Below are positions 1 to 64,000 of a stretch of DNA of 64,000 nucleotides, piece by piece. Under the pieces are notes generated by a model. That model made no database searches and was not told the origin of the DNA. It was given only the letters and a program-made list of their open reading frames with translations. Source of the stretch: Candidatus Rokuibacteriota bacterium (GTDB lineage Bacteria > Methylomirabilota > Methylomirabilia > Rokubacteriales > CSP1-6); contig VGLJ01000002.1 in the NCBI GenBank assembly GCA_016866775.1, positions 28,174 to 92,173 of the forward strand. The letters are read 5' to 3'. Numbering within the stretch: position 1 is the stretch's first letter; each line of letters begins with the position of its first letter. The position numbers were made by a program, and so were the translations under genes.

Positions 1-14
1 TTCGCCTTGAGGGC

Positions 15-302
15 TTGCTGGTCCTTCGTCAGGTCGAAGTCCATGAGAAGGAGTGTACGCGAACGCGCGACTTTGTCGCCGAGCGGCGAGCGCACTATCC
101 TAGACGCGTGAACGAACGGCCGGTTCGCGTGCGGCGGATGACGAAGGATGGGGACGAGGCACCGGTGCCCCGGACGGCATCGGAGCGCTTGGCGATGATG
201 TGGCAGCTCACCCTCGACACCTGGGCTTTCAAAGGAGAAGCGCTCGCTGCTGAATCCGGACTTCCGCGACATGTTGTCCGCGTTGTCCGCCACGCGCGCT
301 GA
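15..302 (+). CDS. hypothetical protein; frame is open to window start so it may be 5'-partial; overlaps the start of the next gene
   Basis: ORF track; natural-looking C-terminal half (SERLAMMWQLTLDTWAF); no recognisable family. Confidence 0.25.
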   Translation: MLVLRQVEVHEKECTRTRDFVAERRAHYPRRVNERPVRVRRMTKDGDEAPVPRTASERLAMMWQLTLDTWAFKGEALAAESGLPRHVVRVVRHAR

Positions 303-717
303 CTTCCTGATCGTCGGCGCGTACGCGGTGGCGGTTCACGGCATCGCCCGTGCGACCGCCGACCTCGATATCTGGGTTCGCCCGTCGGACGAGAACGCCG
401 CGCGAGTCGAACGGGCCCTGACGTCCTTCGGCGCTCCCGCTTCGGCGGTCGGTCGCAACGATCTCCGTACTCCCGGCAACGTCATCCAGATCGGCGTGGC
501 GCCGCGTCGGATCGATGTCCTTACGTCAATCGACGGCGTTGACTTCGACGACGCCTGGCAGCATCGGACTGAGGTCGACATCGAAGGCCTGCGCGTGCCC
601 GTGATCGGACGCCGTCATCTCATCCTGAACAAGAGGGCCGTAGGACGGCCTCAAGATCTCGCCGACATCGTGCGGCTCGAGGCGGAAGTCCCTGACAAGG
701 AGCCTCGCGAAGACTAA
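271..717 (+). CDS. nucleotidyltransferase-fold protein (Pol-beta superfamily, MNT-like)
   Basis: Motif FLIVGAYAVAVHGIARATADLDIWVRP and C-terminal KRAVGRPQDLADI; paralogous to the ORF at 58457..59137 (FLVGGAYAF...TKDFDVFVRP). Confidence 0.55.
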   Translation: MLSALSATRADFLIVGAYAVAVHGIARATADLDIWVRPSDENAARVERALTSFGAPASAVGRNDLRTPGNVIQIGVAPRRIDVLTSIDGVDFDDAWQHRTEVDIEGLRVPVIGRRHLILNKRAVGRPQDLADIVRLEAEVPDKEPRED

Positions 718-805
718 AGGCCTTTGACTACGGTCGCCGCCGCGTACACGCAGGCGCACAAACGCCGAGGCTGCCGCGCCGAGATTTCCCCGCGCGAGGA
801 TTCTG

Positions 806-1330
806 TTGCCCTTGGCGCCAACCACGTGGTTCGACTGGATCACGGTGATCGCGATCGTCCTTGGGCCCATCCTTGCGCTTTTGGCTCGGCGAGCGCTGGA
901 CTGGATTCGCGAGAAGAGACAACGCCGAGTTAGCCTCTGCTTGAGACTCATGGGGACGCGTGCGGCGTATCTGTCCCCCGAACACGTTCAAGCGCTGAAT
1001 TCGATTGACGTTGTTTTCAGTCGGCGAGGAGATCGTCAAGTACGCGACGCTTGGCAGAAGTTTCTTGCCCATGTAGCACCGCCGACCACCAACCTCGGAT
1101 GGAATAGAACCTATGACGACTTGAAGCTCGACCTCCTTCAGACGATGGGGTCGCGGGTCGGCTACCGATTCAGTACTGATGACCTGCGTCGCCAGATTTA
1201 CGCTCCCGCGGGATATGCGCAAGTCGAGCAAGAGAACGTTCAGCTTCGGCAGGCGCTCCTGACGATTCTGACCGAGCAAGTAGTCCACGATCCTGCTGTT
1301 GGGGGGAGGCACGAAGGAGCACGCCGTGAG
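806..1330 (+). CDS. hypothetical membrane-anchored protein in a lower-GC segment; no in-frame stop before the REP element (frame runs antisense through lpdA to 2002)
   Basis: N-terminal TM helix WFDWITVIAIVLGPILALLA; local GC clearly below flanks; frame +1 has TAG at ~1281, so an indel may have removed the natural stop. Confidence 0.3.
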
Positions 1331-1378
1331 GCGTGCGACGACGGTCGGAAGGGGGGCGAAGCCCCCCTCCGAGTGTTA
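1331..1378. repeat. REP-like GC-rich palindromic element, copy A (gcgtgcgacgacggtcGGAAGGGGGGcgaagCCCCCCTCCgagtgtta)
   Basis: Near-identical copies at 15921..15966 (inverted) and 54366..54414, half-copy at 63184..63203; its 3' end overlaps the lpdA stop codon. Confidence 0.65.
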
Positions 1379-2758
1379 CAGGTGGATCGCTTGACCGAGC
1401 GCGCCCAGCGTCGCCTCGAGCGCGGCCTCGGACAGCGTCGGGTGGGCGTGGATCGTATGGATGATCTCCTCGAGCGTCGCCTCGAGTGTGCGGCCGACCG
1501 CGAACTCGTGGATCATCTCCGTCGCCTCGGGCCCGAGAATGTGGACGCCGAGGATCTCGCCCGTCGACTTGTCGGCCACCACCTTCACGAAGCCGTCCGT
1601 GTCGCCGAGCGCCACCGCCTTGCCGCTCGCGGTGAACGGGAACTTGCCGACCGTGACCGTGCGGCCGTTCTCCTTCGCCTTGGCCTCGGTGAGGCCGATC
1701 GACGCGATCTGCGGGCGGCAGTACGTGCAGGACGGGACGTTCGTGTAGTCGACGGGGCGCGGGCTCTTGCCCGCGATCGCCTCCGCCGCCACGACGCCTT
1801 CGGCCATGGCCTTGTGCGCGAGCAGCGGCGCGCCCGCCATGTCGCCGATCGCGTAGACGCCCTTCACCGACGTCTCCATCATCGGGGAGACCTTCACGAA
1901 GTTCTTCTCCGTCTGGATGCCGAGGTTGTCGAGGCCGACGTCCTTCACCTTCGCGGCGCGGCCGACGGCCATCAGCACCTGCTCGGCGTCGAGCGTCCCT
2001 GAATCCGTCGTCACGCGGACGCCCTTGTCGCTCGCCGTAACCGACTGCACCTTCACGCCGGTCTTCGCCTCGATCTTCCGGCGCGCGAAGATGCGCGAGA
2101 GCTGCGTGGACACTTCCTCGTCCTCGATCGGGACGATCCGCGGCAACGCCTCCAGCAGCGTGACCGTCGTGCCGTACGCGCTGTAGACGTCCGCGAACTC
2201 CACGCCGACCGCGCCCGCGCCGATGATCACGAGCGACGCGGGACGGCCTTCGTTGCGCACGGCGCCGTTCGAGGAGATCACGCGCTTCTCGTCGATCGTC
2301 ACCCCGGGGATCGAGCGGGGCTCGGAGCCGGTCGCGAGGATCACCGCGCGGCCTTCGAGCGTCGTGGTGCCGGCGGCGCCGGTCACCTCGACGGCGGTCG
2401 CGCTCCGCAGCACGCCGCGGCCGGGCACGAGCGTGATCTTGTTCTTGCGGAACAGGAACTCGACGCCCTTCGCCATCCGGTCGGCGACCCGCCGGCTCCT
2501 GCGCACGGCCTCGGCGTAGTCGGCCTGGAAGCCGCTCACCTTGATGCCGAACTCCTCGGCGCGCGCGAAGAGGTGGACGACCTCGGCGTTGCGCAGCAGC
2601 GCCTTGGTGGGGATGCAGCCCCAGTTGAGGCACACGCCGCCCGGGCGATCGTCCTCGACCGCGGCCACGGAGAGACCGAGCTGCGCGCACCGGATCGCGG
2701 ACACGTAACCGCCCGGGCCCGTGCCGACGACGACGACGTCGAACTTCTGGGTCGCCAT
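1376..2758 (-). CDS. lpdA: dihydrolipoyl dehydrogenase (E3)
   Basis: N-terminal FAD motif VVVVGTGPGGYVSAI, redox-active CLNWGCIPTK, C-terminal HAHPTLSE. Confidence 0.95.
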   Translation of the reverse strand: MATQKFDVVVVGTGPGGYVSAIRCAQLGLSVAAVEDDRPGGVCLNWGCIPTKALLRNAEVVHLFARAEEFGIKVSGFQADYAEAVRRSRRVADRMAKGVEFLFRKNKITLVPGRGVLRSATAVEVTGAAGTTTLEGRAVILATGSEPRSIPGVTIDEKRVISSNGAVRNEGRPASLVIIGAGAVGVEFADVYSAYGTTVTLLEALPRIVPIEDEEVSTQLSRIFARRKIEAKTGVKVQSVTASDKGVRVTTDSGTLDAEQVLMAVGRAAKVKDVGLDNLGIQTEKNFVKVSPMMETSVKGVYAIGDMAGAPLLAHKAMAEGVVAAEAIAGKSPRPVDYTNVPSCTYCRPQIASIGLTEAKAKENGRTVTVGKFPFTASGKAVALGDTDGFVKVVADKSTGEILGVHILGPEATEMIHEFAVGRTLEATLEEIIHTIHAHPTLSEAALEATLGALGQAIHL

Positions 2759-2761
2759 CGC

Positions 2762-4177
2762 CTAGACCAGGAGCCGCAGCGACTCTTCGAGGAGACGCTT
2801 GACGTCCTGCAGGAAGCGCGCGCCCATCGCGCCGTCCATCACGCGGTGGTCGCACGAGAGCGTCATCATCATGCGGCGTCCGACGCCGAGCCCGGTGTCG
2901 TCGACGACCGGCACCTGCCGCACCGTGCCCACCGCGAGGATCGCGCCCTCCGGCGGGTTGATGATCGCGGAGAACTCGGTCACGTCGTACATGCCGAGGT
3001 TCGAGATCGAGAACGTCGCGCCCGACATCTCCTGCGCGCGCAGCTTGCGGTTGCGCGCGCGCTCGGCGAGATCCCGCGACTCGACCGCGATCTGGCTCAG
3101 GCTCTTCGCGTGGCAGTCGCGGAGCACGGGCGTGATCAATCCCTCCTCGAGCGCGACCGCGATTCCGATGTGCGCGCGGTGATACACGCGGATCGCCTCG
3201 CCCTGGAACGACGCGTTCACGCCGGGATGCTGCAGCAGCGCGAGCGCGCAGGCGCGAACGACGAAGTCGTTCACGGAGATCTTCGGCTGCCCTTCGAGGC
3301 CGTTCAGCTCCTCACGGAGCTCCCACGCGCGATCCATGGCGACTTCGCTCGAGACGTAGAAGTGCGGCACCGGCGCTTTCGACAGCGGCATCCGCTTGGC
3401 GATGATGGCGCGCATCTGCGACAGGGGCCGATCCTCGAACTCCGGACCGGCGGGGACGGCGACGGCTTGTGCCGTCGCGCCGCTCGCGGCCGGCGCCATG
3501 ACGGCGGCTTCGACGTCCTTGCGGACGATGCGTCCGCCGGGTCCACTGCCATGCACGAGCCGAAGATCAACGCCCGACTGCGCGGCAACTTTGCGCGCGA
3601 GCGGCGAGGCTTTGACACGGCCGGTGCTCGCGGCAGCGGGCGTCCTCGCCGCTGCCGCGCCTGCCCCCGATCGCGCAGCGGGTTCGGCGCGCTCGACGGT
3701 GACGTGATCTTCGCCGCGCGGCTGGGGAGGCACGGCCGCAGGCCGCGACGATGTTGCGCCGCTCGTCGCCCCTCCGCGTGATGGAGCCGAGGCTGGGGCG
3801 GCGGCGGCTCCGGGGGATGTCCGGCCGACATCCGCAGGCCCTGCGAGGACCGGAGGCCGGGCATCCCCCGGAGCCGCCGCCGCCCCAGCCGCCGCACCGC
3901 CACCAGCGGAGGCGACGACCGACGCGATGTCTTCGTTCGCCTCGGCAATGACGGCGATGAGCGTGCCGACGGGCGCCCGATCGCCCTCGGCCACGAGAAT
4001 CTTGCGCAGCACGCCCGCGCCGAAGGCCTCCATCTCGACGTCGGCCTTGTCGGTCTCGACCTCGGCGAGGATGTCGCCGCCGTTGACGCGGTCGCCTTCC
4101 TTCTTGATCCACTTGATGACCTTGCCGGTCTCCATCGCTTCGGACAGCTTCGGCATGACGACCTTGGTGATGGCCAT
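2762..4177 (-). CDS. dihydrolipoamide acyltransferase (E2) of the pyruvate/2-oxoacid dehydrogenase complex
   Basis: Lipoyl domain (ETDKADVEMEA), Ala/Pro linker, E3-binding domain, catalytic DHRVMDGA motif. Confidence 0.9.
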   Translation of the reverse strand: MAITKVVMPKLSEAMETGKVIKWIKKEGDRVNGGDILAEVETDKADVEMEAFGAGVLRKILVAEGDRAPVGTLIAVIAEANEDIASVVASAGGGAAAGAAAAPGDARPPVLAGPADVGRTSPGAAAAPASAPSRGGATSGATSSRPAAVPPQPRGEDHVTVERAEPAARSGAGAAAARTPAAASTGRVKASPLARKVAAQSGVDLRLVHGSGPGGRIVRKDVEAAVMAPAASGATAQAVAVPAGPEFEDRPLSQMRAIIAKRMPLSKAPVPHFYVSSEVAMDRAWELREELNGLEGQPKISVNDFVVRACALALLQHPGVNASFQGEAIRVYHRAHIGIAVALEEGLITPVLRDCHAKSLSQIAVESRDLAERARNRKLRAQEMSGATFSISNLGMYDVTEFSAIINPPEGAILAVGTVRQVPVVDDTGLGVGRRMMMTLSCDHRVMDGAMGARFLQDVKRLLEESLRLLV

Positions 4178-4180
4178 GGC

Positions 4181-5170
4181 TCAGCTCCCGTTGGCGTAGC
4201 AGACGCGGCGCACGGCGTCGACGACCCGGTCCTTATTTGGCGTCTTGAGGCGCTCGAGGTTGCGCGCGTACGGCATCGGCGCGTTGGCGCCCGTCACGCG
4301 CTCGACGGGCGCGTCGAGGTCGTCGAACGCGCGCTCGGTGATGAACGACGCGATCTCGGAGCCCATGCCGGCGAAGCCCGCGCCCGCTTCGACGACCACC
4401 GCGCGATGGGTCTTGCGCACCGACCCGACGATCGTCTTCTCGTCCATGGGCCGGAGCGTGCGCGGGTCGACGATCTCGACCGAGATCCCGTCTTTCTCGA
4501 GGATCTCCGCCGCCTCCATCGCGCGGTACATCATCCCCATGTACGCGATGACCGTGACGTCGGTGCCTTCGCGGCGGACGATGGCCTCGCCGAGCGGGAC
4601 CGTGAACTCCGGGTCTTCCGGCACCTCGCCCTTGATCGCGTAGAGCGTCTCCGACTCGATGAAGATGACCGGGTTGTCGTCGCGGATGGCGGACTTCAGC
4701 AAGCCCTTCGCGTCCATCGGCGTGGACGGCCGCACGACCTTGAGCCCGGGCACGTGATAGAAGTAGCTCTCCATCGACTGCGAGTGCTGCGCGGCCAGCT
4801 GATGCGCCGGGCCGCCCGGACCGCGCACGACGATCGGGATCGGATACTGCCCGCCGGACATGTAGTTCATCTTCGCCGCGGTGTTCACGATCTGGTCGAG
4901 CGCCAGCAGCGCGAAGTTGAACGTCATCATCTCCACGACCGGCCGCAGGCCGACCATGGCGGCGCCGATACCGACGCCCGTGAAGCCCGACTCCGCGATG
5001 GGGGTGTCGACGATGCGTTGCGGGCCGAACTCCTTGAGCAGGCCCTGCGTCACCTTGTACGCGCCCTCGTAGAGGCCGACCTCTTCGCCGATCACGAACA
5101 CGCGCGGGTCGCGATGCATCTCCTCGCGCAGGGCCAGGTTGAGCGCTTCGCGATAGGTCATCACCGCCAT
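4181..5170 (-). CDS. pdhB: pyruvate/2-oxoacid dehydrogenase E1 beta subunit (true start MAVMTYREAL, not the 514-aa ORF start)
   Basis: Transketolase-like E1-beta sequence (IVDTPIAESGFTGVGIGAAMVGLRP...); ATG at 5168-5170. Confidence 0.9.
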   Translation of the reverse strand: MAVMTYREALNLALREEMHRDPRVFVIGEEVGLYEGAYKVTQGLLKEFGPQRIVDTPIAESGFTGVGIGAAMVGLRPVVEMMTFNFALLALDQIVNTAAKMNYMSGGQYPIPIVVRGPGGPAHQLAAQHSQSMESYFYHVPGLKVVRPSTPMDAKGLLKSAIRDDNPVIFIESETLYAIKGEVPEDPEFTVPLGEAIVRREGTDVTVIAYMGMMYRAMEAAEILEKDGISVEIVDPRTLRPMDEKTIVGSVRKTHRAVVVEAGAGFAGMGSEIASFITERAFDDLDAPVERVTGANAPMPYARNLERLKTPNKDRVVDAVRRVCYANGS

Positions 5171-5175
5171 CGTCG

Positions 5176-6177
5176 TCAGTCCTTGTAGATGTCGGTGAAG
5201 AGCTCTTCGCTGGCCGGCTCCGGCGAGGCGTCGGCGAAGGCGACGGCCTCGTCGATGATGTCGTTGACGTCCTTCTCGATTCCCTGGACGTCCTCCCCGG
5301 TGAGCAGGCCCGCGCCGACGGCGCGGTCGCGGAAGAGCACGATCGGGTCGCGCAGCTTCTCGCGCTCCACCTCTTCCTTCGTCCGGTAGACGGCGCCGGC
5401 CGGATCGCGCATCGAGTGGCCGCGGAAGCGGTACGTGCGCGCCTCGAGCAGCGCCGGTGTCTTGTCCTTGCGCGCGCGCTCGACGGCCTTCCGCGTGCTC
5501 TCGCGAATGGCGAGCACGTCCATCCCGTCCACGGGCTCGGACGGGATCCCGTACGTCTCGCCGAACTTGTAGATCTCGGTCTGCGCGAGCGCGCGCTCGA
5601 GCGAGGTGCCCATCGCGTAGCGGTTGTTCTCGCAGACGTAGACGACGGGAAGCTTCCACAGCGCGGAGAGGTTCAGCGCCTCGTGGAACTCGCCCTCGGG
5701 CACGGCGCCGTCGCCGAAATAACACACGCAGACCTGGTCGCCGCCCTGGTACTTGATCGCGAAGCCGACGCCCGCGGCGAGGGGCAGGTGCGCGCCGACG
5801 ATCGCGTGCCCGCCGAGGAAGTTCACGCTCTTGTCGAACAGGTGCATCGAGCCGCCCTTGCCCTTCGAGAGCCCGTCGCTGCGCCCGAACAGCTCGGCCA
5901 TGGCGCGCTTGGGGTCGGAGCCCTTCGCCAGGCAGTGGCCGTGCTCGCGATACGTCGAGATCGCGTAGTCGTCCTGACGGAGGACGGACGTGACCCCGAC
6001 CGCCACCGCCTCCTCGCCGATCGAGAGGTGGAGGAAGCCGCCGATCTTGCCGAGCGCGTAGTTCTCCGCCGCCTTCTCCTCGAACCGGCGGATGAGCATC
6101 ATCTCGTGCAGCAGCTGCTTGGCCGTCGCGCCATCGACGCCGAGCCCCTGCGCCGCTTTTCCTGTCTTCTGGGCCAT
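5176..6177 (-). CDS. pdhA: pyruvate/2-oxoacid dehydrogenase E1 alpha subunit (TPP-binding); true start MAQKTGKAA
   Basis: YREHGHCLAKG...GDGAVPEGEFHEALN...VCENNRYAMGT motifs; its AGGAG RBS overlaps the nuoK stop codon. Confidence 0.9.
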   Translation of the reverse strand: MAQKTGKAAQGLGVDGATAKQLLHEMMLIRRFEEKAAENYALGKIGGFLHLSIGEEAVAVGVTSVLRQDDYAISTYREHGHCLAKGSDPKRAMAELFGRSDGLSKGKGGSMHLFDKSVNFLGGHAIVGAHLPLAAGVGFAIKYQGGDQVCVCYFGDGAVPEGEFHEALNLSALWKLPVVYVCENNRYAMGTSLERALAQTEIYKFGETYGIPSEPVDGMDVLAIRESTRKAVERARKDKTPALLEARTYRFRGHSMRDPAGAVYRTKEEVEREKLRDPIVLFRDRAVGAGLLTGEDVQGIEKDVNDIIDEAVAFADASPEPASEELFTDIYKD

Positions 6178-6188
6178 GGATTGAACTC

Positions 6189-6491
6189 CTACCAGCGCAT
6201 CAGGCTGAGATCGTCCACGGAGAGTCGGCTGCGCTGCCGGAAGATCGCGACGATGATCGCCAGGCCGACCGCGACCTCCGCCGCCGCCACCGCCATCACG
6301 AAGAAGACGAGCGCCTGTCCCTCCGCACTTCCGTAGCGCCGGCCGAACGCGACCAGCGCGAGGTTCGCCGCGTTGAGCATCAGCTCGATCGACATGAAGA
6401 TCACGAGCGGGTTGCGTCGGATGACGACGCCGATGACGCCGAGCGAGAACAGCACCGCGGACAGCGCCGTGTACCACACCTCGGGGATCAC
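6189..6491 (-). CDS. nuoK: NADH-quinone oxidoreductase subunit K (cluster 1), GTG start
   Basis: 100-aa, three TM helices, [14 protein letters not shown] signature. Confidence 0.9.
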
Positions 6492-6979
6492 GACGGTCTC
6501 CGCCGCGCCAGGACGAGCACGCCGACCATCGCGGCCAGCAGCAGGACCGACGTGAGCTCGAACGGGAACAGGTAGTCGGTGAAGAGCAGCGTGCCGAGCG
6601 ATTCCGCGCTCCCGCCCGCCGGCGGCGGGGGGACGCGCGCGTCGCGCGGCCGCACGATCATGGCGAGCTGGACGAACAGCAGCGCGCCGACGGGCAGCGC
6701 GAGCAGGCGCACCGCGCGGCGCGGGTCGGGGCCCGTTTCCTCCTTGCCCGGGATCAGCACCATGATCGCGAACACGAAGAGCACCATGATCGCGCCCGCG
6801 TAGACGATGACCTGCGCGGCCGCGAGGAACTCGGCGCCCAGGCTCAGATAGAGCACGGCGACGCATGCGAGGTTGATCACGAGGAAGAGCGCGCCGTGGA
6901 TCGGGTTGCGCTTGAGGATCAGCCCGAGCGCGGACGCCACTGCGAGCACCGCGACGACGAAGAACGTGACCGTCGCCAT
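6488..6979 (-). CDS. nuoJ: NADH-quinone oxidoreductase subunit J (cluster 1)
   Basis: Start [14 protein letters not shown]; hydrophobic NuoJ-like sequence. Confidence 0.85.
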
Positions 6980-7518
6980 CAGGGATGCCGCCGCGGCGGG
7001 ATCGGGATCGGCGAGCGCGGGCGCCCGTCGGTGCCCGCGGGCTCGAGCGAGAGCAGCCTCTCCTTCGTATAGATCATCGACTGCCGGTCGTACGCCGAGA
7101 ACTCGAGGATGCCGGTGTCCATGCGGATCGCGTCTTCGGGACACGCCTCGACGCAGTACCCGCAGAACACGCACTTGCCGAGGTCGATGTCGAAGCGCTG
7201 CGGCATCTTCTCGATCTCGGGATTGGGATGCTCTTCGGCGACGATGTAGATGCAGCGCGCCGGGCACACGGTCTCGCACATCATGCAGGCCACGCAGCGC
7301 GGCGAGCCGTCCTCGCGGCGCACGAGCCGGTGCAGCGTGCGCAGGCGCGGCGACAGCGGCCGGCGCTCCTCCGGATACTGGATGGTGACCGCGCCCCGCG
7401 CGTCCTTCTTGCCGAGGCTCCGCGCGATGTGCTTGCCCATGTTGCGGAAGAAGTGGCCGGCGGTGAGACCGAGGCCGCTCAGCACCTCGCGGAGATAGAA
7501 CCGCTGGCCGAGGTTCAT
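6979..7518 (-). CDS. nuoI: NADH-quinone oxidoreductase subunit I (2x[4Fe-4S] ferredoxin)
   Basis: [12 protein letters not shown] and [12 protein letters not shown] motifs; start [11 protein letters not shown]. Confidence 0.9.
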
Positions 7519-8609
7519 CGGGCTCCCCACGCGAGCACGAGCGCGCCCGTGAGCACGATGTTGAGGATCGACAGCGGGAAGAGGCCGAGCCAGCCGAGCT
7601 TCATCGCCTGATCGTAGCGGAAGCGCGGCAGCGTCCACCGGATCAGCATGAGGATGAAGATCATGACCGCGACCTTGGTGACGAACGCGCTTACCTGGAG
7701 CACCGTGACGGCGAGCGGCGAGAGCAGGAGCTCCGCACCCCACGGGAAGTGGAAGCCCTCGGCGTAGAGGTAGGGCACCTGCCAGCCGCCGAGGAAGAGC
7801 GCGGTGCAGAGCCCGGCGAGCACCGTCGTCTCCACCATGTCGGTCATCAGGAACATCCCGAACTTCATCCCGCTGTACTCGACGTTGTAGCCGATGATCT
7901 CGGACTCGCCCTCCGGGAAGTCGAAGGGGATGCGCTTGGTGGCGGCGATGCCCGCGGTCAGGAACAGGATGAACGCGAGGGGCTGGGTGATGATGCCCCA
8001 CTTCGGCAGCCAGCCCCAGAGGAGCTGGCCCTGCGCGCGCGCGATGTCCATCATGTTCAGCGAGCCGTAGATCATGATCACGCCCATGACGGAGGCGCCG
8101 ATCGCGATCTCGGCCGAGATCATCAGCGCGGCCGCGCGCTGGCCGCCGAGCAGCGCGAAGTTGTTGCCGGACGACCAGCCGGCCATCATCACGCCGTAGA
8201 CGCCGAGCGACAGCATCGCGAAGACGTAGAGGATCCCGACGTTGAGCGTGACGGCCTGCAGCGGGATCACGCGGTCGCCGATCGTGAGCGTGTCGCCGAA
8301 CGGGATCGACGCGAACGCCACCAGCGCGAAGACGACGGAGACGAACGGGGCCAGGCTGAAGAGGACCTTGTCGGCCCGCGCCGGGCGGAAGTCTTCCTTC
8401 GTCAGCATCTTCAGCGTGTCCGCGAGCGGGTGGAACAGGCCGAGCGCGCGAATGCCGAAGATCGACGCGCGGTTGGCGCCGATGCGGTCCTGCATGATCG
8501 CCGACTGCTTGCGCTCGACCCAGCCGAGGATCGCCGCCGTGTTCAGCACGAACAGCATGACGAACGCCACCCGCCCGAACGCGATGCCGAGATCCGCGAC
8601 GAGGCTCAT
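7515..8609 (-). CDS. nuoH: NADH-quinone oxidoreductase subunit H
   Basis: Full-length NuoH/ND1 signature (ERKQSAIMQDRIGANRASIFG..., EGESEIIGYNVEYSG). Confidence 0.95.
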   Translation of the reverse strand: MSLVADLGIAFGRVAFVMLFVLNTAAILGWVERKQSAIMQDRIGANRASIFGIRALGLFHPLADTLKMLTKEDFRPARADKVLFSLAPFVSVVFALVAFASIPFGDTLTIGDRVIPLQAVTLNVGILYVFAMLSLGVYGVMMAGWSSGNNFALLGGQRAAALMISAEIAIGASVMGVIMIYGSLNMMDIARAQGQLLWGWLPKWGIITQPLAFILFLTAGIAATKRIPFDFPEGESEIIGYNVEYSGMKFGMFLMTDMVETTVLAGLCTALFLGGWQVPYLYAEGFHFPWGAELLLSPLAVTVLQVSAFVTKVAVMIFILMLIRWTLPRFRYDQAMKLGWLGLFPLSILNIVLTGALVLAWGAR

Positions 8610-10225
8610 GCTTTCGCCTCGGCGGGCGCTTGCGGGGCGGTGCCGGCGGTCATCGCGCCCGTGTCGCCGATCGACTGGTACGTCAAGCCGGCGAACGCGG
8701 GCACGCCGGCCGCCAGCGCGCGGAACCAGTGCTCGGCGCGCGTTGCCGTCACCGGCGCGCCCGTCGCCGCGAGGATCCGGCCGACGATCTCCCAGGTCGG
8801 GATCGCCTCGCCGAGCGCTCCGAGCGCGGGGCGGAAGCGCTGCACCCGGCCTTCGAAGCTCGTGAACGTGCCGTCGCGCTCCACCCAGGCCGACGCGGGC
8901 AGCGCGAGATGCGCGCGGTCGCTCGTGCGGCTGCCGTTCGGGCCGACGAAGATCAGCGTGTCGACGGCTTCGAGCGCGCTACGGACGTCGCTCTCGCGCC
9001 ACCCCGTGTCGAAGAGATCGTGCTCGAAGACGAGGAGCGATCGCACGCGATGCGCGGTCGCCTCGTTGAGGATCTTGTCCACCTTGCCGTCGAGGCCCAT
9101 GAGCTCGGCGCCGCGGGTGTTCGGGTTCTTGTCGGCGCGGATGAGGAAGTCGTCCTCGTAGCCCGGCTCGGGCGGCGGCACGCGGAAGCCGACCTGGCGG
9201 ATCCCGCGCGCCTCGGCGAGCGTCTTGATCGCGAAGAGGTCCTCGTTCGCGAGCTTCGGCGAGGCGATGATCGCGGTCTGGTCCGCGGGCGTGCGACCAA
9301 GCGCGTCGACGACGGCCGCGATCGCGCCGCCCCAGCTCAGCTCCCGCGTCTCGCCGGCGTCGTTCCGGACCGGCAGCACGAGGCGCGTCGGCGCGTCGAC
9401 GAAGCCGTATCCGTACCGGCCCTCGTCGCACATCCACCACCTGTTCACGTCCTCGTTGAAGCGCGGCTTCACGCGCGCCACGCGCCGGCCTTCCGCGTGA
9501 TGCGGGCGGCGCCGGTTGACGTGCACGTCGATGTTGCAGCCGCGCGCGCAGCCCGGGCAGATCGACTTCGTGGTGTCGAGGTACCAGACGCGAACCTGGA
9601 AGCGGAAGTCGCGGTCGGTGAGCGCGCCGACCGGGCAGATGTCGACCACGTTGCCGGAATACTTGTTGGTGAGGTCGGCGCCGGGGAAGAGGCCGATCTC
9701 CGAGTGATCGCCGCGATTGAAGATGCCGAGCTCGCCCGTCTGGGTGACCTCGTCGCAGAAGCGCACGCAGCGCGAGCAGAGGATGCACCGCTCGGCGTCG
9801 AGCATCACGTGCGGCCCGAGCGGCACCGCCTTCGGCTTGTGGACCTTCTCGTCCTTCATCCGCGGGTCGTAGAGGCCGTGCTGCATGTAGTAGATCTGCA
9901 GCCAGCACTCGCCGGCCTGGTCGCACACGGGGCAGTCGAGCGGGTGGTTGATCAGGTGGAACTCCATGATCGACCGCCGCGTCTCCTTCACCCGATCGGT
10001 CTGCGTGTGGACGATCATCCCGTCCGTCGCCGGCGTGTTGCACGCGATCGTCGGGCGCGGCGTCTTCTCGATGTCGACCATGCACAGGCGGCACTGGCCG
10101 GCGATGGAGAGTCCCGGGTGATAGCAGTAGTGCGGGATCTCGATGCCGAGCCGGCGCGCGGCCTCGATGAGATTGGTCCCCGCGGGGACCTCGATCTCCT
10201 TGCCGTCGATCGTCAGCTTCGGCAT
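8606..10225 (-). CDS. nuoG: NADH-quinone oxidoreductase subunit G (75 kDa, short form)
   Basis: 2Fe-2S and 4Fe-4S cysteine motifs (CYHPGLSIAGQCRLC, CPVCDQAGEC, CILCSRCVRFC); start MPKLTIDGKEI. Confidence 0.9.
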   Translation of the reverse strand: MPKLTIDGKEIEVPAGTNLIEAARRLGIEIPHYCYHPGLSIAGQCRLCMVDIEKTPRPTIACNTPATDGMIVHTQTDRVKETRRSIMEFHLINHPLDCPVCDQAGECWLQIYYMQHGLYDPRMKDEKVHKPKAVPLGPHVMLDAERCILCSRCVRFCDEVTQTGELGIFNRGDHSEIGLFPGADLTNKYSGNVVDICPVGALTDRDFRFQVRVWYLDTTKSICPGCARGCNIDVHVNRRRPHHAEGRRVARVKPRFNEDVNRWWMCDEGRYGYGFVDAPTRLVLPVRNDAGETRELSWGGAIAAVVDALGRTPADQTAIIASPKLANEDLFAIKTLAEARGIRQVGFRVPPPEPGYEDDFLIRADKNPNTRGAELMGLDGKVDKILNEATAHRVRSLLVFEHDLFDTGWRESDVRSALEAVDTLIFVGPNGSRTSDRAHLALPASAWVERDGTFTSFEGRVQRFRPALGALGEAIPTWEIVGRILAATGAPVTATRAEHWFRALAAGVPAFAGLTYQSIGDTGAMTAGTAPQAPAEAKA

Positions 10226-10226
10226 G

Positions 10227-11447
10227 TCAGCGCTGGCAGAGTGCTTCGAACTCGCCACGGAACTTCTCGATGTACGAGATGTACGGACCCACGGCGCCGT
10301 CGTAAAACGCGCAGATCGTCGTGCCCGCGCCGCGCTTGGCGACGTCGAGGATCGTGTCCAGGTCGTCCTTTCGGCCTTTGCCCTCGACGATGCGGTGACA
10401 CATCTTGTAGATCCAGCCGGTGGACTCGCGACACGGCGTGCACTGGCCGCAGCTCTCGTGCGCGTAGAAGCGCGCGACGACCATCAGCGCTTCGGGAATC
10501 GAGACCGTGTCGTCGAAGACGATCACGCCCGCGGAGCCCGCCATGGTGCCGGCGTTGCGCAGGCCGTCGACGTCCATGACCACGTCGATCTCGTGGGCGG
10601 CGAGGATCGGCGCCGACGAGCCGCCGGGGACGACGGCCTTCAGCCGGCCGCTGCCGCTGACGCCGCCCGCGCGCTCGATGAGCTCGCGCAGCGTGATCGC
10701 GCACGACTCCTCGTACACGCCTGGCGTGGTCACCCGGCCCGAGACCGAGTACATCCGGGTCCCACCCTGCGTCTTCGAGCCGAGTCCCGCGAACCACGCC
10801 GCGCCGCGGTTGATGATGTGCGGCACGCAGCAGATCGTCTCGACGTTGTTGACGATCGTGGGCTGCCCGAACGCGCCCTTGATGGCCGGGAACGGCGGCT
10901 TCACCTTCGGCCAGCCCTTCTTGCCCTCGAGCGAGGAGATCAGGCCCGTCTCCTCGCCGCAGATGTAGGCGCCGGCGCCGCGATGCACGACGATGTCGAA
11001 GCCCTGGCCGAGATAGCCCGCGTCGTAGGCCTCGCGTACGGCCGCGGTGAAGCGGCGCCACGGCTCCACGTACTCGCCGCGGATGTAGACGAACCCGAGC
11101 GCGGACTTGATCGCGCGCGCGGCGATGATCATGCCCTCGATGAGCGCGTGCGGGTCCCGCTCGAGGAGGTAGCGGTCCTTGAACGTGCCCGGCTCGCCCT
11201 CGTCCGCGTTGATGACGAGATACACGGGGCCGGAGTGGTTCTTCGGGATGAACGACCACTTCATGCCGGTCGGGAAGCCCGCGCCGCCGAGGCCGCGCAA
11301 GTTCGACTTCTTCACCTCGTCGAGGATCGCCGCGGGCTCTCTGCCGAGCGCTTGCGCGAGCGCCGTGTAGCCGCCGGTCTCGCGATAGACCTTGAGGGTG
11401 TGCGAGTCCTTCACCCCGAAGTTGCGCGAGAGGATCTTCTCGCTCAT
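10227..11447 (-). CDS. nuoF: NADH-quinone oxidoreductase subunit F (NADH/FMN-binding, 51 kDa)
   Basis: GLGGAGFPTGMKW, GAGAYICGEETGLISSLEGK and ESCGQCTPCR motifs. Confidence 0.95.
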   Translation of the reverse strand: MSEKILSRNFGVKDSHTLKVYRETGGYTALAQALGREPAAILDEVKKSNLRGLGGAGFPTGMKWSFIPKNHSGPVYLVINADEGEPGTFKDRYLLERDPHALIEGMIIAARAIKSALGFVYIRGEYVEPWRRFTAAVREAYDAGYLGQGFDIVVHRGAGAYICGEETGLISSLEGKKGWPKVKPPFPAIKGAFGQPTIVNNVETICCVPHIINRGAAWFAGLGSKTQGGTRMYSVSGRVTTPGVYEESCAITLRELIERAGGVSGSGRLKAVVPGGSSAPILAAHEIDVVMDVDGLRNAGTMAGSAGVIVFDDTVSIPEALMVVARFYAHESCGQCTPCRESTGWIYKMCHRIVEGKGRKDDLDTILDVAKRGAGTTICAFYDGAVGPYISYIEKFRGEFEALCQR

Positions 11448-11926
11448 CGGAGCGCCTCGACGATGCGGTCGACTTTGTCGGGCGTGAGGTTCATCTCGTA
11501 GCGGTCGTCCACCTGCATCATCGGCGCGGCCTCGCACGCGCAGAGACATTCCACGGCCTGCAGCGTGATGCGGCCGTCGTCCGTCGTCTCGCCCACGTCG
11601 ATGCCCAGGCGCTCCTTGAGGTGCGCGAGGATCAGCGGCGCGCCCGCGAGGTGGCAGGAGAGGTTGTGGCAGACGGCCACGACGTGGCGGCCCCTGGGCT
11701 GCCGGAAGTAGAGGGTGTAGAACGTCACCACTTCGTGCACGTGCGCGGGGCTCAGCCCGAAGAGCGACGCGACGTACTCCTCCACCTCGAGCGAGACGTA
11801 GCCGAACGTGTCCTGCGCCATGTGAAGCACCGGCAGCAGGGCGCCGCGCTTGTCGGGGTAGAGCCCCTGCAGCCGGCGGACTTCGGCAAGCTGCCCGGTG
11901 GAGAACGCGATCGACTGCACGCTCAC
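11444..11926 (-). CDS. nuoE: NADH-quinone oxidoreductase subunit E (24 kDa, 2Fe-2S), GTG start
   Basis: CHNLSCHLAG...ECLCACEAAP thioredoxin-like ferredoxin motifs. Confidence 0.9.
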   Translation of the reverse strand: MSVQSIAFSTGQLAEVRRLQGLYPDKRGALLPVLHMAQDTFGYVSLEVEEYVASLFGLSPAHVHEVVTFYTLYFRQPRGRHVVAVCHNLSCHLAGAPLILAHLKERLGIDVGETTDDGRITLQAVECLCACEAAPMMQVDDRYEMNLTPDKVDRIVEALR

Positions 11927-13311
11927 CGGTCGAGCTCCCCGCCGATCATGTTCACCGAGCCGAACGTCGGGATGAGATCGGCGATCATCTCGCCCTCGAT
12001 CATGCGATGGAGCGCCGCGAGCGGCGGCAGGCACGGCGGCCGGCAGCGCACGCGGTAGGGACGATCGCTCCCGTCCGAGACGACGTAGAACCCGAGCTCG
12101 CCGTTCGCGCCTTCGGTGGCGAAGTACGCCTCGCCCTGCGGCGGCCGGATCCCGTAGCCTTCCATGATCAGCATGAAGTGGTTCATGAGACCTTCGATGG
12201 AGCCGTACGCGTTCTCCTTCGGCGGCAGGACCACGCGCTTGTCGTGGACGTTCACGCGCCGCTGCGCGGCGCGCCCCTGGCCCTCGAGATTCGGCGAGAG
12301 CGTGATCGGCACGAGCAGCAGGCCTTCGGTCTTCCCCTGCTTGCCCTGGTCGACGTACATCGCCGGATCGATCGGGCGGCCTTCGTGGTCGACGTTCACG
12401 GGGCCCGCGGGGATCGCGTCGAGCGCCTGCTCGGCGATCCGCATCGACTGCTCCATCTCGGCCATGCGCACGAGATACCGCGCGTAGTTGTCGCCGTCCT
12501 TCTGCGTCGGGACTTCCCACTCCACGCGGTCGTACGCCCAGTGCGGCTGCGCCCGGCGCACGTCGTAGCCGACGCCGGCGGCGCGCAGCAGCGGCCCGGT
12601 GATCGCGTAGGCGATCGTCTCCTCGCGCGAGAGGCGGCCGACCCCGACCATGCGGTCCATGAAGATCCGGTTGCCGGTGAGCAGCCGGTGGACCTCGGCG
12701 AGCACCAGGCGCGTCTCGGCGAACGCCTTCTTCGCCTGCGCGGCGAAGCCGTCGGGCAGGTCGGCCTTCACGCCGCCGACGCGGCCGTAGGAGATCGTCA
12801 GCCGGGCGCCGGTCACCGCCTCGACGAGCTCCCAGAGGAACTCGCGCGCCTTGATCATGTAGAGGAACACGGTGAACGCGCCGAGCTCCATCGCCGACGC
12901 GCCGACGCACGTGAGGTGATCGCACACGCGCGAGATCTCGGACATGATCGTCCGGATGTACGTGCAGCGCTCGGTCACCTCGATGCCGAGGAGCTTCTCG
13001 ACCGCGTTGGCGTAGCCGAAGTTGTTGATGAGCGGGGAGACGTAGTTCAGGCGGTCCGTGTACGGGATCGCGTTGTTCCACCCGCCGACTTCACAATCCT
13101 TCTCGAACGCGCGGTGGAGATAGCCGATCTCGACGTCGGACTTCGTGATCATCTCGCCGTCGAGCTCCGTCGTGATCCGGATGATCCCGTGCATCGCGGG
13201 GTGCTGCGGCCCGACGCCGAGGTGCATGGGCTGGCTGCCGCCGCCGGTGCCGCCGCCTTCGCCGAGCATGAACTCGCGCGTGGTCGTGGGCCGAGGCTCT
13301 GTCGTGGCCAT
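11923..13311 (-). CDS. nuoD: NADH-quinone oxidoreductase subunit D (49 kDa)
   Basis: MHLGVGPQHPAMHGIIRI...C-terminal GSVNMIGGELDR. Confidence 0.95.
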   Translation of the reverse strand: MATTEPRPTTTREFMLGEGGGTGGGSQPMHLGVGPQHPAMHGIIRITTELDGEMITKSDVEIGYLHRAFEKDCEVGGWNNAIPYTDRLNYVSPLINNFGYANAVEKLLGIEVTERCTYIRTIMSEISRVCDHLTCVGASAMELGAFTVFLYMIKAREFLWELVEAVTGARLTISYGRVGGVKADLPDGFAAQAKKAFAETRLVLAEVHRLLTGNRIFMDRMVGVGRLSREETIAYAITGPLLRAAGVGYDVRRAQPHWAYDRVEWEVPTQKDGDNYARYLVRMAEMEQSMRIAEQALDAIPAGPVNVDHEGRPIDPAMYVDQGKQGKTEGLLLVPITLSPNLEGQGRAAQRRVNVHDKRVVLPPKENAYGSIEGLMNHFMLIMEGYGIRPPQGEAYFATEGANGELGFYVVSDGSDRPYRVRCRPPCLPPLAALHRMIEGEMIADLIPTFGSVNMIGGELDR

Positions 13312-13809
13312 CTAGTGCGCGGGGCCGATGAGCGGCTGGCGTCGTGTGATCGGATAGTCCTTCCGCAGCGGGTGGCCGACGAACTCCTCGTACATGAGCA
13401 GCCGGCGCAGGTCCGGATGCCCGTCGAAGCGGATGCCGAACATGTCCCACACCTCGCGCTCGAACCAGTTCGCGATCGGCCACAGCGAGTTGGCGGTTGG
13501 CACGAGGGCGTCGTCCTCGTCCACGCGCACCTTCACGCGCACGCGGTGGTTGTGCGCGATCGAGTACAGATGGTAAACGACCTCGAAGCGCGGCCCGTCC
13601 TCGCGGCCGGGGAACTTCGAGTAGTCGACCGCGGTGAGATCCATCAGCACGTCGAACGCGAGCGCACCGCTGTCCCGGCAGAACGTCAGCACGTCGCGCA
13701 GCGCGCGCCGCCCCACCACGGCCGTGTGATCGCCACGATGATCGTGGGTCTCGAGGACGGCGCTGCCGAAGCGCGCGCGGAGCTCGTCGAGGATCGCGGC
13801 CCCGTCCAC
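13312..13809 (-). CDS. nuoC: NADH-quinone oxidoreductase subunit C (30 kDa), GTG start
   Basis: [24 protein letters not shown] signature. Confidence 0.9.
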   Translation of the reverse strand: MDGAAILDELRARFGSAVLETHDHRGDHTAVVGRRALRDVLTFCRDSGALAFDVLMDLTAVDYSKFPGREDGPRFEVVYHLYSIAHNHRVRVKVRVDEDDALVPTANSLWPIANWFEREVWDMFGIRFDGHPDLRRLLMYEEFVGHPLRKDYPITRRQPLIGPAH

Positions 13810-14267
13810 TAGTACCTCTGGACCTGGGTCGCGATCTTGTCCTGCAGCTTCATCAGGCCGTCCAGCACCGATTCGGGGCGCGGCGGGCAGCCCGGGATGT
13901 AGACGTCCACCGGAATGATGGTGTCGATGCCCTGCACCGTGGCATAGTTGTCGTAGAAGCCGCCCGTGCACGTGCACACGCCGAACGCAACCACCCACTT
14001 CGGCTCCGTCATCTGGTCGTAGATGCGCTTCAAGACAGGAGCCATCTTGTGCGAGATGGTCCCCACCACGAACAGGACATCCGCCTGGCGAGGAGAAAAG
14101 CGAGGCAGCCCGGCGCCGAACCGGTCCACATCGTAATGCGAGCACGCGGTCGCCATGTACTCCATGCCGCAGCACGCGGTCACAAACGGGTACTGGAAGA
14201 TCGAGTACTTCCGCGCCCAGCCGATGGCTTCGTCGAGCTTCGACGTGAAGAAGCTGCCTACTCCCAT
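13809..14267 (-). CDS. nuoB: NADH-quinone oxidoreductase subunit B (20 kDa, N2 cluster)
   Basis: FVTACCGMEYMA...GVCTCTGGF...IPGCPPRPE motifs; start MGVGSFFTSKLDE. Confidence 0.9.
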   Translation of the reverse strand: MGVGSFFTSKLDEAIGWARKYSIFQYPFVTACCGMEYMATACSHYDVDRFGAGLPRFSPRQADVLFVVGTISHKMAPVLKRIYDQMTEPKWVVAFGVCTCTGGFYDNYATVQGIDTIIPVDVYIPGCPPRPESVLDGLMKLQDKIATQVQRY

Positions 14268-14596
14268 TCGAGCCCCCCCTTGCGCCAGATATAGAGGAAG
14301 CCGAACATCAGGATCCCCAGGAACACGAGCATCTCGGCGAAGCCGAACCAGCCGAGCCGGCGATAGAGCACCGCCCACGGCCAGATGAAGATCAGCTCGA
14401 TGTCGATCAGGATGAAGAAGATCGCGATCGTCGAGAACTTGATCGCGAAGCGTCCCTCCGCGACTTCGATCGGATCCTTGCCGCACTCGAACGGCTGCGC
14501 CTTCACCGCGGTGAGCCGGCGGGGCGCGATGAGGTGCGGGATCCAGATCAGCGCCCCCGCCACGGCCGCGGCGAAGGCGAACACCATGACGACCGG
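14258..14596 (-). CDS. nuoA: NADH-quinone oxidoreductase subunit A (start ambiguous: GTG ~14596 or ATG ~14587)
   Basis: PFECGKDPIE...ILIDIELIFIWPWA NuoA signature. Confidence 0.85.
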   Translation of the reverse strand, partial: PVVMVFAFAAAVAGALIWIPHLIAPRRLTAVKAQPFECGKDPIEVAEGRFAIKFSTIAIFFILIDIELIFIWPWAVLYRRLGWFGFAEMLVFLGILMFGFLYIWRKGGLEWE

Positions 14597-14604
14597 CACG
14601 TATT

Positions 14605-15594
14605 CTATGACCGCACATGGGGGGCCGCTTCCAGCGTCCCCCCAAGCCCCCCAGCGCTGCGGGCGCGGAGTGAATCCGCGCCCTTCGTGAGCGCCCTCTT
14701 CGCTGCCACTTCGGCCTGGTTCTTCGCGTGGTACGAGCTGCGCACGAGCGGGCCGGCCTCGACGTGCGCGAACCCCATCGACCGCCCCGCCTCCGCGAGC
14801 GCGGCGAACTCGTCGGGGTGGTAGTAGCGCGCGACCGGCAGGTGCGCGGGCGACGGCCGGAGGTACTGGCCGAGCGTGAGGATCGAGACGCCCGTCTCCC
14901 GGACGTCGCGCATCGTGTCGCGCAGCTCCCCGGGCGTCTCGCCGAGCCCGACGATGATCCCGGACTTCGTCACGAGATCCGGCGCACGGTGCCTCACGTG
15001 GCGGAAGACGTCGAGCGTGCGGTCGTAGCGGCCGCCGTGGCGCGCGAGCTTGTAGAGGCGCGGCACGGTCTCGGTGTTGTGATTGAAGACGTCGGGCGCC
15101 GCGTCGAGCACGGCGTCGATCGCCGAGGCGAGCCCCTGGAAGTCGGGGACGAGCACTTCCACGCGGCACCCCGGCGCGTGGCGTCGCACCGCGCGGATCG
15201 TCGCCGCCCAGTGCGTGGCGCCGCCGTCGGCGAGGTCGTCACGATTCACCGACGTGATCACGACGTGGTCGAGGCCCATCAGCGCCGTCGCGCGTCCGAT
15301 GCGCTCGGGCTCCTCACGATCTTCCCATTGCGGCTTGCCGTGCGCGACGGCGCAGTAGCCACAGTTCCGCGTGCACACGTCGCCGAGGATCATGAACGTC
15401 GCGGTCGCATCTTCCCAGCACTCGCCGATGTTCGGGCAGTGCGCTTCCTCGCATACCGTGTGGAGGTTCGCGGCGCGGAGCAGTCGCTTCAGGCGCATGT
15501 AGCTCGGCCCGCCGGGCGCACGGACCTTGAGCCACGCGGGCTTGCGCCCCGAGGCGCCGTCGTGGGGCTGGATGACCGGTAGCGAGTGCGTCAT
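14605..15594 (-). CDS. lipA: lipoyl synthase (radical SAM); C-terminal ~40 aa tail unusually long and overlaps the hairpins
   Basis: CEEAHCPNIGEC and CTRNCGYC motifs; start MTHSLPVIQPH preceded by TATAAT (15626..15631). Confidence 0.9.
   Translation of the reverse strand: MTHSLPVIQPHDGASGRKPAWLKVRAPGGPSYMRLKRLLRAANLHTVCEEAHCPNIGECWEDATATFMILGDVCTRNCGYCAVAHGKPQWEDREEPERIGRATALMGLDHVVITSVNRDDLADGGATHWAATIRAVRRHAPGCRVEVLVPDFQGLASAIDAVLDAAPDVFNHNTETVPRLYKLARHGGRYDRTLDVFRHVRHRAPDLVTKSGIIVGLGETPGELRDTMRDVRETGVSILTLGQYLRPSPAHLPVARYYHPDEFAALAEAGRSMGFAHVEAGPLVRSSYHAKNQAEVAAKRALTKGADSLRARSAGGLGGTLEAAPHVRS
14618..14683 (-). terminator. two GC-rich hairpins between lipA and nuoA (GGGGGG-N13-CCCCCC; GGGCGCGGA-gtgaa-TCCGCGCCC), terminator/attenuator-like
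   Basis: Perfect 9-bp stem with 5-nt loop at 14661..14683 plus a G6/C6 stem at 14619..14643; they lie inside the annotated 3' tail of the lipA ORF. Confidence 0.4.
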
Positions 15595-15625
15595 AACCGT
15601 GCGTCCGTCTTGATCAAACCACGTC

Positions 15626-15631
15626 ATTATA
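15626..15631 (-). promoter_or_regulatory. -10 box TATAAT upstream of lipA (overlaps the stop of the small membrane gene)
   Basis: Perfect TATAAT ~30 nt upstream of the lipA ATG; no good -35 seen. Confidence 0.3.
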
Positions 15632-15917
15632 CCGCGCGGCGCCGGAGCCGCCGGTTGATGGCCGCGAGGAGCCGGCGCTGATCGAGCAAGATCAGCAGCA
15701 GCTGACCGAAGACGATGAAGGGCGCGCCCGCGAGAATGCCGGACAGCACGAGGAACACCGCGACGACCACGCGCTCGAGGAACACCTGCCCGGTGACGCT
15801 CGCCCACGGCGTTTCGATGATGAGCGCGACGACGGCGAGCCCGGCACCGACGATGACGATGACGAGCCCGATGACGACGAGCAGCCGCGCCCAAAACCGG
15901 GTAACCCGCTCACTCAT
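15627..15917 (-). CDS. small hypothetical membrane protein (96 aa, 3 predicted TM helices)
   Basis: ATG at 15915-15917; [34 protein letters not shown]...; sits between the REP copy and lipA. Confidence 0.5.
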
Positions 15918-15920
15918 GGA

Positions 15921-15966
15921 ACTCGGAAGGGGGGGCTGCGCCCCCCTTCCGACGGTCGTCGCGCAC
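15921..15966. repeat. REP-like palindromic element, copy B (inverted orientation relative to copies A and C; perfect 10-bp stem GGAAGGGGGG/CCCCCCTTCC)
   Basis: actcGGAAGGGGGGgctgcgCCCCCCTTCCgacggtcgtcgcgcac; between tRNA-Leu(GAG) and the small membrane gene. Confidence 0.65.
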
Positions 15967-16155
15967 TGGCGCGCGCTCCTCCCTGCCGCCCCCCAGAAGC
16001 AGGATTGCGCGGGCAAAGCCCGCGCTCGAACCCCGTCGATTGCGCGTCTTGAAAGCGCCCCGCGTCCATTCGGCACTCGCGGAGCGCGCCGATTCATTCG
16101 GCGTGCGGAGCGTTGGGGAGTTTGGGGGGGCGCCTCGCATCCCCCCATGGTGATC

Positions 16156-16240
<85 letters not shown>

Positions 16241-16261
16241 AAGGGCTGGCGTGCGCCGGAG

Positions 16262-16290
16262 AGTATATCGCTAGCCTTTGCGCGTCGCAA
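16262..16290 (-). promoter_or_regulatory. sigma70-like promoter TTGCGA-N17-TATACT upstream of tRNA-Leu(GAG)
   Basis: -10 TATACT lies ~21 nt upstream of the tRNA 5' end; overlaps the 3' end of the upstream permease gene. Confidence 0.45.
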
Positions 16291-17131
16291 CGCGACCGGC
16301 CGCTTGTCGCAGGCGTGGATCGAGCGCGTCGCGAATGCCTTCGCCGAGCAGGTTGTACGAGAGCACGGTGACGAGGATCGCGACGCCGGGATAGAAGGAG
16401 AGCCACCAGCCGATCTCGATCGTGTCCTTCCCCTCGTTGAGGATGTTCCCCCACGTCGCGTACGGCGGCTGCACGCCGAGGCCGAGGAACGAGAGGCCGG
16501 ACTCCGTGAGGATCGCCGCGGGAATGCCGAGCGTCATCGCGACGAGCACGGGGGCCATCGCGTTCGGCAGGATGTGCCGCCACACCACCCGGTAGCCGCT
16601 CGCGCCGATCGCCTGCGACCACACGACGAACTCGCGCTCCTTGAGCGCGAGGAATTCCGCGCGCACGAGCCGCGTCACGCCCATCCAGCCCGTGAGGCCG
16701 ATGACGGCCATGATCGTCCAGATCGACGGACGGAGGAACGCGAGCACGGCGAGGAGCAGGAAGAAGCGCGGGAAGACGAGCATCAGGTCCACGAGCCGCA
16801 TGATGAACGCGTCGAAGCTGCCGCCGTTGTAGCCGGCGAGCGCGCCGAGGACGATGCCGATCGCCGTCGCGATGCCGACGGAGACGAAGCCGACCGCGAG
16901 CGAGACCCGCGCGCCGAAGAGCATGCGCGAGAGCACGTCGCGCCCGAGCTGGTCGGTGCCGAGCGGATGGCTGCGCGTCGGGTCGGCGAGGATCTTCTTC
17001 ACGTCCGGACGATTCGGATCCCAGGGCGAGAACAGCGGCGCGAACGCCGCCAGGACGACGAGGACGATGACGACGACGCCGCCGACGACGGCGAGCCGGT
17101 TGCGCCGGAACGCGCGCCAGAAGTCCTTCAC
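16271..17131 (-). CDS. ABC transporter permease (DppC/OppC type)
   Basis: Binding-protein-dependent transport system inner-membrane component signature (EAA-like region ...[11 protein letters not shown]...). Confidence 0.9.
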
Positions 17132-17144
17132 GGCTCGCCGCCGT

Positions 17145-18131
17145 TCACCGCCGCCGCCCCACGCGGATGCGCGGGTCGACGAGGCCGTACGCCAGGTCGG
17201 CGATGAGGTTCGCGACCAGCGTCAGCACGGCGACGATCACGAGGTTGCCCATGATCACCGGGTAGTCGCGCTCGAAGACGGCCTGGACCATCAGCTGGCC
17301 CATGCCCGGGATCGCGAAGATCGACTCCACGATCACGCTGCCGCCGATGAGCCCCGGCAGCGACAGCCCGAGAATCGTGACGATCGGCAGCATCGCGTTG
17401 CGGAGCGCGTGCTTGCCGATGACCACGCGCTCCGCGAGCCCCTTCGCCCGCGCCGACTGGATGTACTCCTGCCGCACGACCTCGAGCATCGACTGGCGCA
17501 TGTAGCGCGAGAAGCCCGCGAGCCCGCCGAACGTCGCGACGACGATCGGCAGAACGAGGTGGGCGACGAAGTCGCTCTGCTGGTGCCAGAACGAGAGGTA
17601 CTCCCAGTTCATCGAGCGCAGCCCCGAGATGGGCAGCCATCCGAGCTGGACGCCGAAGAGGATCATGAGCAGCAGCGCGAGCCAGAAGTCCGGCGTCGCG
17701 AACCCGATGAAGACGAACACCGTGGTGACCTTGTCGAAGAGCGAGTACTGCCGCGTGGCGGAGAGCACGCCGATCGGCACCGCGAGCGCGATGATGATCA
17801 GGAGCTCGACGATGTTCAGGAGGAGGGTGACGGGCAGCCGCTCGGCGATCTTCACCAGTACGGGCCGGCCGTCGGGTGAGAACGAGCGGCCGAAATCGAG
17901 CCGCACGAGCCGCGTGAGCCAGCTCCAGTACTGCACGTGAATGGGCTTGTCGAGCCCGTACATCTCGCGGAGGAGCTGGCGCGCCTGCGCGCTCGCTTCC
18001 AGCCGCGGATCCCCCGCCATGAGGTCGGTCGGCTCCCCCGGGGCGAGATGGATGATCGCGAAGGAGAGGAACGTGATCCCCAGGAGGAGCGGAATCGCGA
18101 AGAGGATGCGGCGGAGCGCGTAGGTCAGCAC
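17145..18131 (-). CDS. ABC transporter permease (DppB/OppB type)
   Basis: Typical DppB N-terminus MLTYALRRILFAIPLLLGITFLSF and EAA region. Confidence 0.9.
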   Translation of the reverse strand: MLTYALRRILFAIPLLLGITFLSFAIIHLAPGEPTDLMAGDPRLEASAQARQLLREMYGLDKPIHVQYWSWLTRLVRLDFGRSFSPDGRPVLVKIAERLPVTLLLNIVELLIIIALAVPIGVLSATRQYSLFDKVTTVFVFIGFATPDFWLALLLMILFGVQLGWLPISGLRSMNWEYLSFWHQQSDFVAHLVLPIVVATFGGLAGFSRYMRQSMLEVVRQEYIQSARAKGLAERVVIGKHALRNAMLPIVTILGLSLPGLIGGSVIVESIFAIPGMGQLMVQAVFERDYPVIMGNLVIVAVLTLVANLIADLAYGLVDPRIRVGRRR

Positions 18132-18147
18132 GGCCGCGGCGCCGCGC

Positions 18148-19803
18148 TCATCCGGCCGTGTAGCGCTGCAACTCGCGCGGGACGAACCACTCGTGGAAGT
18201 TGTACATGATCCCGCCCGGCGACGGCTTCACGCCGCGCACGCGGGCGGTGATCGCGGGCAGCGCGTCCCGGTGATAGAGGAAGATGACGGGGATGTCGTC
18301 CGCGAGGATCTCGTGGACGCGATGGTAGTACTTCGCGCGCTCGTCCTGGAAGCACGTGGCGCGCCCGCGCTCCAGCAGGCCGTCGACTTCGGCGTTGGCG
18401 TACGACGCGACGTTGAAGTCTTCGGGACGGGTCTTGGAGGAATGGAAGAGCGCGGTCATGTCGGGATCGCGCCCGAGGCCCCAGCCGAGCACGAAGGCGT
18501 CGAAGTTCCGCTTGCGCACGTGCTCCTTCAGGAGCGTCGCCCACTCCACCGTCCGCAGGTCGACCTTGAGGCCGAGCTCGCGCAACGCGGCCTGGATGAT
18601 CTCGGCGATCTTCTTGCGCTCGTCGTTGCCCTGGTTGGTGAGGATCTCGAACGCAAACGGCTTGCCGTCCTTCAGGAGGAACCCGTCCGCGTCACGGTCG
18701 CGCCACCCCGCCTCCGCGAGGAGCCGGCGGGCGCGCGCGAGGTCGTACGGGAGCGATTTGACCTCGCCGTTGTGGGCCCACGCGCCGGGGAGGTAGGGGC
18801 CGGTCGCGTTGCGGCCGAGGCCGAGGATCACGTGGTCGATGAGCTCCTGCTTGTTGATCGCGTGCGCGATCGCGTGGCGCACGCGCTTGTCGGCGAACCG
18901 CGGGTCCTTCATGTTGAAGGCGAAGTACGTGACGGAGTTCGACGCGTAGCGGAACCGCTGGTACGCCTTGCGGAACGCCGGATACTCCGTCTGCCGCTTG
19001 TACTGCAGCGCGGTGAGCGAGGCGCCGTCGACGCCCTTCGCCTTGAGCTCGAGGAAGATGGTGGCCTGGCTCGGGATGATGCGATAGACGATGCGGCTGA
19101 TGTAGGGCCGGTCCGGCTCGTAGTAGTCGGGGTTCGCGACGAGCACGACCTTCTCCCCGGACTTCCACTCCTTGAAGCGGTACGGCCCCGTGCCGACGGG
19201 CGACGTCCGGTTCTGCGGCGCCTCGCGCAGCTTGCCGTCCTTCATGTAGGACTCGAGCAGGTGGCGCGGCAGCATGTACATGGACCAGCTCTGCAGCGCC
19301 TTGGCGTAGGGCGTCTTGTACGTGATCTGCAGCGTGTGAGGATCGACGGCCTCGATGGTCTCCACCGCGGCGAAGTCCTCGCGGTACGCGGTCGGCGTCT
19401 TGGGGTTCACCATCGTCGCGTGGGTGAACACGACGTCGTCCGCGGTGAACGGCTTGCCGTCGTGCCATCGCACGTTCTTGCGGAGCCGGAACGTGAGATG
19501 GCGGCAGTCGGGACTGAACGTCCACGACTCCGCGAGCTCGGGGATGACCTTGAGGTCCTTGTCGTAGGTCACGAGGCCGCTGTAGATCTGCCCGCCGACG
19601 TCGTGAGAGGCGCTGTCGTTGGCGATGTTCGGGATGAGCGCCGACACGTTGCCGATCGAGGCCTCGATGAAGGTGTCGCCCTTCGCGGGCGTGTTGTCCT
19701 TCACCGCGACGGGCTCGTCGGCGCCGCCGCGGTCGACGCCGCAGCCGGCGAGCGCGAGCGCGCTCGCGAGGGCGAGCCCGCCGAGCAGCGGCCCCCGTTC
19801 CAT
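18148..19803 (-). CDS. ABC transporter substrate-binding lipoprotein, family 5 (peptide/nickel/opine type)
   Basis: Lipobox LALAGC; DppA/OppA-family length and sequence. Confidence 0.9.
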   Translation of the reverse strand: MERGPLLGGLALASALALAGCGVDRGGADEPVAVKDNTPAKGDTFIEASIGNVSALIPNIANDSASHDVGGQIYSGLVTYDKDLKVIPELAESWTFSPDCRHLTFRLRKNVRWHDGKPFTADDVVFTHATMVNPKTPTAYREDFAAVETIEAVDPHTLQITYKTPYAKALQSWSMYMLPRHLLESYMKDGKLREAPQNRTSPVGTGPYRFKEWKSGEKVVLVANPDYYEPDRPYISRIVYRIIPSQATIFLELKAKGVDGASLTALQYKRQTEYPAFRKAYQRFRYASNSVTYFAFNMKDPRFADKRVRHAIAHAINKQELIDHVILGLGRNATGPYLPGAWAHNGEVKSLPYDLARARRLLAEAGWRDRDADGFLLKDGKPFAFEILTNQGNDERKKIAEIIQAALRELGLKVDLRTVEWATLLKEHVRKRNFDAFVLGWGLGRDPDMTALFHSSKTRPEDFNVASYANAEVDGLLERGRATCFQDERAKYYHRVHEILADDIPVIFLYHRDALPAITARVRGVKPSPGGIMYNFHEWFVPRELQRYTAG

Positions 19804-19808
19804 GGGCG

Positions 19809-20183
19809 CTACTTCGTGGGCGCGGCCGCGGGCGGCGCCGGTGCGGGCGCCGTGGTCGCGGGGGGCGCGGGCGTGGCGGGAGCCCGGGAGCCCGCGCCTT
19901 CAGATGGCGTGGCCGGAGCCGGTCGCTCACGCACCACCGAGCCCGTGCTCCCGCGCTCGCCGCCGAGCAACGCGAGCGAGAACGAGGTCAGCGTGAAGAC
20001 GATCGCCACCACCGTCGTGACCTTGCCGAGCACGGTGGGCGTGCTCATCGAGCCGAACACCGCCTGGCTGCCCGCGCCGCCGAACGCCGACCCGATGTCG
20101 GCGCCCTTGCCCGATTGCAGCAGGACGATCGCGATGATGGCGAAACACATGAGCACGTGAACGACCGTGAGCGCGATGATCAT
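19809..20183 (-). CDS. secG: preprotein translocase subunit SecG
   Basis: SecG signature LLQSGKGADIGSAFGGAGSQAVFG; conserved gap-pgk-tpiA-secG synteny. Confidence 0.85.
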   Translation of the reverse strand: MIIALTVVHVLMCFAIIAIVLLQSGKGADIGSAFGGAGSQAVFGSMSTPTVLGKVTTVVAIVFTLTSFSLALLGGERGSTGSVVRERPAPATPSEGAGSRAPATPAPPATTAPAPAPPAAAPTK

Positions 20184-20968
20184 CGACTTCCCTCTCGCGC
20201 GGCCGCGGGCGCCGCGACGGCTTTCTTCACGATGGCGATGAACTCCGGCGCCTTGAGGCTCGCCCCGCCGATCAGGGCGCCGTCGATCTCAGGCTCGGTC
20301 AGCAGACTCTCTGCGTTGTCGGCCTTGACGCTGCCGCCGTACAGGATCGAGGTCGCCTGCGCGGTCTCCTTCGACGAGAGCTCCGAGAGAATCCCGCGCA
20401 GGTAGCCGTGGACTTCGGCGGCCTGCCCTGGCGTCGCGTTGACGCCGGTGCCGATCGCCCACACGGGTTCGTAGGCGAACACCAGCTTGCCGACGGCCTC
20501 CGGACCGAGACCGGCGAGGCCGGCGCGGAGCTGACCTTCGATGGTGGTGAACGTGAGGCCCTGGCGGCGCTCGTCGCCCGTCTCCCCGACACACAGCACC
20601 GGCGTGAGACCGTGCGTGAGGACCGCCTGCACCTTGCGATTGATCTGCTCGTCGGTCTCGCCCATCTCCTTGCGGCGCTCCGAGTGACCGACGAGGACGT
20701 AGCGACAGCCGAGCTCCGCCAGCATCGGCACGGAGATCTCGCCGGTGTGGGCGCCGGACGGCTCGGGATGGCAGTTCTGCGCGCCGAGCGCGATCACGCT
20801 GCCGGCGAGCACCTCGGCGACGGCGGGGAGCGCGGTGAACGGCGGGCACACCGCGATCGTCACCGCGACCTTGCGCTTGAAGCCCTCGCGCACCGCCGAC
20901 GCCAGCGCGCGCGCGTCCGCCTGCAAGCCGTGCATCTTCCAGTTGCCGATGACGAGCGGCGTCCTCAT
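20180..20968 (-). CDS. tpiA: triosephosphate isomerase (true start MRTPLVIGNWKMHG)
   Basis: NWKMHG, GHSERR and AYEPVWAIGTG motifs. Confidence 0.95.
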   Translation of the reverse strand: MRTPLVIGNWKMHGLQADARALASAVREGFKRKVAVTIAVCPPFTALPAVAEVLAGSVIALGAQNCHPEPSGAHTGEISVPMLAELGCRYVLVGHSERRKEMGETDEQINRKVQAVLTHGLTPVLCVGETGDERRQGLTFTTIEGQLRAGLAGLGPEAVGKLVFAYEPVWAIGTGVNATPGQAAEVHGYLRGILSELSSKETAQATSILYGGSVKADNAESLLTEPEIDGALIGGASLKAPEFIAIVKKAVAAPAAAREGSR

Positions 20969-22152
20969 CGTGGCGCCTCCGTGAGGGCCTCGACGCCCGG
21001 AAGCGTGCGGCCCTCGAGGAACTCGAGGAACGCGCCGCCGGCGGTGGAGATGTAGCCGATCCGCTCCGCCACGCCGGCCTGGTTCACCGCGGCCACCGTA
21101 TCGCCGCCGCCGATCACGGAGAACGCCGGCGCCGCCGCGACCGCGCGCGCCACCCCGAGCGTGCCCGCGGCGAACGGCGCCTTCTCGAACACGCCCATCG
21201 GTCCGTTCCACACGACGGTTCCCGCGGTCGTGATCACTCCGTCGAACCGCTCGACCGTCCGCGGTCCGATGTCGAGGCCCATCTGGTCGCCGGGAATGTC
21301 CCGGATCCCGACCGTGCGGCCCGACGGCGCGTCGAGGCCCGCGGCGACGACGGCGTCGATCGGGAGCACCACCTGCACGCCGCGCCGGCGCGCGCTCTCC
21401 AGCACGCGGCGCGCCGTCTCCACCCGGTCGGCTTCGAGGAGCGAGCGGCCGACGCCGTGCCCGAGCGCGTGGAGGAACGTGAACGCCATGCCGCCGCCGA
21501 TCACCAGCGCGTTGACGCGCTCGAGCAGATGCTCGACGAGCGCGACCTTGTCGGAGACCTTCGCGCCGCCGAGGATCGCCACGAGCGGCCGCTGCGGCGC
21601 TTCGAGGATGCGGCCGAGTGCCACGAGCTCCGAGCGCATCAGCAGACCGGCCGCCGCGGGCTGCAGGTGATGCGTGATCGCTTCGATGGAGGCGTGGGCG
21701 CGGTGCGCGGCGGCGAACGCGTCGTTGACGTAACAATCCGCGAGCGCCGCGAGCTCGCGCGCGAAGCCGTCGTCGTTCGCCTCCTCCTCGGGGTGGAAGC
21801 GGAGGTTCTCGAGGAGCAGAAGCTGGCCGCCGGTGACGCCTTTCGCGAGCGTCACCGTGTCGGGGCCGACGCAATCCGGCGCGAGCGGCACGGGCCGGCC
21901 GAGCAGCGACGCCATGCGCTCGGCCACCGGCTTCAGGGAGAACTTCGGATCGCGTGTCCCTTTGGGACGTCCGAGATGCGAGGCCAGCACCACGGCGGCG
22001 CCACGATCGAGCGCCAGCCGGATCGTCGGGACGACCGCGGTGAGCCGCGTGTCGTCGCTCACGGCGCCGCCCTCGAGGGGCGCGTTGAGATCGGCGCGGA
22101 GGAAGACGCGCTTGTCCCGAAGATCGAGCTGCTCGATCGTGAGCTTGGGCAC
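20965..22152 (-). CDS. pgk: phosphoglycerate kinase
   Basis: RADLNAP...ASHLGRPKG...GGGMAFTF signature. Confidence 0.95.
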   Translation of the reverse strand: MPKLTIEQLDLRDKRVFLRADLNAPLEGGAVSDDTRLTAVVPTIRLALDRGAAVVLASHLGRPKGTRDPKFSLKPVAERMASLLGRPVPLAPDCVGPDTVTLAKGVTGGQLLLLENLRFHPEEEANDDGFARELAALADCYVNDAFAAAHRAHASIEAITHHLQPAAAGLLMRSELVALGRILEAPQRPLVAILGGAKVSDKVALVEHLLERVNALVIGGGMAFTFLHALGHGVGRSLLEADRVETARRVLESARRRGVQVVLPIDAVVAAGLDAPSGRTVGIRDIPGDQMGLDIGPRTVERFDGVITTAGTVVWNGPMGVFEKAPFAAGTLGVARAVAAAPAFSVIGGGDTVAAVNQAGVAERIGYISTAGGAFLEFLEGRTLPGVEALTEAPR

Positions 22153-22158
22153 GCGCGA

Positions 22159-23199
<1,041 letters not shown>

Positions 23200-23227
23200 C
23201 TACGATCGCCCCAAAGTATACAGGCAC

Positions 23228-23893
23228 TTACAGGACACGAGCAACTGCGAGCACGCCGACGCGCGCGGCCCCGGCCGCGCGGAGCGCGCGCGCGCACTCT
23301 GCGACCGTAGTTCCCGTCGTGATCACGTCGTCGATGAGCACCACGTATCGCCCCGCGACCGCGGAAGACGCCGCGAAGGCACCGGCGACGTTGGCGCGCC
23401 GTTCCGCCGCGGTGAGGTCGGTCTGCGGGACGGTGGCACGCCGCCGTACGAGCCAGCGCGGCCGGACGCGGAGCCCGGTACGCTCACCGACACGCTCCGC
23501 CAGCAGGACCGCCTGATTGAAGCCTCGCGCGCGCTCGCGACCGCGCGCGAGCGGCACCGGCACGAGCGCGTCGGGACCGCCGGCCAGGGCGCCGCCGCAC
23601 TGCTCGACGATCAAGTCCCCGAGCGGCCGTGCCAGCGAGCGCCGGCCCCCGAACTTCAGTCCGTGGATCGCTTCGCGGACCGCGCCGCCGAACGCGGCCG
23701 AGGCGCATGCGTACTCCCACCCCGGCTCGGCGTCGTGACAGGCGGCGCACGCGAGCGGCGGCGTGATGCGCGAGAAGCTGCTCCAGCACGTGCCGCAGAT
23801 GGGATCCCGCCGGCCGGCGGCCAGACGCGCCGCGCAGAGCGGACAGACCGCGGGGAAGAGGAGGTCGAGCGCCGCGAGCGCGAGAGCCCGCAT
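23228..23893 (-). CDS. ComF-family phosphoribosyltransferase-like protein
   Basis: N-terminal Cys-rich zinc-finger (CPLCA...CGTC) plus PRTase-type C-terminus VVLIDDVITTGTT. Confidence 0.7.
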   Translation of the reverse strand: MRALALAALDLLFPAVCPLCAARLAAGRRDPICGTCWSSFSRITPPLACAACHDAEPGWEYACASAAFGGAVREAIHGLKFGGRRSLARPLGDLIVEQCGGALAGGPDALVPVPLARGRERARGFNQAVLLAERVGERTGLRVRPRWLVRRRATVPQTDLTAAERRANVAGAFAASSAVAGRYVVLIDDVITTGTTVAECARALRAAGAARVGVLAVARVL

Positions 23894-23905
23894 CGCGGGC
23901 GATGC

Positions 23906-24823
23906 CTAGCCGCGGGCGGGGTGGACGGTGTTCCACGCGCGGCAGCGCTCGCAGCGCTCGCGCCATCCGGCGGCCGCGGCGCCGCACGCGGCGCAGACGT
24001 GCGGCCACTCGAACGCATGACCGAGGCGGAGCGCGCGCCGGTACTCCTCGAACGCGGCGCGCGTCTCGCCGCGCCGCTCGAAGACCGCGCCGAGGTACGC
24101 GTGCACCAGCGGCAGATCGGGGGCACGGACCTCGACTTTCTCCAGCTGGTCGGCGGCCTCATCGAGCATCTCGAGCTCGAGATAGACGCGGCCCAGCGCG
24201 ACCGCGAGCGCCAGATCGTTCCCCGCGCGGGCCACGGCGTCCTGATACACCGCGATCATGCGGCTCGGCCGTCCTTCCTCGCGATACGCGCGCTCGAGCC
24301 GAGTGAGCAGCGGCAGCGCGGGATGCGTCTCGGCGGCGCGCTCCCACGCGCGGACGGCCTCGCGCCGATCGCCGGCCGCTTCGTAGGCTTCCCCGAGCGC
24401 GACGAGCGCCGGCAGGAAGTCGCGATCGAGGCGCAGCACCGCACGGAAGTATCCGAGCGCGCTCGCGGGGCGGCCGTGCGCCAGCTCGGTGCGCCCCGCC
24501 TCATGGAGCAGCACGGCCTCCTCGTCGCGCCGGCCGGCGGTATGCGCCTCGCGCGCCCGGCGCACGAGCTCCGCCGTCTCGGGATCGGAGGCGGAGTCCG
24601 GCGGGCGGGCGGTGAACTGCTGGACGACGCCGCGGCCGCGGGCGACGAGGTCGCGGAGCGCGGTGATCAGTGAGGCCACGGCGTCGAAACGCGGATCCGC
24701 GGACCCGGGTTCCGGATCACCCGGTCGCCATGCGCTCCTCTTCCTCCACGACGCGCTGGCATTCGATGCAGTGGCGCGCGAAGGGGAGCGCTTCGAGACG
24801 CTTCTCGGCGATGGGCTCGCCAC
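23906..24823 (-). CDS. TPR-repeat protein with C-terminal rubredoxin-like zinc ribbon (LapB/YciM-like); start uncertain
   Basis: TPR-like repeats and C-terminal HVCAACGAAAAGWRERCERCRAW. Confidence 0.5.
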   Translation of the reverse strand: MASPSPRSVSKRSPSRATASNASASWRKRSAWRPGDPEPGSADPRFDAVASLITALRDLVARGRGVVQQFTARPPDSASDPETAELVRRAREAHTAGRRDEEAVLLHEAGRTELAHGRPASALGYFRAVLRLDRDFLPALVALGEAYEAAGDRREAVRAWERAAETHPALPLLTRLERAYREEGRPSRMIAVYQDAVARAGNDLALAVALGRVYLELEMLDEAADQLEKVEVRAPDLPLVHAYLGAVFERRGETRAAFEEYRRALRLGHAFEWPHVCAACGAAAAGWRERCERCRAWNTVHPARG

Positions 24824-25082
24824 AGCGCTCGCAGGTGCCGAAGTTGCCGTCGTCGATGCGCTGCAGGGCCGACACCACGTCGCGGAGGAGCCGGCGGTCG
24901 CCGTTGCCGAGCTCGAAGAAGAACTCGCGCGTGTACGCGGTGTTCGCCTGATCGCCGAGATCCTTGATCGAGTCGTCCTCCTGATACTTGCCGTAGACTG
25001 CGCTCTTTCCCACGTCGGCCGTGAGCTGCTGTTGCTTCTCCAGCAGGCGCTTTCTGAAGTAGATCAGGCGACCCTTCCTCAT
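24717..25082 (-). CDS. DksA/TraR-family C4 zinc-finger transcription factor
   Basis: CERCGEPI...CIECQ four-Cys finger, ~120 aa. Confidence 0.8.
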   Translation of the reverse strand: MRKGRLIYFRKRLLEKQQQLTADVGKSAVYGKYQEDDSIKDLGDQANTAYTREFFFELGNGDRRLLRDVVSALQRIDDGNFGTCERCGEPIAEKRLEALPFARHCIECQRVVEEEERMATG

Positions 25083-25100
25083 CGGGACCTCCTACCGCCG

Positions 25101-25136
25101 GTTGCGTGTCGAGGCAGGCTAGCACGCAACCCGTCA
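25101..25136 (-). terminator. hairpin GGTTGCGTG-N14-CACGCAACC between rsfS stop and the dksA-like start
   Basis: Perfect 9-bp inverted repeat directly after the rsfS stop. Confidence 0.4.
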
Positions 25137-25487
25137 GCCTTCAATGGGAACGGAGGGCGCGTCGCCCCAGAGCCGTTCGAGCGCGTAATACGCGCGCGTG
25201 TCCTCGAGAAAAACGTGCACGAGCACGTCGCCGTAATCGAGGAGCACCCATCCGCTCTCGGGCTTTCCCTCGGCGTGGAGCGGCCGGATCCCGTCGGCCT
25301 TCAGCTCCGTGCGGATCGCGTCGACGATCGTGCGCAGGTGCGGCGTCGACTTGCCGCCGCAGACGAGGAAGTAGTCGGTCACCGACGACACGCGCTGCAC
25401 GTCGAGCACGGTGAGGTCGACGGCCTTCTTGTCGAGCGCCGCCCGCGCCGCGCGCTGGGCCGTGCCGCGTCCGCCCGCGCGCGCCAT
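25134..25487 (-). CDS. rsfS: ribosome silencing factor RsfS (Iojap)
   Basis: YFLVCGGKSTPHLRTIVDAI...DYGDVLVHVF motif; conserved position after nadD. Confidence 0.85.
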   Translation of the reverse strand: MARAGGRGTAQRAARAALDKKAVDLTVLDVQRVSSVTDYFLVCGGKSTPHLRTIVDAIRTELKADGIRPLHAEGKPESGWVLLDYGDVLVHVFLEDTRAYYALERLWGDAPSVPIEG

Positions 25488-26131
25488 CACGCGCGCCCCC
25501 CGTAGAGACGGTGACGCGCGATGTAGTCGGCGACCGGCGGCGGCACGCGATAGGTGATGGACGCGCCGCGCGCGACGCGCGCGCGGATGTCCGAGGCCGA
25601 CAGCGGGAGTGACGTCGCGTGCAGGACGATCACGCCTGCGTCCGGCGCGCCGTCGTCGGCGCGCGCGATGCCGTCGGCGCCGATCTCGCGGAGCACCTTC
25701 TGCGCGGCGGCGCTCTCGGGATCGAACGCGCTCCGGGCGCGCGGGATCACGACGAGGCGGCAGCGGGCCGCGATGCGGCGCGGCTCGTGCCACGAGAGCA
25801 GGTCGAGGAACGTCTCCGAGCCGATCACGAGGTAGAGGTCGGCCGGCGCCACGCCGAGCGCCTCGACGGTGTCCGCGGTGTACGACGGGCCCGTGCGGCG
25901 CAGCTCGAGGTCCGATGCCTCGAACGCCGGGTTGCCGGCGATGGCGAGCCGCACCATCGCGAGGCGGTGCTCGCCGGGCGCCATGCCCGCCGCCGGCTTG
26001 TGCGGCGGGATACCGGCGGGCATGAAGACGACGCGCGCGAGCCCGAGGCGCTCGCGCACCTCGTCGGCGAGCAGCAGATGGCCATAGTGGATCGGATTGA
26101 ACGAGCCGCCGAAGAGCGCCGTGCGCGCCAC
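25487..26131 (-). CDS. nadD: nicotinate-nucleotide adenylyltransferase
   Basis: FGGSFNPIHYGHL nucleotidyltransferase motif. Confidence 0.9.
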   Translation of the reverse strand: MARTALFGGSFNPIHYGHLLLADEVRERLGLARVVFMPAGIPPHKPAAGMAPGEHRLAMVRLAIAGNPAFEASDLELRRTGPSYTADTVEALGVAPADLYLVIGSETFLDLLSWHEPRRIAARCRLVVIPRARSAFDPESAAAQKVLREIGADGIARADDGAPDAGVIVLHATSLPLSASDIRARVARGASITYRVPPPVADYIARHRLYGGRA

Positions 26132-26132
26132 G

Positions 26133-27389
26133 CTACTCGCGCACCTGCCCGTCGCCGTGGACCACGAACTTCGTCGTCGTGAGCTCCCGCACCCCGACGG
26201 GGCCGCGCGCGTGCACGCGGGACGTCGAGATCCCCATCTCCGCCCCGAGGCCGAACTGGTTGCCGTCGACGAGGCGGGTCGACGCGTTGACGAGCACGGC
26301 CGCCGCGTCGACCTCGCGCGTGAACCGGCGCGCGGCGGCGAGGTCGTTGGTCACGATCGCCTCGGCGAGGCCCGTGCCGTGCGCGCGGATGTGCGCGATC
26401 GCGCTGCCCAGATCCGGCACGACCTTCACCGCGAGCACGAGGTCGAGATACTCCTCGTCCCAGTCGGCGTCACTCGCCGGCGCCGCTCCCGGTACGAGCG
26501 CGCGTGTCTTCGGGCAGCCGCGCAACGCCACGCCGGCGTCGACGAGCCGCGCGGCGATCATCGGCAAGAGCCGCGGCGCCGCAGCCTCGTGCACGAGCAG
26601 CGTCTCGAGCGCGTTGCAGACGCTCGGCCGCTGGGCCTTCGCGTTGACGACGATCGCGGCCGCCATCTCGGCATCCGCGGCGGCGTCGACGTACACGTGG
26701 ACGAGCCCCTTGTCGTGCTTGAGCACCGGCACGCGCGAGCGCTCGGCCACCCATCGCACGAAGTCCTCGCCGCCGCGCGGGATCACGAGATCGAGCAGGC
26801 CGTCGAGCTCGAGCATCGCCGCGACGGCCGCGCGGTCGGTCGTGTCGATGAACTGGATCGCGTCCGCCGGCCCGCCCGCCTTCTCCGCCGCTTTCGCGAG
26901 TAGCGCCGCGATCATCGTGTTCGACTCGATCGCCTCGCTGCCGCCGCGCAGGAGCACCGCGTTGCCCGACTTGAAGCAGAGGGCCGCGGCGTCGGCGGTG
27001 ACGTTCGGGCGCGACTCGTAGATGAAGCCGATCACGCCCAGCGGGACGCGGACGCGCGCGATCTCGAGGCCGTTCGGCCGGCGCCACGCATCGACGACGT
27101 CGCCGACGGGATCCGGCAGCGCGGCGACCTCGCGGAGCTGGCTCGCCATCTGCTCGACGCGCGTCTCGGTGAGCGTGAGGCGATCGAGGAACGCCCGCGG
27201 GTGACCGGCGGTGCGGGCACGATCGAGATCCGCGCGGTTGGCCTCGATGAGCGCCGCGGTCTTCTCTTCGAGCGCACGGGCCATCTGCGCGAGCGCGTCG
27301 TTCTTCGTCTTCGTCGGACACAGCGCCAGGATCGCCGCCGCGTTCCGCGCCGCCTGCGCCTTCGCCCTCACCAGCGCCGTCACGTCCAT
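26133..27389 (-). CDS. proA: gamma-glutamyl phosphate reductase
   Basis: Full-length ProA similarity (catalytic Cys region ...NAKAQRPSVCNALETLLVH...). Confidence 0.95.
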   Translation of the reverse strand: MDVTALVRAKAQAARNAAAILALCPTKTKNDALAQMARALEEKTAALIEANRADLDRARTAGHPRAFLDRLTLTETRVEQMASQLREVAALPDPVGDVVDAWRRPNGLEIARVRVPLGVIGFIYESRPNVTADAAALCFKSGNAVLLRGGSEAIESNTMIAALLAKAAEKAGGPADAIQFIDTTDRAAVAAMLELDGLLDLVIPRGGEDFVRWVAERSRVPVLKHDKGLVHVYVDAAADAEMAAAIVVNAKAQRPSVCNALETLLVHEAAAPRLLPMIAARLVDAGVALRGCPKTRALVPGAAPASDADWDEEYLDLVLAVKVVPDLGSAIAHIRAHGTGLAEAIVTNDLAAARRFTREVDAAAVLVNASTRLVDGNQFGLGAEMGISTSRVHARGPVGVRELTTTKFVVHGDGQVRE

Positions 27390-27399
27390 GCCCTTGCCC

Positions 27400-29585
<2,186 letters not shown>

Positions 29586-29588
29586 CCG

Positions 29589-29846
29589 TCAGGCCGGCTG
29601 GGTGAGGATGCTGATGAAGCGCGAGTCCCCCCGCCGCTCGAAGCGTACGTAGCCGTCGATCTTCGCGAAGAGCGTGTCGTCGTTGCCGCGGCCGACGTTG
29701 AGGCCGGGCTTGAAGCGGGTCCCGCGCTGCCGGACGAGAATGCTGCCGCCGGTCACGAATTGGCCGCCGAACCGCTTGACGCCGAGCATCTGCGGGTTCG
29801 AGTCGCGGCCGTTACGGGAGCTGCCAACGCCTTTCTTGTGCGCCAT
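29589..29846 (-). CDS. rpmA: 50S ribosomal protein L27
   Basis: [16 protein letters not shown]... canonical L27. Confidence 0.95.
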
Positions 29847-29852
29847 GTCGCC

Positions 29853-30167
29853 TCAGACCTCGATGTCGGTGATGCGCACCGTGGTCGCCGCCTGCCGGTG
29901 ACCGCGGTGCCGACGGTAGTTCTTGCGCCGCTTGAACTTCACGATCATGACCTTGCGGGAGCGCGCCTGCCGCACGACCTCGCCCTTCACGAGCGCCGTC
30001 TTCAGCGCGTCGGCGCCGGAGAGGACGTCGCCGCCATCCCGCGTGACCATGAGGACCGATCGGAACTCGACGACCCCGCCCTTGTCGCCCGGAAGCTTCT
30101 CGACGGAAATGACCTGGCCCGGCGTCACGCGGTACTGCTTGCCCCCTGTGGCGATCACGGCTTCCAT
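29853..30167 (-). CDS. rplU: 50S ribosomal protein L21
   Basis: MEAVIATGGKQYRV...canonical L21. Confidence 0.95.
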   Translation of the reverse strand: MEAVIATGGKQYRVTPGQVISVEKLPGDKGGVVEFRSVLMVTRDGGDVLSGADALKTALVKGEVVRQARSRKVMIVKFKRRKNYRRHRGHRQAATTVRITDIEV

Positions 30168-30219
30168 CGACGTCAGACCCTCGTCTTTCTCTTGAGTGAC
30201 AAGCCGTTATCAGACCATA

Positions 30220-30250
30220 GGGGGCCGGAGGGCGTCAACTCCTGGCCCCC
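30220..30250 (-). terminator. hairpin GGGGGCC-N17-GGCCCCC immediately after the ECF sigma stop codon
   Basis: 7-bp GC stem with a structured loop. Confidence 0.45.
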
Positions 30251-30253
30251 GGC

Positions 30254-30865
30254 TCAGGCGGCGCCGGCCAGGTAGCCCGCGAGCTTCTTGCGGACGAACA
30301 GCCGCGACCGGTGCACCCGCGACTTCACCGCGGGCAGGCTGATGCCGAGCGTCTCCGCGATGTCCGGGTTCGGCATGCCTTCGACGTCGTGCATCACGAG
30401 CGCCGTGCGGTAGTCCGGCGGCAGCTCGCCGATCGCCCGCTCGAGGACGTCGCGCAGCTCGCCGTTCACGGCGTTGTCGTCCACGCGCGGCGCCCAGTCG
30501 TCCATCGGCTCGAAGTGCAGGCCCTCCCCGTCCATCGCCGGCAGCACGTCGTCGAGCGCGATCTCGTGGGCCTTCGCCTTGCGCGAGCGCAGCTTCTGGT
30601 ACGCGGCGTTCGCGGCGATGCGATAGAGCCAGCTGCCGAACTGCGACTCGCCCTTGAAGCTGGCGATCTTCCGCGCGGCGGTCCACAGCGCGTCCTGCGT
30701 CGCTTCCTCGGCGTCCTCGTTGGAGCCGGTGATCCGGTAGGTCAGCCGGTACACACGGTCGCCGTAGGTGTCGACGAGCAGCTCCGCCGCCGCGGGATCT
30801 TCCGCGCGAAGCGCTTCGAGCAGCGCCGCGTCGCGATCCACTTTCGGACGGGTTTCCGTCGTCAT
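30254..30865 (-). CDS. ECF-type RNA polymerase sigma factor (sigma-70 regions 2 and 4)
   Basis: Region 2 ...YRLTYRITGSNEDAEEATQDALW... and region 4 ...YRTALVMHDVEGMPNPDIAETLGISLPAVKSRVHRSR. Confidence 0.85.
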   Translation of the reverse strand: MTTETRPKVDRDAALLEALRAEDPAAAELLVDTYGDRVYRLTYRITGSNEDAEEATQDALWTAARKIASFKGESQFGSWLYRIAANAAYQKLRSRKAKAHEIALDDVLPAMDGEGLHFEPMDDWAPRVDDNAVNGELRDVLERAIGELPPDYRTALVMHDVEGMPNPDIAETLGISLPAVKSRVHRSRLFVRKKLAGYLAGAA

Positions 30866-31485
30866 CGTCCTCGCTCGTAAAGCGTGAGGTAGTGATTCAT
30901 CTCCTCAACGCACCGATCCATCACTGCGATCTCTTTCGTGAGCTTCGTCAGCAGCATCGCGCCTTCGAGCGATGCCACGAGGAAGTGGGCGACCGCCTGC
31001 GGTCGACACGCCTCGTTCAGCTCGCCGCGCGCCTGCGCCTCCTCGAGCGCCCGGGTCAGGCGCGCGTTCCAGCGCGCGAACAGCCCCGCGAGGCGCGTGC
31101 GGAACCCCTCGTGGACGTCCGCGAGCTCTGCCGCCAGGTTCCCGAAGAGGCAGCCTCCCACACAGTTGCGCGCCTCCACGGCCTCACGCACGCGGCCGAG
31201 GAAGCAGCGGATCTGATCGACCCGCGGCGCGTCGGTATCGGCGAAGCACGGCTCGATCCCCCGGGTGATGAAGCTGTCGATGACCCGGTCAAGGATCGCG
31301 AAGCCGAGGTCTTCCTTGCTCTTGAAGTAGTGATAGAAGTTGCCTTTTCCGACTCCGCTGGCGCTCAGGACGTCATCGAGCGTCGTGCTCTGGTAGCCCT
31401 TGAGGTGGATCAGGCGGGTCGCCGCCTCGATCACCGCCTCGCGGGTGCCCTTGCCTTCTTTCGCCCGGGTCGCTGTCGCCGTCAT
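30862..31485 (-). CDS. TetR-family transcriptional regulator (ATG at 31483-85; alternative TTG at 31500); overlaps the ECF sigma start
   Basis: N-terminal HTH TRLIHLKGYQSTTLDDVLSASGVGKGNFYHYFKSKEDL. Confidence 0.85.
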   Translation of the reverse strand: MTATATRAKEGKGTREAVIEAATRLIHLKGYQSTTLDDVLSASGVGKGNFYHYFKSKEDLGFAILDRVIDSFITRGIEPCFADTDAPRVDQIRCFLGRVREAVEARNCVGGCLFGNLAAELADVHEGFRTRLAGLFARWNARLTRALEEAQARGELNEACRPQAVAHFLVASLEGAMLLTKLTKEIAVMDRCVEEMNHYLTLYERGR

Positions 31486-31493
31486 CTCGCTCT

Positions 31494-31538
31494 GTACCAA
31501 CTAGTCGGTACAATACCGACCGTTGCGCGTCGTGTCAA
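31494..31538 (-). promoter_or_regulatory. TetR promoter TTGACA-N17-TATTGT with overlapping palindromic operator GTACCAACTAGTCGGTAC / CGGTAcaaTACCG
   Basis: Perfect -35 hexamer, 17-nt spacer, 18-bp palindrome (8/9 arm matches) between the -10 and the start codon. Confidence 0.5.
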
Positions 31539-31633
31539 CAGGTGTGTCCGAGACCCCTGAGACCCCGTGCGACGCCTGACGTGAAAGCGGGGTTCGAGCG
31601 CCGGCTTCGCCGGCGCAACTCCTGGGGGGAGTG

Positions 31634-31659
31634 TCGAGGGGGGCCGTCGAGGCCCCCTC
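31634..31659 (-). terminator. hairpin CGAGGGGGGCC-gtcga-GGCCCCCTCG after the nuoN stop
   Basis: 10-bp GC stem 4 nt downstream of the stop codon. Confidence 0.5.
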
Positions 31660-31662
31660 GAG

Positions 31663-33090
31663 TCAGAAGAGAGGGGTGGCGACCCGAAGCGCGGCCATCA
31701 CCAGGGGCTTCGGGTACACGCCGAGCACGACGACCCCGAGCACGCAGAGCAGGAGCGCGATCGCCAGCGTCGGCGCCACGCGGATGCGCGCCGCGCGCTC
31801 CGGCGCCTCGATGTACATCCGCTTCGCGATGACGAGGTAGTAGAAGAGCGCCACGACGGTGAGGATCGCGCCGACGAGCACGAGCCAGTAGAGGCCGGCC
31901 GCCGCCGCCGCCCAGAAGACGTAGAGCTTCGCCCAGAAGCCCGCAACGAACGGGATCCCGCCGAGCGAGAGCAGGAAGAGCAGCATCGACAGCGCGAGGA
32001 GCGGCGAGCGCTGCGCGAGGCCGCGGAACGCGGCGGTGCTTTCCGACCCTTCGAAGCGCGCGACGGCGTCGACCACGAGGAACGCGCCCATGTTCCCGAA
32101 CACGTACGCGACGAGATAGAAGAGCACCATCGCCGTGCCGGAGGCGGAGGCCGCGGCGAAGCCGACCAGCATGTAGCCGATCTGCGCGATCCCGGAGTAC
32201 GCGAGGAGCCGCTTCGTGTTCTGCTGCGGAAGCGCCATCAGGTTGCCCGCCAGCATCGTGATCGTCGCCAGCCCGGCGGCGATCGGGATCCATGCCACGA
32301 CCCGCTCGCCCGCGCCCTCGTAGTACACGCGGAAGAGCGCGACGAAGCCCGCGGCCTTCGGCGCGACGCTGAGCCACGCGACGAACGGCGTACTCGCCGC
32401 CTCGTAGGTGTCGGGCACCCACATGTGGAACGGAAACGCGGCGATCTTGAACGCGAAGCCGGCGAACGCGGCGAGCAGGCCGAGCACGAGCAGCGGCGAG
32501 CCCGCGGCGAAGGCTTTCGCCACGCCCGCGAGGCTCGTCGTCCCCGCCGCGCCGTAGACGAACGACAGCCCGTACGCCATGACCGCGGACGACACGCTCC
32601 CGACGAGGAAGAACTTGAGCGCGGCCTCCACGGCGATCGCGTCGCGCTTGACGAAGCCCGAGAGCACGTAGAGCGGGATCGACATCAGCTCGAACGCGAG
32701 AAAGAGCAGGATCAGATCGCGCGCGGACGCCAGCACGCACATGCCGAGGAGCGACGTGAGCACGAGCAAGTGGTACTCGCCCGATCGCCGCGCGAAGACC
32801 GGGTCGGTCGACGAGAGCCCCGCGAGCAGGCCGATGAACGTCGCGATCAGGAAGAGCCGCTTGGCGAAGATCGCCAGGCCGTCGAGCACGAACATCCCGC
32901 CGAGGGCCGGGGGGACCGTCGACGCCGGCGCCACGAGGAAGCTCCCGGCGAGCACGACCAGCACACCGATCGTGGCGAGCCATCCGATCGCGCGGCGGTC
33001 GTCGCCGCGCGCGAAGAGCGTGGCGAGGAACACGAGCAGCACCAGTACGCCGAGGCCGATCTCCAGCGCGAAGGGCGACGTGACCGTCAC
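31663..33090 (-). CDS. nuoN: NADH-quinone oxidoreductase subunit N (cluster 2), GTG start overlapping the nuoM stop
   Basis: 14-TM antiporter-like subunit; NuoN-family sequence. Confidence 0.9.
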   Translation of the reverse strand: MTVTSPFALEIGLGVLVLLVFLATLFARGDDRRAIGWLATIGVLVVLAGSFLVAPASTVPPALGGMFVLDGLAIFAKRLFLIATFIGLLAGLSSTDPVFARRSGEYHLLVLTSLLGMCVLASARDLILLFLAFELMSIPLYVLSGFVKRDAIAVEAALKFFLVGSVSSAVMAYGLSFVYGAAGTTSLAGVAKAFAAGSPLLVLGLLAAFAGFAFKIAAFPFHMWVPDTYEAASTPFVAWLSVAPKAAGFVALFRVYYEGAGERVVAWIPIAAGLATITMLAGNLMALPQQNTKRLLAYSGIAQIGYMLVGFAAASASGTAMVLFYLVAYVFGNMGAFLVVDAVARFEGSESTAAFRGLAQRSPLLALSMLLFLLSLGGIPFVAGFWAKLYVFWAAAAAGLYWLVLVGAILTVVALFYYLVIAKRMYIEAPERAARIRVAPTLAIALLLCVLGVVVLGVYPKPLVMAALRVATPLF

Positions 33091-34613
33091 GGGCTCACGA
33101 TCCTCGCGAGCAGGGGCACGGTGGCGGTGTCGACGGGCACGAGCGCGAGGCCGGGCGCCATGCCGAACAGCACGAGCGTGAACACCAGCACCACGATCGC
33201 GACCCACTCCGGTCCCCGCGCGTCGACGAGATCGTGGAAGTGTGGCGACGGCGGGCCCCAGAAGATCTGGCGGACCACGCGCAGCACGTAGACCGCGGTG
33301 AGCAGCGTGCCGAGGACCGCGGGCCACAGCCACCAGCGGTGATCGGAGCGCCACGCGCCCATGAACGTCAGCACCTCGGCGACGAACCCGGCCGTGGCCG
33401 GCAGCCCGAGCGACGACAGGCCGCCGATCGTGAACGCGGTCGCGATGCCGGGCATCGCCGCGCCGAACCCGCCCATCTTGAAGATCTCGCGCGAGTGCGC
33501 CTTCTCGTACACGAGCCCCACCAGCGCGAAGAAGAGGCCGGTCATCACGCCGTGCGCGAACATCTGAAAGACGGAGCCGTTCAGGCCGGCTTCCGTGAGC
33601 GTCGCCGCGCCCAGCATCACGAGGCCCATGTGCGAGACCGACGAGTACGCGATCACGTACTTGAGGTCGACCTGCGCCATCGCCGACAGCGCCCCGTAGA
33701 CGACGTTGATGCACGCGATGCCGCCCACCAGCCACGCGAGGTCCACGGCCCCTTCGGGCAGGAGGCCCATGCCCACGCGCACGACGCCGTACGCGCCGAG
33801 CTTCATCAGCACGCCCGCGTGGAGCATCGAGACCGCCGTCGGCGCGGAGGCGTGGCCGTCCGGCGACCAGGTATGCAGGGGCCAGATGCCGGCGAGGATG
33901 CCGAAGCCGACGTAGAACGCGAGAAAGACCCAGCGCTGGACCCCGAACTCGAACGTGATCGCCTCGAGGTCGAGGAACGAGAACGAGGCGGCGCCGGCAT
34001 TGACGTAGAGTGCGAAGATCCCCACGAGGATGAACGCCGACCCGAAGAGCAGGTAGAGGGTCAGCTTCATCGCCGCGTACTCCTTCGTCCCCACGCCGGT
34101 CTCGCGGAACGCCCACGCGAAGATCCCGCGCGGCCTCACCTCGCCGCTCGAGCCCCAGATGCCGATGAGCAGGTACATCGGGAGCACGGCGAGCTCGTAG
34201 AAGAGGAAGAGGACGAAGAGATCGAGCGAGCAGAAGACGCCGTAGACCCCGGTGACGAGCGCGAGCAGCAGCGCGTAGAACTCCTGGCTCCGCGTCTGCA
34301 CCGTCCACGACGCGAACACGCCCGTGAAGATGATGATCGAGGTGAGCAGCACCATCAGCAGGCTCATGCCGTCGACGCCGAGCTCGTACGAGATCCCGAG
34401 CGGCGGGACGAGCGACAGCTTCTCGTAGAACTGGAAGCCCGCCGCCTCGGTGTCGTACGCCACGTAGATCCACAGCGAGAGGACCGTGGAGATACCCGTC
34501 GTCACGACCGCGATCAGGCGGACCAGGAGCGGCCGGTGGCGCGCCAGGGACATGATCAGCAGCGCGCCGATGAACGGCGACCACGTGATGACGGACAGAA
34601 GCGGAAACCTCAC
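33087..34613 (-). CDS. nuoM: NADH-quinone oxidoreductase subunit M (cluster 2), GTG start overlapping the nuoL stop
   Basis: NuoM/ND4 family signature (WLPDAM-like HTWSPDGH..., antiporter fold). Confidence 0.9.
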   Translation of the reverse strand: MRFPLLSVITWSPFIGALLIMSLARHRPLLVRLIAVVTTGISTVLSLWIYVAYDTEAAGFQFYEKLSLVPPLGISYELGVDGMSLLMVLLTSIIIFTGVFASWTVQTRSQEFYALLLALVTGVYGVFCSLDLFVLFLFYELAVLPMYLLIGIWGSSGEVRPRGIFAWAFRETGVGTKEYAAMKLTLYLLFGSAFILVGIFALYVNAGAASFSFLDLEAITFEFGVQRWVFLAFYVGFGILAGIWPLHTWSPDGHASAPTAVSMLHAGVLMKLGAYGVVRVGMGLLPEGAVDLAWLVGGIACINVVYGALSAMAQVDLKYVIAYSSVSHMGLVMLGAATLTEAGLNGSVFQMFAHGVMTGLFFALVGLVYEKAHSREIFKMGGFGAAMPGIATAFTIGGLSSLGLPATAGFVAEVLTFMGAWRSDHRWWLWPAVLGTLLTAVYVLRVVRQIFWGPPSPHFHDLVDARGPEWVAIVVLVFTLVLFGMAPGLALVPVDTATVPLLARIVSP

Positions 34614-36433
34614 GGCGTCCGCCACCACCGCGCCCAGACCAGCAGCAGCAGCACGCCGAAGGCGACGCCGTAGACGTAATCCTGCGCCTGCCCGCTCTGG
34701 ATCCGGCGGAGCGCGTCGCCCGCGCGCAGGCTCCACGCGCTGCAGACGTTCAGGATGCCGTCGACCACGTAGCGATCGATCCAGCCGACGACGCGCGAGA
34801 ACCCGAGCATCAGCCCGCGGTAGATGCCGCCGTAGATCGCGTCGAGGAAGTAGCGCCGGCGCGCGAGGAAGTCGATGGTCGCGAGCGGGCGGCGCACGAG
34901 CTCGACCGGGATGACGCCCGTGCCGTACATCGCCCACGCGAGCGCGATCCCGCCGCCCGCGAGCGCGAGCGAGAGAACGGTCAACCACACCGGCGGGTGG
35001 TGATCGCCGGGCGCGCCGATCACGAAGCGCACGCCGATCGCGACCGTGAGTGCCGCGAGCAGCCACAGCGGCCCGCGCATCAGCCACGGCGGGTCGTGCG
35101 GAGGGTGCGTGTCGCCGTGCGGATGACCGGGCCCGAAGAACGTGATGAAGACCACGCGGAACATGTAGAACGCCGTGAGGAACGCGGTGACCGCGAGCGC
35201 CACGAACACGCCCGGCCGGCCGCCGGCCACGACGCCTTCGAGGATCGCCTCCTTCGAGAAGAAGCCCGCGAGCGGCCACACGCCGGCCAGCGCCAGCGTG
35301 CCGGCGATGAACACGATGCCGGTGTGCGGCATGAACCGCCAGAGCCCGCCCATGCGGAAGATGTCGTTGGTGCCGACGGCGTGGATGACCGCGCCCGCGC
35401 CGAGGAAGAGCAGCGCCTTGAACACGCCGTGCGTGAGGAGATGGAAGAAGCCCGCGGCCGCGGCGCCCGCGCCCGCGGCGGCCAGCATGTACCCGAGCTG
35501 CGAGACCGTGGAGTACGCGAGCACGCGCTTGATGTCGCTCTCGACGCACGCCATCGTCGCGGCGAGGAGCGCGGTGAACGCGCCGACGCGCGCGACGATC
35601 GTGAGCACGGCCGGCACGAGCACGAGCAGCGGCTCGGAGCGCGCCACGAGGAAGACGCCGGCCGTCACCATCGTGGCCGCGTGGATGAGGGCGGACACGG
35701 GCGTCGGCCCCTCCATCGCGTCCGGCAGCCACACGTGCAGCGGGAACTGCGCCGACTTTCCGACGGCGCCCAGGTAGATCAGGAACATGATCGTGGTGAG
35801 GCCCTCGAGCGGCAGCGTCTGGTCCTTCGCCATCCGGAACAGCGCCTCGAACTCGAAGGTGCCGGTGTTCGACCACAGCATCACGATGCCGGCGACGAAG
35901 CCGAGATCCCCGAGCTTGGTCGTCCAGAACGCCTTCACCGCGGCGCGCGCCGCCGCCGGCCGCGTGTACCAGAAGCCGATCAGCAGGTACGAGCACAGAC
36001 CGACCAGCTCCCAGAACACGAACATCTGGAGGTACGTCGGCGAGAGCACGAGCCCGAGCATCGAGAACGCGAACAGCGACTGGTACACGTAGTAGCGGCC
36101 GAGCGAGCGCGGCGGCTCGTCGTCGAGATACGCGAGCGAGTAGACCTGCACCAGCAGCGACACCAGCGTGACGAGCACGAGCATCGGCGCCGACAGGCCG
36201 TCGAGCAGCAGCCCGACGGTGGCCATCGGGCCGCCGTCGCCCGGCAGCCACGGCACGATCAGCGACCCGCGCGCGCCGTCGCGCCAGATCACGAGCGCCG
36301 TCACGAACGCGGCCGCCGTCGCGGCGGTGCTCACCCAGCCCGCGAGCACGCCGCGCCGGCGCAGCGGCGCCGCGAGCGAGAGGAGGAGAAAGACGGCGAA
36401 CGGCAGCGCGAGGACGACGAGCGGCTTATCCAC
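34610..36433 (-). CDS. nuoL: NADH-quinone oxidoreductase subunit L (cluster 2)
   Basis: NuoL/ND5 signature (...FPLHVWLPDAMEGPTPVSALIHAATMVTAGV...), 607 aa. Confidence 0.9.
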   Translation of the reverse strand: MDKPLVVLALPFAVFLLLSLAAPLRRRGVLAGWVSTAATAAAFVTALVIWRDGARGSLIVPWLPGDGGPMATVGLLLDGLSAPMLVLVTLVSLLVQVYSLAYLDDEPPRSLGRYYVYQSLFAFSMLGLVLSPTYLQMFVFWELVGLCSYLLIGFWYTRPAAARAAVKAFWTTKLGDLGFVAGIVMLWSNTGTFEFEALFRMAKDQTLPLEGLTTIMFLIYLGAVGKSAQFPLHVWLPDAMEGPTPVSALIHAATMVTAGVFLVARSEPLLVLVPAVLTIVARVGAFTALLAATMACVESDIKRVLAYSTVSQLGYMLAAAGAGAAAAGFFHLLTHGVFKALLFLGAGAVIHAVGTNDIFRMGGLWRFMPHTGIVFIAGTLALAGVWPLAGFFSKEAILEGVVAGGRPGVFVALAVTAFLTAFYMFRVVFITFFGPGHPHGDTHPPHDPPWLMRGPLWLLAALTVAIGVRFVIGAPGDHHPPVWLTVLSLALAGGGIALAWAMYGTGVIPVELVRRPLATIDFLARRRYFLDAIYGGIYRGLMLGFSRVVGWIDRYVVDGILNVCSAWSLRAGDALRRIQSGQAQDYVYGVAFGVLLLLVWARWWRTP

Positions 36434-36734
36434 GGAGCAGATCGAGCCGGTCGGCGTCGATGGTGCGACGCACGCGGAAGATGACGATGACGATGGCGAG
36501 ACCGACGGCGACCTCGGCGACCGTGATCGCGATGGTGAACAGCGCGAACAGGAGGCCGATCGGATCGCCGTGCAGCCGCGCGAACGCGACGAGGTTGATG
36601 TTGACCGCGTTCAGCATGAGCTCGATGCCGAGGAGGATCCCGACCGCGTTGCGCCGGGTGAGGACGCCGAAGAGCCCGATCGCGAACACGAGGGCGGCGA
36701 CCACCAGGTAGGAGTGGAGCCCGGGCACGCTCAA
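36426..36734 (-). CDS. nuoK: NADH-quinone oxidoreductase subunit K (cluster 2)
   Basis: GIELMLNAVNINLVAF signature; paralog of 6189..6491. Confidence 0.9.
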   Translation of the reverse strand: MSVPGLHSYLVVAALVFAIGLFGVLTRRNAVGILLGIELMLNAVNINLVAFARLHGDPIGLLFALFTIAITVAEVAVGLAIVIVIFRVRRTIDADRLDLLRG

Positions 36735-37231
36735 TCCTCGCGCGCGAAGTAGAGCGCGCCGAGCAGGGCGATGACGAGCAGTACGCCGAGGAGCTCGAAC
36801 GGCACCGCGTAGGGACCGAGGATCGCCCGCGCGAGCGCGACGGTCTGGTCGCCGCCGGGCGGCGGCGTCGCCGGTGCGGCCGGCGCGGGCCCCGATTGCA
36901 CGAGGAAGCCGACGATGCCCACGAACACGGCCACGGAGACGATGACGCCGTTGACGAGGTCGTGGCTCGACTGGCGGATCCTGAGCCCCACGATCCGCTC
37001 GGTCAGCATGATCGCGAAGACCACGAGCACGACCACACCGCCCGCGTAGAGCAGCAGCTGGACGCCGAAGAGGAACGGCGCGTGGAGAAAGAGGAAGACG
37101 ACGCCGGTGGCGACGAGGGCCACGGCGAGGAAGAGCACCGAGTGGAAGAGGTTCGGCGTGAGCACGACCGCCAGGCTCGAGGCCAGCAGCACCACGGCTA
37201 CGGCCCAGAACCCCGCGGTCGCGGCGGTCAC
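36731..37231 (-). CDS. nuoJ: NADH-quinone oxidoreductase subunit J (cluster 2), GTG start
   Basis: Hydrophobic NuoJ-like sequence; GTGA overlap with the nuoI stop. Confidence 0.85.
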   Translation of the reverse strand: MTAATAGFWAVAVVLLASSLAVVLTPNLFHSVLFLAVALVATGVVFLFLHAPFLFGVQLLLYAGGVVVLVVFAIMLTERIVGLRIRQSSHDLVNGVIVSVAVFVGIVGFLVQSGPAPAAPATPPPGGDQTVALARAILGPYAVPFELLGVLLVIALLGALYFARED

Positions 37232-37791
37232 TCGGTCGACTCCTTCGCCTCTCCCTTCGCGGCCGGCGCCTTCGCCGGCTTCGGCGGCGCCTGCATGTCG
37301 CGGAGCCTGTTGCCCGTCGCCCACGACGGCTCGAAGTCGAGACCGATCGCGTGCAGCCGGTCCTTGTCGAGGAGGAGCTCGCGGCGGTCGGCCGTCGCGA
37401 GGTCGAACGACTTCATCATGATGATCGCGTCGGTCGGGCAGACCTGCACGCACAGCTCGCAGAACTCGCACGCGTAGAGCTCGAGCTGGAAGACCTTCGC
37501 GAAGTTCCGCTTCTCGGCCTTCAGCATCTCGACCTTGATCACCTGCGGCGGGCAGATGTACTCGCAGAGCCGGCAGCCGATGCAGTTCTCCTCGCCCGTC
37601 TCCTTGTCGTAGGTGAGCGCGAGGATCCCGCGGAAGCGGTCGGGGTAGAGGCGCTTGACGTCGGGATAGTGCACGGTGACCGGCTTGCGGCCGAGGTTCT
37701 TCAGCGTCACGCCCATCGCGCGTCCCACCGCGCGCACGAGCCGGCCGAAGTCGCTCCAGAACCCGGCGCCGTTGCGCGCTGCCTCAGGCAC
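37228..37791 (-). CDS. nuoI: NADH-quinone oxidoreductase subunit I (cluster 2)
   Basis: CIGCRLCEYICP and CEFCELCVQVCP ferredoxin motifs. Confidence 0.9.
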   Translation of the reverse strand: MPEAARNGAGFWSDFGRLVRAVGRAMGVTLKNLGRKPVTVHYPDVKRLYPDRFRGILALTYDKETGEENCIGCRLCEYICPPQVIKVEMLKAEKRNFAKVFQLELYACEFCELCVQVCPTDAIIMMKSFDLATADRRELLLDKDRLHAIGLDFEPSWATGNRLRDMQAPPKPAKAPAAKGEAKESTE

Positions 37792-38770
37792 CGGCCCCTC
37801 CGCGCAGCGCGACCCAGAACGCGGTCACGAGCAGCAGGCCCAGCGTCGCCGGCAGCAGCAGCTTCCACGACACCGCGAGGATCTGGTCCACGCGGATGCG
37901 CACGAAGCTCCAGCGCACCCACGTGACGACGAGAAAGACCAGCATCGCCTTCAGGAGGAACCAGAGCACGCCGATCGCCGGGATGTCGGAGCCGGGGCCC
38001 AGCCAGCCGCCGAGGAAGAGCAGCGCGCCGAGGAAGGAGCTCGCGATCATGTGGGCGTACTCGCCGAGCTGGATGATCGCGAACTTCATCCCGCTGTACT
38101 CGACGCGGAAGCCCGCGACCAGCTCCGACTCCGCCTCGAGGATGTCGAACGGCACGCGGTTCTCGGCGGCGAGCGTCGCGACGAGGAACGCGACGAAGCC
38201 GAGCTGGCCGATGACCGGATACGCGACGAACCAGAGGCCCTGCTGCGCGGCGACGATCGCGGACATCTGCAGCGAGCCGGCGAGCACCACCGGGATGAGC
38301 GCGGCGAAGACGAACGGCAGGTCGTAGGAGATGATCTGGTTCACCGCGCGCATCGCGCTCAGCAGCGCGTACTTGTTGTTCGAGCCCCAGCCGCCCATGA
38401 AGAGGCCGACGATCTCGAGCGACGACACCGCGAGGAAGAACAGCACGCCGATGTTGAGGTCGGCGAGGCCCAGCCGGGGCGCGAACGGGATCGTCGCGAA
38501 GATGAGCACGCACGGGATGAGGAACACGATCGGCGCGAGGTTGTAGACCCACCGGTCGGCCGCGCGCGGCACGATGTCTTCCTTCATCATCAGCTTGAGC
38601 GCGTCGGCGATCGGCTGCAGCAGCCCGTGCGGGCCGACGCGGTACGGCCCGATCCGCGACTGCATCCGCGCCGCGAACTTGCGCTCGAGAAGCGTCACGT
38701 ACGTGACCATCCCGATCACGGCGTTGAGCAGGATGAAGGCGGCGAGCGCGTCCAGCGCGAGATGCTCCAT
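37784..38770 (-). CDS. nuoH: NADH-quinone oxidoreductase subunit H (cluster 2)
   Basis: NuoH/ND1 signature (ERKFAARMQSRIGPYRVGP..., EAESELVAGFRVEYSG). Confidence 0.95.
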   Translation of the reverse strand: MEHLALDALAAFILLNAVIGMVTYVTLLERKFAARMQSRIGPYRVGPHGLLQPIADALKLMMKEDIVPRAADRWVYNLAPIVFLIPCVLIFATIPFAPRLGLADLNIGVLFFLAVSSLEIVGLFMGGWGSNNKYALLSAMRAVNQIISYDLPFVFAALIPVVLAGSLQMSAIVAAQQGLWFVAYPVIGQLGFVAFLVATLAAENRVPFDILEAESELVAGFRVEYSGMKFAIIQLGEYAHMIASSFLGALLFLGGWLGPGSDIPAIGVLWFLLKAMLVFLVVTWVRWSFVRIRVDQILAVSWKLLLPATLGLLLVTAFWVALRGGAGA

Positions 38771-38773
38771 GGC

Positions 38774-39937
38774 CTAGCGGTCCACCTCGCCGAAGACCGG
38801 ATCCACGGAGCCCATGATGGCGACGACGTCCGCCACCTTGCAGCCCGGGATGATGTGCGGGAGGATCGCGAGGTTCGAGAACGAGGCGCCGCGCACCTTC
38901 ATGCGATAGGGCTTCGGGCCGCCGTCGGCGACGATGTAGAAGCCGATCTCGCCGCGCGCGCCCTCGACGCGCGCGTACCCTTCCCCCTTCGGCACGCGCA
39001 CCTGCCCGACCGACTTCACGCCCGGCCGCGACGAGATCGGCCCCTCGGGCAGCCCGTCGAGCGCCTGGCGGACGATCTTGATCGACTCGCGGAATTCGAC
39101 CATGCGCACGCGGTAGCGCGCGTAGCAGTCGCCCGCCGTCTCCACGGGCACCTTGAAGTCGAAGTCCTGGTAGGACGAGTACGGCTCCGCGCGGCGCAGG
39201 TCGAAGTCGATCCCGGAGCCGCGCGCGAGCGGGCCCGACACGCCGACCTCCTGCGCGAGGGTCGCGCTGATCACCCCGACGCCCTGCGTGCGCACGAGGA
39301 AGAACGCGTTGTCCTCGAGCATCGCCTCGTACTCGTCGAGGCGCTGCTCGATGAGCGCGATCGTCTCGCGGCACGTCTGCGCCCAGCCCGGCGGGATGTC
39401 GTAGCGCGTGCCGCCGACCTGGTGGAAGCCGTAGAGCAGGCGCGCGCCGGTGAGCGACTCGAAGAGATCGAGGATCAGCTCGCGCTCGCGGATGCAGTAG
39501 AGGAACACCGTGGCGCCGCCGCCGAGTGCCCCGCCCATGTCGAGGCACCACGTGCCGAGCCAGAGGCAGTGCGAGGCGATCCGCTGGAGCTCGGCGACGA
39601 TCACGCGCAGGTACTGCGCGCGCTTCGGGACCTCGAAGCTCGCCACCTTCTCAACGGCGGTGACGTAGGCGAGCTCGGCGGTCATCGCGGCCACGTAGTC
39701 CGTCTTCGACGCGATCGTCGGGTACTGCACGTACGTCAGCATCTCGCCGAGCTTCTCGTGACAGCGATGCAGGTAGCCGATGACCGCGTCGACGGCGACG
39801 ACGGTCTCGCCCTCGAGCGTGAGGATCGCGCGGAAGACGCCGTGGGCGGACGGGTGCTGCGGCCCCATGTTCATCACGAGGCGCTCGTTGCCCCCGTAGC
39901 CGAGCTCGATGACTTTCCGCGATTCGCTGTCCGCCAT
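38774..39937 (-). CDS. nuoD: NADH-quinone oxidoreductase subunit D (cluster 2); true start MADSESRKVIELGYGG
   Basis: NMGPQHPSAHGVFR...C-terminal GSVDPVFGEVDR. Confidence 0.9.
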   Translation of the reverse strand: MADSESRKVIELGYGGNERLVMNMGPQHPSAHGVFRAILTLEGETVVAVDAVIGYLHRCHEKLGEMLTYVQYPTIASKTDYVAAMTAELAYVTAVEKVASFEVPKRAQYLRVIVAELQRIASHCLWLGTWCLDMGGALGGGATVFLYCIRERELILDLFESLTGARLLYGFHQVGGTRYDIPPGWAQTCRETIALIEQRLDEYEAMLEDNAFFLVRTQGVGVISATLAQEVGVSGPLARGSGIDFDLRRAEPYSSYQDFDFKVPVETAGDCYARYRVRMVEFRESIKIVRQALDGLPEGPISSRPGVKSVGQVRVPKGEGYARVEGARGEIGFYIVADGGPKPYRMKVRGASFSNLAILPHIIPGCKVADVVAIMGSVDPVFGEVDR

Positions 39938-39942
39938 CCGGC

Positions 39943-40578
39943 CTACTTCATCGGCGAGGACGGCGCCGGGATCAGGATGATCGACTTCATGTCGACGAGC
40001 AGCGGCGTCGCCTTGCCGAGGAATGCCTGCCACTCGGGATCCGCGATCGCCCTGGCGCGCACCGACGCACGCTCGTTGAGGTCGCGGTACGCCCACATGT
40101 GCACGGCCTCGTTGAGCTGGCCCGCTTCCGTCTGCCACAGGCCCACGTTCTTCGAGTACTTCTCGCGCACGGGCATGATGTCCTTGATGTGGCCGATCCA
40201 TTCGCCGATCCGGCCCGTGTGCGACCGGTACCAGCGGAGCTCGTAGAGCCATCCGCTGTCCGCGGGCGGCTCGAGCGGCAGCTGCGGCGAGAGGATCTTG
40301 TTCTCCTGCGCGAGGATCAGCGTGCGGATGCGCGGCACGTACTCCTTCGTCCACGCGTCGTTCTTCGCGAGCTGACCGCGCAGCCGCTCGCGCTCGTCGA
40401 GGCTCGGATACTCCCAGAGGTGGACGTACCGGTTGAGCGTCCCGAACTCGGTCGTCCACGAGCCGGCGAGCCGGCCGTAGTCGTCACCGCGGATCTTGCG
40501 GCCGACCTCGACGTTCAGCTTGAGGTACTCGGGCAGCTTGCCCGGCGTCAGCGTGTAGGTGCGCAGCTCGTAGATCAT
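39943..40578 (-). CDS. tandem NIPSNAP-domain protein embedded between nuoC and nuoD of cluster 2
   Basis: Two repeats of YELRTYTL...G.W..E.G.LN..VHLWEY.SL.ER (second: YELRWYRSH...VHMWAYRDLNERA). Confidence 0.8.
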   Translation of the reverse strand: MIYELRTYTLTPGKLPEYLKLNVEVGRKIRGDDYGRLAGSWTTEFGTLNRYVHLWEYPSLDERERLRGQLAKNDAWTKEYVPRIRTLILAQENKILSPQLPLEPPADSGWLYELRWYRSHTGRIGEWIGHIKDIMPVREKYSKNVGLWQTEAGQLNEAVHMWAYRDLNERASVRARAIADPEWQAFLGKATPLLVDMKSIILIPAPSSPMK

Positions 40579-40597
40579 GCGTCCTTCCTCTCTCGCC

Positions 40598-41057
40598 TCA
40601 GCGGTACGGCGAATAGTCGGCGTCCACGAAGTCCTTGCGCAGCGGGTGGCCGGCCGGCCAGTCCTGTCCGAGCAGGATGCGCCGGAGATCGGGATGGCCG
40701 TCGAAGACCACGCCGAACATGTCGTAGCACTCGCGCTCCATCCAGTCCGCGCCCTTCCAGACGTCCGTCAGCGTCGGGCAGTGCACGTTGCCCGCGCCGA
40801 GCTTCGTCCGCAGCATCAGCGCCACGCGGCTCTCGAGGTTCTCGACCCGGCAGACGACTTCGAAGCCCTGCTCCTTCCAGTCGATCGCGCTGAGCCAGCT
40901 GAAGTAGAGACAGCCGATGGCGTCATGGGCGATCCGCGCGGCCGCGTGCCAGCGATCGACCGGCACGTCGAGCGTCACCAGCGCGCCCGCGACGGTCGGG
41001 GTCAGACCGAGGTGCTGTTCGAGGCGGGCGGCCGCGACGTCGAACGCGATCTTCAAG
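40598..41057 (-). CDS. nuoC: NADH-quinone oxidoreductase subunit C (cluster 2), probable TTG start
   Basis: [25 protein letters not shown] signature. Confidence 0.85.
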
Positions 41058-41685
41058 AGGTGGCGGCCGGCGTGACGACGCGCGTGCCCGTCTTCTGGAA
41101 CTCCGCGACCTGCTCCTGGAGCTTGAGCAGCCCGTACATGAGGGAATCCGGCGTGGGCGGACAGCCGGGGACGTAGACGTCGACGGGCACGACGCGATCC
41201 ACGCCCTTGACCACGTGGTAGCCGTGACGGAACGGGCCGCCGGAATTCGCGCACGACCCCATCGACACCACCCACTTCGGGTCGGGCATCTGGTCGTAGA
41301 TGCGCTTGAGCATCGGCGCCATCTTGATGGTCACGGTGCCCGACACGATCATCAGATCGGAGTGGCGGGGCGAGGCCCACGGGACCATGCCGAATCGCTC
41401 GACGTCGAAGCGGCTGGCGAACGTGGCCATCATCTCGATCGCGCAGCACGCCAGGCCGAACGTCACGGGCCAGAGCGAGGACTTGCGCGCCCAGTTGAAG
41501 ATCTTGTCCGTCGACGTGGTGACGATCCAGCCGCCGGGCATGTGGTGGATCGCGTCGGCGATCGACGCGAGCGTGTTCGACGTCTTGTCGTCGCCGGCCC
41601 GGGTCTGATGGTACTTCTCCCACTCCTGCAGATCCTTCACGTCGCTCCAGCCGGGCGGCGGGACCTGGGGCAGGGGCCGCTTCAC
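41053..41685 (-). CDS. nuoB: NADH-quinone oxidoreductase subunit B (cluster 2), GTG start overlapping the nuoA stop
   Basis: [12 protein letters not shown]...[10 protein letters not shown]...VPGCPPTPD motifs. Confidence 0.9.
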
Positions 41686-42035
41686 TTCCACTCCAGCACT
41701 CCCTCGCGATACGCGTACACCCAGCCGAGCATCACGATCGCGATGAACGCGGCCATCACCCAGAACGCGCCGAGGCCGGCGGTGCGCACGACGAGGGCCC
41801 ACGGGATGACGAAGACCGCCAGCGCGTCGAAGACGATGAAGACCAGCGCGACGAGGTAGAACCCGACCGGGAACTGGACCCATGCAGAGCCGATGGGCTC
41901 GGCACCACATTCGTAGTTCTCGAGCTTCACAGCATCGGGCCGCGCCGGCCGGAGCAGCCACGCGACGCCGATCGACACCACGCCGAACGCGACGATGAAG
42001 GCGGCGAATATCGCGACTGCCAGGTACTCGGACAC
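41682..42035 (-). CDS. nuoA: NADH-quinone oxidoreductase subunit A (cluster 2), GTG start, GGAGG RBS
   Basis: [12 protein letters not shown]...NuoA signature; upstream AT-rich CATATATACT -10-like box. Confidence 0.9.
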
Positions 42036-42139
42036 GCTTTTTCCCTCCGGTCCTCGGGCCCGACGACGCAGTATATATGATTGATGAAAGCGGGGCGAGA
42101 CGCGGCCCTTGGCACAGCGCTTGCCCGTCGTGAGGGGAC

Positions 42140-42673
42140 ATGAGCCCCGGCGGACATCTCCTCACGACAGCGGCCGCCACGGCGGCAATGGGCTACGCGA
42201 CCGGCTCGGTGCCGCTCGCCGCGGCCGTCGCGACCGGCGGTTTCCTCATCGACCTCGACCACGCGGTCGACTACGTCCTCTTCGACAGGCAACGCGACCT
42301 GCGTCCCGGCGCGTTCCTCCGGTACTACGTCGAGGGTCACGTGAAGCGCGCGGTGCTCGTGCTCCACTCGTACGAGCTGATGGCCCTGCTCGCGCTGATC
42401 GCGTGGTGGACGCACGCGCCGTGGCTCTCGGGCTATCTCGTCGGCGCGCTGATGCACCTCGCGCTCGACATCGTCTTCAACGGCCGCATCACGCCGTTTT
42501 CGATCGCCGCGTTTTACTCGTTCACGTACCGCGCGTACCATCGATTCGACGCCGTCGCACTTCTGGGAATCGCGGAACGTCCCGTCGATGAAGGCTTCTG
42601 GGGGATGTTCTTCGACAACGGGCACGTGGTGAAGCCGCTGCCCCGGACGGGTGTGCCCGACGCGCTGACATAA
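42140..42673 (+). CDS. membrane-bound metal-dependent hydrolase-like protein (YdjM/DUF457 type)
   Basis: Polytopic membrane protein with conserved His/Asp positions ([24 protein letters not shown]); divergent from nuoA2. Confidence 0.55.
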
Positions 42674-42690
42674 CCCGCAATTGACGGCTG

Positions 42691-43419
42691 ATGGCCGTCG
42701 AGCAGCGTGCTGGACTCCCGCCGATGCGCGTGTTGGTCGTCGAAGACGAGCAGGACGTCGGCGACGTATTCCTCGACTATTTGCTCGAGCTCGGTCACCA
42801 GCCGCTCCTCGTGCGCACCGCCGAAGCCGCGCTCGGCAAGCTCGTGACCGAGCGTCCCGACGCGATCATCGTCGACGTGAATCTTCCCGGGATGAGCGGG
42901 ATCGAATTCCTCCAGCTGCGCCCGATCCGCGAATCCGGCGTGCCCGTCGTCGCGGTGTCCGCCGTCGCGACGGAGAGCCAGGCGCGCGAGTGCCTGCGCC
43001 TCGGCGCAGTGGATTTCGTCGGCAAGCCGCTGCCGTTCGAGCGCCTGCAGGAAGTGCTCACGTATCTCGAGCCGTACGCGCTCGACCGCAAGCTCGGCAC
43101 CGACGAGGCGAAGCCCGACCGCCGCAGCGCGCCGCGCGCGCCGCTGACCGTGCCGGTGCGCGTCGTCGAGTACGGGGGCGCGGAGTGGCAGGCGACGTCC
43201 GTCGACGTGAGCGTCGGCGGGAATCCGCCTGAGCGGCCGCGCCGCGGCGCGCGCCGGCAGCGCCGCGCGCCTCACGTTCACGCCGCCCGACGGCGGCGCC
43301 ACCATGACCGTGATGGCGCTCCTGGTCCGGGCCGACATCGGCGGCTACGCGTTTTCGTTCGTGAACCTCACCGCCTCCGAGAAGGATCGCCTCCGCCAGA
43401 TCACTCGACGCCTCGTCTA
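42691..43419 (+). CDS. response regulator with receiver and PilZ domains; apparent +1 frameshift near 43215 (extra A in GGGAATCC)
   Basis: REC (VLVVEDEQDV...DVNLPGMSG) then PilZ RRSAPRAPLTVPVRV...DVSVGG; the PilZ C-terminus IRLSG...GGYAFSFVNLTASEKDRLRQI continues in the +1 frame ending TAG 43417-19. Confidence 0.6.
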
Positions 43420-43588
43420 GGCCGCCGGGGAGGTGTCGGTAAACAGTTGGACACTTCGGTCCGGCGCTTGCCTCTAGGCCGTTCCTCCCTGTTGCGCAAC
43501 TTCCCGCAGGACTGAGAGTTCCCGCCCGTCGGTCTGGCAGTGGAAATGCGCCCGTCCTCCTCCGGTCACTCCAGACCGGGGGAGTCGC

Positions 43589-43894
43589 ATGGGATTCTTT
43601 CGGCGCGAAATAGAAGTGACGCTCAAGATGCTCGGCGTGGCGTTGCTCGTCGGGCTCATCGTTCTCCCCGTCGCGTGGGGGTACGAGCAGCGGCGCCAGG
43701 CGCGCACGTGGCAGAACGTGGCCTGTGCCTATCGCATCAAGGAGGTCACGCGCACGGCGCCGTTCATCCAGAACGTCGAGCGCGCTCCCGACGCGTGCAC
43801 GGCGCTCGCGCGGCCTGGATTCCAGCTGTCGGAGACGGAGTTCGTGCCGCTGCCGACGGCGGCCGCGGGCCTTTCCTCGACGAGGACTCGCTAG
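43589..43894 (+). CDS. small hypothetical membrane protein (101 aa)
   Basis: GGGGGAG RBS 7 nt upstream; one TM helix LGVALLVGLIVLPVAW. Confidence 0.45.
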   Translation: MGFFRREIEVTLKMLGVALLVGLIVLPVAWGYEQRRQARTWQNVACAYRIKEVTRTAPFIQNVERAPDACTALARPGFQLSETEFVPLPTAAAGLSSTRTR

Positions 43895-45366
43895 GACGCG
43901 GCGAGCGCTTCGGCTTTCCGTTCACCGTCCGGGCCTGAGAGCACCAGCAGACGGTAGTCGCGTGCGAGACGCGTCGCCTGACTGAAGTCGGCGCTCTCGC
44001 ACGCGCCGTCCCGCAACGCCTTCTCCGCGGCGGCCAGGGTCGCCGCGAGGACGCGATCGAGATGGGCGGTCATCCGCCGCCGCACGTCGCCGTACCCCTT
44101 CACCAGCTGACCCGCGCGCGCGACCTCACGCGCGAGCTCGATGTTCCACGTCGAGCAGCGACGCACGACCGCGAGCCATCGCGTGATCAGCGCGAACTCC
44201 TCGTGCGCGCGGTAGGAGATCGGCCGGATGCGTCGCAGACGGCCGAGCAGCCACACGCGCAGGTACCCCAGCACGGTCGTCGTGCGGACGTGCTGCGTGA
44301 GGGTCGGGCGGCCGTGCGGCCAGCGTCGCTCGGCCCAGCGCGCGAACGGCGCGACGAGCGCGTGCGGGAGGATGCCGTAGATCTCGTCGAGGTCCGGCTT
44401 CAGGTAGTCCGTGACTTCGACGACCGCGCCGGGTGTCCGCGCTTCGCCCTGGATGCGCGTGAAGCGCGCCGCCCGCGTCTTCAGGTCGGCCACGCGAATG
44501 GCGTCCTCGTACGTCATCCACAGCGCCAGGTACCGCGCGACGTGCGCGGCGACTTCCGCGTCGCCGGCGACGAACGGCTGCAGCAGCGCGAGATAGCGTT
44601 CGGCGTAGCGCGCGTCCTGGTAATCGATCAGCCGCGGCAGCGCCTGGCGGACGATGGGACGGACGGCCTCGGGCATCGCCGCGACGCGCGGGTCGTCGGC
44701 GGCCGGCGCCGCGTGCGCCGCGCCGTTCCGTGCCGCAGCCGCCACGGGTCCGCGGCGCGCCAGCGCGAGGCCGAGCTCGAAACCGCGCAGGTTCGCGTCG
44801 ACCTGGACCCCCTTCGCGCGGATCGCGCCGCGATACGCGTCGTCCTTCAGCGGCAGCACGCCGCTGCCCGCGAGCGCGCCGAGGAGGATGGCGTTGACCT
44901 CGGTGCGGTGCTCGCGCGCGAGCGCCAGCGCGTCGAACGCGTGCAGCGTGCGCGAGAACGCGCGCGCCGCGTCGACGAGGCGATCCGCGGGATAGATCGC
45001 GTTGCCCAGCGCCAGCTTCTCCTGGATCGAGTAGAGGCGGTGCGTGCTGGTGATGATCGTGGTGCGCGCGGGCGACGGAAACCCGAGCTCGATCATCCGC
45101 CCCACCTCGAGGAGCTCCGGCGCCAGGAGCACGTCGAGCGCGCCGGGCACCGGATACAAGGACACCGTGGGCTCGCGATCCCCGGGCGGGAAGATCTCCA
45201 CGTAGTAGGTCGTCGAGCCGGTGCGCTGCGCGACGCCGGGGATGGACGTCCCGTGCGCGACCTGGCCGTCGGCGATCGCCGCTTCGACGAGCCACTCGGA
45301 GAGCACGCCACCGCCCTGCCCCCCGACCGCGGGAATGAGCACGCTGACGAAGCCGGCCTCGTTCAC
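43891..45366 (-). CDS. iorB: indolepyruvate/2-oxoacid:ferredoxin oxidoreductase subunit beta-family protein (GTG start overlapping iorA stop)
   Basis: N-terminal pyruvate-ferredoxin oxidoreductase gamma-like domain (VLIPAVGGQGGGVLSEWL) plus C-terminal extension. Confidence 0.75.
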   Translation of the reverse strand: MNEAGFVSVLIPAVGGQGGGVLSEWLVEAAIADGQVAHGTSIPGVAQRTGSTTYYVEIFPPGDREPTVSLYPVPGALDVLLAPELLEVGRMIELGFPSPARTTIITSTHRLYSIQEKLALGNAIYPADRLVDAARAFSRTLHAFDALALAREHRTEVNAILLGALAGSGVLPLKDDAYRGAIRAKGVQVDANLRGFELGLALARRGPVAAAARNGAAHAAPAADDPRVAAMPEAVRPIVRQALPRLIDYQDARYAERYLALLQPFVAGDAEVAAHVARYLALWMTYEDAIRVADLKTRAARFTRIQGEARTPGAVVEVTDYLKPDLDEIYGILPHALVAPFARWAERRWPHGRPTLTQHVRTTTVLGYLRVWLLGRLRRIRPISYRAHEEFALITRWLAVVRRCSTWNIELAREVARAGQLVKGYGDVRRRMTAHLDRVLAATLAAAEKALRDGACESADFSQATRLARDYRLLVLSGPDGERKAEALAAS

Positions 45367-47507
45367 TGTGCGAGCGCGGCGAGGCGGCCGATGACGGCGC
45401 GGCGGACGCGCGCGAGGAGGCGCCGCCACCAGCCCGGGTTGGCGACGATCTTCATCTCGTAGAACGACGGGCAGAGGACGGCGGCATGCGCGACTTCTCC
45501 GCACACGCCGCAGCCGACGCACGTCTCGTCGACGTGCGCGATCGGGTCCTCGCGGAGCGCGTCCGGGCTCGGACGCAGCGTCAGCGACGGACAGCCATTG
45601 AACCGCATGCACGAGTGGTCGCCCGTGCACACGTCGGGATCGACGCCGAAGCGCGGCTGCTCCACGGTCTTGCCGGCGGCGGCCCGCGCGCGCTTGCGCG
45701 GCCGCTCGCGTCGCTGGCGCTCCAGCATGCACTCGCCCTTGGCGATGACGACCTTGAGGCCCGGCGCGCGCGTGGTGAGCGCGTCGCGCAGCGTGCCGAT
45801 CATCTCGGGGATGCGATACGACTCGACGGTCTTGATCCACGTCACGCCGAGGCCGCGGAGCGCGCCGGGGATGGTGGTCGTCAGGCGCTCGCCGCGCGCG
45901 TTGGTCCCGGTCGAGGGCACGTGGTGCTGGCCGGTGGCCGCCGCGTAACCGTTGTCGATGATGACGAACACGGCGTCCTGCTTGTTGTAGACGGCGTTGG
46001 CGACGCCGGTCGTGAGCCCATTGTGCCAGAAGCCGCCGTCGCCCATCACCGCGATCGTGCGCTTGCCGAAGAGCGGCGCCACCGCGCTGTTCGACGCGAG
46101 GCCCATGCCGTAGCCGAGCACCGAGTTGCCGATGTTGAACGGCGCCTGCGTCGAGAACGTGTTGCAGCCGATGTCGTGCGAGACGTGCGTGTCGCCGATC
46201 GCGGGCTCGCGCTCGCGCAGGATCTTCATCGCGCTGAACAGCGGGCGCTCCGGGCAGCCGGTGCAGAACGACGGCGGGCGCTTCGCGACCGGCTCGCGCA
46301 GCACGGCGGTGATGCGCTCCTGGTGCTCGGTGAGACGGCGATAGCGGTCGGCGATGGCGCCAGCCGGCACGCCGCGCGGCGAGCAGCCCGCGAAGAACTT
46401 CGCGAGCCCCCCCACGACCAGGCGGGGCACGTATTCGCCGTTCGGCGCGAGCAGGTCCTTGCCGTGGATCTCGACGTCGAGGCGCGCCTCGTGCGCGAGC
46501 GCCTGCAGCTCGCGCTCGATGAAGTTCGGCATCCCCTCCTCGACCACGAAGATCTGACGCTTGCCGCGCATGAACGCGATGAGCTGCTCCGGCACCAGCG
46601 GATGCAGGCAGTTGAGGACGAGCAAGGGGACCGCCGTGCGCCCGTAGATGTCGGCGACGCCGAGCTCCGCGAGCCCGCGCACCGTGGTGTTCCACTGGCC
46701 GCCCTGCATCACGATGCCGATCTCACGATCGTCGCCGTCGAAGATCTCGTTCAGAGCGTGATCGATGACGTACCGGCGCGCCGCGGGCAGGCGGTGCTCG
46801 AACTTCTGCGCCTCCATGGCGTACGTGAACGGGGGCAGGTTGATGCGATCGATCGAGAAGCTCTGCGCGCCGAGCGGCAACAGCGTGCTCACGGCCGGCT
46901 TCACGTTGTCCTTGCAGACGAGCGTGCCGCGCATGTGGCAGGCGCGGATGCGGATCGAGAAGAAGACGGGCTCGTGGCAGGCCTCCGAGAGGCCGAAGCC
47001 TTCCTCGACGAAGCGGGCGAACGACTGGAGGCTGTTGCGCGGATCGAGCAGCGGCACGGAGGACTTCAGCGCCGCCGAGTGCGTGCGCTCCTGCAGGATC
47101 GAGGAGCCTTCGCCGTAGTCCTCGCCGATGACGATCAGGCATCCGCCGCGCACGCCCGCCGACGCGACGTGCGAGAGCGCGTCCGAGGCGACGTTCGTGC
47201 CGACCACCGACTTCCACGTGACGGCGCCACGCACCGGATAGTTGATGGACGCGCCCAGCAGCGCGGCCGCGGCGGCTTCGCTGCCCGACTGCTCGAAGTA
47301 CACGCCCATGGGCCTGAGCAGGACGTCGTTCGCGTCGGCGAGCACGTCGATCATGTGGGAGACCGGCGCGCCCGGATAGCCGCCCACGTAGCTCACGCCG
47401 GACTGCAGGAGGGCCTTCGTGATCGCCAGGATCCCTTCCCCGTGGAGGATCTGGCCGGCGCCGTAGCCGAGCTGCTTGACGTCTTCGGCGAAGGTCCGCT
47501 CGCCCAT
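45363..47507 (-). CDS. iorA: indolepyruvate/2-oxoacid:ferredoxin oxidoreductase subunit alpha (TPP, 2x[4Fe-4S])
   Basis: TPP-binding GDGGFWHNG, cysteine clusters CTGCPERP...CMRFNGCPS...CVGCGVCGE; TATAAT 6 nt upstream of the ATG (leaderless-like). Confidence 0.85.
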   Translation of the reverse strand: MGERTFAEDVKQLGYGAGQILHGEGILAITKALLQSGVSYVGGYPGAPVSHMIDVLADANDVLLRPMGVYFEQSGSEAAAAALLGASINYPVRGAVTWKSVVGTNVASDALSHVASAGVRGGCLIVIGEDYGEGSSILQERTHSAALKSSVPLLDPRNSLQSFARFVEEGFGLSEACHEPVFFSIRIRACHMRGTLVCKDNVKPAVSTLLPLGAQSFSIDRINLPPFTYAMEAQKFEHRLPAARRYVIDHALNEIFDGDDREIGIVMQGGQWNTTVRGLAELGVADIYGRTAVPLLVLNCLHPLVPEQLIAFMRGKRQIFVVEEGMPNFIERELQALAHEARLDVEIHGKDLLAPNGEYVPRLVVGGLAKFFAGCSPRGVPAGAIADRYRRLTEHQERITAVLREPVAKRPPSFCTGCPERPLFSAMKILREREPAIGDTHVSHDIGCNTFSTQAPFNIGNSVLGYGMGLASNSAVAPLFGKRTIAVMGDGGFWHNGLTTGVANAVYNKQDAVFVIIDNGYAAATGQHHVPSTGTNARGERLTTTIPGALRGLGVTWIKTVESYRIPEMIGTLRDALTTRAPGLKVVIAKGECMLERQRRERPRKRARAAAGKTVEQPRFGVDPDVCTGDHSCMRFNGCPSLTLRPSPDALREDPIAHVDETCVGCGVCGEVAHAAVLCPSFYEMKIVANPGWWRRLLARVRRAVIGRLAALAQ

Positions 47508-47838
47508 GGCGCCATTATAGGCGTGTATCAAACACTGGACATTCACGGGCGTGCGGCGGGGTCGCTAGCGTCGATGGAATGGCCACTCTCTCGTCGGCGT
47601 CGACGGTGATCTAAGCGAACGAAAGAAGGAGGGTCGCCATCCGCTGTGGAAGCTGCGCTACGCGAAGGCTGAGTCGATCCGACTCATCCGTTGGATGTAC
47701 TACGCGCCGGACGTTCCTTGTCTCGCACGGACGCGTGCGAAGGCCGAGCGATTCCTTTCGCCGCTCGGTCGGAGCAACACTCGTCCTGCAGGTCGACCGC
47801 GAGTCGGGTGGCTGTACAATGATTCGGCCTCCGAGAGT

Positions 47839-47924
47839 GCCGGAGTGGAGTAACGGTAGCCTCGTGGCGCTCAAAACGCCATGCCCGCAAGGGCGTGTGG
47901 GTTCGAATCCCACCTCCGGTACCA
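47839..47924 (+). tRNA. tRNA-Leu (anticodon CAA), type II, CCA encoded
   Basis: Manual fold: acceptor GCCGGAG/CTCCGGT, anticodon loop CTCAAAA, variable arm GCCC-GCAA-GGGC, T-loop TTCGAAT; TACAAT -10 at 47815..47820. Confidence 0.85.
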
Positions 47925-47951
47925 ACCCCACGTCGTTCAGGTCTCCCTTTC

Positions 47952-47981
47952 TTGACACCTCCGGCGCGCGGCCTGTAACGT
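47952..47981 (+). promoter_or_regulatory. promoter-like TTGACA-N17/18-(G)TAACGT between the two tRNAs
   Basis: Perfect -35 hexamer 37 nt upstream of the tRNA-Ala 5' end. Confidence 0.4.
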
Positions 47982-47993
47982 ACCCCCTCGCGT

Positions 47994-48069
<76 letters not shown>

Positions 48070-48082
48070 TTTCATTCCTCTC

Positions 48083-48409
48083 GTGATCCTCTACACCACC
48101 ACCGGCTGACCGACCTGCACCCGCGCGAGAGAGGATCTCTCGCGTCGCGGCCTCGCCTACACGAACCGGCCCGTCGACGAGCAGCCGGTCGACCGCGAGG
48201 GGACGCTCGCCATCGCGCGCGGCGCCCGGCACCTGCACGTCAAGCTGGGTGACACGCTCGCGCGGCTCGACGGTCCCTTCACCGACGCGGAGCTCGCGAA
48301 GTATCTCGTGCACGAGGACGGCTTCATGCGCGTGCCCGTCCTCGTGCGCGGCGACCTGATCGTGCGCGGCTACACCGACGCGCTGTACCGCGACGCGCTC
48401 GGCGACTGA
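48083..48409 (+). CDS. candidate selenoprotein: Spx/ArsC/YffB-family thioredoxin-fold protein (108 aa) with in-frame UGA (48107..48109) replacing the first Cys of CxxC (UPTC)
   Basis: GTG start 13 nt after tRNA-Ala. Translation MILYTTTG-U-PTCTRAREDLSRRGLAYTNRPV...FMRVPVLVRGDLIVRGYTDALY aligns with Spx LYTSPSCTSCRKAR...RRPIIID..LQVGY. High GC3 on both sides of the UGA; SECIS-like hairpin downstream. Confidence 0.55.
48122..48146 (+). promoter_or_regulatory. SECIS-like hairpin (stem CGCGAGAG/CTCTCGCG, apical loop AGGAU) 15 nt downstream of the in-frame UGA
   Basis: 8-9 bp stem; loop G residues lie 23-29 nt after the UGA, within the bacterial SECIS spacing window. Confidence 0.45.
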
Positions 48410-48431
48410 CGCCGGAGCGCGCTCGCGCCCC

Positions 48432-48905
48432 TCACCGCACCAGCGTGTACTGCACCTGCTGGTTCACCGGCAGCACGTCGATCACGCCGAAGCCGGCGAC
48501 GAACAGATCCGAGAGGGCCTGAGCGCACGGTGCGCCCGGGGCGACGGTCGGGCCGCCCGCGCTGGTGCTCGCGCTCGACACGAGCAATCGGCCGGCGCCC
48601 GTTGAAAACTCGGGGGCGCAGACGATGATCGCCGCCTCTCGCGGCGCCGGCGTCGCGGTCGTGCTCGCCGCCGGCGGCGGCGTGACCGACGTGTTGGGCG
48701 AGAGCGTTCCGGTGGTGTTCGTCTGCGCCGCCAGCGTAGCCGGTGCCAGCATCAGCATCAGGACCGCGAGCGTCGTCCGCATCATCCCCTCCTGACGATG
48801 CTCCTGACACGATCCGTGCGTCTCGGAGCGATTGTCCATCGGCTCGACCTCGCCGACGTTCGCGGGCCGCCCTTCACGCTCGCACCACGCGCATTTCAAC
48901 TTCAT
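48432..48905 (-). CDS. hypothetical membrane-anchored protein: N-terminal Cys/His zinc-ribbon-like segment, one TM helix, Pro/Thr-rich linker, small C-terminal domain (alternative start at 48785 gives a secreted form)
   Basis: MKLKCAWCEREG...THGSCQEH then MMRTTLAVLMLMLAPATLAAQ; GAGG RBS 8 nt before the ATG at 48903-05; lower-GC upstream region. Confidence 0.4.
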   Translation of the reverse strand: MKLKCAWCEREGRPANVGEVEPMDNRSETHGSCQEHRQEGMMRTTLAVLMLMLAPATLAAQTNTTGTLSPNTSVTPPPAASTTATPAPREAAIIVCAPEFSTGAGRLLVSSASTSAGGPTVAPGAPCAQALSDLFVAGFGVIDVLPVNQQVQYTLVR

Positions 48906-48967
48906 ACAAACGCCTCGTACGGTCCTTTCACCTCCTTCGCGGTCGCAAGAGCGAGGCCACGCGCCGC

Positions 48968-49690
48968 TCACCCCCCGAGATAGAGCCGCTTCACCTCGGG
49001 ATCGTCGAGCAGCGTCCGGCCGGGGCCTTCGAAGCGATTGCGTCCGAGCTCGAGGACGTAGCCGCGGTCCGCGATGGCGAGCGCGCGCGCGGCGTTCTGC
49101 TCGACGAGCATCAGCGTGAAGCCCGCCGCCTTCATCTCGACGAGCTTGTCGAAGATCTGCGTGACGAACTTCGGGGAGAGCCCGAGCGACGGCTCGTCGA
49201 GCATGATGAGGCGGGGCGCGGTCATCAGCGCGCGGCCGATGGCGACCATCTGCTGCTCGCCGCCGGACATCGTGCCGGCCTTCTGCCGCCGCCGCTCGCC
49301 CAGCACGGGGAACAACGCGAAGACGCGCTCGAGCGCCGCGGCGATCCGGCCGCCATCGCGCTCGATGTACGCGCCCATCTCGAGGTTCTCCAGCACGGTC
49401 ATCTGGGGGAAGACGATCCGCCCCTGCGGAACGTACGCGAGACCGCGGCGCAGCACGAGATCGGGGCGCAGCCCGGTGATCACGTCGCCGTTGAAGACCA
49501 CGCGGCCGGTCCGCGGCGCGAGGAAGCCGACGATCGTCTTGAAGGCCGTCGACTTGCCGGCGCCGTTCGGTCCGATGACGCTCACGATCTCGCCCTCGTG
49601 CACGGTGAGCGAGACGCGGTGGAGGATGTCCATCCGGCCATAGCCGGCGGTGAGGTCCTCGGCGACGAGGAGCGGCGCGTCGGCGGTCAT
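48968..49690 (-). CDS. livF: branched-chain amino acid ABC transporter ATP-binding protein LivF
   Basis: Walker A GPNGAGKST, signature MSGGEQQ, LivF-type C-terminus. Confidence 0.9.
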   Translation of the reverse strand: MTADAPLLVAEDLTAGYGRMDILHRVSLTVHEGEIVSVIGPNGAGKSTAFKTIVGFLAPRTGRVVFNGDVITGLRPDLVLRRGLAYVPQGRIVFPQMTVLENLEMGAYIERDGGRIAAALERVFALFPVLGERRRQKAGTMSGGEQQMVAIGRALMTAPRLIMLDEPSLGLSPKFVTQIFDKLVEMKAAGFTLMLVEQNAARALAIADRGYVLELGRNRFEGPGRTLLDDPEVKRLYLGG

Positions 49691-50334
49691 GGCCGCCGCG
49701 TGCACACGTAGAGGACGTGCGGATACGGCAGGATGTCCACCATCAAGTGGCGCCGCACCGTGAATCCGGTGCGCTCCAGCGCCGCCGTCAGCTCGTCGCC
49801 GGACCAGTAGCGGACGGGGGCGCGCGGATCCATCGCCTTGTCGAGCGCCCACGTGAACCAGCGCTTGAGCACGGGCCGCGTGTCGACGTCCTTCACGAGG
49901 AGCATCCCGCCCGGCGCGAGCGCGCGGTGGAGCTGCCGCAGGAGCGGCGGAACGGCCGCCGGAGACACGTGGTGGACGATGTCGAGCATGTACGCCGCGG
50001 CGACTTCCGAATCCCCCTTGAAGTCGCGCGCGTCGGTCTCTTCGTAGGCGACGTTCTCGAGCCCGAGGCGCGAGGCGGCACGGCGGGCGAGCGCGATGCG
50101 GCGCGTGTTGCGATCGAGGCCGCGCAGGAACCGCGCGGGCGCCGTCGCCGCGTAGTAGAGCGAGAAGAGCCCGAACCCGCAGCCGATGTCGAGCACGGTG
50201 CCGGCCGGCGGCAGGTACTGGCCGATCTCGTCGAGGAAGCGCTGATGGACGATCGCGAAGCGCGCCCAGCAATAGGCCCGCACCACGGGGTCGTCGTACG
50301 CGCGAACGATGCTACGAACGGTGTCGCTTCGCAT
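49687..50334 (-). CDS. class I SAM-dependent methyltransferase
   Basis: Motif I VLDIGCGFGLFS, motif post-I, LLVKDV; start and stop overlap flanking genes. Confidence 0.75.
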   Translation of the reverse strand: MRSDTVRSIVRAYDDPVVRAYCWARFAIVHQRFLDEIGQYLPPAGTVLDIGCGFGLFSLYYAATAPARFLRGLDRNTRRIALARRAASRLGLENVAYEETDARDFKGDSEVAAAYMLDIVHHVSPAAVPPLLRQLHRALAPGGMLLVKDVDTRPVLKRWFTWALDKAMDPRAPVRYWSGDELTAALERTGFTVRRHLMVDILPYPHVLYVCTRRP

Positions 50335-51772
50335 GGATCCGGTATCCGTCGCCCTGGCGAGCCAGGACGTAGTGCTCCTCGAGCCAGGTCGCCAGCGCGG
50401 GGAACGCGGCGATGCGCTCGTAGCCGCCGCTCGGCCACCCCGGCTCCCACAGCACGACGACCGCCGGCGGTCGCGCGCGCAGATCGCGCAGCAGCTCCGC
50501 GCGCAGCCGCTGGATCATCGGGGCCTCGACGTGGTGGAAGAAATGAAAGTCGTACACGAACCGCGTCGGCTGGACGAGCCGCGCGCGGAGCAGCGCGTGC
50601 ACGCCGCCATCCGTCGTATCGAGCACCTGAACGGTCTCGCCGGCGCGCGTCCGCGCGGCGAGATCGGAGACGAGCGCGGTCACGCGCCGCTCCTTCATCG
50701 CGATCCATCCCGAGTCCGCGGCTTCGGCCCCTTTGACGCCGAGCAGCCACACGACGGCGGCGAGTCCGGCCACGAGCATGCCGAGCGCGGGACGACGCGC
50801 GCGCTCGACCTCGGCGCAGAGCAACACCGCCGCGAACACCGCGAGCGGATAGAGGTGGTACTCCCAGCCTTTCCGCTGCAGGACGAAGTGCGCGAGACCG
50901 TACGCGAGCCCGAGCATCGCCACCGCGTGGCGGGCCGTGATCGCGCGACGCCACGCCACGCTCGCGACGGAGACCGCGAGCGTCGCGAGGATGGCCACCC
51001 AGACGTGCCAGCGGAAGTAGAGCCAGTCGGCCGGGCGGAAGACGCGTGAGTAGAGCGGCACCAGGTAGCCGAGGACGATCTCGCGCCACGCGCCGAGGGC
51101 GCCGAGAGCGGCAAGCCACGCACCGGCCGCGAGCGGCGCCACGACGATGCCGCCGACGAACGCCGCCAGCGGCGCGCCGGTACGCGTGCCAGCGCGCACC
51201 AGGATGAACACGCCGAGCGCGGCCGCCAGCACGATCGTGTGCGGCTTGATCGTCATGCCCGCACCGAGCGCGAGCCCGCCGCCGAAGAGCGCAGGCAAAC
51301 CGCCGAGCCCGCGTCCGGGCGCCGGCGTCGCGAGGCGCTCCGCCCAGCGCACGACGCCGAGCGCGCCGGCGAGCAGGAGCGGGCACAGCAAGAAATCACG
51401 CTGCCCCGCGTTCCACGCTCCACCCGCGAGATGATAGGCCGCGAAGAACAGCGCGCCTCCGATCGCGGCGACCCGTCCCCACGGGGCGGCCATCAGCGCG
51501 ACGAGGAGCGCCGCGACGCCGGTGACGCCCAGGTCCACGGCCCGCCACGCGAGATCCCCCGTCCCGAGCACGCGCACGACACCGAGATGGAAGAGATACA
51601 CGCCGGGAAAGTTCATGTCGAACAGGTCGCGGTACGGCACCGCGCCGTCCAGGATCCTCCACGCGATGTAATGCAGGATCGGCGCGTCGTGAATGAGCGG
51701 CCAGCCGAGGGACGCCCACCCGAGCCACACGACGAGAAACCCGAACGCGCCGACGAGGAGATTACCGGCCAA
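50312..51772 (-). CDS. GT-C fold membrane glycosyltransferase (family 39/83, ArnT/PMT-like), TTG start inside the livG 3' end
   Basis: ~12 TM helices, periplasmic loops, size and topology of ArnT-like transferases. Confidence 0.65.
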   Translation of the reverse strand: MAGNLLVGAFGFLVVWLGWASLGWPLIHDAPILHYIAWRILDGAVPYRDLFDMNFPGVYLFHLGVVRVLGTGDLAWRAVDLGVTGVAALLVALMAAPWGRVAAIGGALFFAAYHLAGGAWNAGQRDFLLCPLLLAGALGVVRWAERLATPAPGRGLGGLPALFGGGLALGAGMTIKPHTIVLAAALGVFILVRAGTRTGAPLAAFVGGIVVAPLAAGAWLAALGALGAWREIVLGYLVPLYSRVFRPADWLYFRWHVWVAILATLAVSVASVAWRRAITARHAVAMLGLAYGLAHFVLQRKGWEYHLYPLAVFAAVLLCAEVERARRPALGMLVAGLAAVVWLLGVKGAEAADSGWIAMKERRVTALVSDLAARTRAGETVQVLDTTDGGVHALLRARLVQPTRFVYDFHFFHHVEAPMIQRLRAELLRDLRARPPAVVVLWEPGWPSGGYERIAAFPALATWLEEHYVLARQGDGYRIHAKRHRS

Positions 51773-52466
51773 AGTAGGCTTCGATCACGCGCTGATCGCT
51801 CTGGATCACGCCCGGCGGGCCCTCCGCGATCTTCTCGCCGTGATCGAGGACGAACACGGTCTCGCACAGTCCCATGACCACTTTCATGTCGTGCTCGACG
51901 AGGAGCACCGTCTTGCCCGCGTCGCGCAGGCGCCGGACGGCGTCGAGCAGCTCGTTGAGCAGCGTGCGGTTGACGCCGGCGGCCGGCTCGTCGAGGAGCA
52001 CGAGCGACGGGTCGCGCATGAGCATCCGCACGAACTCGACGAGCTTCTGCTGCCCGTAGGACAGATTGCCCGCATACTCGCCCGCGAGATCCTGAAGCCT
52101 GACGAAGGCGAGCAGCTCGCGCGCGTGCGCCTCGGCCGCCGCGCGCGGACCGCGCGTCACAACCAGCAGGTTCTCGAGCGCGGTGAGCTCGGGGAACACG
52201 CGGATCATCTGGAACGTGCGGCCGACGCCACGGCGTGCGATCTCGTACGGCTGCAGCCCGTGGATCGGCTCCCCGTCGAGCAGGATGCGGCCCCGATCGA
52301 GCCGCTCGACGCCGGTGATGCAGTTGAACAGCGTGGTCTTGCCCGAGCCGTTCGGTCCGATGAGCCCGTGGATGCGGCCGCGCTCGAGCGACAACGACAC
52401 TCCGCTGACGGCGCGCACGCCGCCGAAGCTCTTGTGGACGTCCGCCACCTCGAGGGCGGGTGCCAA
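51762..52466 (-). CDS. livG: branched-chain amino acid ABC transporter ATP-binding protein LivG (TTG start overlapping the livM stop)
   Basis: Walker A GPNGSGKTT, signature LSYGQQK, LLDEPAAG. Confidence 0.9.
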   Translation of the reverse strand: MAPALEVADVHKSFGGVRAVSGVSLSLERGRIHGLIGPNGSGKTTLFNCITGVERLDRGRILLDGEPIHGLQPYEIARRGVGRTFQMIRVFPELTALENLLVVTRGPRAAAEAHARELLAFVRLQDLAGEYAGNLSYGQQKLVEFVRMLMRDPSLVLLDEPAAGVNRTLLNELLDAVRRLRDAGKTVLLVEHDMKVVMGLCETVFVLDHGEKIAEGPPGVIQSDQRVIEAYFGR

Positions 52467-52468
52467 GG

Positions 52469-53389
52469 TCAGACCGTCCTCGGCAGCCGGTACTTGAGCT
52501 GGAGGAGCCCGAGGATCCCGCGCGGCATCGCGAGCACGACCGCGACGATGATCGCGCCGAAGAGCAGCGGGTGGATGTACGGATACCGCGCCCAGACCAT
52601 CTCCTGGGCGACGAAGAGGACGACGGCGCCGAGCACCGGGCCCCAGACCGTCCCCTTGCCGCCGAAGAGCGTCATCACGATCATCGTGATCGTCGTCGCG
52701 AGCGGGAACACGCTGAGCGGCTCGATGTAGCCCTGATCGCGCGCGGTGAGCGCGCCGGCGATCCCGGGACCGATCGCCGACAGCAGGAACGCGACGAGCT
52801 TGTGCCGGAACGTGGGAATGCCCATCGCCTCGGCCGCGACCTCGTCTTCGCGAATCGTCATCAGCCGCAGACCGAACCGCGACCCGATGATGAGGCGCGC
52901 GCCGAACGTCACCGCGAGCGCCGTCACGCCCATCGCGTAGTAGATCGGCACCGTCGCGTCGAGCGTCGGCATCGACAGCCCGTTGCCGCCGCCCGTGAGC
53001 CCCTCGAAGTACGAGACGAGCGCGCGCAGCACCTCGTTGAGGCCGAGCATCGCGATGGCGAAGTACGGCCCCTTCAGCCGGAGACACGGTCCTCCGATGG
53101 CGAGCGCGAGGACGCCGGCGGCGGCGCCGGCCGCGAGCGTCGCGATCGGCCACGACCAGCCGGCGGACGCGATCAGGATGCCCGCCGTGTAGGCGCCGGC
53201 GCCGAAGAACGCGACGTGGCCGAACGACACGTAGCCCGTGAGCCCCGAGATGAGGTTCCAGGAGCCGGCGAGCGCGATCCACATGAAGGCCTGGAGCACG
53301 GAGCGGAGGCCGTAGCCCGTCCCGACGGCCGGATAGCAGGCGAGCGCGACGAGCACCAGGACGAGCGCGGCGAGCACGGCGGGCCTCAC
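52469..53389 (-). CDS. livM: branched-chain amino acid ABC permease LivM (GTG start overlapping the livH stop)
   Basis: LivM-type hydrophobic sequence (YAMGVTALAVTFGA...). Confidence 0.85.
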   Translation of the reverse strand: MRPAVLAALVLVLVALACYPAVGTGYGLRSVLQAFMWIALAGSWNLISGLTGYVSFGHVAFFGAGAYTAGILIASAGWSWPIATLAAGAAAGVLALAIGGPCLRLKGPYFAIAMLGLNEVLRALVSYFEGLTGGGNGLSMPTLDATVPIYYAMGVTALAVTFGARLIIGSRFGLRLMTIREDEVAAEAMGIPTFRHKLVAFLLSAIGPGIAGALTARDQGYIEPLSVFPLATTITMIVMTLFGGKGTVWGPVLGAVVLFVAQEMVWARYPYIHPLLFGAIIVAVVLAMPRGILGLLQLKYRLPRTV

Positions 53390-54264
53390 GTCTGCCGGCC
53401 TCCGAGCAGGCCCGTGGGCCGCACGAGGAGGACGAGCACGAGCAGCACGTACGCGACGACCTCGGAGAGCTGCGTGGTGAGGAAGAGCGAGGCGAGCTGC
53501 TCGATCAGCCCGAGCAGCATCCCGCCGAGGAGCGCGCCCGGGTAGTTCCCCGCGCCGCCGAGGACGATCACGAGGAACGACTTGAACGTCCAGATCTGGC
53601 CCATCTCCGGCTGGATGGCGACGATGACCGAGATCAACGCGCCCCCCGCGGCGGCGAGCGCGCTCGCGAGCCCGAACGTGAGGCGGTGGATCTTGCCCAC
53701 GTCGATGCCGCACACCATCGCGACCTCGCGGCTCTGCGACGTCGCGCGGATCGCCTTGCCGAGGCGCGTGGACCGGAGGAAGAGGAACGCGCCGCCGGTG
53801 AGGAAGCCGGCGAACACGAACGCGATGACGCGCGACTTCGAGAAGGCGAACGGGCCGAGCACCCACGAGCCCGTGATGTATTCGACCGCGCGCAGGTCGG
53901 AGGTGAACGCGAGCTGTGCTCCGTTGACGAGCGCGATGGAGATGCCGAACGTCAGCAGCAGCGACGACAGCTCGGGCGCGTCGACGACGCGGAACACGAG
54001 CGTCCGCTCCAGCACGACGCCGGCGACGAACAGCACGGCCATGCTGATCGGCACGGTGAGATACGGATTCAGCCCGAACGCGCTGTAGAGGAAGAAGGTC
54101 GTGTACGCGCCGAGCATCAGCAGGGGCCCGTGCGCGACGTTGATGATCCTCATGACGCCGAAGATCAGCGCGAGCCCGAGCGCGACCATCGAATAGAGAA
54201 CGCCCGAGAGAATGCCCGAGATGATGACCTGCCCGATCATGGCCGGCGTGATGACGATGTTCAT
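53386..54264 (-). CDS. livH: branched-chain amino acid ABC permease LivH
   Basis: LivH-type sequence (GVMRIINVAHGPLLMLGAYTT...). Confidence 0.9.
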   Translation of the reverse strand: MNIVITPAMIGQVIISGILSGVLYSMVALGLALIFGVMRIINVAHGPLLMLGAYTTFFLYSAFGLNPYLTVPISMAVLFVAGVVLERTLVFRVVDAPELSSLLLTFGISIALVNGAQLAFTSDLRAVEYITGSWVLGPFAFSKSRVIAFVFAGFLTGGAFLFLRSTRLGKAIRATSQSREVAMVCGIDVGKIHRLTFGLASALAAAGGALISVIVAIQPEMGQIWTFKSFLVIVLGGAGNYPGALLGGMLLGLIEQLASLFLTTQLSEVVAYVLLVLVLLVRPTGLLGGRQT

Positions 54265-54365
54265 GTGGCTCTGATCTCAATCGTCACGCGTTGGCTCAGC
54301 AGTGTCCGAGCGCCGGCTCCGCCGGCGCATCCTGCCCTGGGGAGGCAGGAAGGAGCACGCCGCAG

Positions 54366-54414
54366 GCGTGCGACGACCGTCGGAAGGGGGGCGCGAAGCC
54401 CCCCTCCGAGTTAT
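54366..54414. repeat. REP-like palindromic element, copy C, filling the livK-livH intergenic spacer and abutting the livK stop codon
   Basis: gcgtgcgacgaccgtcGGAAGGGGGGcgcgaagCCCCCCTCCgagttatc; ~90% identical to copy A. Confidence 0.65.
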
Positions 54415-55593
54415 CTATCGCCCGGACCAGGGTGGAGTGGGGAAGAGGACCTTGCCCTGGGCGAGGTCGTCCGGCCACACGATGACCTTCTTCTCCTTCT
54501 GCCACTGGAAGGTGACCATCTTGTGCGCGGTCTGGAAGCCGTCCTGGTCGACCTTGTAGTCGCCGAACATCGTGCGGATCTCGAGCTTCAGCAGCGCGTC
54601 ACGCACCTTGTCGGAGTCGAGGCTGCCGGCGCGCTTGACGCCCTCCGCGTAGATCAGGCAGCCCGCGTAGCCGGCCGCGGAGTGGTACACCGGCTCGCGC
54701 TTGAACTCGGCCTTGTACGCCTCGAACCATTCCTTGTTGCCGGGATACTTGAGGTCCGCCTCCCACTGCGTGGCGCCGTAGATGTACTCGGCGTTGCCCT
54801 TCAGCAGGTCGTAGAACTCCGGGAGGTCCCCGCCGACGGTCACGCCGTACATCTTCGGGTTCACGTTGAGCTCGCGCATCTGCCGCGTGAGCGCGACCGC
54901 GTCGTCGAAGTACGTCGCGGCGGCGATGACGTCCGGGTTGGCGGCCTTGATCTTCGTCAGCAGTGCGGAAAAGTCCGTGTTGCCCTTCGGGTACGCCTCG
55001 GTCAAGACGATCTGCATGCCCTTTTTCTTGGCGAGGTCGGCGGCGCCGGCCGCCGCAGCCTTCGAGAACAGCGTGTCCTCGTTCACGATGGCCACGGTCT
55101 TGAGCCCGCGCCTGGCCGCCGTGTCGACGAGGCCCTCCAGGTACACCTCGGCGGGCGAGATGACCATGAACATGTACTTGCGGCCCTTCTTGAAGATCGA
55201 CGTCGTCGCGGCGAGCGGCGACACCATCACCTTTTTGTACTTCTCGGTGACGTTGGCCACGGCCTCGGTGATCGGCGACGAATACGGGCCCATCACCACG
55301 TCGACCTTGTCCTCGGTGATCAGCTTTTCGTACAGGCGCACGCCCGTCGGCGGCATCGACTGGTCGTCGTAGATGACGAACTCGACTTTCCGGCCGAGCA
55401 GGCCGCCCTTCGCGTTCAACTCCTTCTGGCAGAACTGGTAGCCCTCGTGCTGGTATTTTCCGGGCTTCGCGTAGGTGCCGGTCAGCGACAGCGAGGCGCC
55501 GATCCGGATCGGGCCCTGGGCGTCGGCCGCGAGCGAGGCACAGAAGACGCCGAGGACCGTGAGAACGACGGCGAGAATCGCCGGACGTTTCAT
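54415..55593 (-). CDS. livK: branched-chain amino acid ABC transporter substrate-binding protein (true start MKRPAILAVVL, signal peptide)
   Basis: Periplasmic binding protein type I (LivJ/K-like); GGAGGT RBS. Confidence 0.9.
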   Translation of the reverse strand: MKRPAILAVVLTVLGVFCASLAADAQGPIRIGASLSLTGTYAKPGKYQHEGYQFCQKELNAKGGLLGRKVEFVIYDDQSMPPTGVRLYEKLITEDKVDVVMGPYSSPITEAVANVTEKYKKVMVSPLAATTSIFKKGRKYMFMVISPAEVYLEGLVDTAARRGLKTVAIVNEDTLFSKAAAAGAADLAKKKGMQIVLTEAYPKGNTDFSALLTKIKAANPDVIAAATYFDDAVALTRQMRELNVNPKMYGVTVGGDLPEFYDLLKGNAEYIYGATQWEADLKYPGNKEWFEAYKAEFKREPVYHSAAGYAGCLIYAEGVKRAGSLDSDKVRDALLKLEIRTMFGDYKVDQDGFQTAHKMVTFQWQKEKKVIVWPDDLAQGKVLFPTPPWSGR

Positions 55594-55696
55594 CGTGACC
55601 TCCGTGTGATGAAAGTGCGCGCCAGCGTAACACAGGGTCGCGCGCGGGTTCCGGGCCGCCGCTTGGTCGCGGTGGTAGGGTGGAGGTAGGAGCGGC

Positions 55697-56103
55697 ATGA
55701 AGGCCGAACCCGCCAGCCCCGGAACGCCGTCCGTCGGACGCTCCATCCTGATCATCGAAGATCACGATGACGCGCGCGAGGCGCTGCGCGCGCTGCTCGA
55801 GCTCGAGGGCCACCGGGTCGAGGCGGCCGCCTCGGGCCCCCGGGCGTCGAGCTCGCGCGCCAGACGCTGCCCGACATCGCGCTGGTGGACATCGGGCTGC
55901 CGGAAGTCGACGGCTACGAGGTGGCGCGGCGTCTCTGCGGACTCACCGGCCGCCCGTACCTGATCGCGCCGACGGGGTACGGCCAGCCGGACGACGTCAA
56001 GCGCGCCCGGGACGCCGGCTTCGACGCCCACCTTCTCAAGCCCGTCGATCCCGACGCGCTGGCGAAGGTCCTGAGCGCGGCCCCCTACTCGCGGAACTCC
56101 TGA
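55697..56103 (+). CDS. single-domain CheY-like response regulator; apparent -1 frameshift near 55845 (C5/G3 homopolymer)
   Basis: N-half ILIIEDHDDAREALRALLELEGHRVEAAASGP in one frame; C-half LPDIALVDIGLPEVDGYEVARRL...LLKPVD in the adjacent frame. Confidence 0.6.
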
Positions 56104-56582
56104 TCCAGGATCTCGCGGATGAAGCGGTCGAGGGAGACGGGATAGAACCGCGCGTCCGGCGACACGATCACGCCGGTGTCGATGATCTCGCGGCGTGAGA
56201 GCTCCTCCAGCACCCGCTCGACGTGGCTGCCGGCGTCGCGATCCTGCCGCCGGATCTTCAGATCGTCGCTCTCGAGGGTCACGCGGCCCGCGTATTTGAA
56301 GCTGAACACCCGCGCGACGATCCGGTGATCCATCAGCTCCTGCTCGCCGAACAACTCACCGTAGGTCGGCCCGTCACGGCCGGGCGCGATGACGAGCCGG
56401 GGCGAGACCTTGATGCGCCCGCGCACTTCCACGGAGCGCGCCGGGGCGTCGTGATCCGCGCCGACGAGGATGTACGGCAGCACGTGGTAGCCGCTGATGA
56501 TCCCGCGGAGCGGCTTGCGCAGCACCGTCGTCTCGTCGAAGACGTGCTGGAGCAGCTCCGCGTCGTTCCATTCGGGGTCCAT
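56085..56582 (-). CDS. hypothetical protein (165 aa; start MDPEWNDAELL)
   Basis: ORF track; no recognised family; translationally coupled to the upstream zinc-ribbon ORF. Confidence 0.4.
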   Translation of the reverse strand: MDPEWNDAELLQHVFDETTVLRKPLRGIISGYHVLPYILVGADHDAPARSVEVRGRIKVSPRLVIAPGRDGPTYGELFGEQELMDHRIVARVFSFKYAGRVTLESDDLKIRRQDRDAGSHVERVLEELSRREIIDTGVIVSPDARFYPVSLDRFIREILDQEFRE

Positions 56583-56767
56583 CACGGATCCGCGCAATCG
56601 CGATAGAAGCCACACCGCTTGCAGAGGATCTTGCACTTCTGCTCTTCCATCCGCGCGCCGCACCGCTCGCAGTAGTGCTCCCACTCCACGCCGCCGCCGC
56701 CCCGATCGATCGCGCGGTCGTTCATGGCGAGAGCGTGGCATCCGATCCGCCGGCAAGTCAACATCAC
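56582..56767 (-). CDS. small zinc-ribbon protein (two or three CxxC pairs)
   Basis: HYCERCGARMEEQKCKILCKRCGFYRDC. Confidence 0.4.
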   Translation of the reverse strand: MMLTCRRIGCHALAMNDRAIDRGGGGVEWEHYCERCGARMEEQKCKILCKRCGFYRDCADP

Positions 56768-56790
56768 TTCGAGTCCCGTACACTGGCGCC

Positions 56791-57456
56791 ATGGCGGAGA
56801 CGCGCCGCGCGAAGCGCCGGGTGTTTCTCCTCTCGCCCGCCCGCAGCGACGGCGAGCGCGCGGCGCTGCTCACTTCGCCCCGCGCGGCGTTCCCGCTCGC
56901 GCGCCAGCTGCGCGAGGCCGAGGGCGCGCCGCTCGGCGACGTGATGAGCTTCCTCTCGGGCCTCTACTTCCGCGGCAAGCTGACCTACGCCATGACGTTC
57001 GCGCGGCCGCCGGCCAGGACGGAGGGCGTGCTCGTCATCACGCCGGACCGCGGGCTGCAGCCGCCGTCGTCGCCGTTCACGCTCGACGTCATGCGCCGCG
57101 CCGCGGGCGTCGACATCGACGCCGCGAACCGCCGCTATCGCCGGCCGCTGGAGGCCAGCGCGCTGGCGCTGGCCGCGCGTCTCAAGCCGCGCGACGAGGT
57201 CGTCCTGCTCGGGAGCATCGCGTCAGGGAAATACGTCGACGTCCTGACGCGGATCTTCGGCCAGCGCCTCCTGTTCCCGGCCGACTTCGTCGGACGCGGC
57301 GACATGAGCCGTGGCGGCCTGCTGCTGCGGTGCGTGCGCGAGGGCACCGAGCTGACCTACGTGCCGGTCGCCGGCGCCGTCCGTAGCGGCCCTCGGCCGC
57401 CGAAGCTCGCACCGCTGCCGCGCGCAACGCCCGTGCTCCTGCCGGGGCGGCCCTGA
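56791..57456 (+). CDS. conserved hypothetical protein (221 aa); stop overlaps the start of the LigD-polymerase gene (TGATG)
   Basis: ATG at 56791; no family recognised by eye. Confidence 0.45.
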   Translation: MAETRRAKRRVFLLSPARSDGERAALLTSPRAAFPLARQLREAEGAPLGDVMSFLSGLYFRGKLTYAMTFARPPARTEGVLVITPDRGLQPPSSPFTLDVMRRAAGVDIDAANRRYRRPLEASALALAARLKPRDEVVLLGSIASGKYVDVLTRIFGQRLLFPADFVGRGDMSRGGLLLRCVREGTELTYVPVAGAVRSGPRPPKLAPLPRATPVLLPGRP

Positions 57457-58460
57457 TGGCGCGCGCCCCCCGCGCGCGCCACTCGGCGACGGTCGCGCGC
57501 GCGCGGCGGGCGCTCACCGCGGCTGTGCCCAAGGTCCGCATCCCGCGCGATCGCACCAACGCCACGCTGGAGATCGGCGACCGCACGGTCCACCTGACCA
57601 ACCTCGAGAAGCCGTTCTGGCCGGAGCTCGGTCTCACGAAGGGCGATCTGCTGCAGTACTACGCGGACGTGGCACCCGTCCTGCTCCCCCACGTGCGCGA
57701 CCGCGCGATGGTGATGAAGCGCTATCCGAACGGCGCCGGCGGCGAGTTCTTCTTCATGAAGCGCGCGCCGACGCCGCGGCCCGAGTGGATCGAGACCTGC
57801 GCGATCGCGCACGCGTCCGGCCGCGTCATCGACTTTCCGATGATCCAGGATCTCGGGGCACTGCTCTGGGTGGTGAACCTCGGCTGCATCGACCTGAACG
57901 AGTGGTACGCGCGCTGCGACGACGTCGACCGGCCCGACTCCCTGCACTTCGACCTCGACCCGACGCCGGGCGCGACGTTCGCGCAGATCCGCGAGGCCGC
58001 GCTCATCGTCCACGAGGCCCTGGGCGCGCTCGACATGCCGAGCCACGCGAAGACGACGGGCTCGCGCGGCCTGCACGTCTACGTGCCGATCGTTCGCGGG
58101 CCGACGCAGGACCAGGTCTGGGCGCTCTCGAAGCGGCTGTCGCACGAGATCGCGAGGACGCACCCGCGCCTGCTCACCGCGGTCTACGCGAAAGCGCGGC
58201 GGCCGGAGCGCCGCGTGCTGGTCGACTACAACCAGAACGCGTGGGGCCGCACGCTGGCGTCGGTCTATTCGGTCCGCCCGAAGCCGCAGGCGACGGTCTC
58301 GACGCCCGTGACGTGGAAAGAAGTCGAGCGTGGGGTCGAGATCGAGGACTTCCGCATCGACAACGTGCGCGGGCGGCTCGCGAAGGTGGGCGACCTGTGG
58401 GCCCCGGTTCTGCCGTCGTCGAAGCCCCGCGCGCGCCTCGCGCCGCTGCTGAAGAGCTAG
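57456..58460 (+). CDS. NHEJ polymerase/primase (LigD polymerase-domain protein, stand-alone)
   Basis: LEKPFWPELGLTKGDLLQYY...HFDLDP...GSRGLHVYVP archaeo-eukaryotic primase motifs typical of LigD PolDom. Confidence 0.75.
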   Translation: MARAPRARHSATVARARRALTAAVPKVRIPRDRTNATLEIGDRTVHLTNLEKPFWPELGLTKGDLLQYYADVAPVLLPHVRDRAMVMKRYPNGAGGEFFFMKRAPTPRPEWIETCAIAHASGRVIDFPMIQDLGALLWVVNLGCIDLNEWYARCDDVDRPDSLHFDLDPTPGATFAQIREAALIVHEALGALDMPSHAKTTGSRGLHVYVPIVRGPTQDQVWALSKRLSHEIARTHPRLLTAVYAKARRPERRVLVDYNQNAWGRTLASVYSVRPKPQATVSTPVTWKEVERGVEIEDFRIDNVRGRLAKVGDLWAPVLPSSKPRARLAPLLKS

Positions 58461-59137
58461 GCCGCCGGGCGCTCCCCGTCGACCTTGATCCCGTCCGTCC
58501 AGAGCTGGACGTCTTCCTCGTTCATCGCGCTCTCGTGCGTGAGCCGCGCGTCGCGAACGCCGCGCTGCTCGATGTCGTGGAGGTACTGCGCGCGCGACAG
58601 CAGCGGCCCGCGGCAGACGGGCGTGGTCTCACGAACCGGCACCGTCGCCGTCTCGCGGTGAAGACGCCGCGTCAGGTCCTGCATGACCCAGGCGGGAATG
58701 CGCCCGCGGTCGGACGGGTAGATGAAGCCGAACAGCACGAGGTGGCTGAACAGCACGCGCCAGTGACGTCCGTAGCGCGCCAGGAGACGGCCCCAGTCGA
58801 GACACTCCGCGCGCGCGTGGAGCAGGTGCGCGATGTCCGCGCCGTCGTAGCGCTCGCGCTCCATGATGAAGCCCTTCGACCAGATCATCTCCTCCGCCGG
58901 CATGAGCTGAACGCGCACGCCGAGCACGGTGTCGTCGACCGCGTGCTCGAACCACACGTCGTCGAACGCCTCGCCCAGATCCGCCGGCCGCACGAAGACG
59001 TCGAAGTCCTTCGTGTGCCGCGCGATCCCGGTGGAGCGCTCGAACGCGTACGCCCCGCCGACGAGGAACGGCACGCCGGCGTCGTCGAGCGCCTTCATCG
59101 AGCGCGCGTAGAACGCGAAGGTCGCTTCGTCGTCCAT
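58457..59137 (-). CDS. nucleotidyltransferase-fold protein (paralog of 271..717); true start MDDEATFAFYARS
   Basis: FLVGGAYAFERSTGIARHTKDFDVFVRP motif. Confidence 0.55.
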   Translation of the reverse strand: MDDEATFAFYARSMKALDDAGVPFLVGGAYAFERSTGIARHTKDFDVFVRPADLGEAFDDVWFEHAVDDTVLGVRVQLMPAEEMIWSKGFIMERERYDGADIAHLLHARAECLDWGRLLARYGRHWRVLFSHLVLFGFIYPSDRGRIPAWVMQDLTRRLHRETATVPVRETTPVCRGPLLSRAQYLHDIEQRGVRDARLTHESAMNEEDVQLWTDGIKVDGERPAA

Positions 59138-59139
59138 CG

Positions 59140-59885
59140 TCAGGCCACCGCGGCCGGCAGCGCGACCGTGAGCTCGATGATCCGGATGGGCGGCCGGCCC
59201 GGGAACGCCTGCACGAGGAGCGGCATCGCGACGTTGTGGACCGGCGAGCCCTCGCGCGTGCGGCCCTCGAGACTGCCGCGGTGCGCGTGACCGTGGAACA
59301 CCGCGCTCGCGGGATAGCGGTTGAGCGGATCCTCGAGGCGGCTCGAGCCGAGGAACGGATAGATCTCGAGCGGCTCGCCTTGCACGGTGCCGAGGATGGG
59401 CGCGTAGTGCATGATCGCGACGCGATGCGGAGTCCTGAGGCGCGCGAGCGCGGACTCCAGCTTGAGCGCCTCGTTGACCGCCTCGTGCACGAAGTTCTTG
59501 ATGCTCTCCTTGCCCCACGGCGCGAGCGCGCGCGGCCCGAAGCCGCCGGCGAAGCCCTTCACCCCGGCGAAGCCGACGCCCGCGACCTCCTGCGCGTCGC
59601 CGTCCAGCACCATCACGCCGGCGTCGACGAGGATCTTCGTGACCTCGGCCTGGTGGCCCGACTCGAAGTCGTGGTTGCCGAGCACCGCGATGACCGGGAT
59701 CTTCACGGGCGCCAGCGCGCTCGCGACGATGCGCGCCTCTTCCGGGAGCCCGTAATCGGTGATGTCCCCGGCGATCACGAGCACGTCCGCGCTGGCCGCC
59801 GCCGCGTTGAAGGCGGGCTGCAGCCCCGCGTGCCCGCCGCGCGGCACGTGCATGTCGCCGACGGCGGCGGTGCGGATCGTGTCCG

Positions 59886-59889
<4 letters not shown>
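59140..59889 (-). CDS. metallophosphoesterase (calcineurin-like)
   Basis: GDMH...GDITDYG...GNHDF...HGHAHR metal-binding motifs. Confidence 0.75.
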
Positions 59890-61050
<1,161 letters not shown>

Positions 61051-61054
<4 letters not shown>

Positions 61055-61719
61055 GACTCCCCCCGCGGCTGGCCTTCGGTGGTCGGAACCTCGCCCGCCT
61101 CCATGAGGTGCTTGAGGCGCCGCAGGTCGTCCTGCACCTGCTGGCTCGGCTCCTCGCCGAAGAGCTTCGCGATGACGGCGGCGAACTTGCCGCCGGGCGG
61201 CGCGTACGCGAGCGACACGCGAATCGTCGTCCCCCGCCCGCCGGGGCCGCGCTCGAACGCGACGGCCCCGGCGTTGCGGATGTCGGCGTCGTCGAGCGAG
61301 CGCCAGGCGATGAGCTCGTTGGGGCGCTCGTCGACGATCTCGGCGTCCCACGTGACGCGCCGTCCCGCCGGCGCGCGCGCCACCCAACGCGAGCGGCGCG
61401 GGCCGTCGCACGTCACCGACTCGAGGTGCCGCATGAAGCGCGGCAGGTTCTCGAAGGCGCGCCAGAAGGCGTAGACCTCTTCCACCGGCTTGTTGATGGC
61501 GACCGTACGCCGGACGGTGACGCCGCGGCAGTGCGCGAGGCTCGCGACGCGCGCGACGTGCGTGGGCTCCTCGCGGAGCCCCAGCGCGTCGTAGAGCAGG
61601 CTCCTGCCGCGCGCGGCGCGATAGATGAGCGCGCCGCCGCCCAGCGCGGCGAGCGCTCCCGACCGGCCGCCACGCGACAGCCCGAACACGAGCAGCAGGC
61701 TGCCGCCCACGAGCGACAC
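61051..61719 (-). CDS. SRPBCC/START-fold protein with N-terminal membrane segment
   Basis: [30 protein letters not shown]... polyketide-cyclase/COQ10-like signature. Confidence 0.55.
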
Positions 61720-61973
61720 CCAGCGCTCGCTCTCGTCGATGTTGACGTGCGCGCTCTGCCAGCGCCGGCGCGCGAGCGCGGCGCTCTCCGCGCCGCGCCC
61801 CGCCTGATCGCCCCGCCGTCATGGCTGTTCCTGGTCCCGGCGACGGCGAATGCGGGAACGCGTTTGGGTCATGGCGGGGTGCTTGGGAGCGAACCGCGTG
61901 CCATCGACCTCGCCAACGGGATCGTGGCCGCCGGCTTGCACCCCGCTGCACAGCCGCTCCGCGAGCGCCGCGC

Positions 61974-62267
61974 CTAGCGGATGCCCCAGCGCCCGGGCCA
62001 CCACACCCAGGCGTGTCCGTCCCACGCCCAGTGTCCAGGAACCCAGACGTTGCGGCCGCTGTGGGACGTCCCGAAGTCCTCGTTGTGATGGGCTCGTGGC
62101 GGGCCGACGCGGCGAGGGACCTCGCTCCGAAGCCCCCACGAGCGCCACGGATCGCGCGGCGGCGGGAAGACCGACGGCGGCGGCGACGTGATCCTGGAGA
62201 CTCGTCCGTCGTGGGCGGATGCGGGCGCGGCCCACGCCGTCACCGCGGCCAGCGCGAGGCCGATCAT
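61974..62267 (-). CDS. small secreted Trp/Gly-rich protein (signal peptide [18 protein letters not shown])
   Basis: C-terminal [21 protein letters not shown] repeat-like motif. Confidence 0.4.
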
Positions 62268-62302
62268 CGCGAGCCGTCCGGGCCTTCGGCCGATCGTCAG
62301 CG

Positions 62303-63118
62303 TCATCGCTCACCCATCTCCTGTTTCGAGTCTATCTCCGATCCGTGCACCAGCCAGCGTCCCGGCCAGCCGCGCACGTCCGTCTCGATCAGCGCGCCTC
62401 GTGACGTCAAGGTCCCGATGGCCGCCGCGGCTTCGGCCTCCGTCAGTCCGAAGATCCGGCGGAGGACCGACGGGCGCGTGACGACGGCGGCCCGCCCATA
62501 GCGTTCCACGAGCCGCGCCGCGGCGGTGGACCGCGAGAGCCGTCGGCCCGTCGCGACGGCGTCCGGCAGCCAGGCTTCGAGGAGATCCCAGCGGTACGAG
62601 AACGTCGGCTCGTAGCGCTCCTCGGTCTTCACCACCCAGAGCCCCTGTTGAAGCTCGGCCATCGCCCGCTCGAACTCGCGCGTCTGCCGCGGCTCGAGCA
62701 TGAAGCAGCTCGCGCGGAGCCCACGCGTGTACTGCGGATGCTCGGCGGTCAGCGCTTCCATGATGCGCCGTGCGGTGAGGGTGAGACGGCCGGCCTCGTA
62801 TCCCATGCGATAGGCGCGCGCGCGCTGCGGGCCGCGGACGAGCGCGTAGAAGGCGGGAAACAGGTCGAGCGCGACGAGCGTGGGCCGCCCCCGGAGGACC
62901 TTGCCGTAGTAGACGCGCCGCGCCGCCGGCAGGTCGTCTTTCAACCGCCACGTGAGCCCGACGCCGTCGTCGTGGTGCGAATGCTTGGGCCATCGCGGCG
63001 ACGCTCGCCCGACCACCGCTTCCCACAAGCACGGCACGCTGCCGTCACCGAACCGATAAAAGGTCGAGCAGAACCCGACGTCGTTGACGAACGCGAGCGC
63101 CGTTTTCGCGGAGCGCAC
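62303..63118 (-). CDS. winged-helix DNA-binding protein of the YcaQ/AlkZ-like (DUF1006) type; start and length uncertain
   Basis: Weak by-eye similarity only. Confidence 0.3.
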   Translation of the reverse strand: MRSAKTALAFVNDVGFCSTFYRFGDGSVPCLWEAVVGRASPRWPKHSHHDDGVGLTWRLKDDLPAARRVYYGKVLRGRPTLVALDLFPAFYALVRGPQRARAYRMGYEAGRLTLTARRIMEALTAEHPQYTRGLRASCFMLEPRQTREFERAMAELQQGLWVVKTEERYEPTFSYRWDLLEAWLPDAVATGRRLSRSTAAARLVERYGRAAVVTRPSVLRRIFGLTEAEAAAAIGTLTSRGALIETDVRGWPGRWLVHGSEIDSKQEMGER

Positions 63119-63183
63119 GCGCAGACTCGGGAGGCGCCGAAAGCGCCGATCGCGCAGCGCGAGGAGCCGCGCCGCGTCGATGC

Positions 63184-63203
63184 GCAGCCCCCTCCGAGTT
63201 ATC
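63184..63203. repeat. half-copy of the REP-like element (agCCCCCTCCgagttatc); its TTA supplies the stop codon of the REC gene
   Basis: Matches the 3' half of copy C. Confidence 0.4.
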
Positions 63204-63636
63204 GCTTTCCGGACGCCTGGAGGACTTCGCGGAAGACCCGGTAGAACGCGTCGTTCTCGGCGACGGCGCGGCGCAGGAGCGTCGCGAGCTGCGCGACGTC
63301 GCTGGTGTTGACCACGGCGTTCACGCTCCGCGCGAAGGCGGTGGCGTTGTCGAGCGTCTTCACGTCGGCGGCGAGGAGCGTCACGAACATGTAGCGCCGG
63401 ATCGACATCGGCATCGTGTTGAGCGCCTTGAGCACGGCGTGATCGAGCGCGGTGGCGCCGTCGTACGCCTCGTCGACGACGACGACCTGGTAGGCGACCT
63501 TCCGCAGGCGATCGGCCGCCTCGGCGGCGCCGGACGCCGTCTCGGGCGCGTAGCCGAGCTCTTCGAGGGCCTTGCGCACGGCGCCGCGGCGGTCGCCGTC
63601 GTCCACGCAGATCAGGGCCGGAGACGGATCACTCAT
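63199..63636 (-). CDS. single-domain receiver-like response regulator (PilG/PilH-like context)
   Basis: LICVDDGD...VVVVDEAYDG acidic pocket; overlaps the pilT-like gene end. Confidence 0.55.
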   Translation of the reverse strand: MSDPSPALICVDDGDRRGAVRKALEELGYAPETASGAAEAADRLRKVAYQVVVVDEAYDGATALDHAVLKALNTMPMSIRRYMFVTLLAADVKTLDNATAFARSVNAVVNTSDVAQLATLLRRAVAENDAFYRVFREVLQASGKR

Positions 63637-64000
63637 TTCTTCTTCACACTCTTGTTGTAGTCCCAGTCGAGCTTGAGGCCCTCGACCTCACTGGTCTTCT
63701 CGCCGCGCGTCTGCTTCACCTTGTCGATGCCGCGCTGGACGATCGCCTTGCGCGTGGCGTACGACACGGCGGTCTCCTCGGTGATCATCCCCGCCTCGTA
63801 GGCGCGGACGATCGCCTGGTCGAACGTCTGCATGCCGAACGGCTCGCCGACCTCCTGGATCTCGTAGAAGTTCTTGCCCTCGGACTCGCCGTGGAGGATC
63901 AGCTCGTTCGAGCGGATCGTGTTGCCGAGGATGTCGTGCACGGCGAGCCGGCCGCCGCCCACCTTCGGCAGCAGGCGCTGGCCGACGACCCATCGCACGG
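63633..64000 (-). CDS. pilT: PilT/PilU-family type IV pilus retraction ATPase, 3' fragment (5' end beyond window)
   Basis: C-terminal GRLPAV-like HDILGNT..., GMQTFDQAIVRAYEAGMITEE motif. Confidence 0.7.
   Translation of the reverse strand, partial: VRWVVGQRLLPKVGGGRLAVHDILGNTIRSNELILHGESEGKNFYEIQEVGEPFGMQTFDQAIVRAYEAGMITEETAVSYATRKAIVQRGIDKVKQTRGEKTSEVEGLKLDWDYNKSVKKK

Follow-up and report, generated by a model that had tools for sequence, protein, structure and literature searches.

A glycosyltransferase-like GT-C gene and a methyltransferase gene lie between livG and livF of a Rokubacteria importer operon and persist where the liv genes are lost

We asked why the two ATPase genes of a LIV-type importer operon in a metagenome-assembled genome of Candidatus Rokuibacteriota are not adjacent, and whether the two genes found between them serve the importer. 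The ATPase genes of such operons usually lie side by side, as in E. coli livKHMGF. In the window (the whole 64-kb stretch of DNA that was analyzed), the minus-strand order is livK, a stem-loop spacer, livH, livM, livG, a gene for a glycosyltransferase-like membrane protein (GT, 486 aa), a methyltransferase gene (MT, 215 aa) and livF, so that 2.1 kb coding for GT and MT separate livG from livF. The features are as follows:

54415 to 55593, minus strand: livK-type periplasmic solute-binding protein, 392 aa, with signal peptide (Pfam Peripla_BP_6, 2.2e-78); first gene of the operon
54265 to 54414, minus strand: GC-rich spacer with a stem-loop, separating livK from livH, 150 nt (RNA fold −82.3 kcal/mol, z −4.0)
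53386 to 54264, minus strand: livH-type permease, 292 aa (Pfam BPD_transp_2, 2.8e-38)
52469 to 53389, minus strand: livM-type permease, 306 aa (Pfam BPD_transp_2, 3.7e-35)
51762 to 52466, minus strand: livG-type ATPase, 234 aa (Pfam ABC_tran, 2.4e-33, and BCA_ABC_TP_C)
50312 to 51772, minus strand: GT-C-fold glycosyltransferase-like membrane protein (GT), 486 aa
49687 to 50334, minus strand: class I SAM-dependent methyltransferase (MT), 215 aa (Methyltransf_23, 1.1e-16; Methyltransf_25, 1.6e-15)
48968 to 49690, minus strand: livF-type ATPase, 240 aa (Pfam ABC_tran, 1.2e-31); last gene of the operon

By Pfam and NCBIfam, the LIV-I/HAAT importer set is complete: a binding protein, two BPD_transp_2 permeases, and LivG-type and LivF-type ATPases. 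It resembles E. coli livKHMGF in its five component types, their canonical order, the overlapping permease genes (livM starts with a GTG that overlaps the livH stop) and the stem-loop after the binding-protein gene. It differs in that livG and livF are split by genes for two unrelated proteins, and in that the top NCBIfam matches of the two ATPases, LivG (221.6 bits, equivalog cut-off 362) and LivF (250 bits, cut-off 441), fall below the cut-offs and do not fix the substrate. The livK ATG at 55593 is preceded by GGAGG. The earlier note had called the livK-livH spacer a REP element. We rejected this label, as the main hairpin has no second copy in the window and the spacer matched no Rfam family. 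The spacer may act in stabilizing the mRNA or in polarity.

We then considered how GT and MT are joined to their neighbors. GT starts with a TTG at 51772, 11 nt inside livG (livG stop, 51764–51762), and an in-frame TGA 15 nt upstream of this TTG closes the frame. The alternative start, a GTG at 51730, would leave only 9 residues of the first transmembrane helix (TM1, residues 2–23 in the model); therefore the TTG is the sole start that yields a complete GT. MT begins with the ATG at 50334, which precedes the GT stop by 23 nt; this start is supported by the uniform length of the homologs, all 215 aa (77–98% identity). Finally, the MT stop and the livF start share an ATGA at 49690–49687. The gene order proposed from the sequence was thus confirmed by the open reading frames and the Pfam and NCBIfam calls, and the overlaps at all three junctions by the coordinates; the overlapping codons support the proposed translational coupling of GT and MT into the transporter operon. 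No internal promoters or terminators were found within livG-GT-MT-livF. The GC and GC3 of GT and MT (0.90 and 0.93) were similar to those of the liv genes (0.92–0.97), and the junctions consist of overlapping coding sequence with no repeats, integrase or tRNA.

What are the two proteins? The AlphaFold2 model of GT (pLDDT 92) contains 11–13 hydrophobic transmembrane helices, so that the count of about 12 given in the earlier note was fair, and a C-terminal extracytoplasmic alpha/beta domain of roughly 110–130 aa. The multi-pass membrane domain has the conserved GT-C helical core, which places the protein in the GT-C superfamily. Profile searches were far less informative. The window GT had no Pfam match even at E ≤ 10 and no NCBIfam match, hence no glycosyltransferase HMM; this includes PMT (PF02366), MIR, PMT_4TMC, PMT_2 (PF13231) and the NCBIfam models for ArnT. 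PMT_2 was weakly matched by 32 of 55 GT homologs (best 1e-10), PMT by none of the 55. Used as a profile against PDB sequences, the family alignment returned only noise (E 0.6–1.2), and hhalign of the family profile against a neighboring PMT_2 protein gave no homology, the single-sequence template being too weak. The assignment as GT39/83-like therefore holds for fold and superfamily, on the strength of the fold and the weak PMT_2 matches among homologs, but not as a direct HMM match of the window protein; likewise, the HMM classification suggested to separate GT39 from GT83 matched no PMT or ArnT model and gave only the weak PMT_2 signal in homologs.

The conserved residues were more telling. 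Among 123 cluster representatives (25–52% identity), an Asp after TM1 is conserved in 95% (D29), as are D49 (90%) and D52 (86%), while QRD (124–126) and KP (176–177) are conserved in at least 85%. The first loop carries the motif PYxDxxDxNxP, so that acidic residues typical of GT-C enzymes are present in the first extracytoplasmic loop; in ArnT/PMT_2, the corresponding motif would instead be of the ‘EKP’ type. Judged by position, the loop-1 Asp may be the counterpart of the Asp that ArnT or PMT uses in catalysis, and the conservation of D29, PYxDxxDxNxP, QRD and KP makes it likely that GT is catalytically competent. The family is large: a threshold of E ≤ 1e-30 gathers 934 cluster representatives, and one of E ≤ 1e-3 gathers 5860. 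In 6 genomes, livM is separated from livG by a second paralog, GT′, which retains all of these conserved residues.

The identification of MT as a class I SAM methyltransferase was borne out by Pfam (Methyltransf_23, 25, 11, 31 and 12 all above the cut-offs), by the invariant SAM-binding motif DIGCGFG and by Foldseek (E 4e-14 against Rv2258c); its AlphaFold2 model (pLDDT 83) shows alternating strands and helices. The nearest structures are generic small-molecule methyltransferases (Rv2258c, SibL, CysG/BelI and SgvM; TM 0.65–0.72, 16–24% identity), among them enzymes that act on alpha-keto acids or are related to amino acids. None of the named NCBIfam equivalogs (UbiG, CpaM, TehB, CFA synthase and others) was reached at cut-off, the best scores being 40.7 bits for CpaM (cut-off 180) and 36.8 for UbiG (cut-off 103). 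The ‘UbiG/UbiE’ labels that MT homologs carry in their source records are generic.

To see whether the arrangement is peculiar to this contig, related genomes were compared, as the earlier note had advised. The order livG-GT-MT-livF was present in 44 of 80 species-level Methylomirabilota loci (genome loci having both flanks), in about 6 further loci cut by contig ends and in many metagenome contigs. Loci with this order are spread across the entire GT tree, with GT identities down to 44%. The 23-nt overlap of MT with the end of GT (11 or 20 nt in subclades) recurs in about 75 of the 80 genome loci, including those without liv genes. The suggestion of an operon-internal insertion thus stands as far as the insertion itself is concerned, but the insertion is ancient and lineage-wide rather than recent.

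Next, we asked whether GT and MT depend on the liv genes that surround them. At least 21 syntenic loci share the flanking genes and keep GT-MT intact but have no liv genes; in many of these, the upstream gene c4 abuts GT. Four loci still hold decaying liv pseudogenes: L011 has a piece of livK, L033 and L072 have pieces of both livG and livF, and L062 has a shortened livG with livF fragments. The exact 12-residue GT signature was found in 22 of the 28 liv-less or remnant loci, and the other 6 had conservative changes or a truncated gene call. A rough neighbor-joining tree points to multiple losses of liv. Moreover, contigs of 43–68% GC carry the pair but no liv gene; examples are L091 (GT 38% and MT 54% identity, overlapping genes), L148 (GC 0.43), L126 and L158. 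As the pair is retained where the transporter genes were lost, the likeliest reading is a cell-envelope module of its own that shares the operon with the importer. The proposal of coupled import and envelope modification is thus not supported, given both the genomes that lack livKHMG and livF and the liv-free contigs of quite different base composition.

Taken together, we consider it probable that GT-MT is an autonomous envelope-glycosylation module that is co-expressed with the importer without depending on it, and that it owes its place to an ancient, vertically inherited embedding. The module would comprise an ArnT/PMT-like GT-C glycosyltransferase and, inherited in close step with it, a cytoplasmic SAM methyltransferase of class I. 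It would have settled between the livG and livF genes of one LIV/HAAT-type operon early in Rokubacteria (Methylomirabilota) and been passed on vertically in that position. The GT-C protein could take a sugar from a polyprenyl-phosphate-linked donor on the outer side of the cytoplasmic membrane and pass it to an envelope acceptor, perhaps a lipid, glycan or protein, with its C-terminal domain helping to bind the acceptor. MT may act, presumably in the cytoplasm, where SAM is available, on the sugar to be donated, on that sugar once it is linked to lipid, or on a related lipid precursor. The four genes livG, GT, MT and livF would form one translationally coupled unit, the overlapping start and stop codons implying that the module is co-expressed with the importer, and its activity would be independent of the importer.

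The gene neighborhoods of relatives are in keeping with a role in glycosylation. Immediately after livF, L004 carries GT2, RmlA-like, dehydratase, dTDP-sugar isomerase and DegT genes; L089 carries GT2, FdtA and a hexose dehydratase; some loci have GT2 and a second PMT_2 GT-C gene. In L148, UbiA, FAD_binding_4 and SDR genes lie upstream of GT-MT, as in the DprE1/E2 route, and L112 has a Wzx-like flippase beside MT. Near the operon in the window, no polyprenyl-phosphate sugar synthase or flippase was found, nor any of the GT2, DegT, FdtA, UbiA and DprE-like genes that adjoin relatives. A Ser/Thr/Pro-rich secreted protein at 48432–48785 was considered as a candidate acceptor and rejected as a conserved partner, as no related locus has a homolog.

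We compared the module with known systems; literature searches turned up no relevant account of such an arrangement. ArnT (GT83) is the undecaprenyl-phosphate-L-Ara4N:lipid A transferase. GT shares with it the GT-C fold, the overall architecture of an N-terminal multi-helix membrane domain followed by a C-terminal extracytoplasmic alpha/beta domain, and the conserved Asp in the first external loop, and some GT homologs lie beside Arn-like donor genes (DegT aminotransferase, GT2). However, the window GT is only 10–12% identical to ArnT, pairs with a methyltransferase and is embedded in an importer operon. With the GT39 protein O-mannosyltransferases (Pmt1/2/4 and bacterial Pmt), only the membrane core aligns (334 residues), and the C-terminal architecture of GT is closer to ArnT. 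Three-component extracytoplasmic glycosylation, as in the Gtr and GT136 systems, combines a polyprenyl-phosphate-sugar synthase, a flippase and a GT-C enzyme (PMC11127046). The GT-C protein with a C-terminal, possibly acceptor-binding, domain fits this scheme, as do the GT relatives that adjoin GT2 or UbiA/DprE-like donor genes and a flippase. In contrast, synthase and flippase are not adjacent in the window or in most Rokubacteria loci, and the constant partner here is a SAM methyltransferase, which is absent from the described scheme (PMC11127046). [quoted passage not shown] AglB, however, is an oligosaccharyltransferase whose external domain is of another kind, and the genes of that pathway neither overlap nor lie in a transporter operon.

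Could GT and MT nevertheless modify a component or substrate of the transporter, for example by glycosylating LivK or periplasmic loops? The site between the ATPase genes, with its overlapping codons, is conserved in about 50 species, and the apparently functional GT′ lies within the same operon; such retention could reflect a tie to the transporter despite the losses. L011, L030 and L119 carry other liv paralogs. In addition, the gene for one distant GT homolog, in an alphaproteobacterial metagenome-assembled genome, overlaps an SSF symporter gene at the stop codon of the latter. We treated this overlap as incidental because it is absent from the two nearest relatives of that homolog, and so rejected a recurrent link of the GT family to transporters. 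The pair with its signature residues survives the deletion or decay of livKHMG and livF and occurs liv-free in contigs of other base composition, and LivK lacks a Ser/Thr/Pro-rich linker of the kind that is usually O-glycosylated. We therefore consider functional coupling to the transporter unlikely.

Still less probable, in our view, is that GT is a non-catalytic, structural or accessory membrane subunit, or that the substrates of MT are imported amino or keto acids and do not belong to a glycan pathway. The lack of a glycosyltransferase HMM match would agree with the former, but a family of more than 900 clusters strongly conserves acidic and basic residues where GT-C enzymes typically carry them. 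For MT, the structural neighbors include the alpha-keto-acid C-methyltransferase SgvM and CysG/BelI, and the operon adjoins iorAB-like 2-oxoacid oxidoreductase genes. However, MT is inherited with GT and not with the liv or ior genes, and we did not accept keto-acid methylation from structural similarities as generic as these. Finally, a normal livGF pair might have been split by an insertion of recent date, by horizontal transfer or through faulty assembly. This would agree with the adjacency in E. coli and in L119, where a paralogous livKHMGF has G and F side by side, followed by GT-MT, but it can be dismissed: the comparative data refute it, since dozens of independent assemblies with the same order exclude misassembly and GT has diverged to 44% identity, and the uniform composition and repeat-free, overlapping junctions also stand against it.

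Nothing here points to a new transport mechanism or bears on a long-standing open question, and GT-MT in the liv operon is a modestly interesting operon variant. It does expose an annotation gap, as a large GT-C subfamily is mostly missed by current HMM libraries. In a bolder version, to which we give a small chance, GT-C and MT form an uncharacterized two-enzyme system spread across several phyla, in which MT, in the cytoplasm, makes a methylated lipid-linked sugar or a methylated lipid for the GT-C protein to install on the envelope; in Rokubacteria its expression would be hard-wired into an importer operon, so that decoration would be set stoichiometrically by uptake expression, or the GT-C protein would act directly on binding proteins from the expanded Liv family. 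GT and its near-obligate MT partner would be worth pursuing as the basis of a new CAZy-type family and of new donor or acceptor chemistry in an uncultured phylum. As an evolutionary case, two unrelated genes became fixed between both ATPase genes of an ABC importer and persisted through several losses of that importer, which separates co-transcription from functional dependence.

The two genes between livG and livF encode GT, a GT-C-fold glycosyltransferase-like protein, and MT, a SAM methyltransferase. Pfam, NCBIfam and the coordinates bear out the order livK-spacer-livH-livM-livG-GT-MT-livF that the earlier note had described:

54415-55593 (-), livK-type binding protein, Peripla_BP_6
53386-54264 (-), livH permease, BPD_transp_2
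52469-53389 (-), livM permease, BPD_transp_2
51762-52466 (-), livG ATPase, ABC_tran and BCA_ABC_TP_C
50312-51772 (-), GT, 486-aa membrane protein, assigned by fold and homologs, not by a direct HMM match
49687-50334 (-), MT, 215-aa methyltransferase, Methyltransf_23/25/11
48968-49690 (-), livF ATPase, ABC_tran

All five transporter components were verified by both Pfam and NCBIfam. The top NCBIfam models for the two ATPases are LivG and LivF, and since both scores lie below the equivalog cut-offs, 'branched-chain amino acid' names the family and does not establish the substrate. The junctions overlap as the same note had stated: GT starts at a TTG at 51772, 11 nt within livG, which is the sole start codon that gives a complete first helix (15 nt further upstream, a TGA ends the open frame), the MT ATG at 50334 lies 23 nt ahead of the GT stop, and the MT stop and the livF start have an ATGA in common. 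No promoter-like or terminator-like sites were found within livG-GT-MT-livF, and GC and GC3 stay even along the whole operon, GT and MT included. The 150-nt livK-livH spacer (54265-54414, -) folds into multiple GC-rich stem-loops (dG -82 kcal/mol, z -4.0), which may make the livK message more stable or dampen expression of the genes downstream. It had been called 'REP'; the strong stem-loops are there, but the main hairpin occurs only once in the window, and it matched no Rfam family.

GT had zero matches in Pfam (even at E<=10) and NCBIfam, and a Candidatus Rokubacteria MAG has the identical protein, labelled hypothetical. A search of 5.8 billion proteins returned >1100 relatives, and searching 1.84 billion cluster representatives with a profile gave 934 matches at E<=1e-30, rising to 5860 at E<=1e-3. 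Pfam PMT_2 was matched weakly by 32 of the 55 aligned relatives (best 1e-10). The AlphaFold model built on the relatives' alignment is confident (pLDDT 92, pTM 0.92), and its 11-13 hydrophobic helices and C-terminal alpha/beta domain of ~110-130 residues have the ArnT-type layout. Among 123 full-length representatives (25-52% identity), the residues kept at >=85% were D29, directly past TM1; P46, Y47, D49, D52, N54 and P56 in the first loop; and Q124, R125, D126, K176, P177, Y305, H306, Q382 and D408, the pattern to be expected of an active GT-C enzyme. HMM classification, proposed in the earlier note, placed MT in class I and did not separate GT39 from GT83 for GT, which matches no PMT/ArnT model and has similar fold scores to both. 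MT clearly belongs to the class I SAM enzymes (Methyltransf_23/25/11, motif DIGCGFG); it came near the cut-off of no named NCBIfam equivalog and is nearest by sequence and fold to generic small-molecule methyltransferases.

A one-genome-per-species scan gave 129 relatives, and the best 80, essentially all Methylomirabilota/Rokubacteria MAGs, were used to compare liv order by mapping seven window proteins onto each locus. livG lay upstream and livF downstream of GT(-MT) in 44 loci, ~6 more were compatible with livG-GT-MT-livF but cut by contig ends, 21 had no liv genes on either side despite room, and 8 showed no liv gene with a contig end close. The order livK-H-M-G-GT-MT-livF is repeated on long contigs of three homologs (57-72% identity), and metagenome contigs give the same picture as the genome loci. 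GT identity among the liv-embedded loci falls to 44%, so the arrangement is old and vertically inherited, and both a recent insertion and a misassembly are excluded. The earlier interpretation is right in part: the operon-internal insertion is real, ancient and translationally coupled. Six loci (L028, L029, L045, L059, L060 and L069, at ~4700-6300 in each) have the order livK-H-M-GT'-livG-GT-MT-livF, in which the paralog GT' is ~50% identical to GT, keeps all signature residues and forms a monophyletic duplication clade. On another related locus (L119:17-6654), a paralogous livKHMGF set, 44-66% identical to that of the window and with adjacent livG and livF, is directly followed by GT-MT; either the two sets are neighbours by chance in genomes with many liv genes, or the organisation is an alternative one.

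The GT-MT pair is independent of the flanking transporter. MT starts 23 nt (11 or 20 in subclades) before the GT stop in ~75 of the 80 genome loci, whether liv genes are present or not, and is more conserved than GT (62-87% versus 44-72% identity). L048 is without MT, and L024 has an MT fragment only. Overlapping GT (38%) and MT (54%) occur with zero liv genes on a contig outside the Rokubacteria lineage (L091/L094, GC 0.61), the pair is also found on L148 (GC 0.43), L126 and L158, and on L127 (GC 0.38) MT precedes a different PMT_2 GT-C. The exact 12-residue GT signature is present in 22 of the 28 liv-less or remnant loci, and the other 6 differ by conservative substitutions or have a gene call that is cut short. 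Four loci are intermediate stages of liv loss: L011 has a C-terminal livK fragment immediately 5' of GT, L033 and L072 have frameshifted livG and livF fragments, and L062 has a shortened livG and a fragmented livF. On a rough neighbour-joining GT tree, every deep clade has the liv-embedded state and liv-less loci are nested within, many times; this tree, synteny and the remnants indicate that transporter genes were lost repeatedly around an intact GT-MT.

Liv-less and liv-containing loci have neighbours in common. Upstream of the pair, liv-less loci carry a LigD-type primase gene and two clusters of shared neighbouring proteins, c7 and the 166-aa c4; downstream are iorAB-like genes, or GT2 paired with PMT_2, a secretin-like gene and further genes. 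The cytoplasmic c4 protein, without a match in Pfam, lies upstream of the operon in the window (56085-56585, -) and in nearly all related genomes. In many liv-less loci it abuts GT (-4 to +28 nt) and may share a transcript with GT-MT. Between the operon and c4, a response-regulator receiver gene (55697-56103, +), intact in related loci (126-132 aa), is broken here by a frameshift around 55840-55885, the mark of either a pseudogene or an indel in the assembly. On the other side, tRNA-Leu(CAA) (47839-47924, +) and tRNA-Ala(GGC) (47994-48069, +) lie between the operon and iorA/iorB-like 2-oxoacid:ferredoxin oxidoreductase genes (43891-47507, -) that are syntenic in several related loci. The window also holds two paralogous nuo-like NADH:quinone oxidoreductase clusters (6189-14599 and 31663-42035, -).

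GT relatives often adjoin genes for lipid-linked or unusual sugars. Directly past livF, L004 has a GT2, an RmlA-like nucleotidyltransferase, a dehydratase/epimerase, a dTDP-sugar isomerase and a DegT aminotransferase; several Rokubacteria loci have a Dpm1-like GT2 and a second PMT_2 GT-C; L089 has a GT2, FdtA, a hexose 2,3-dehydratase and a B12-radical-SAM enzyme; L126 has GFO_IDH, a hexapeptide transferase, GT2 and DegT; and in L112 MT is adjoined by a Wzx-like flippase. On the metagenome contig L148 (83-5170), UbiA-like, FAD_binding_4 (DprE1-like) and SDR (DprE2-like) genes directly precede the overlapping GT-MT, as in the mycobacterial decaprenyl-phospho-arabinose route, which suggests a polyprenyl-phospho-pentofuranose donor for this relative. 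The last enzyme of the Haloferax Agl pathway is AglB, a GT-C. A SAM methyltransferase, AglP, participates in that N-glycosylation pathway (PMC3871713), and the sugar-gene contexts fit the published scheme of a polyprenyl-phosphate-sugar synthase, a flippase and a GT-C (PMC11127046). No lipid-linked-sugar donor genes were found near the operon in the window. B12-binding or other radical SAM genes adjoin distant GT/MT relatives (L089:3754-5235, L092:4392-5888, L127:7-702) and may be alternative methylating partners. In an alphaproteobacterial MAG (L088:4604-7470), a GT homolog (35% identical) without MT has its start 4 nt within the stop of the gene for an SSF sodium:solute symporter; the adjacency is treated as incidental, as it is missing in the homolog's two nearest relatives. 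A secreted 117-aa protein (48432-48785, -) is encoded on the strand of livF, 182 nt downstream of that gene; its Ser/Thr/Pro-rich N-terminal region looks like an O-glycosylation-type linker, and no homologs were found among the ~170 related loci fetched.

We lean towards GT-MT being an autonomous envelope-glycosylation module, merely co-expressed with the importer, with a putative donor, acceptor and MT substrate. The earlier note had also raised coupled import and envelope modification; the overlapping junctions would agree with a mechanistic link, but the pair persists where liv genes are gone, and we regard such coupling as quite improbable. What matters most here is twofold: a GT-C subfamily that is large but poorly annotated and has a methyltransferase as its constant partner, and a clear case in which belonging to an operon does not imply functional dependence.
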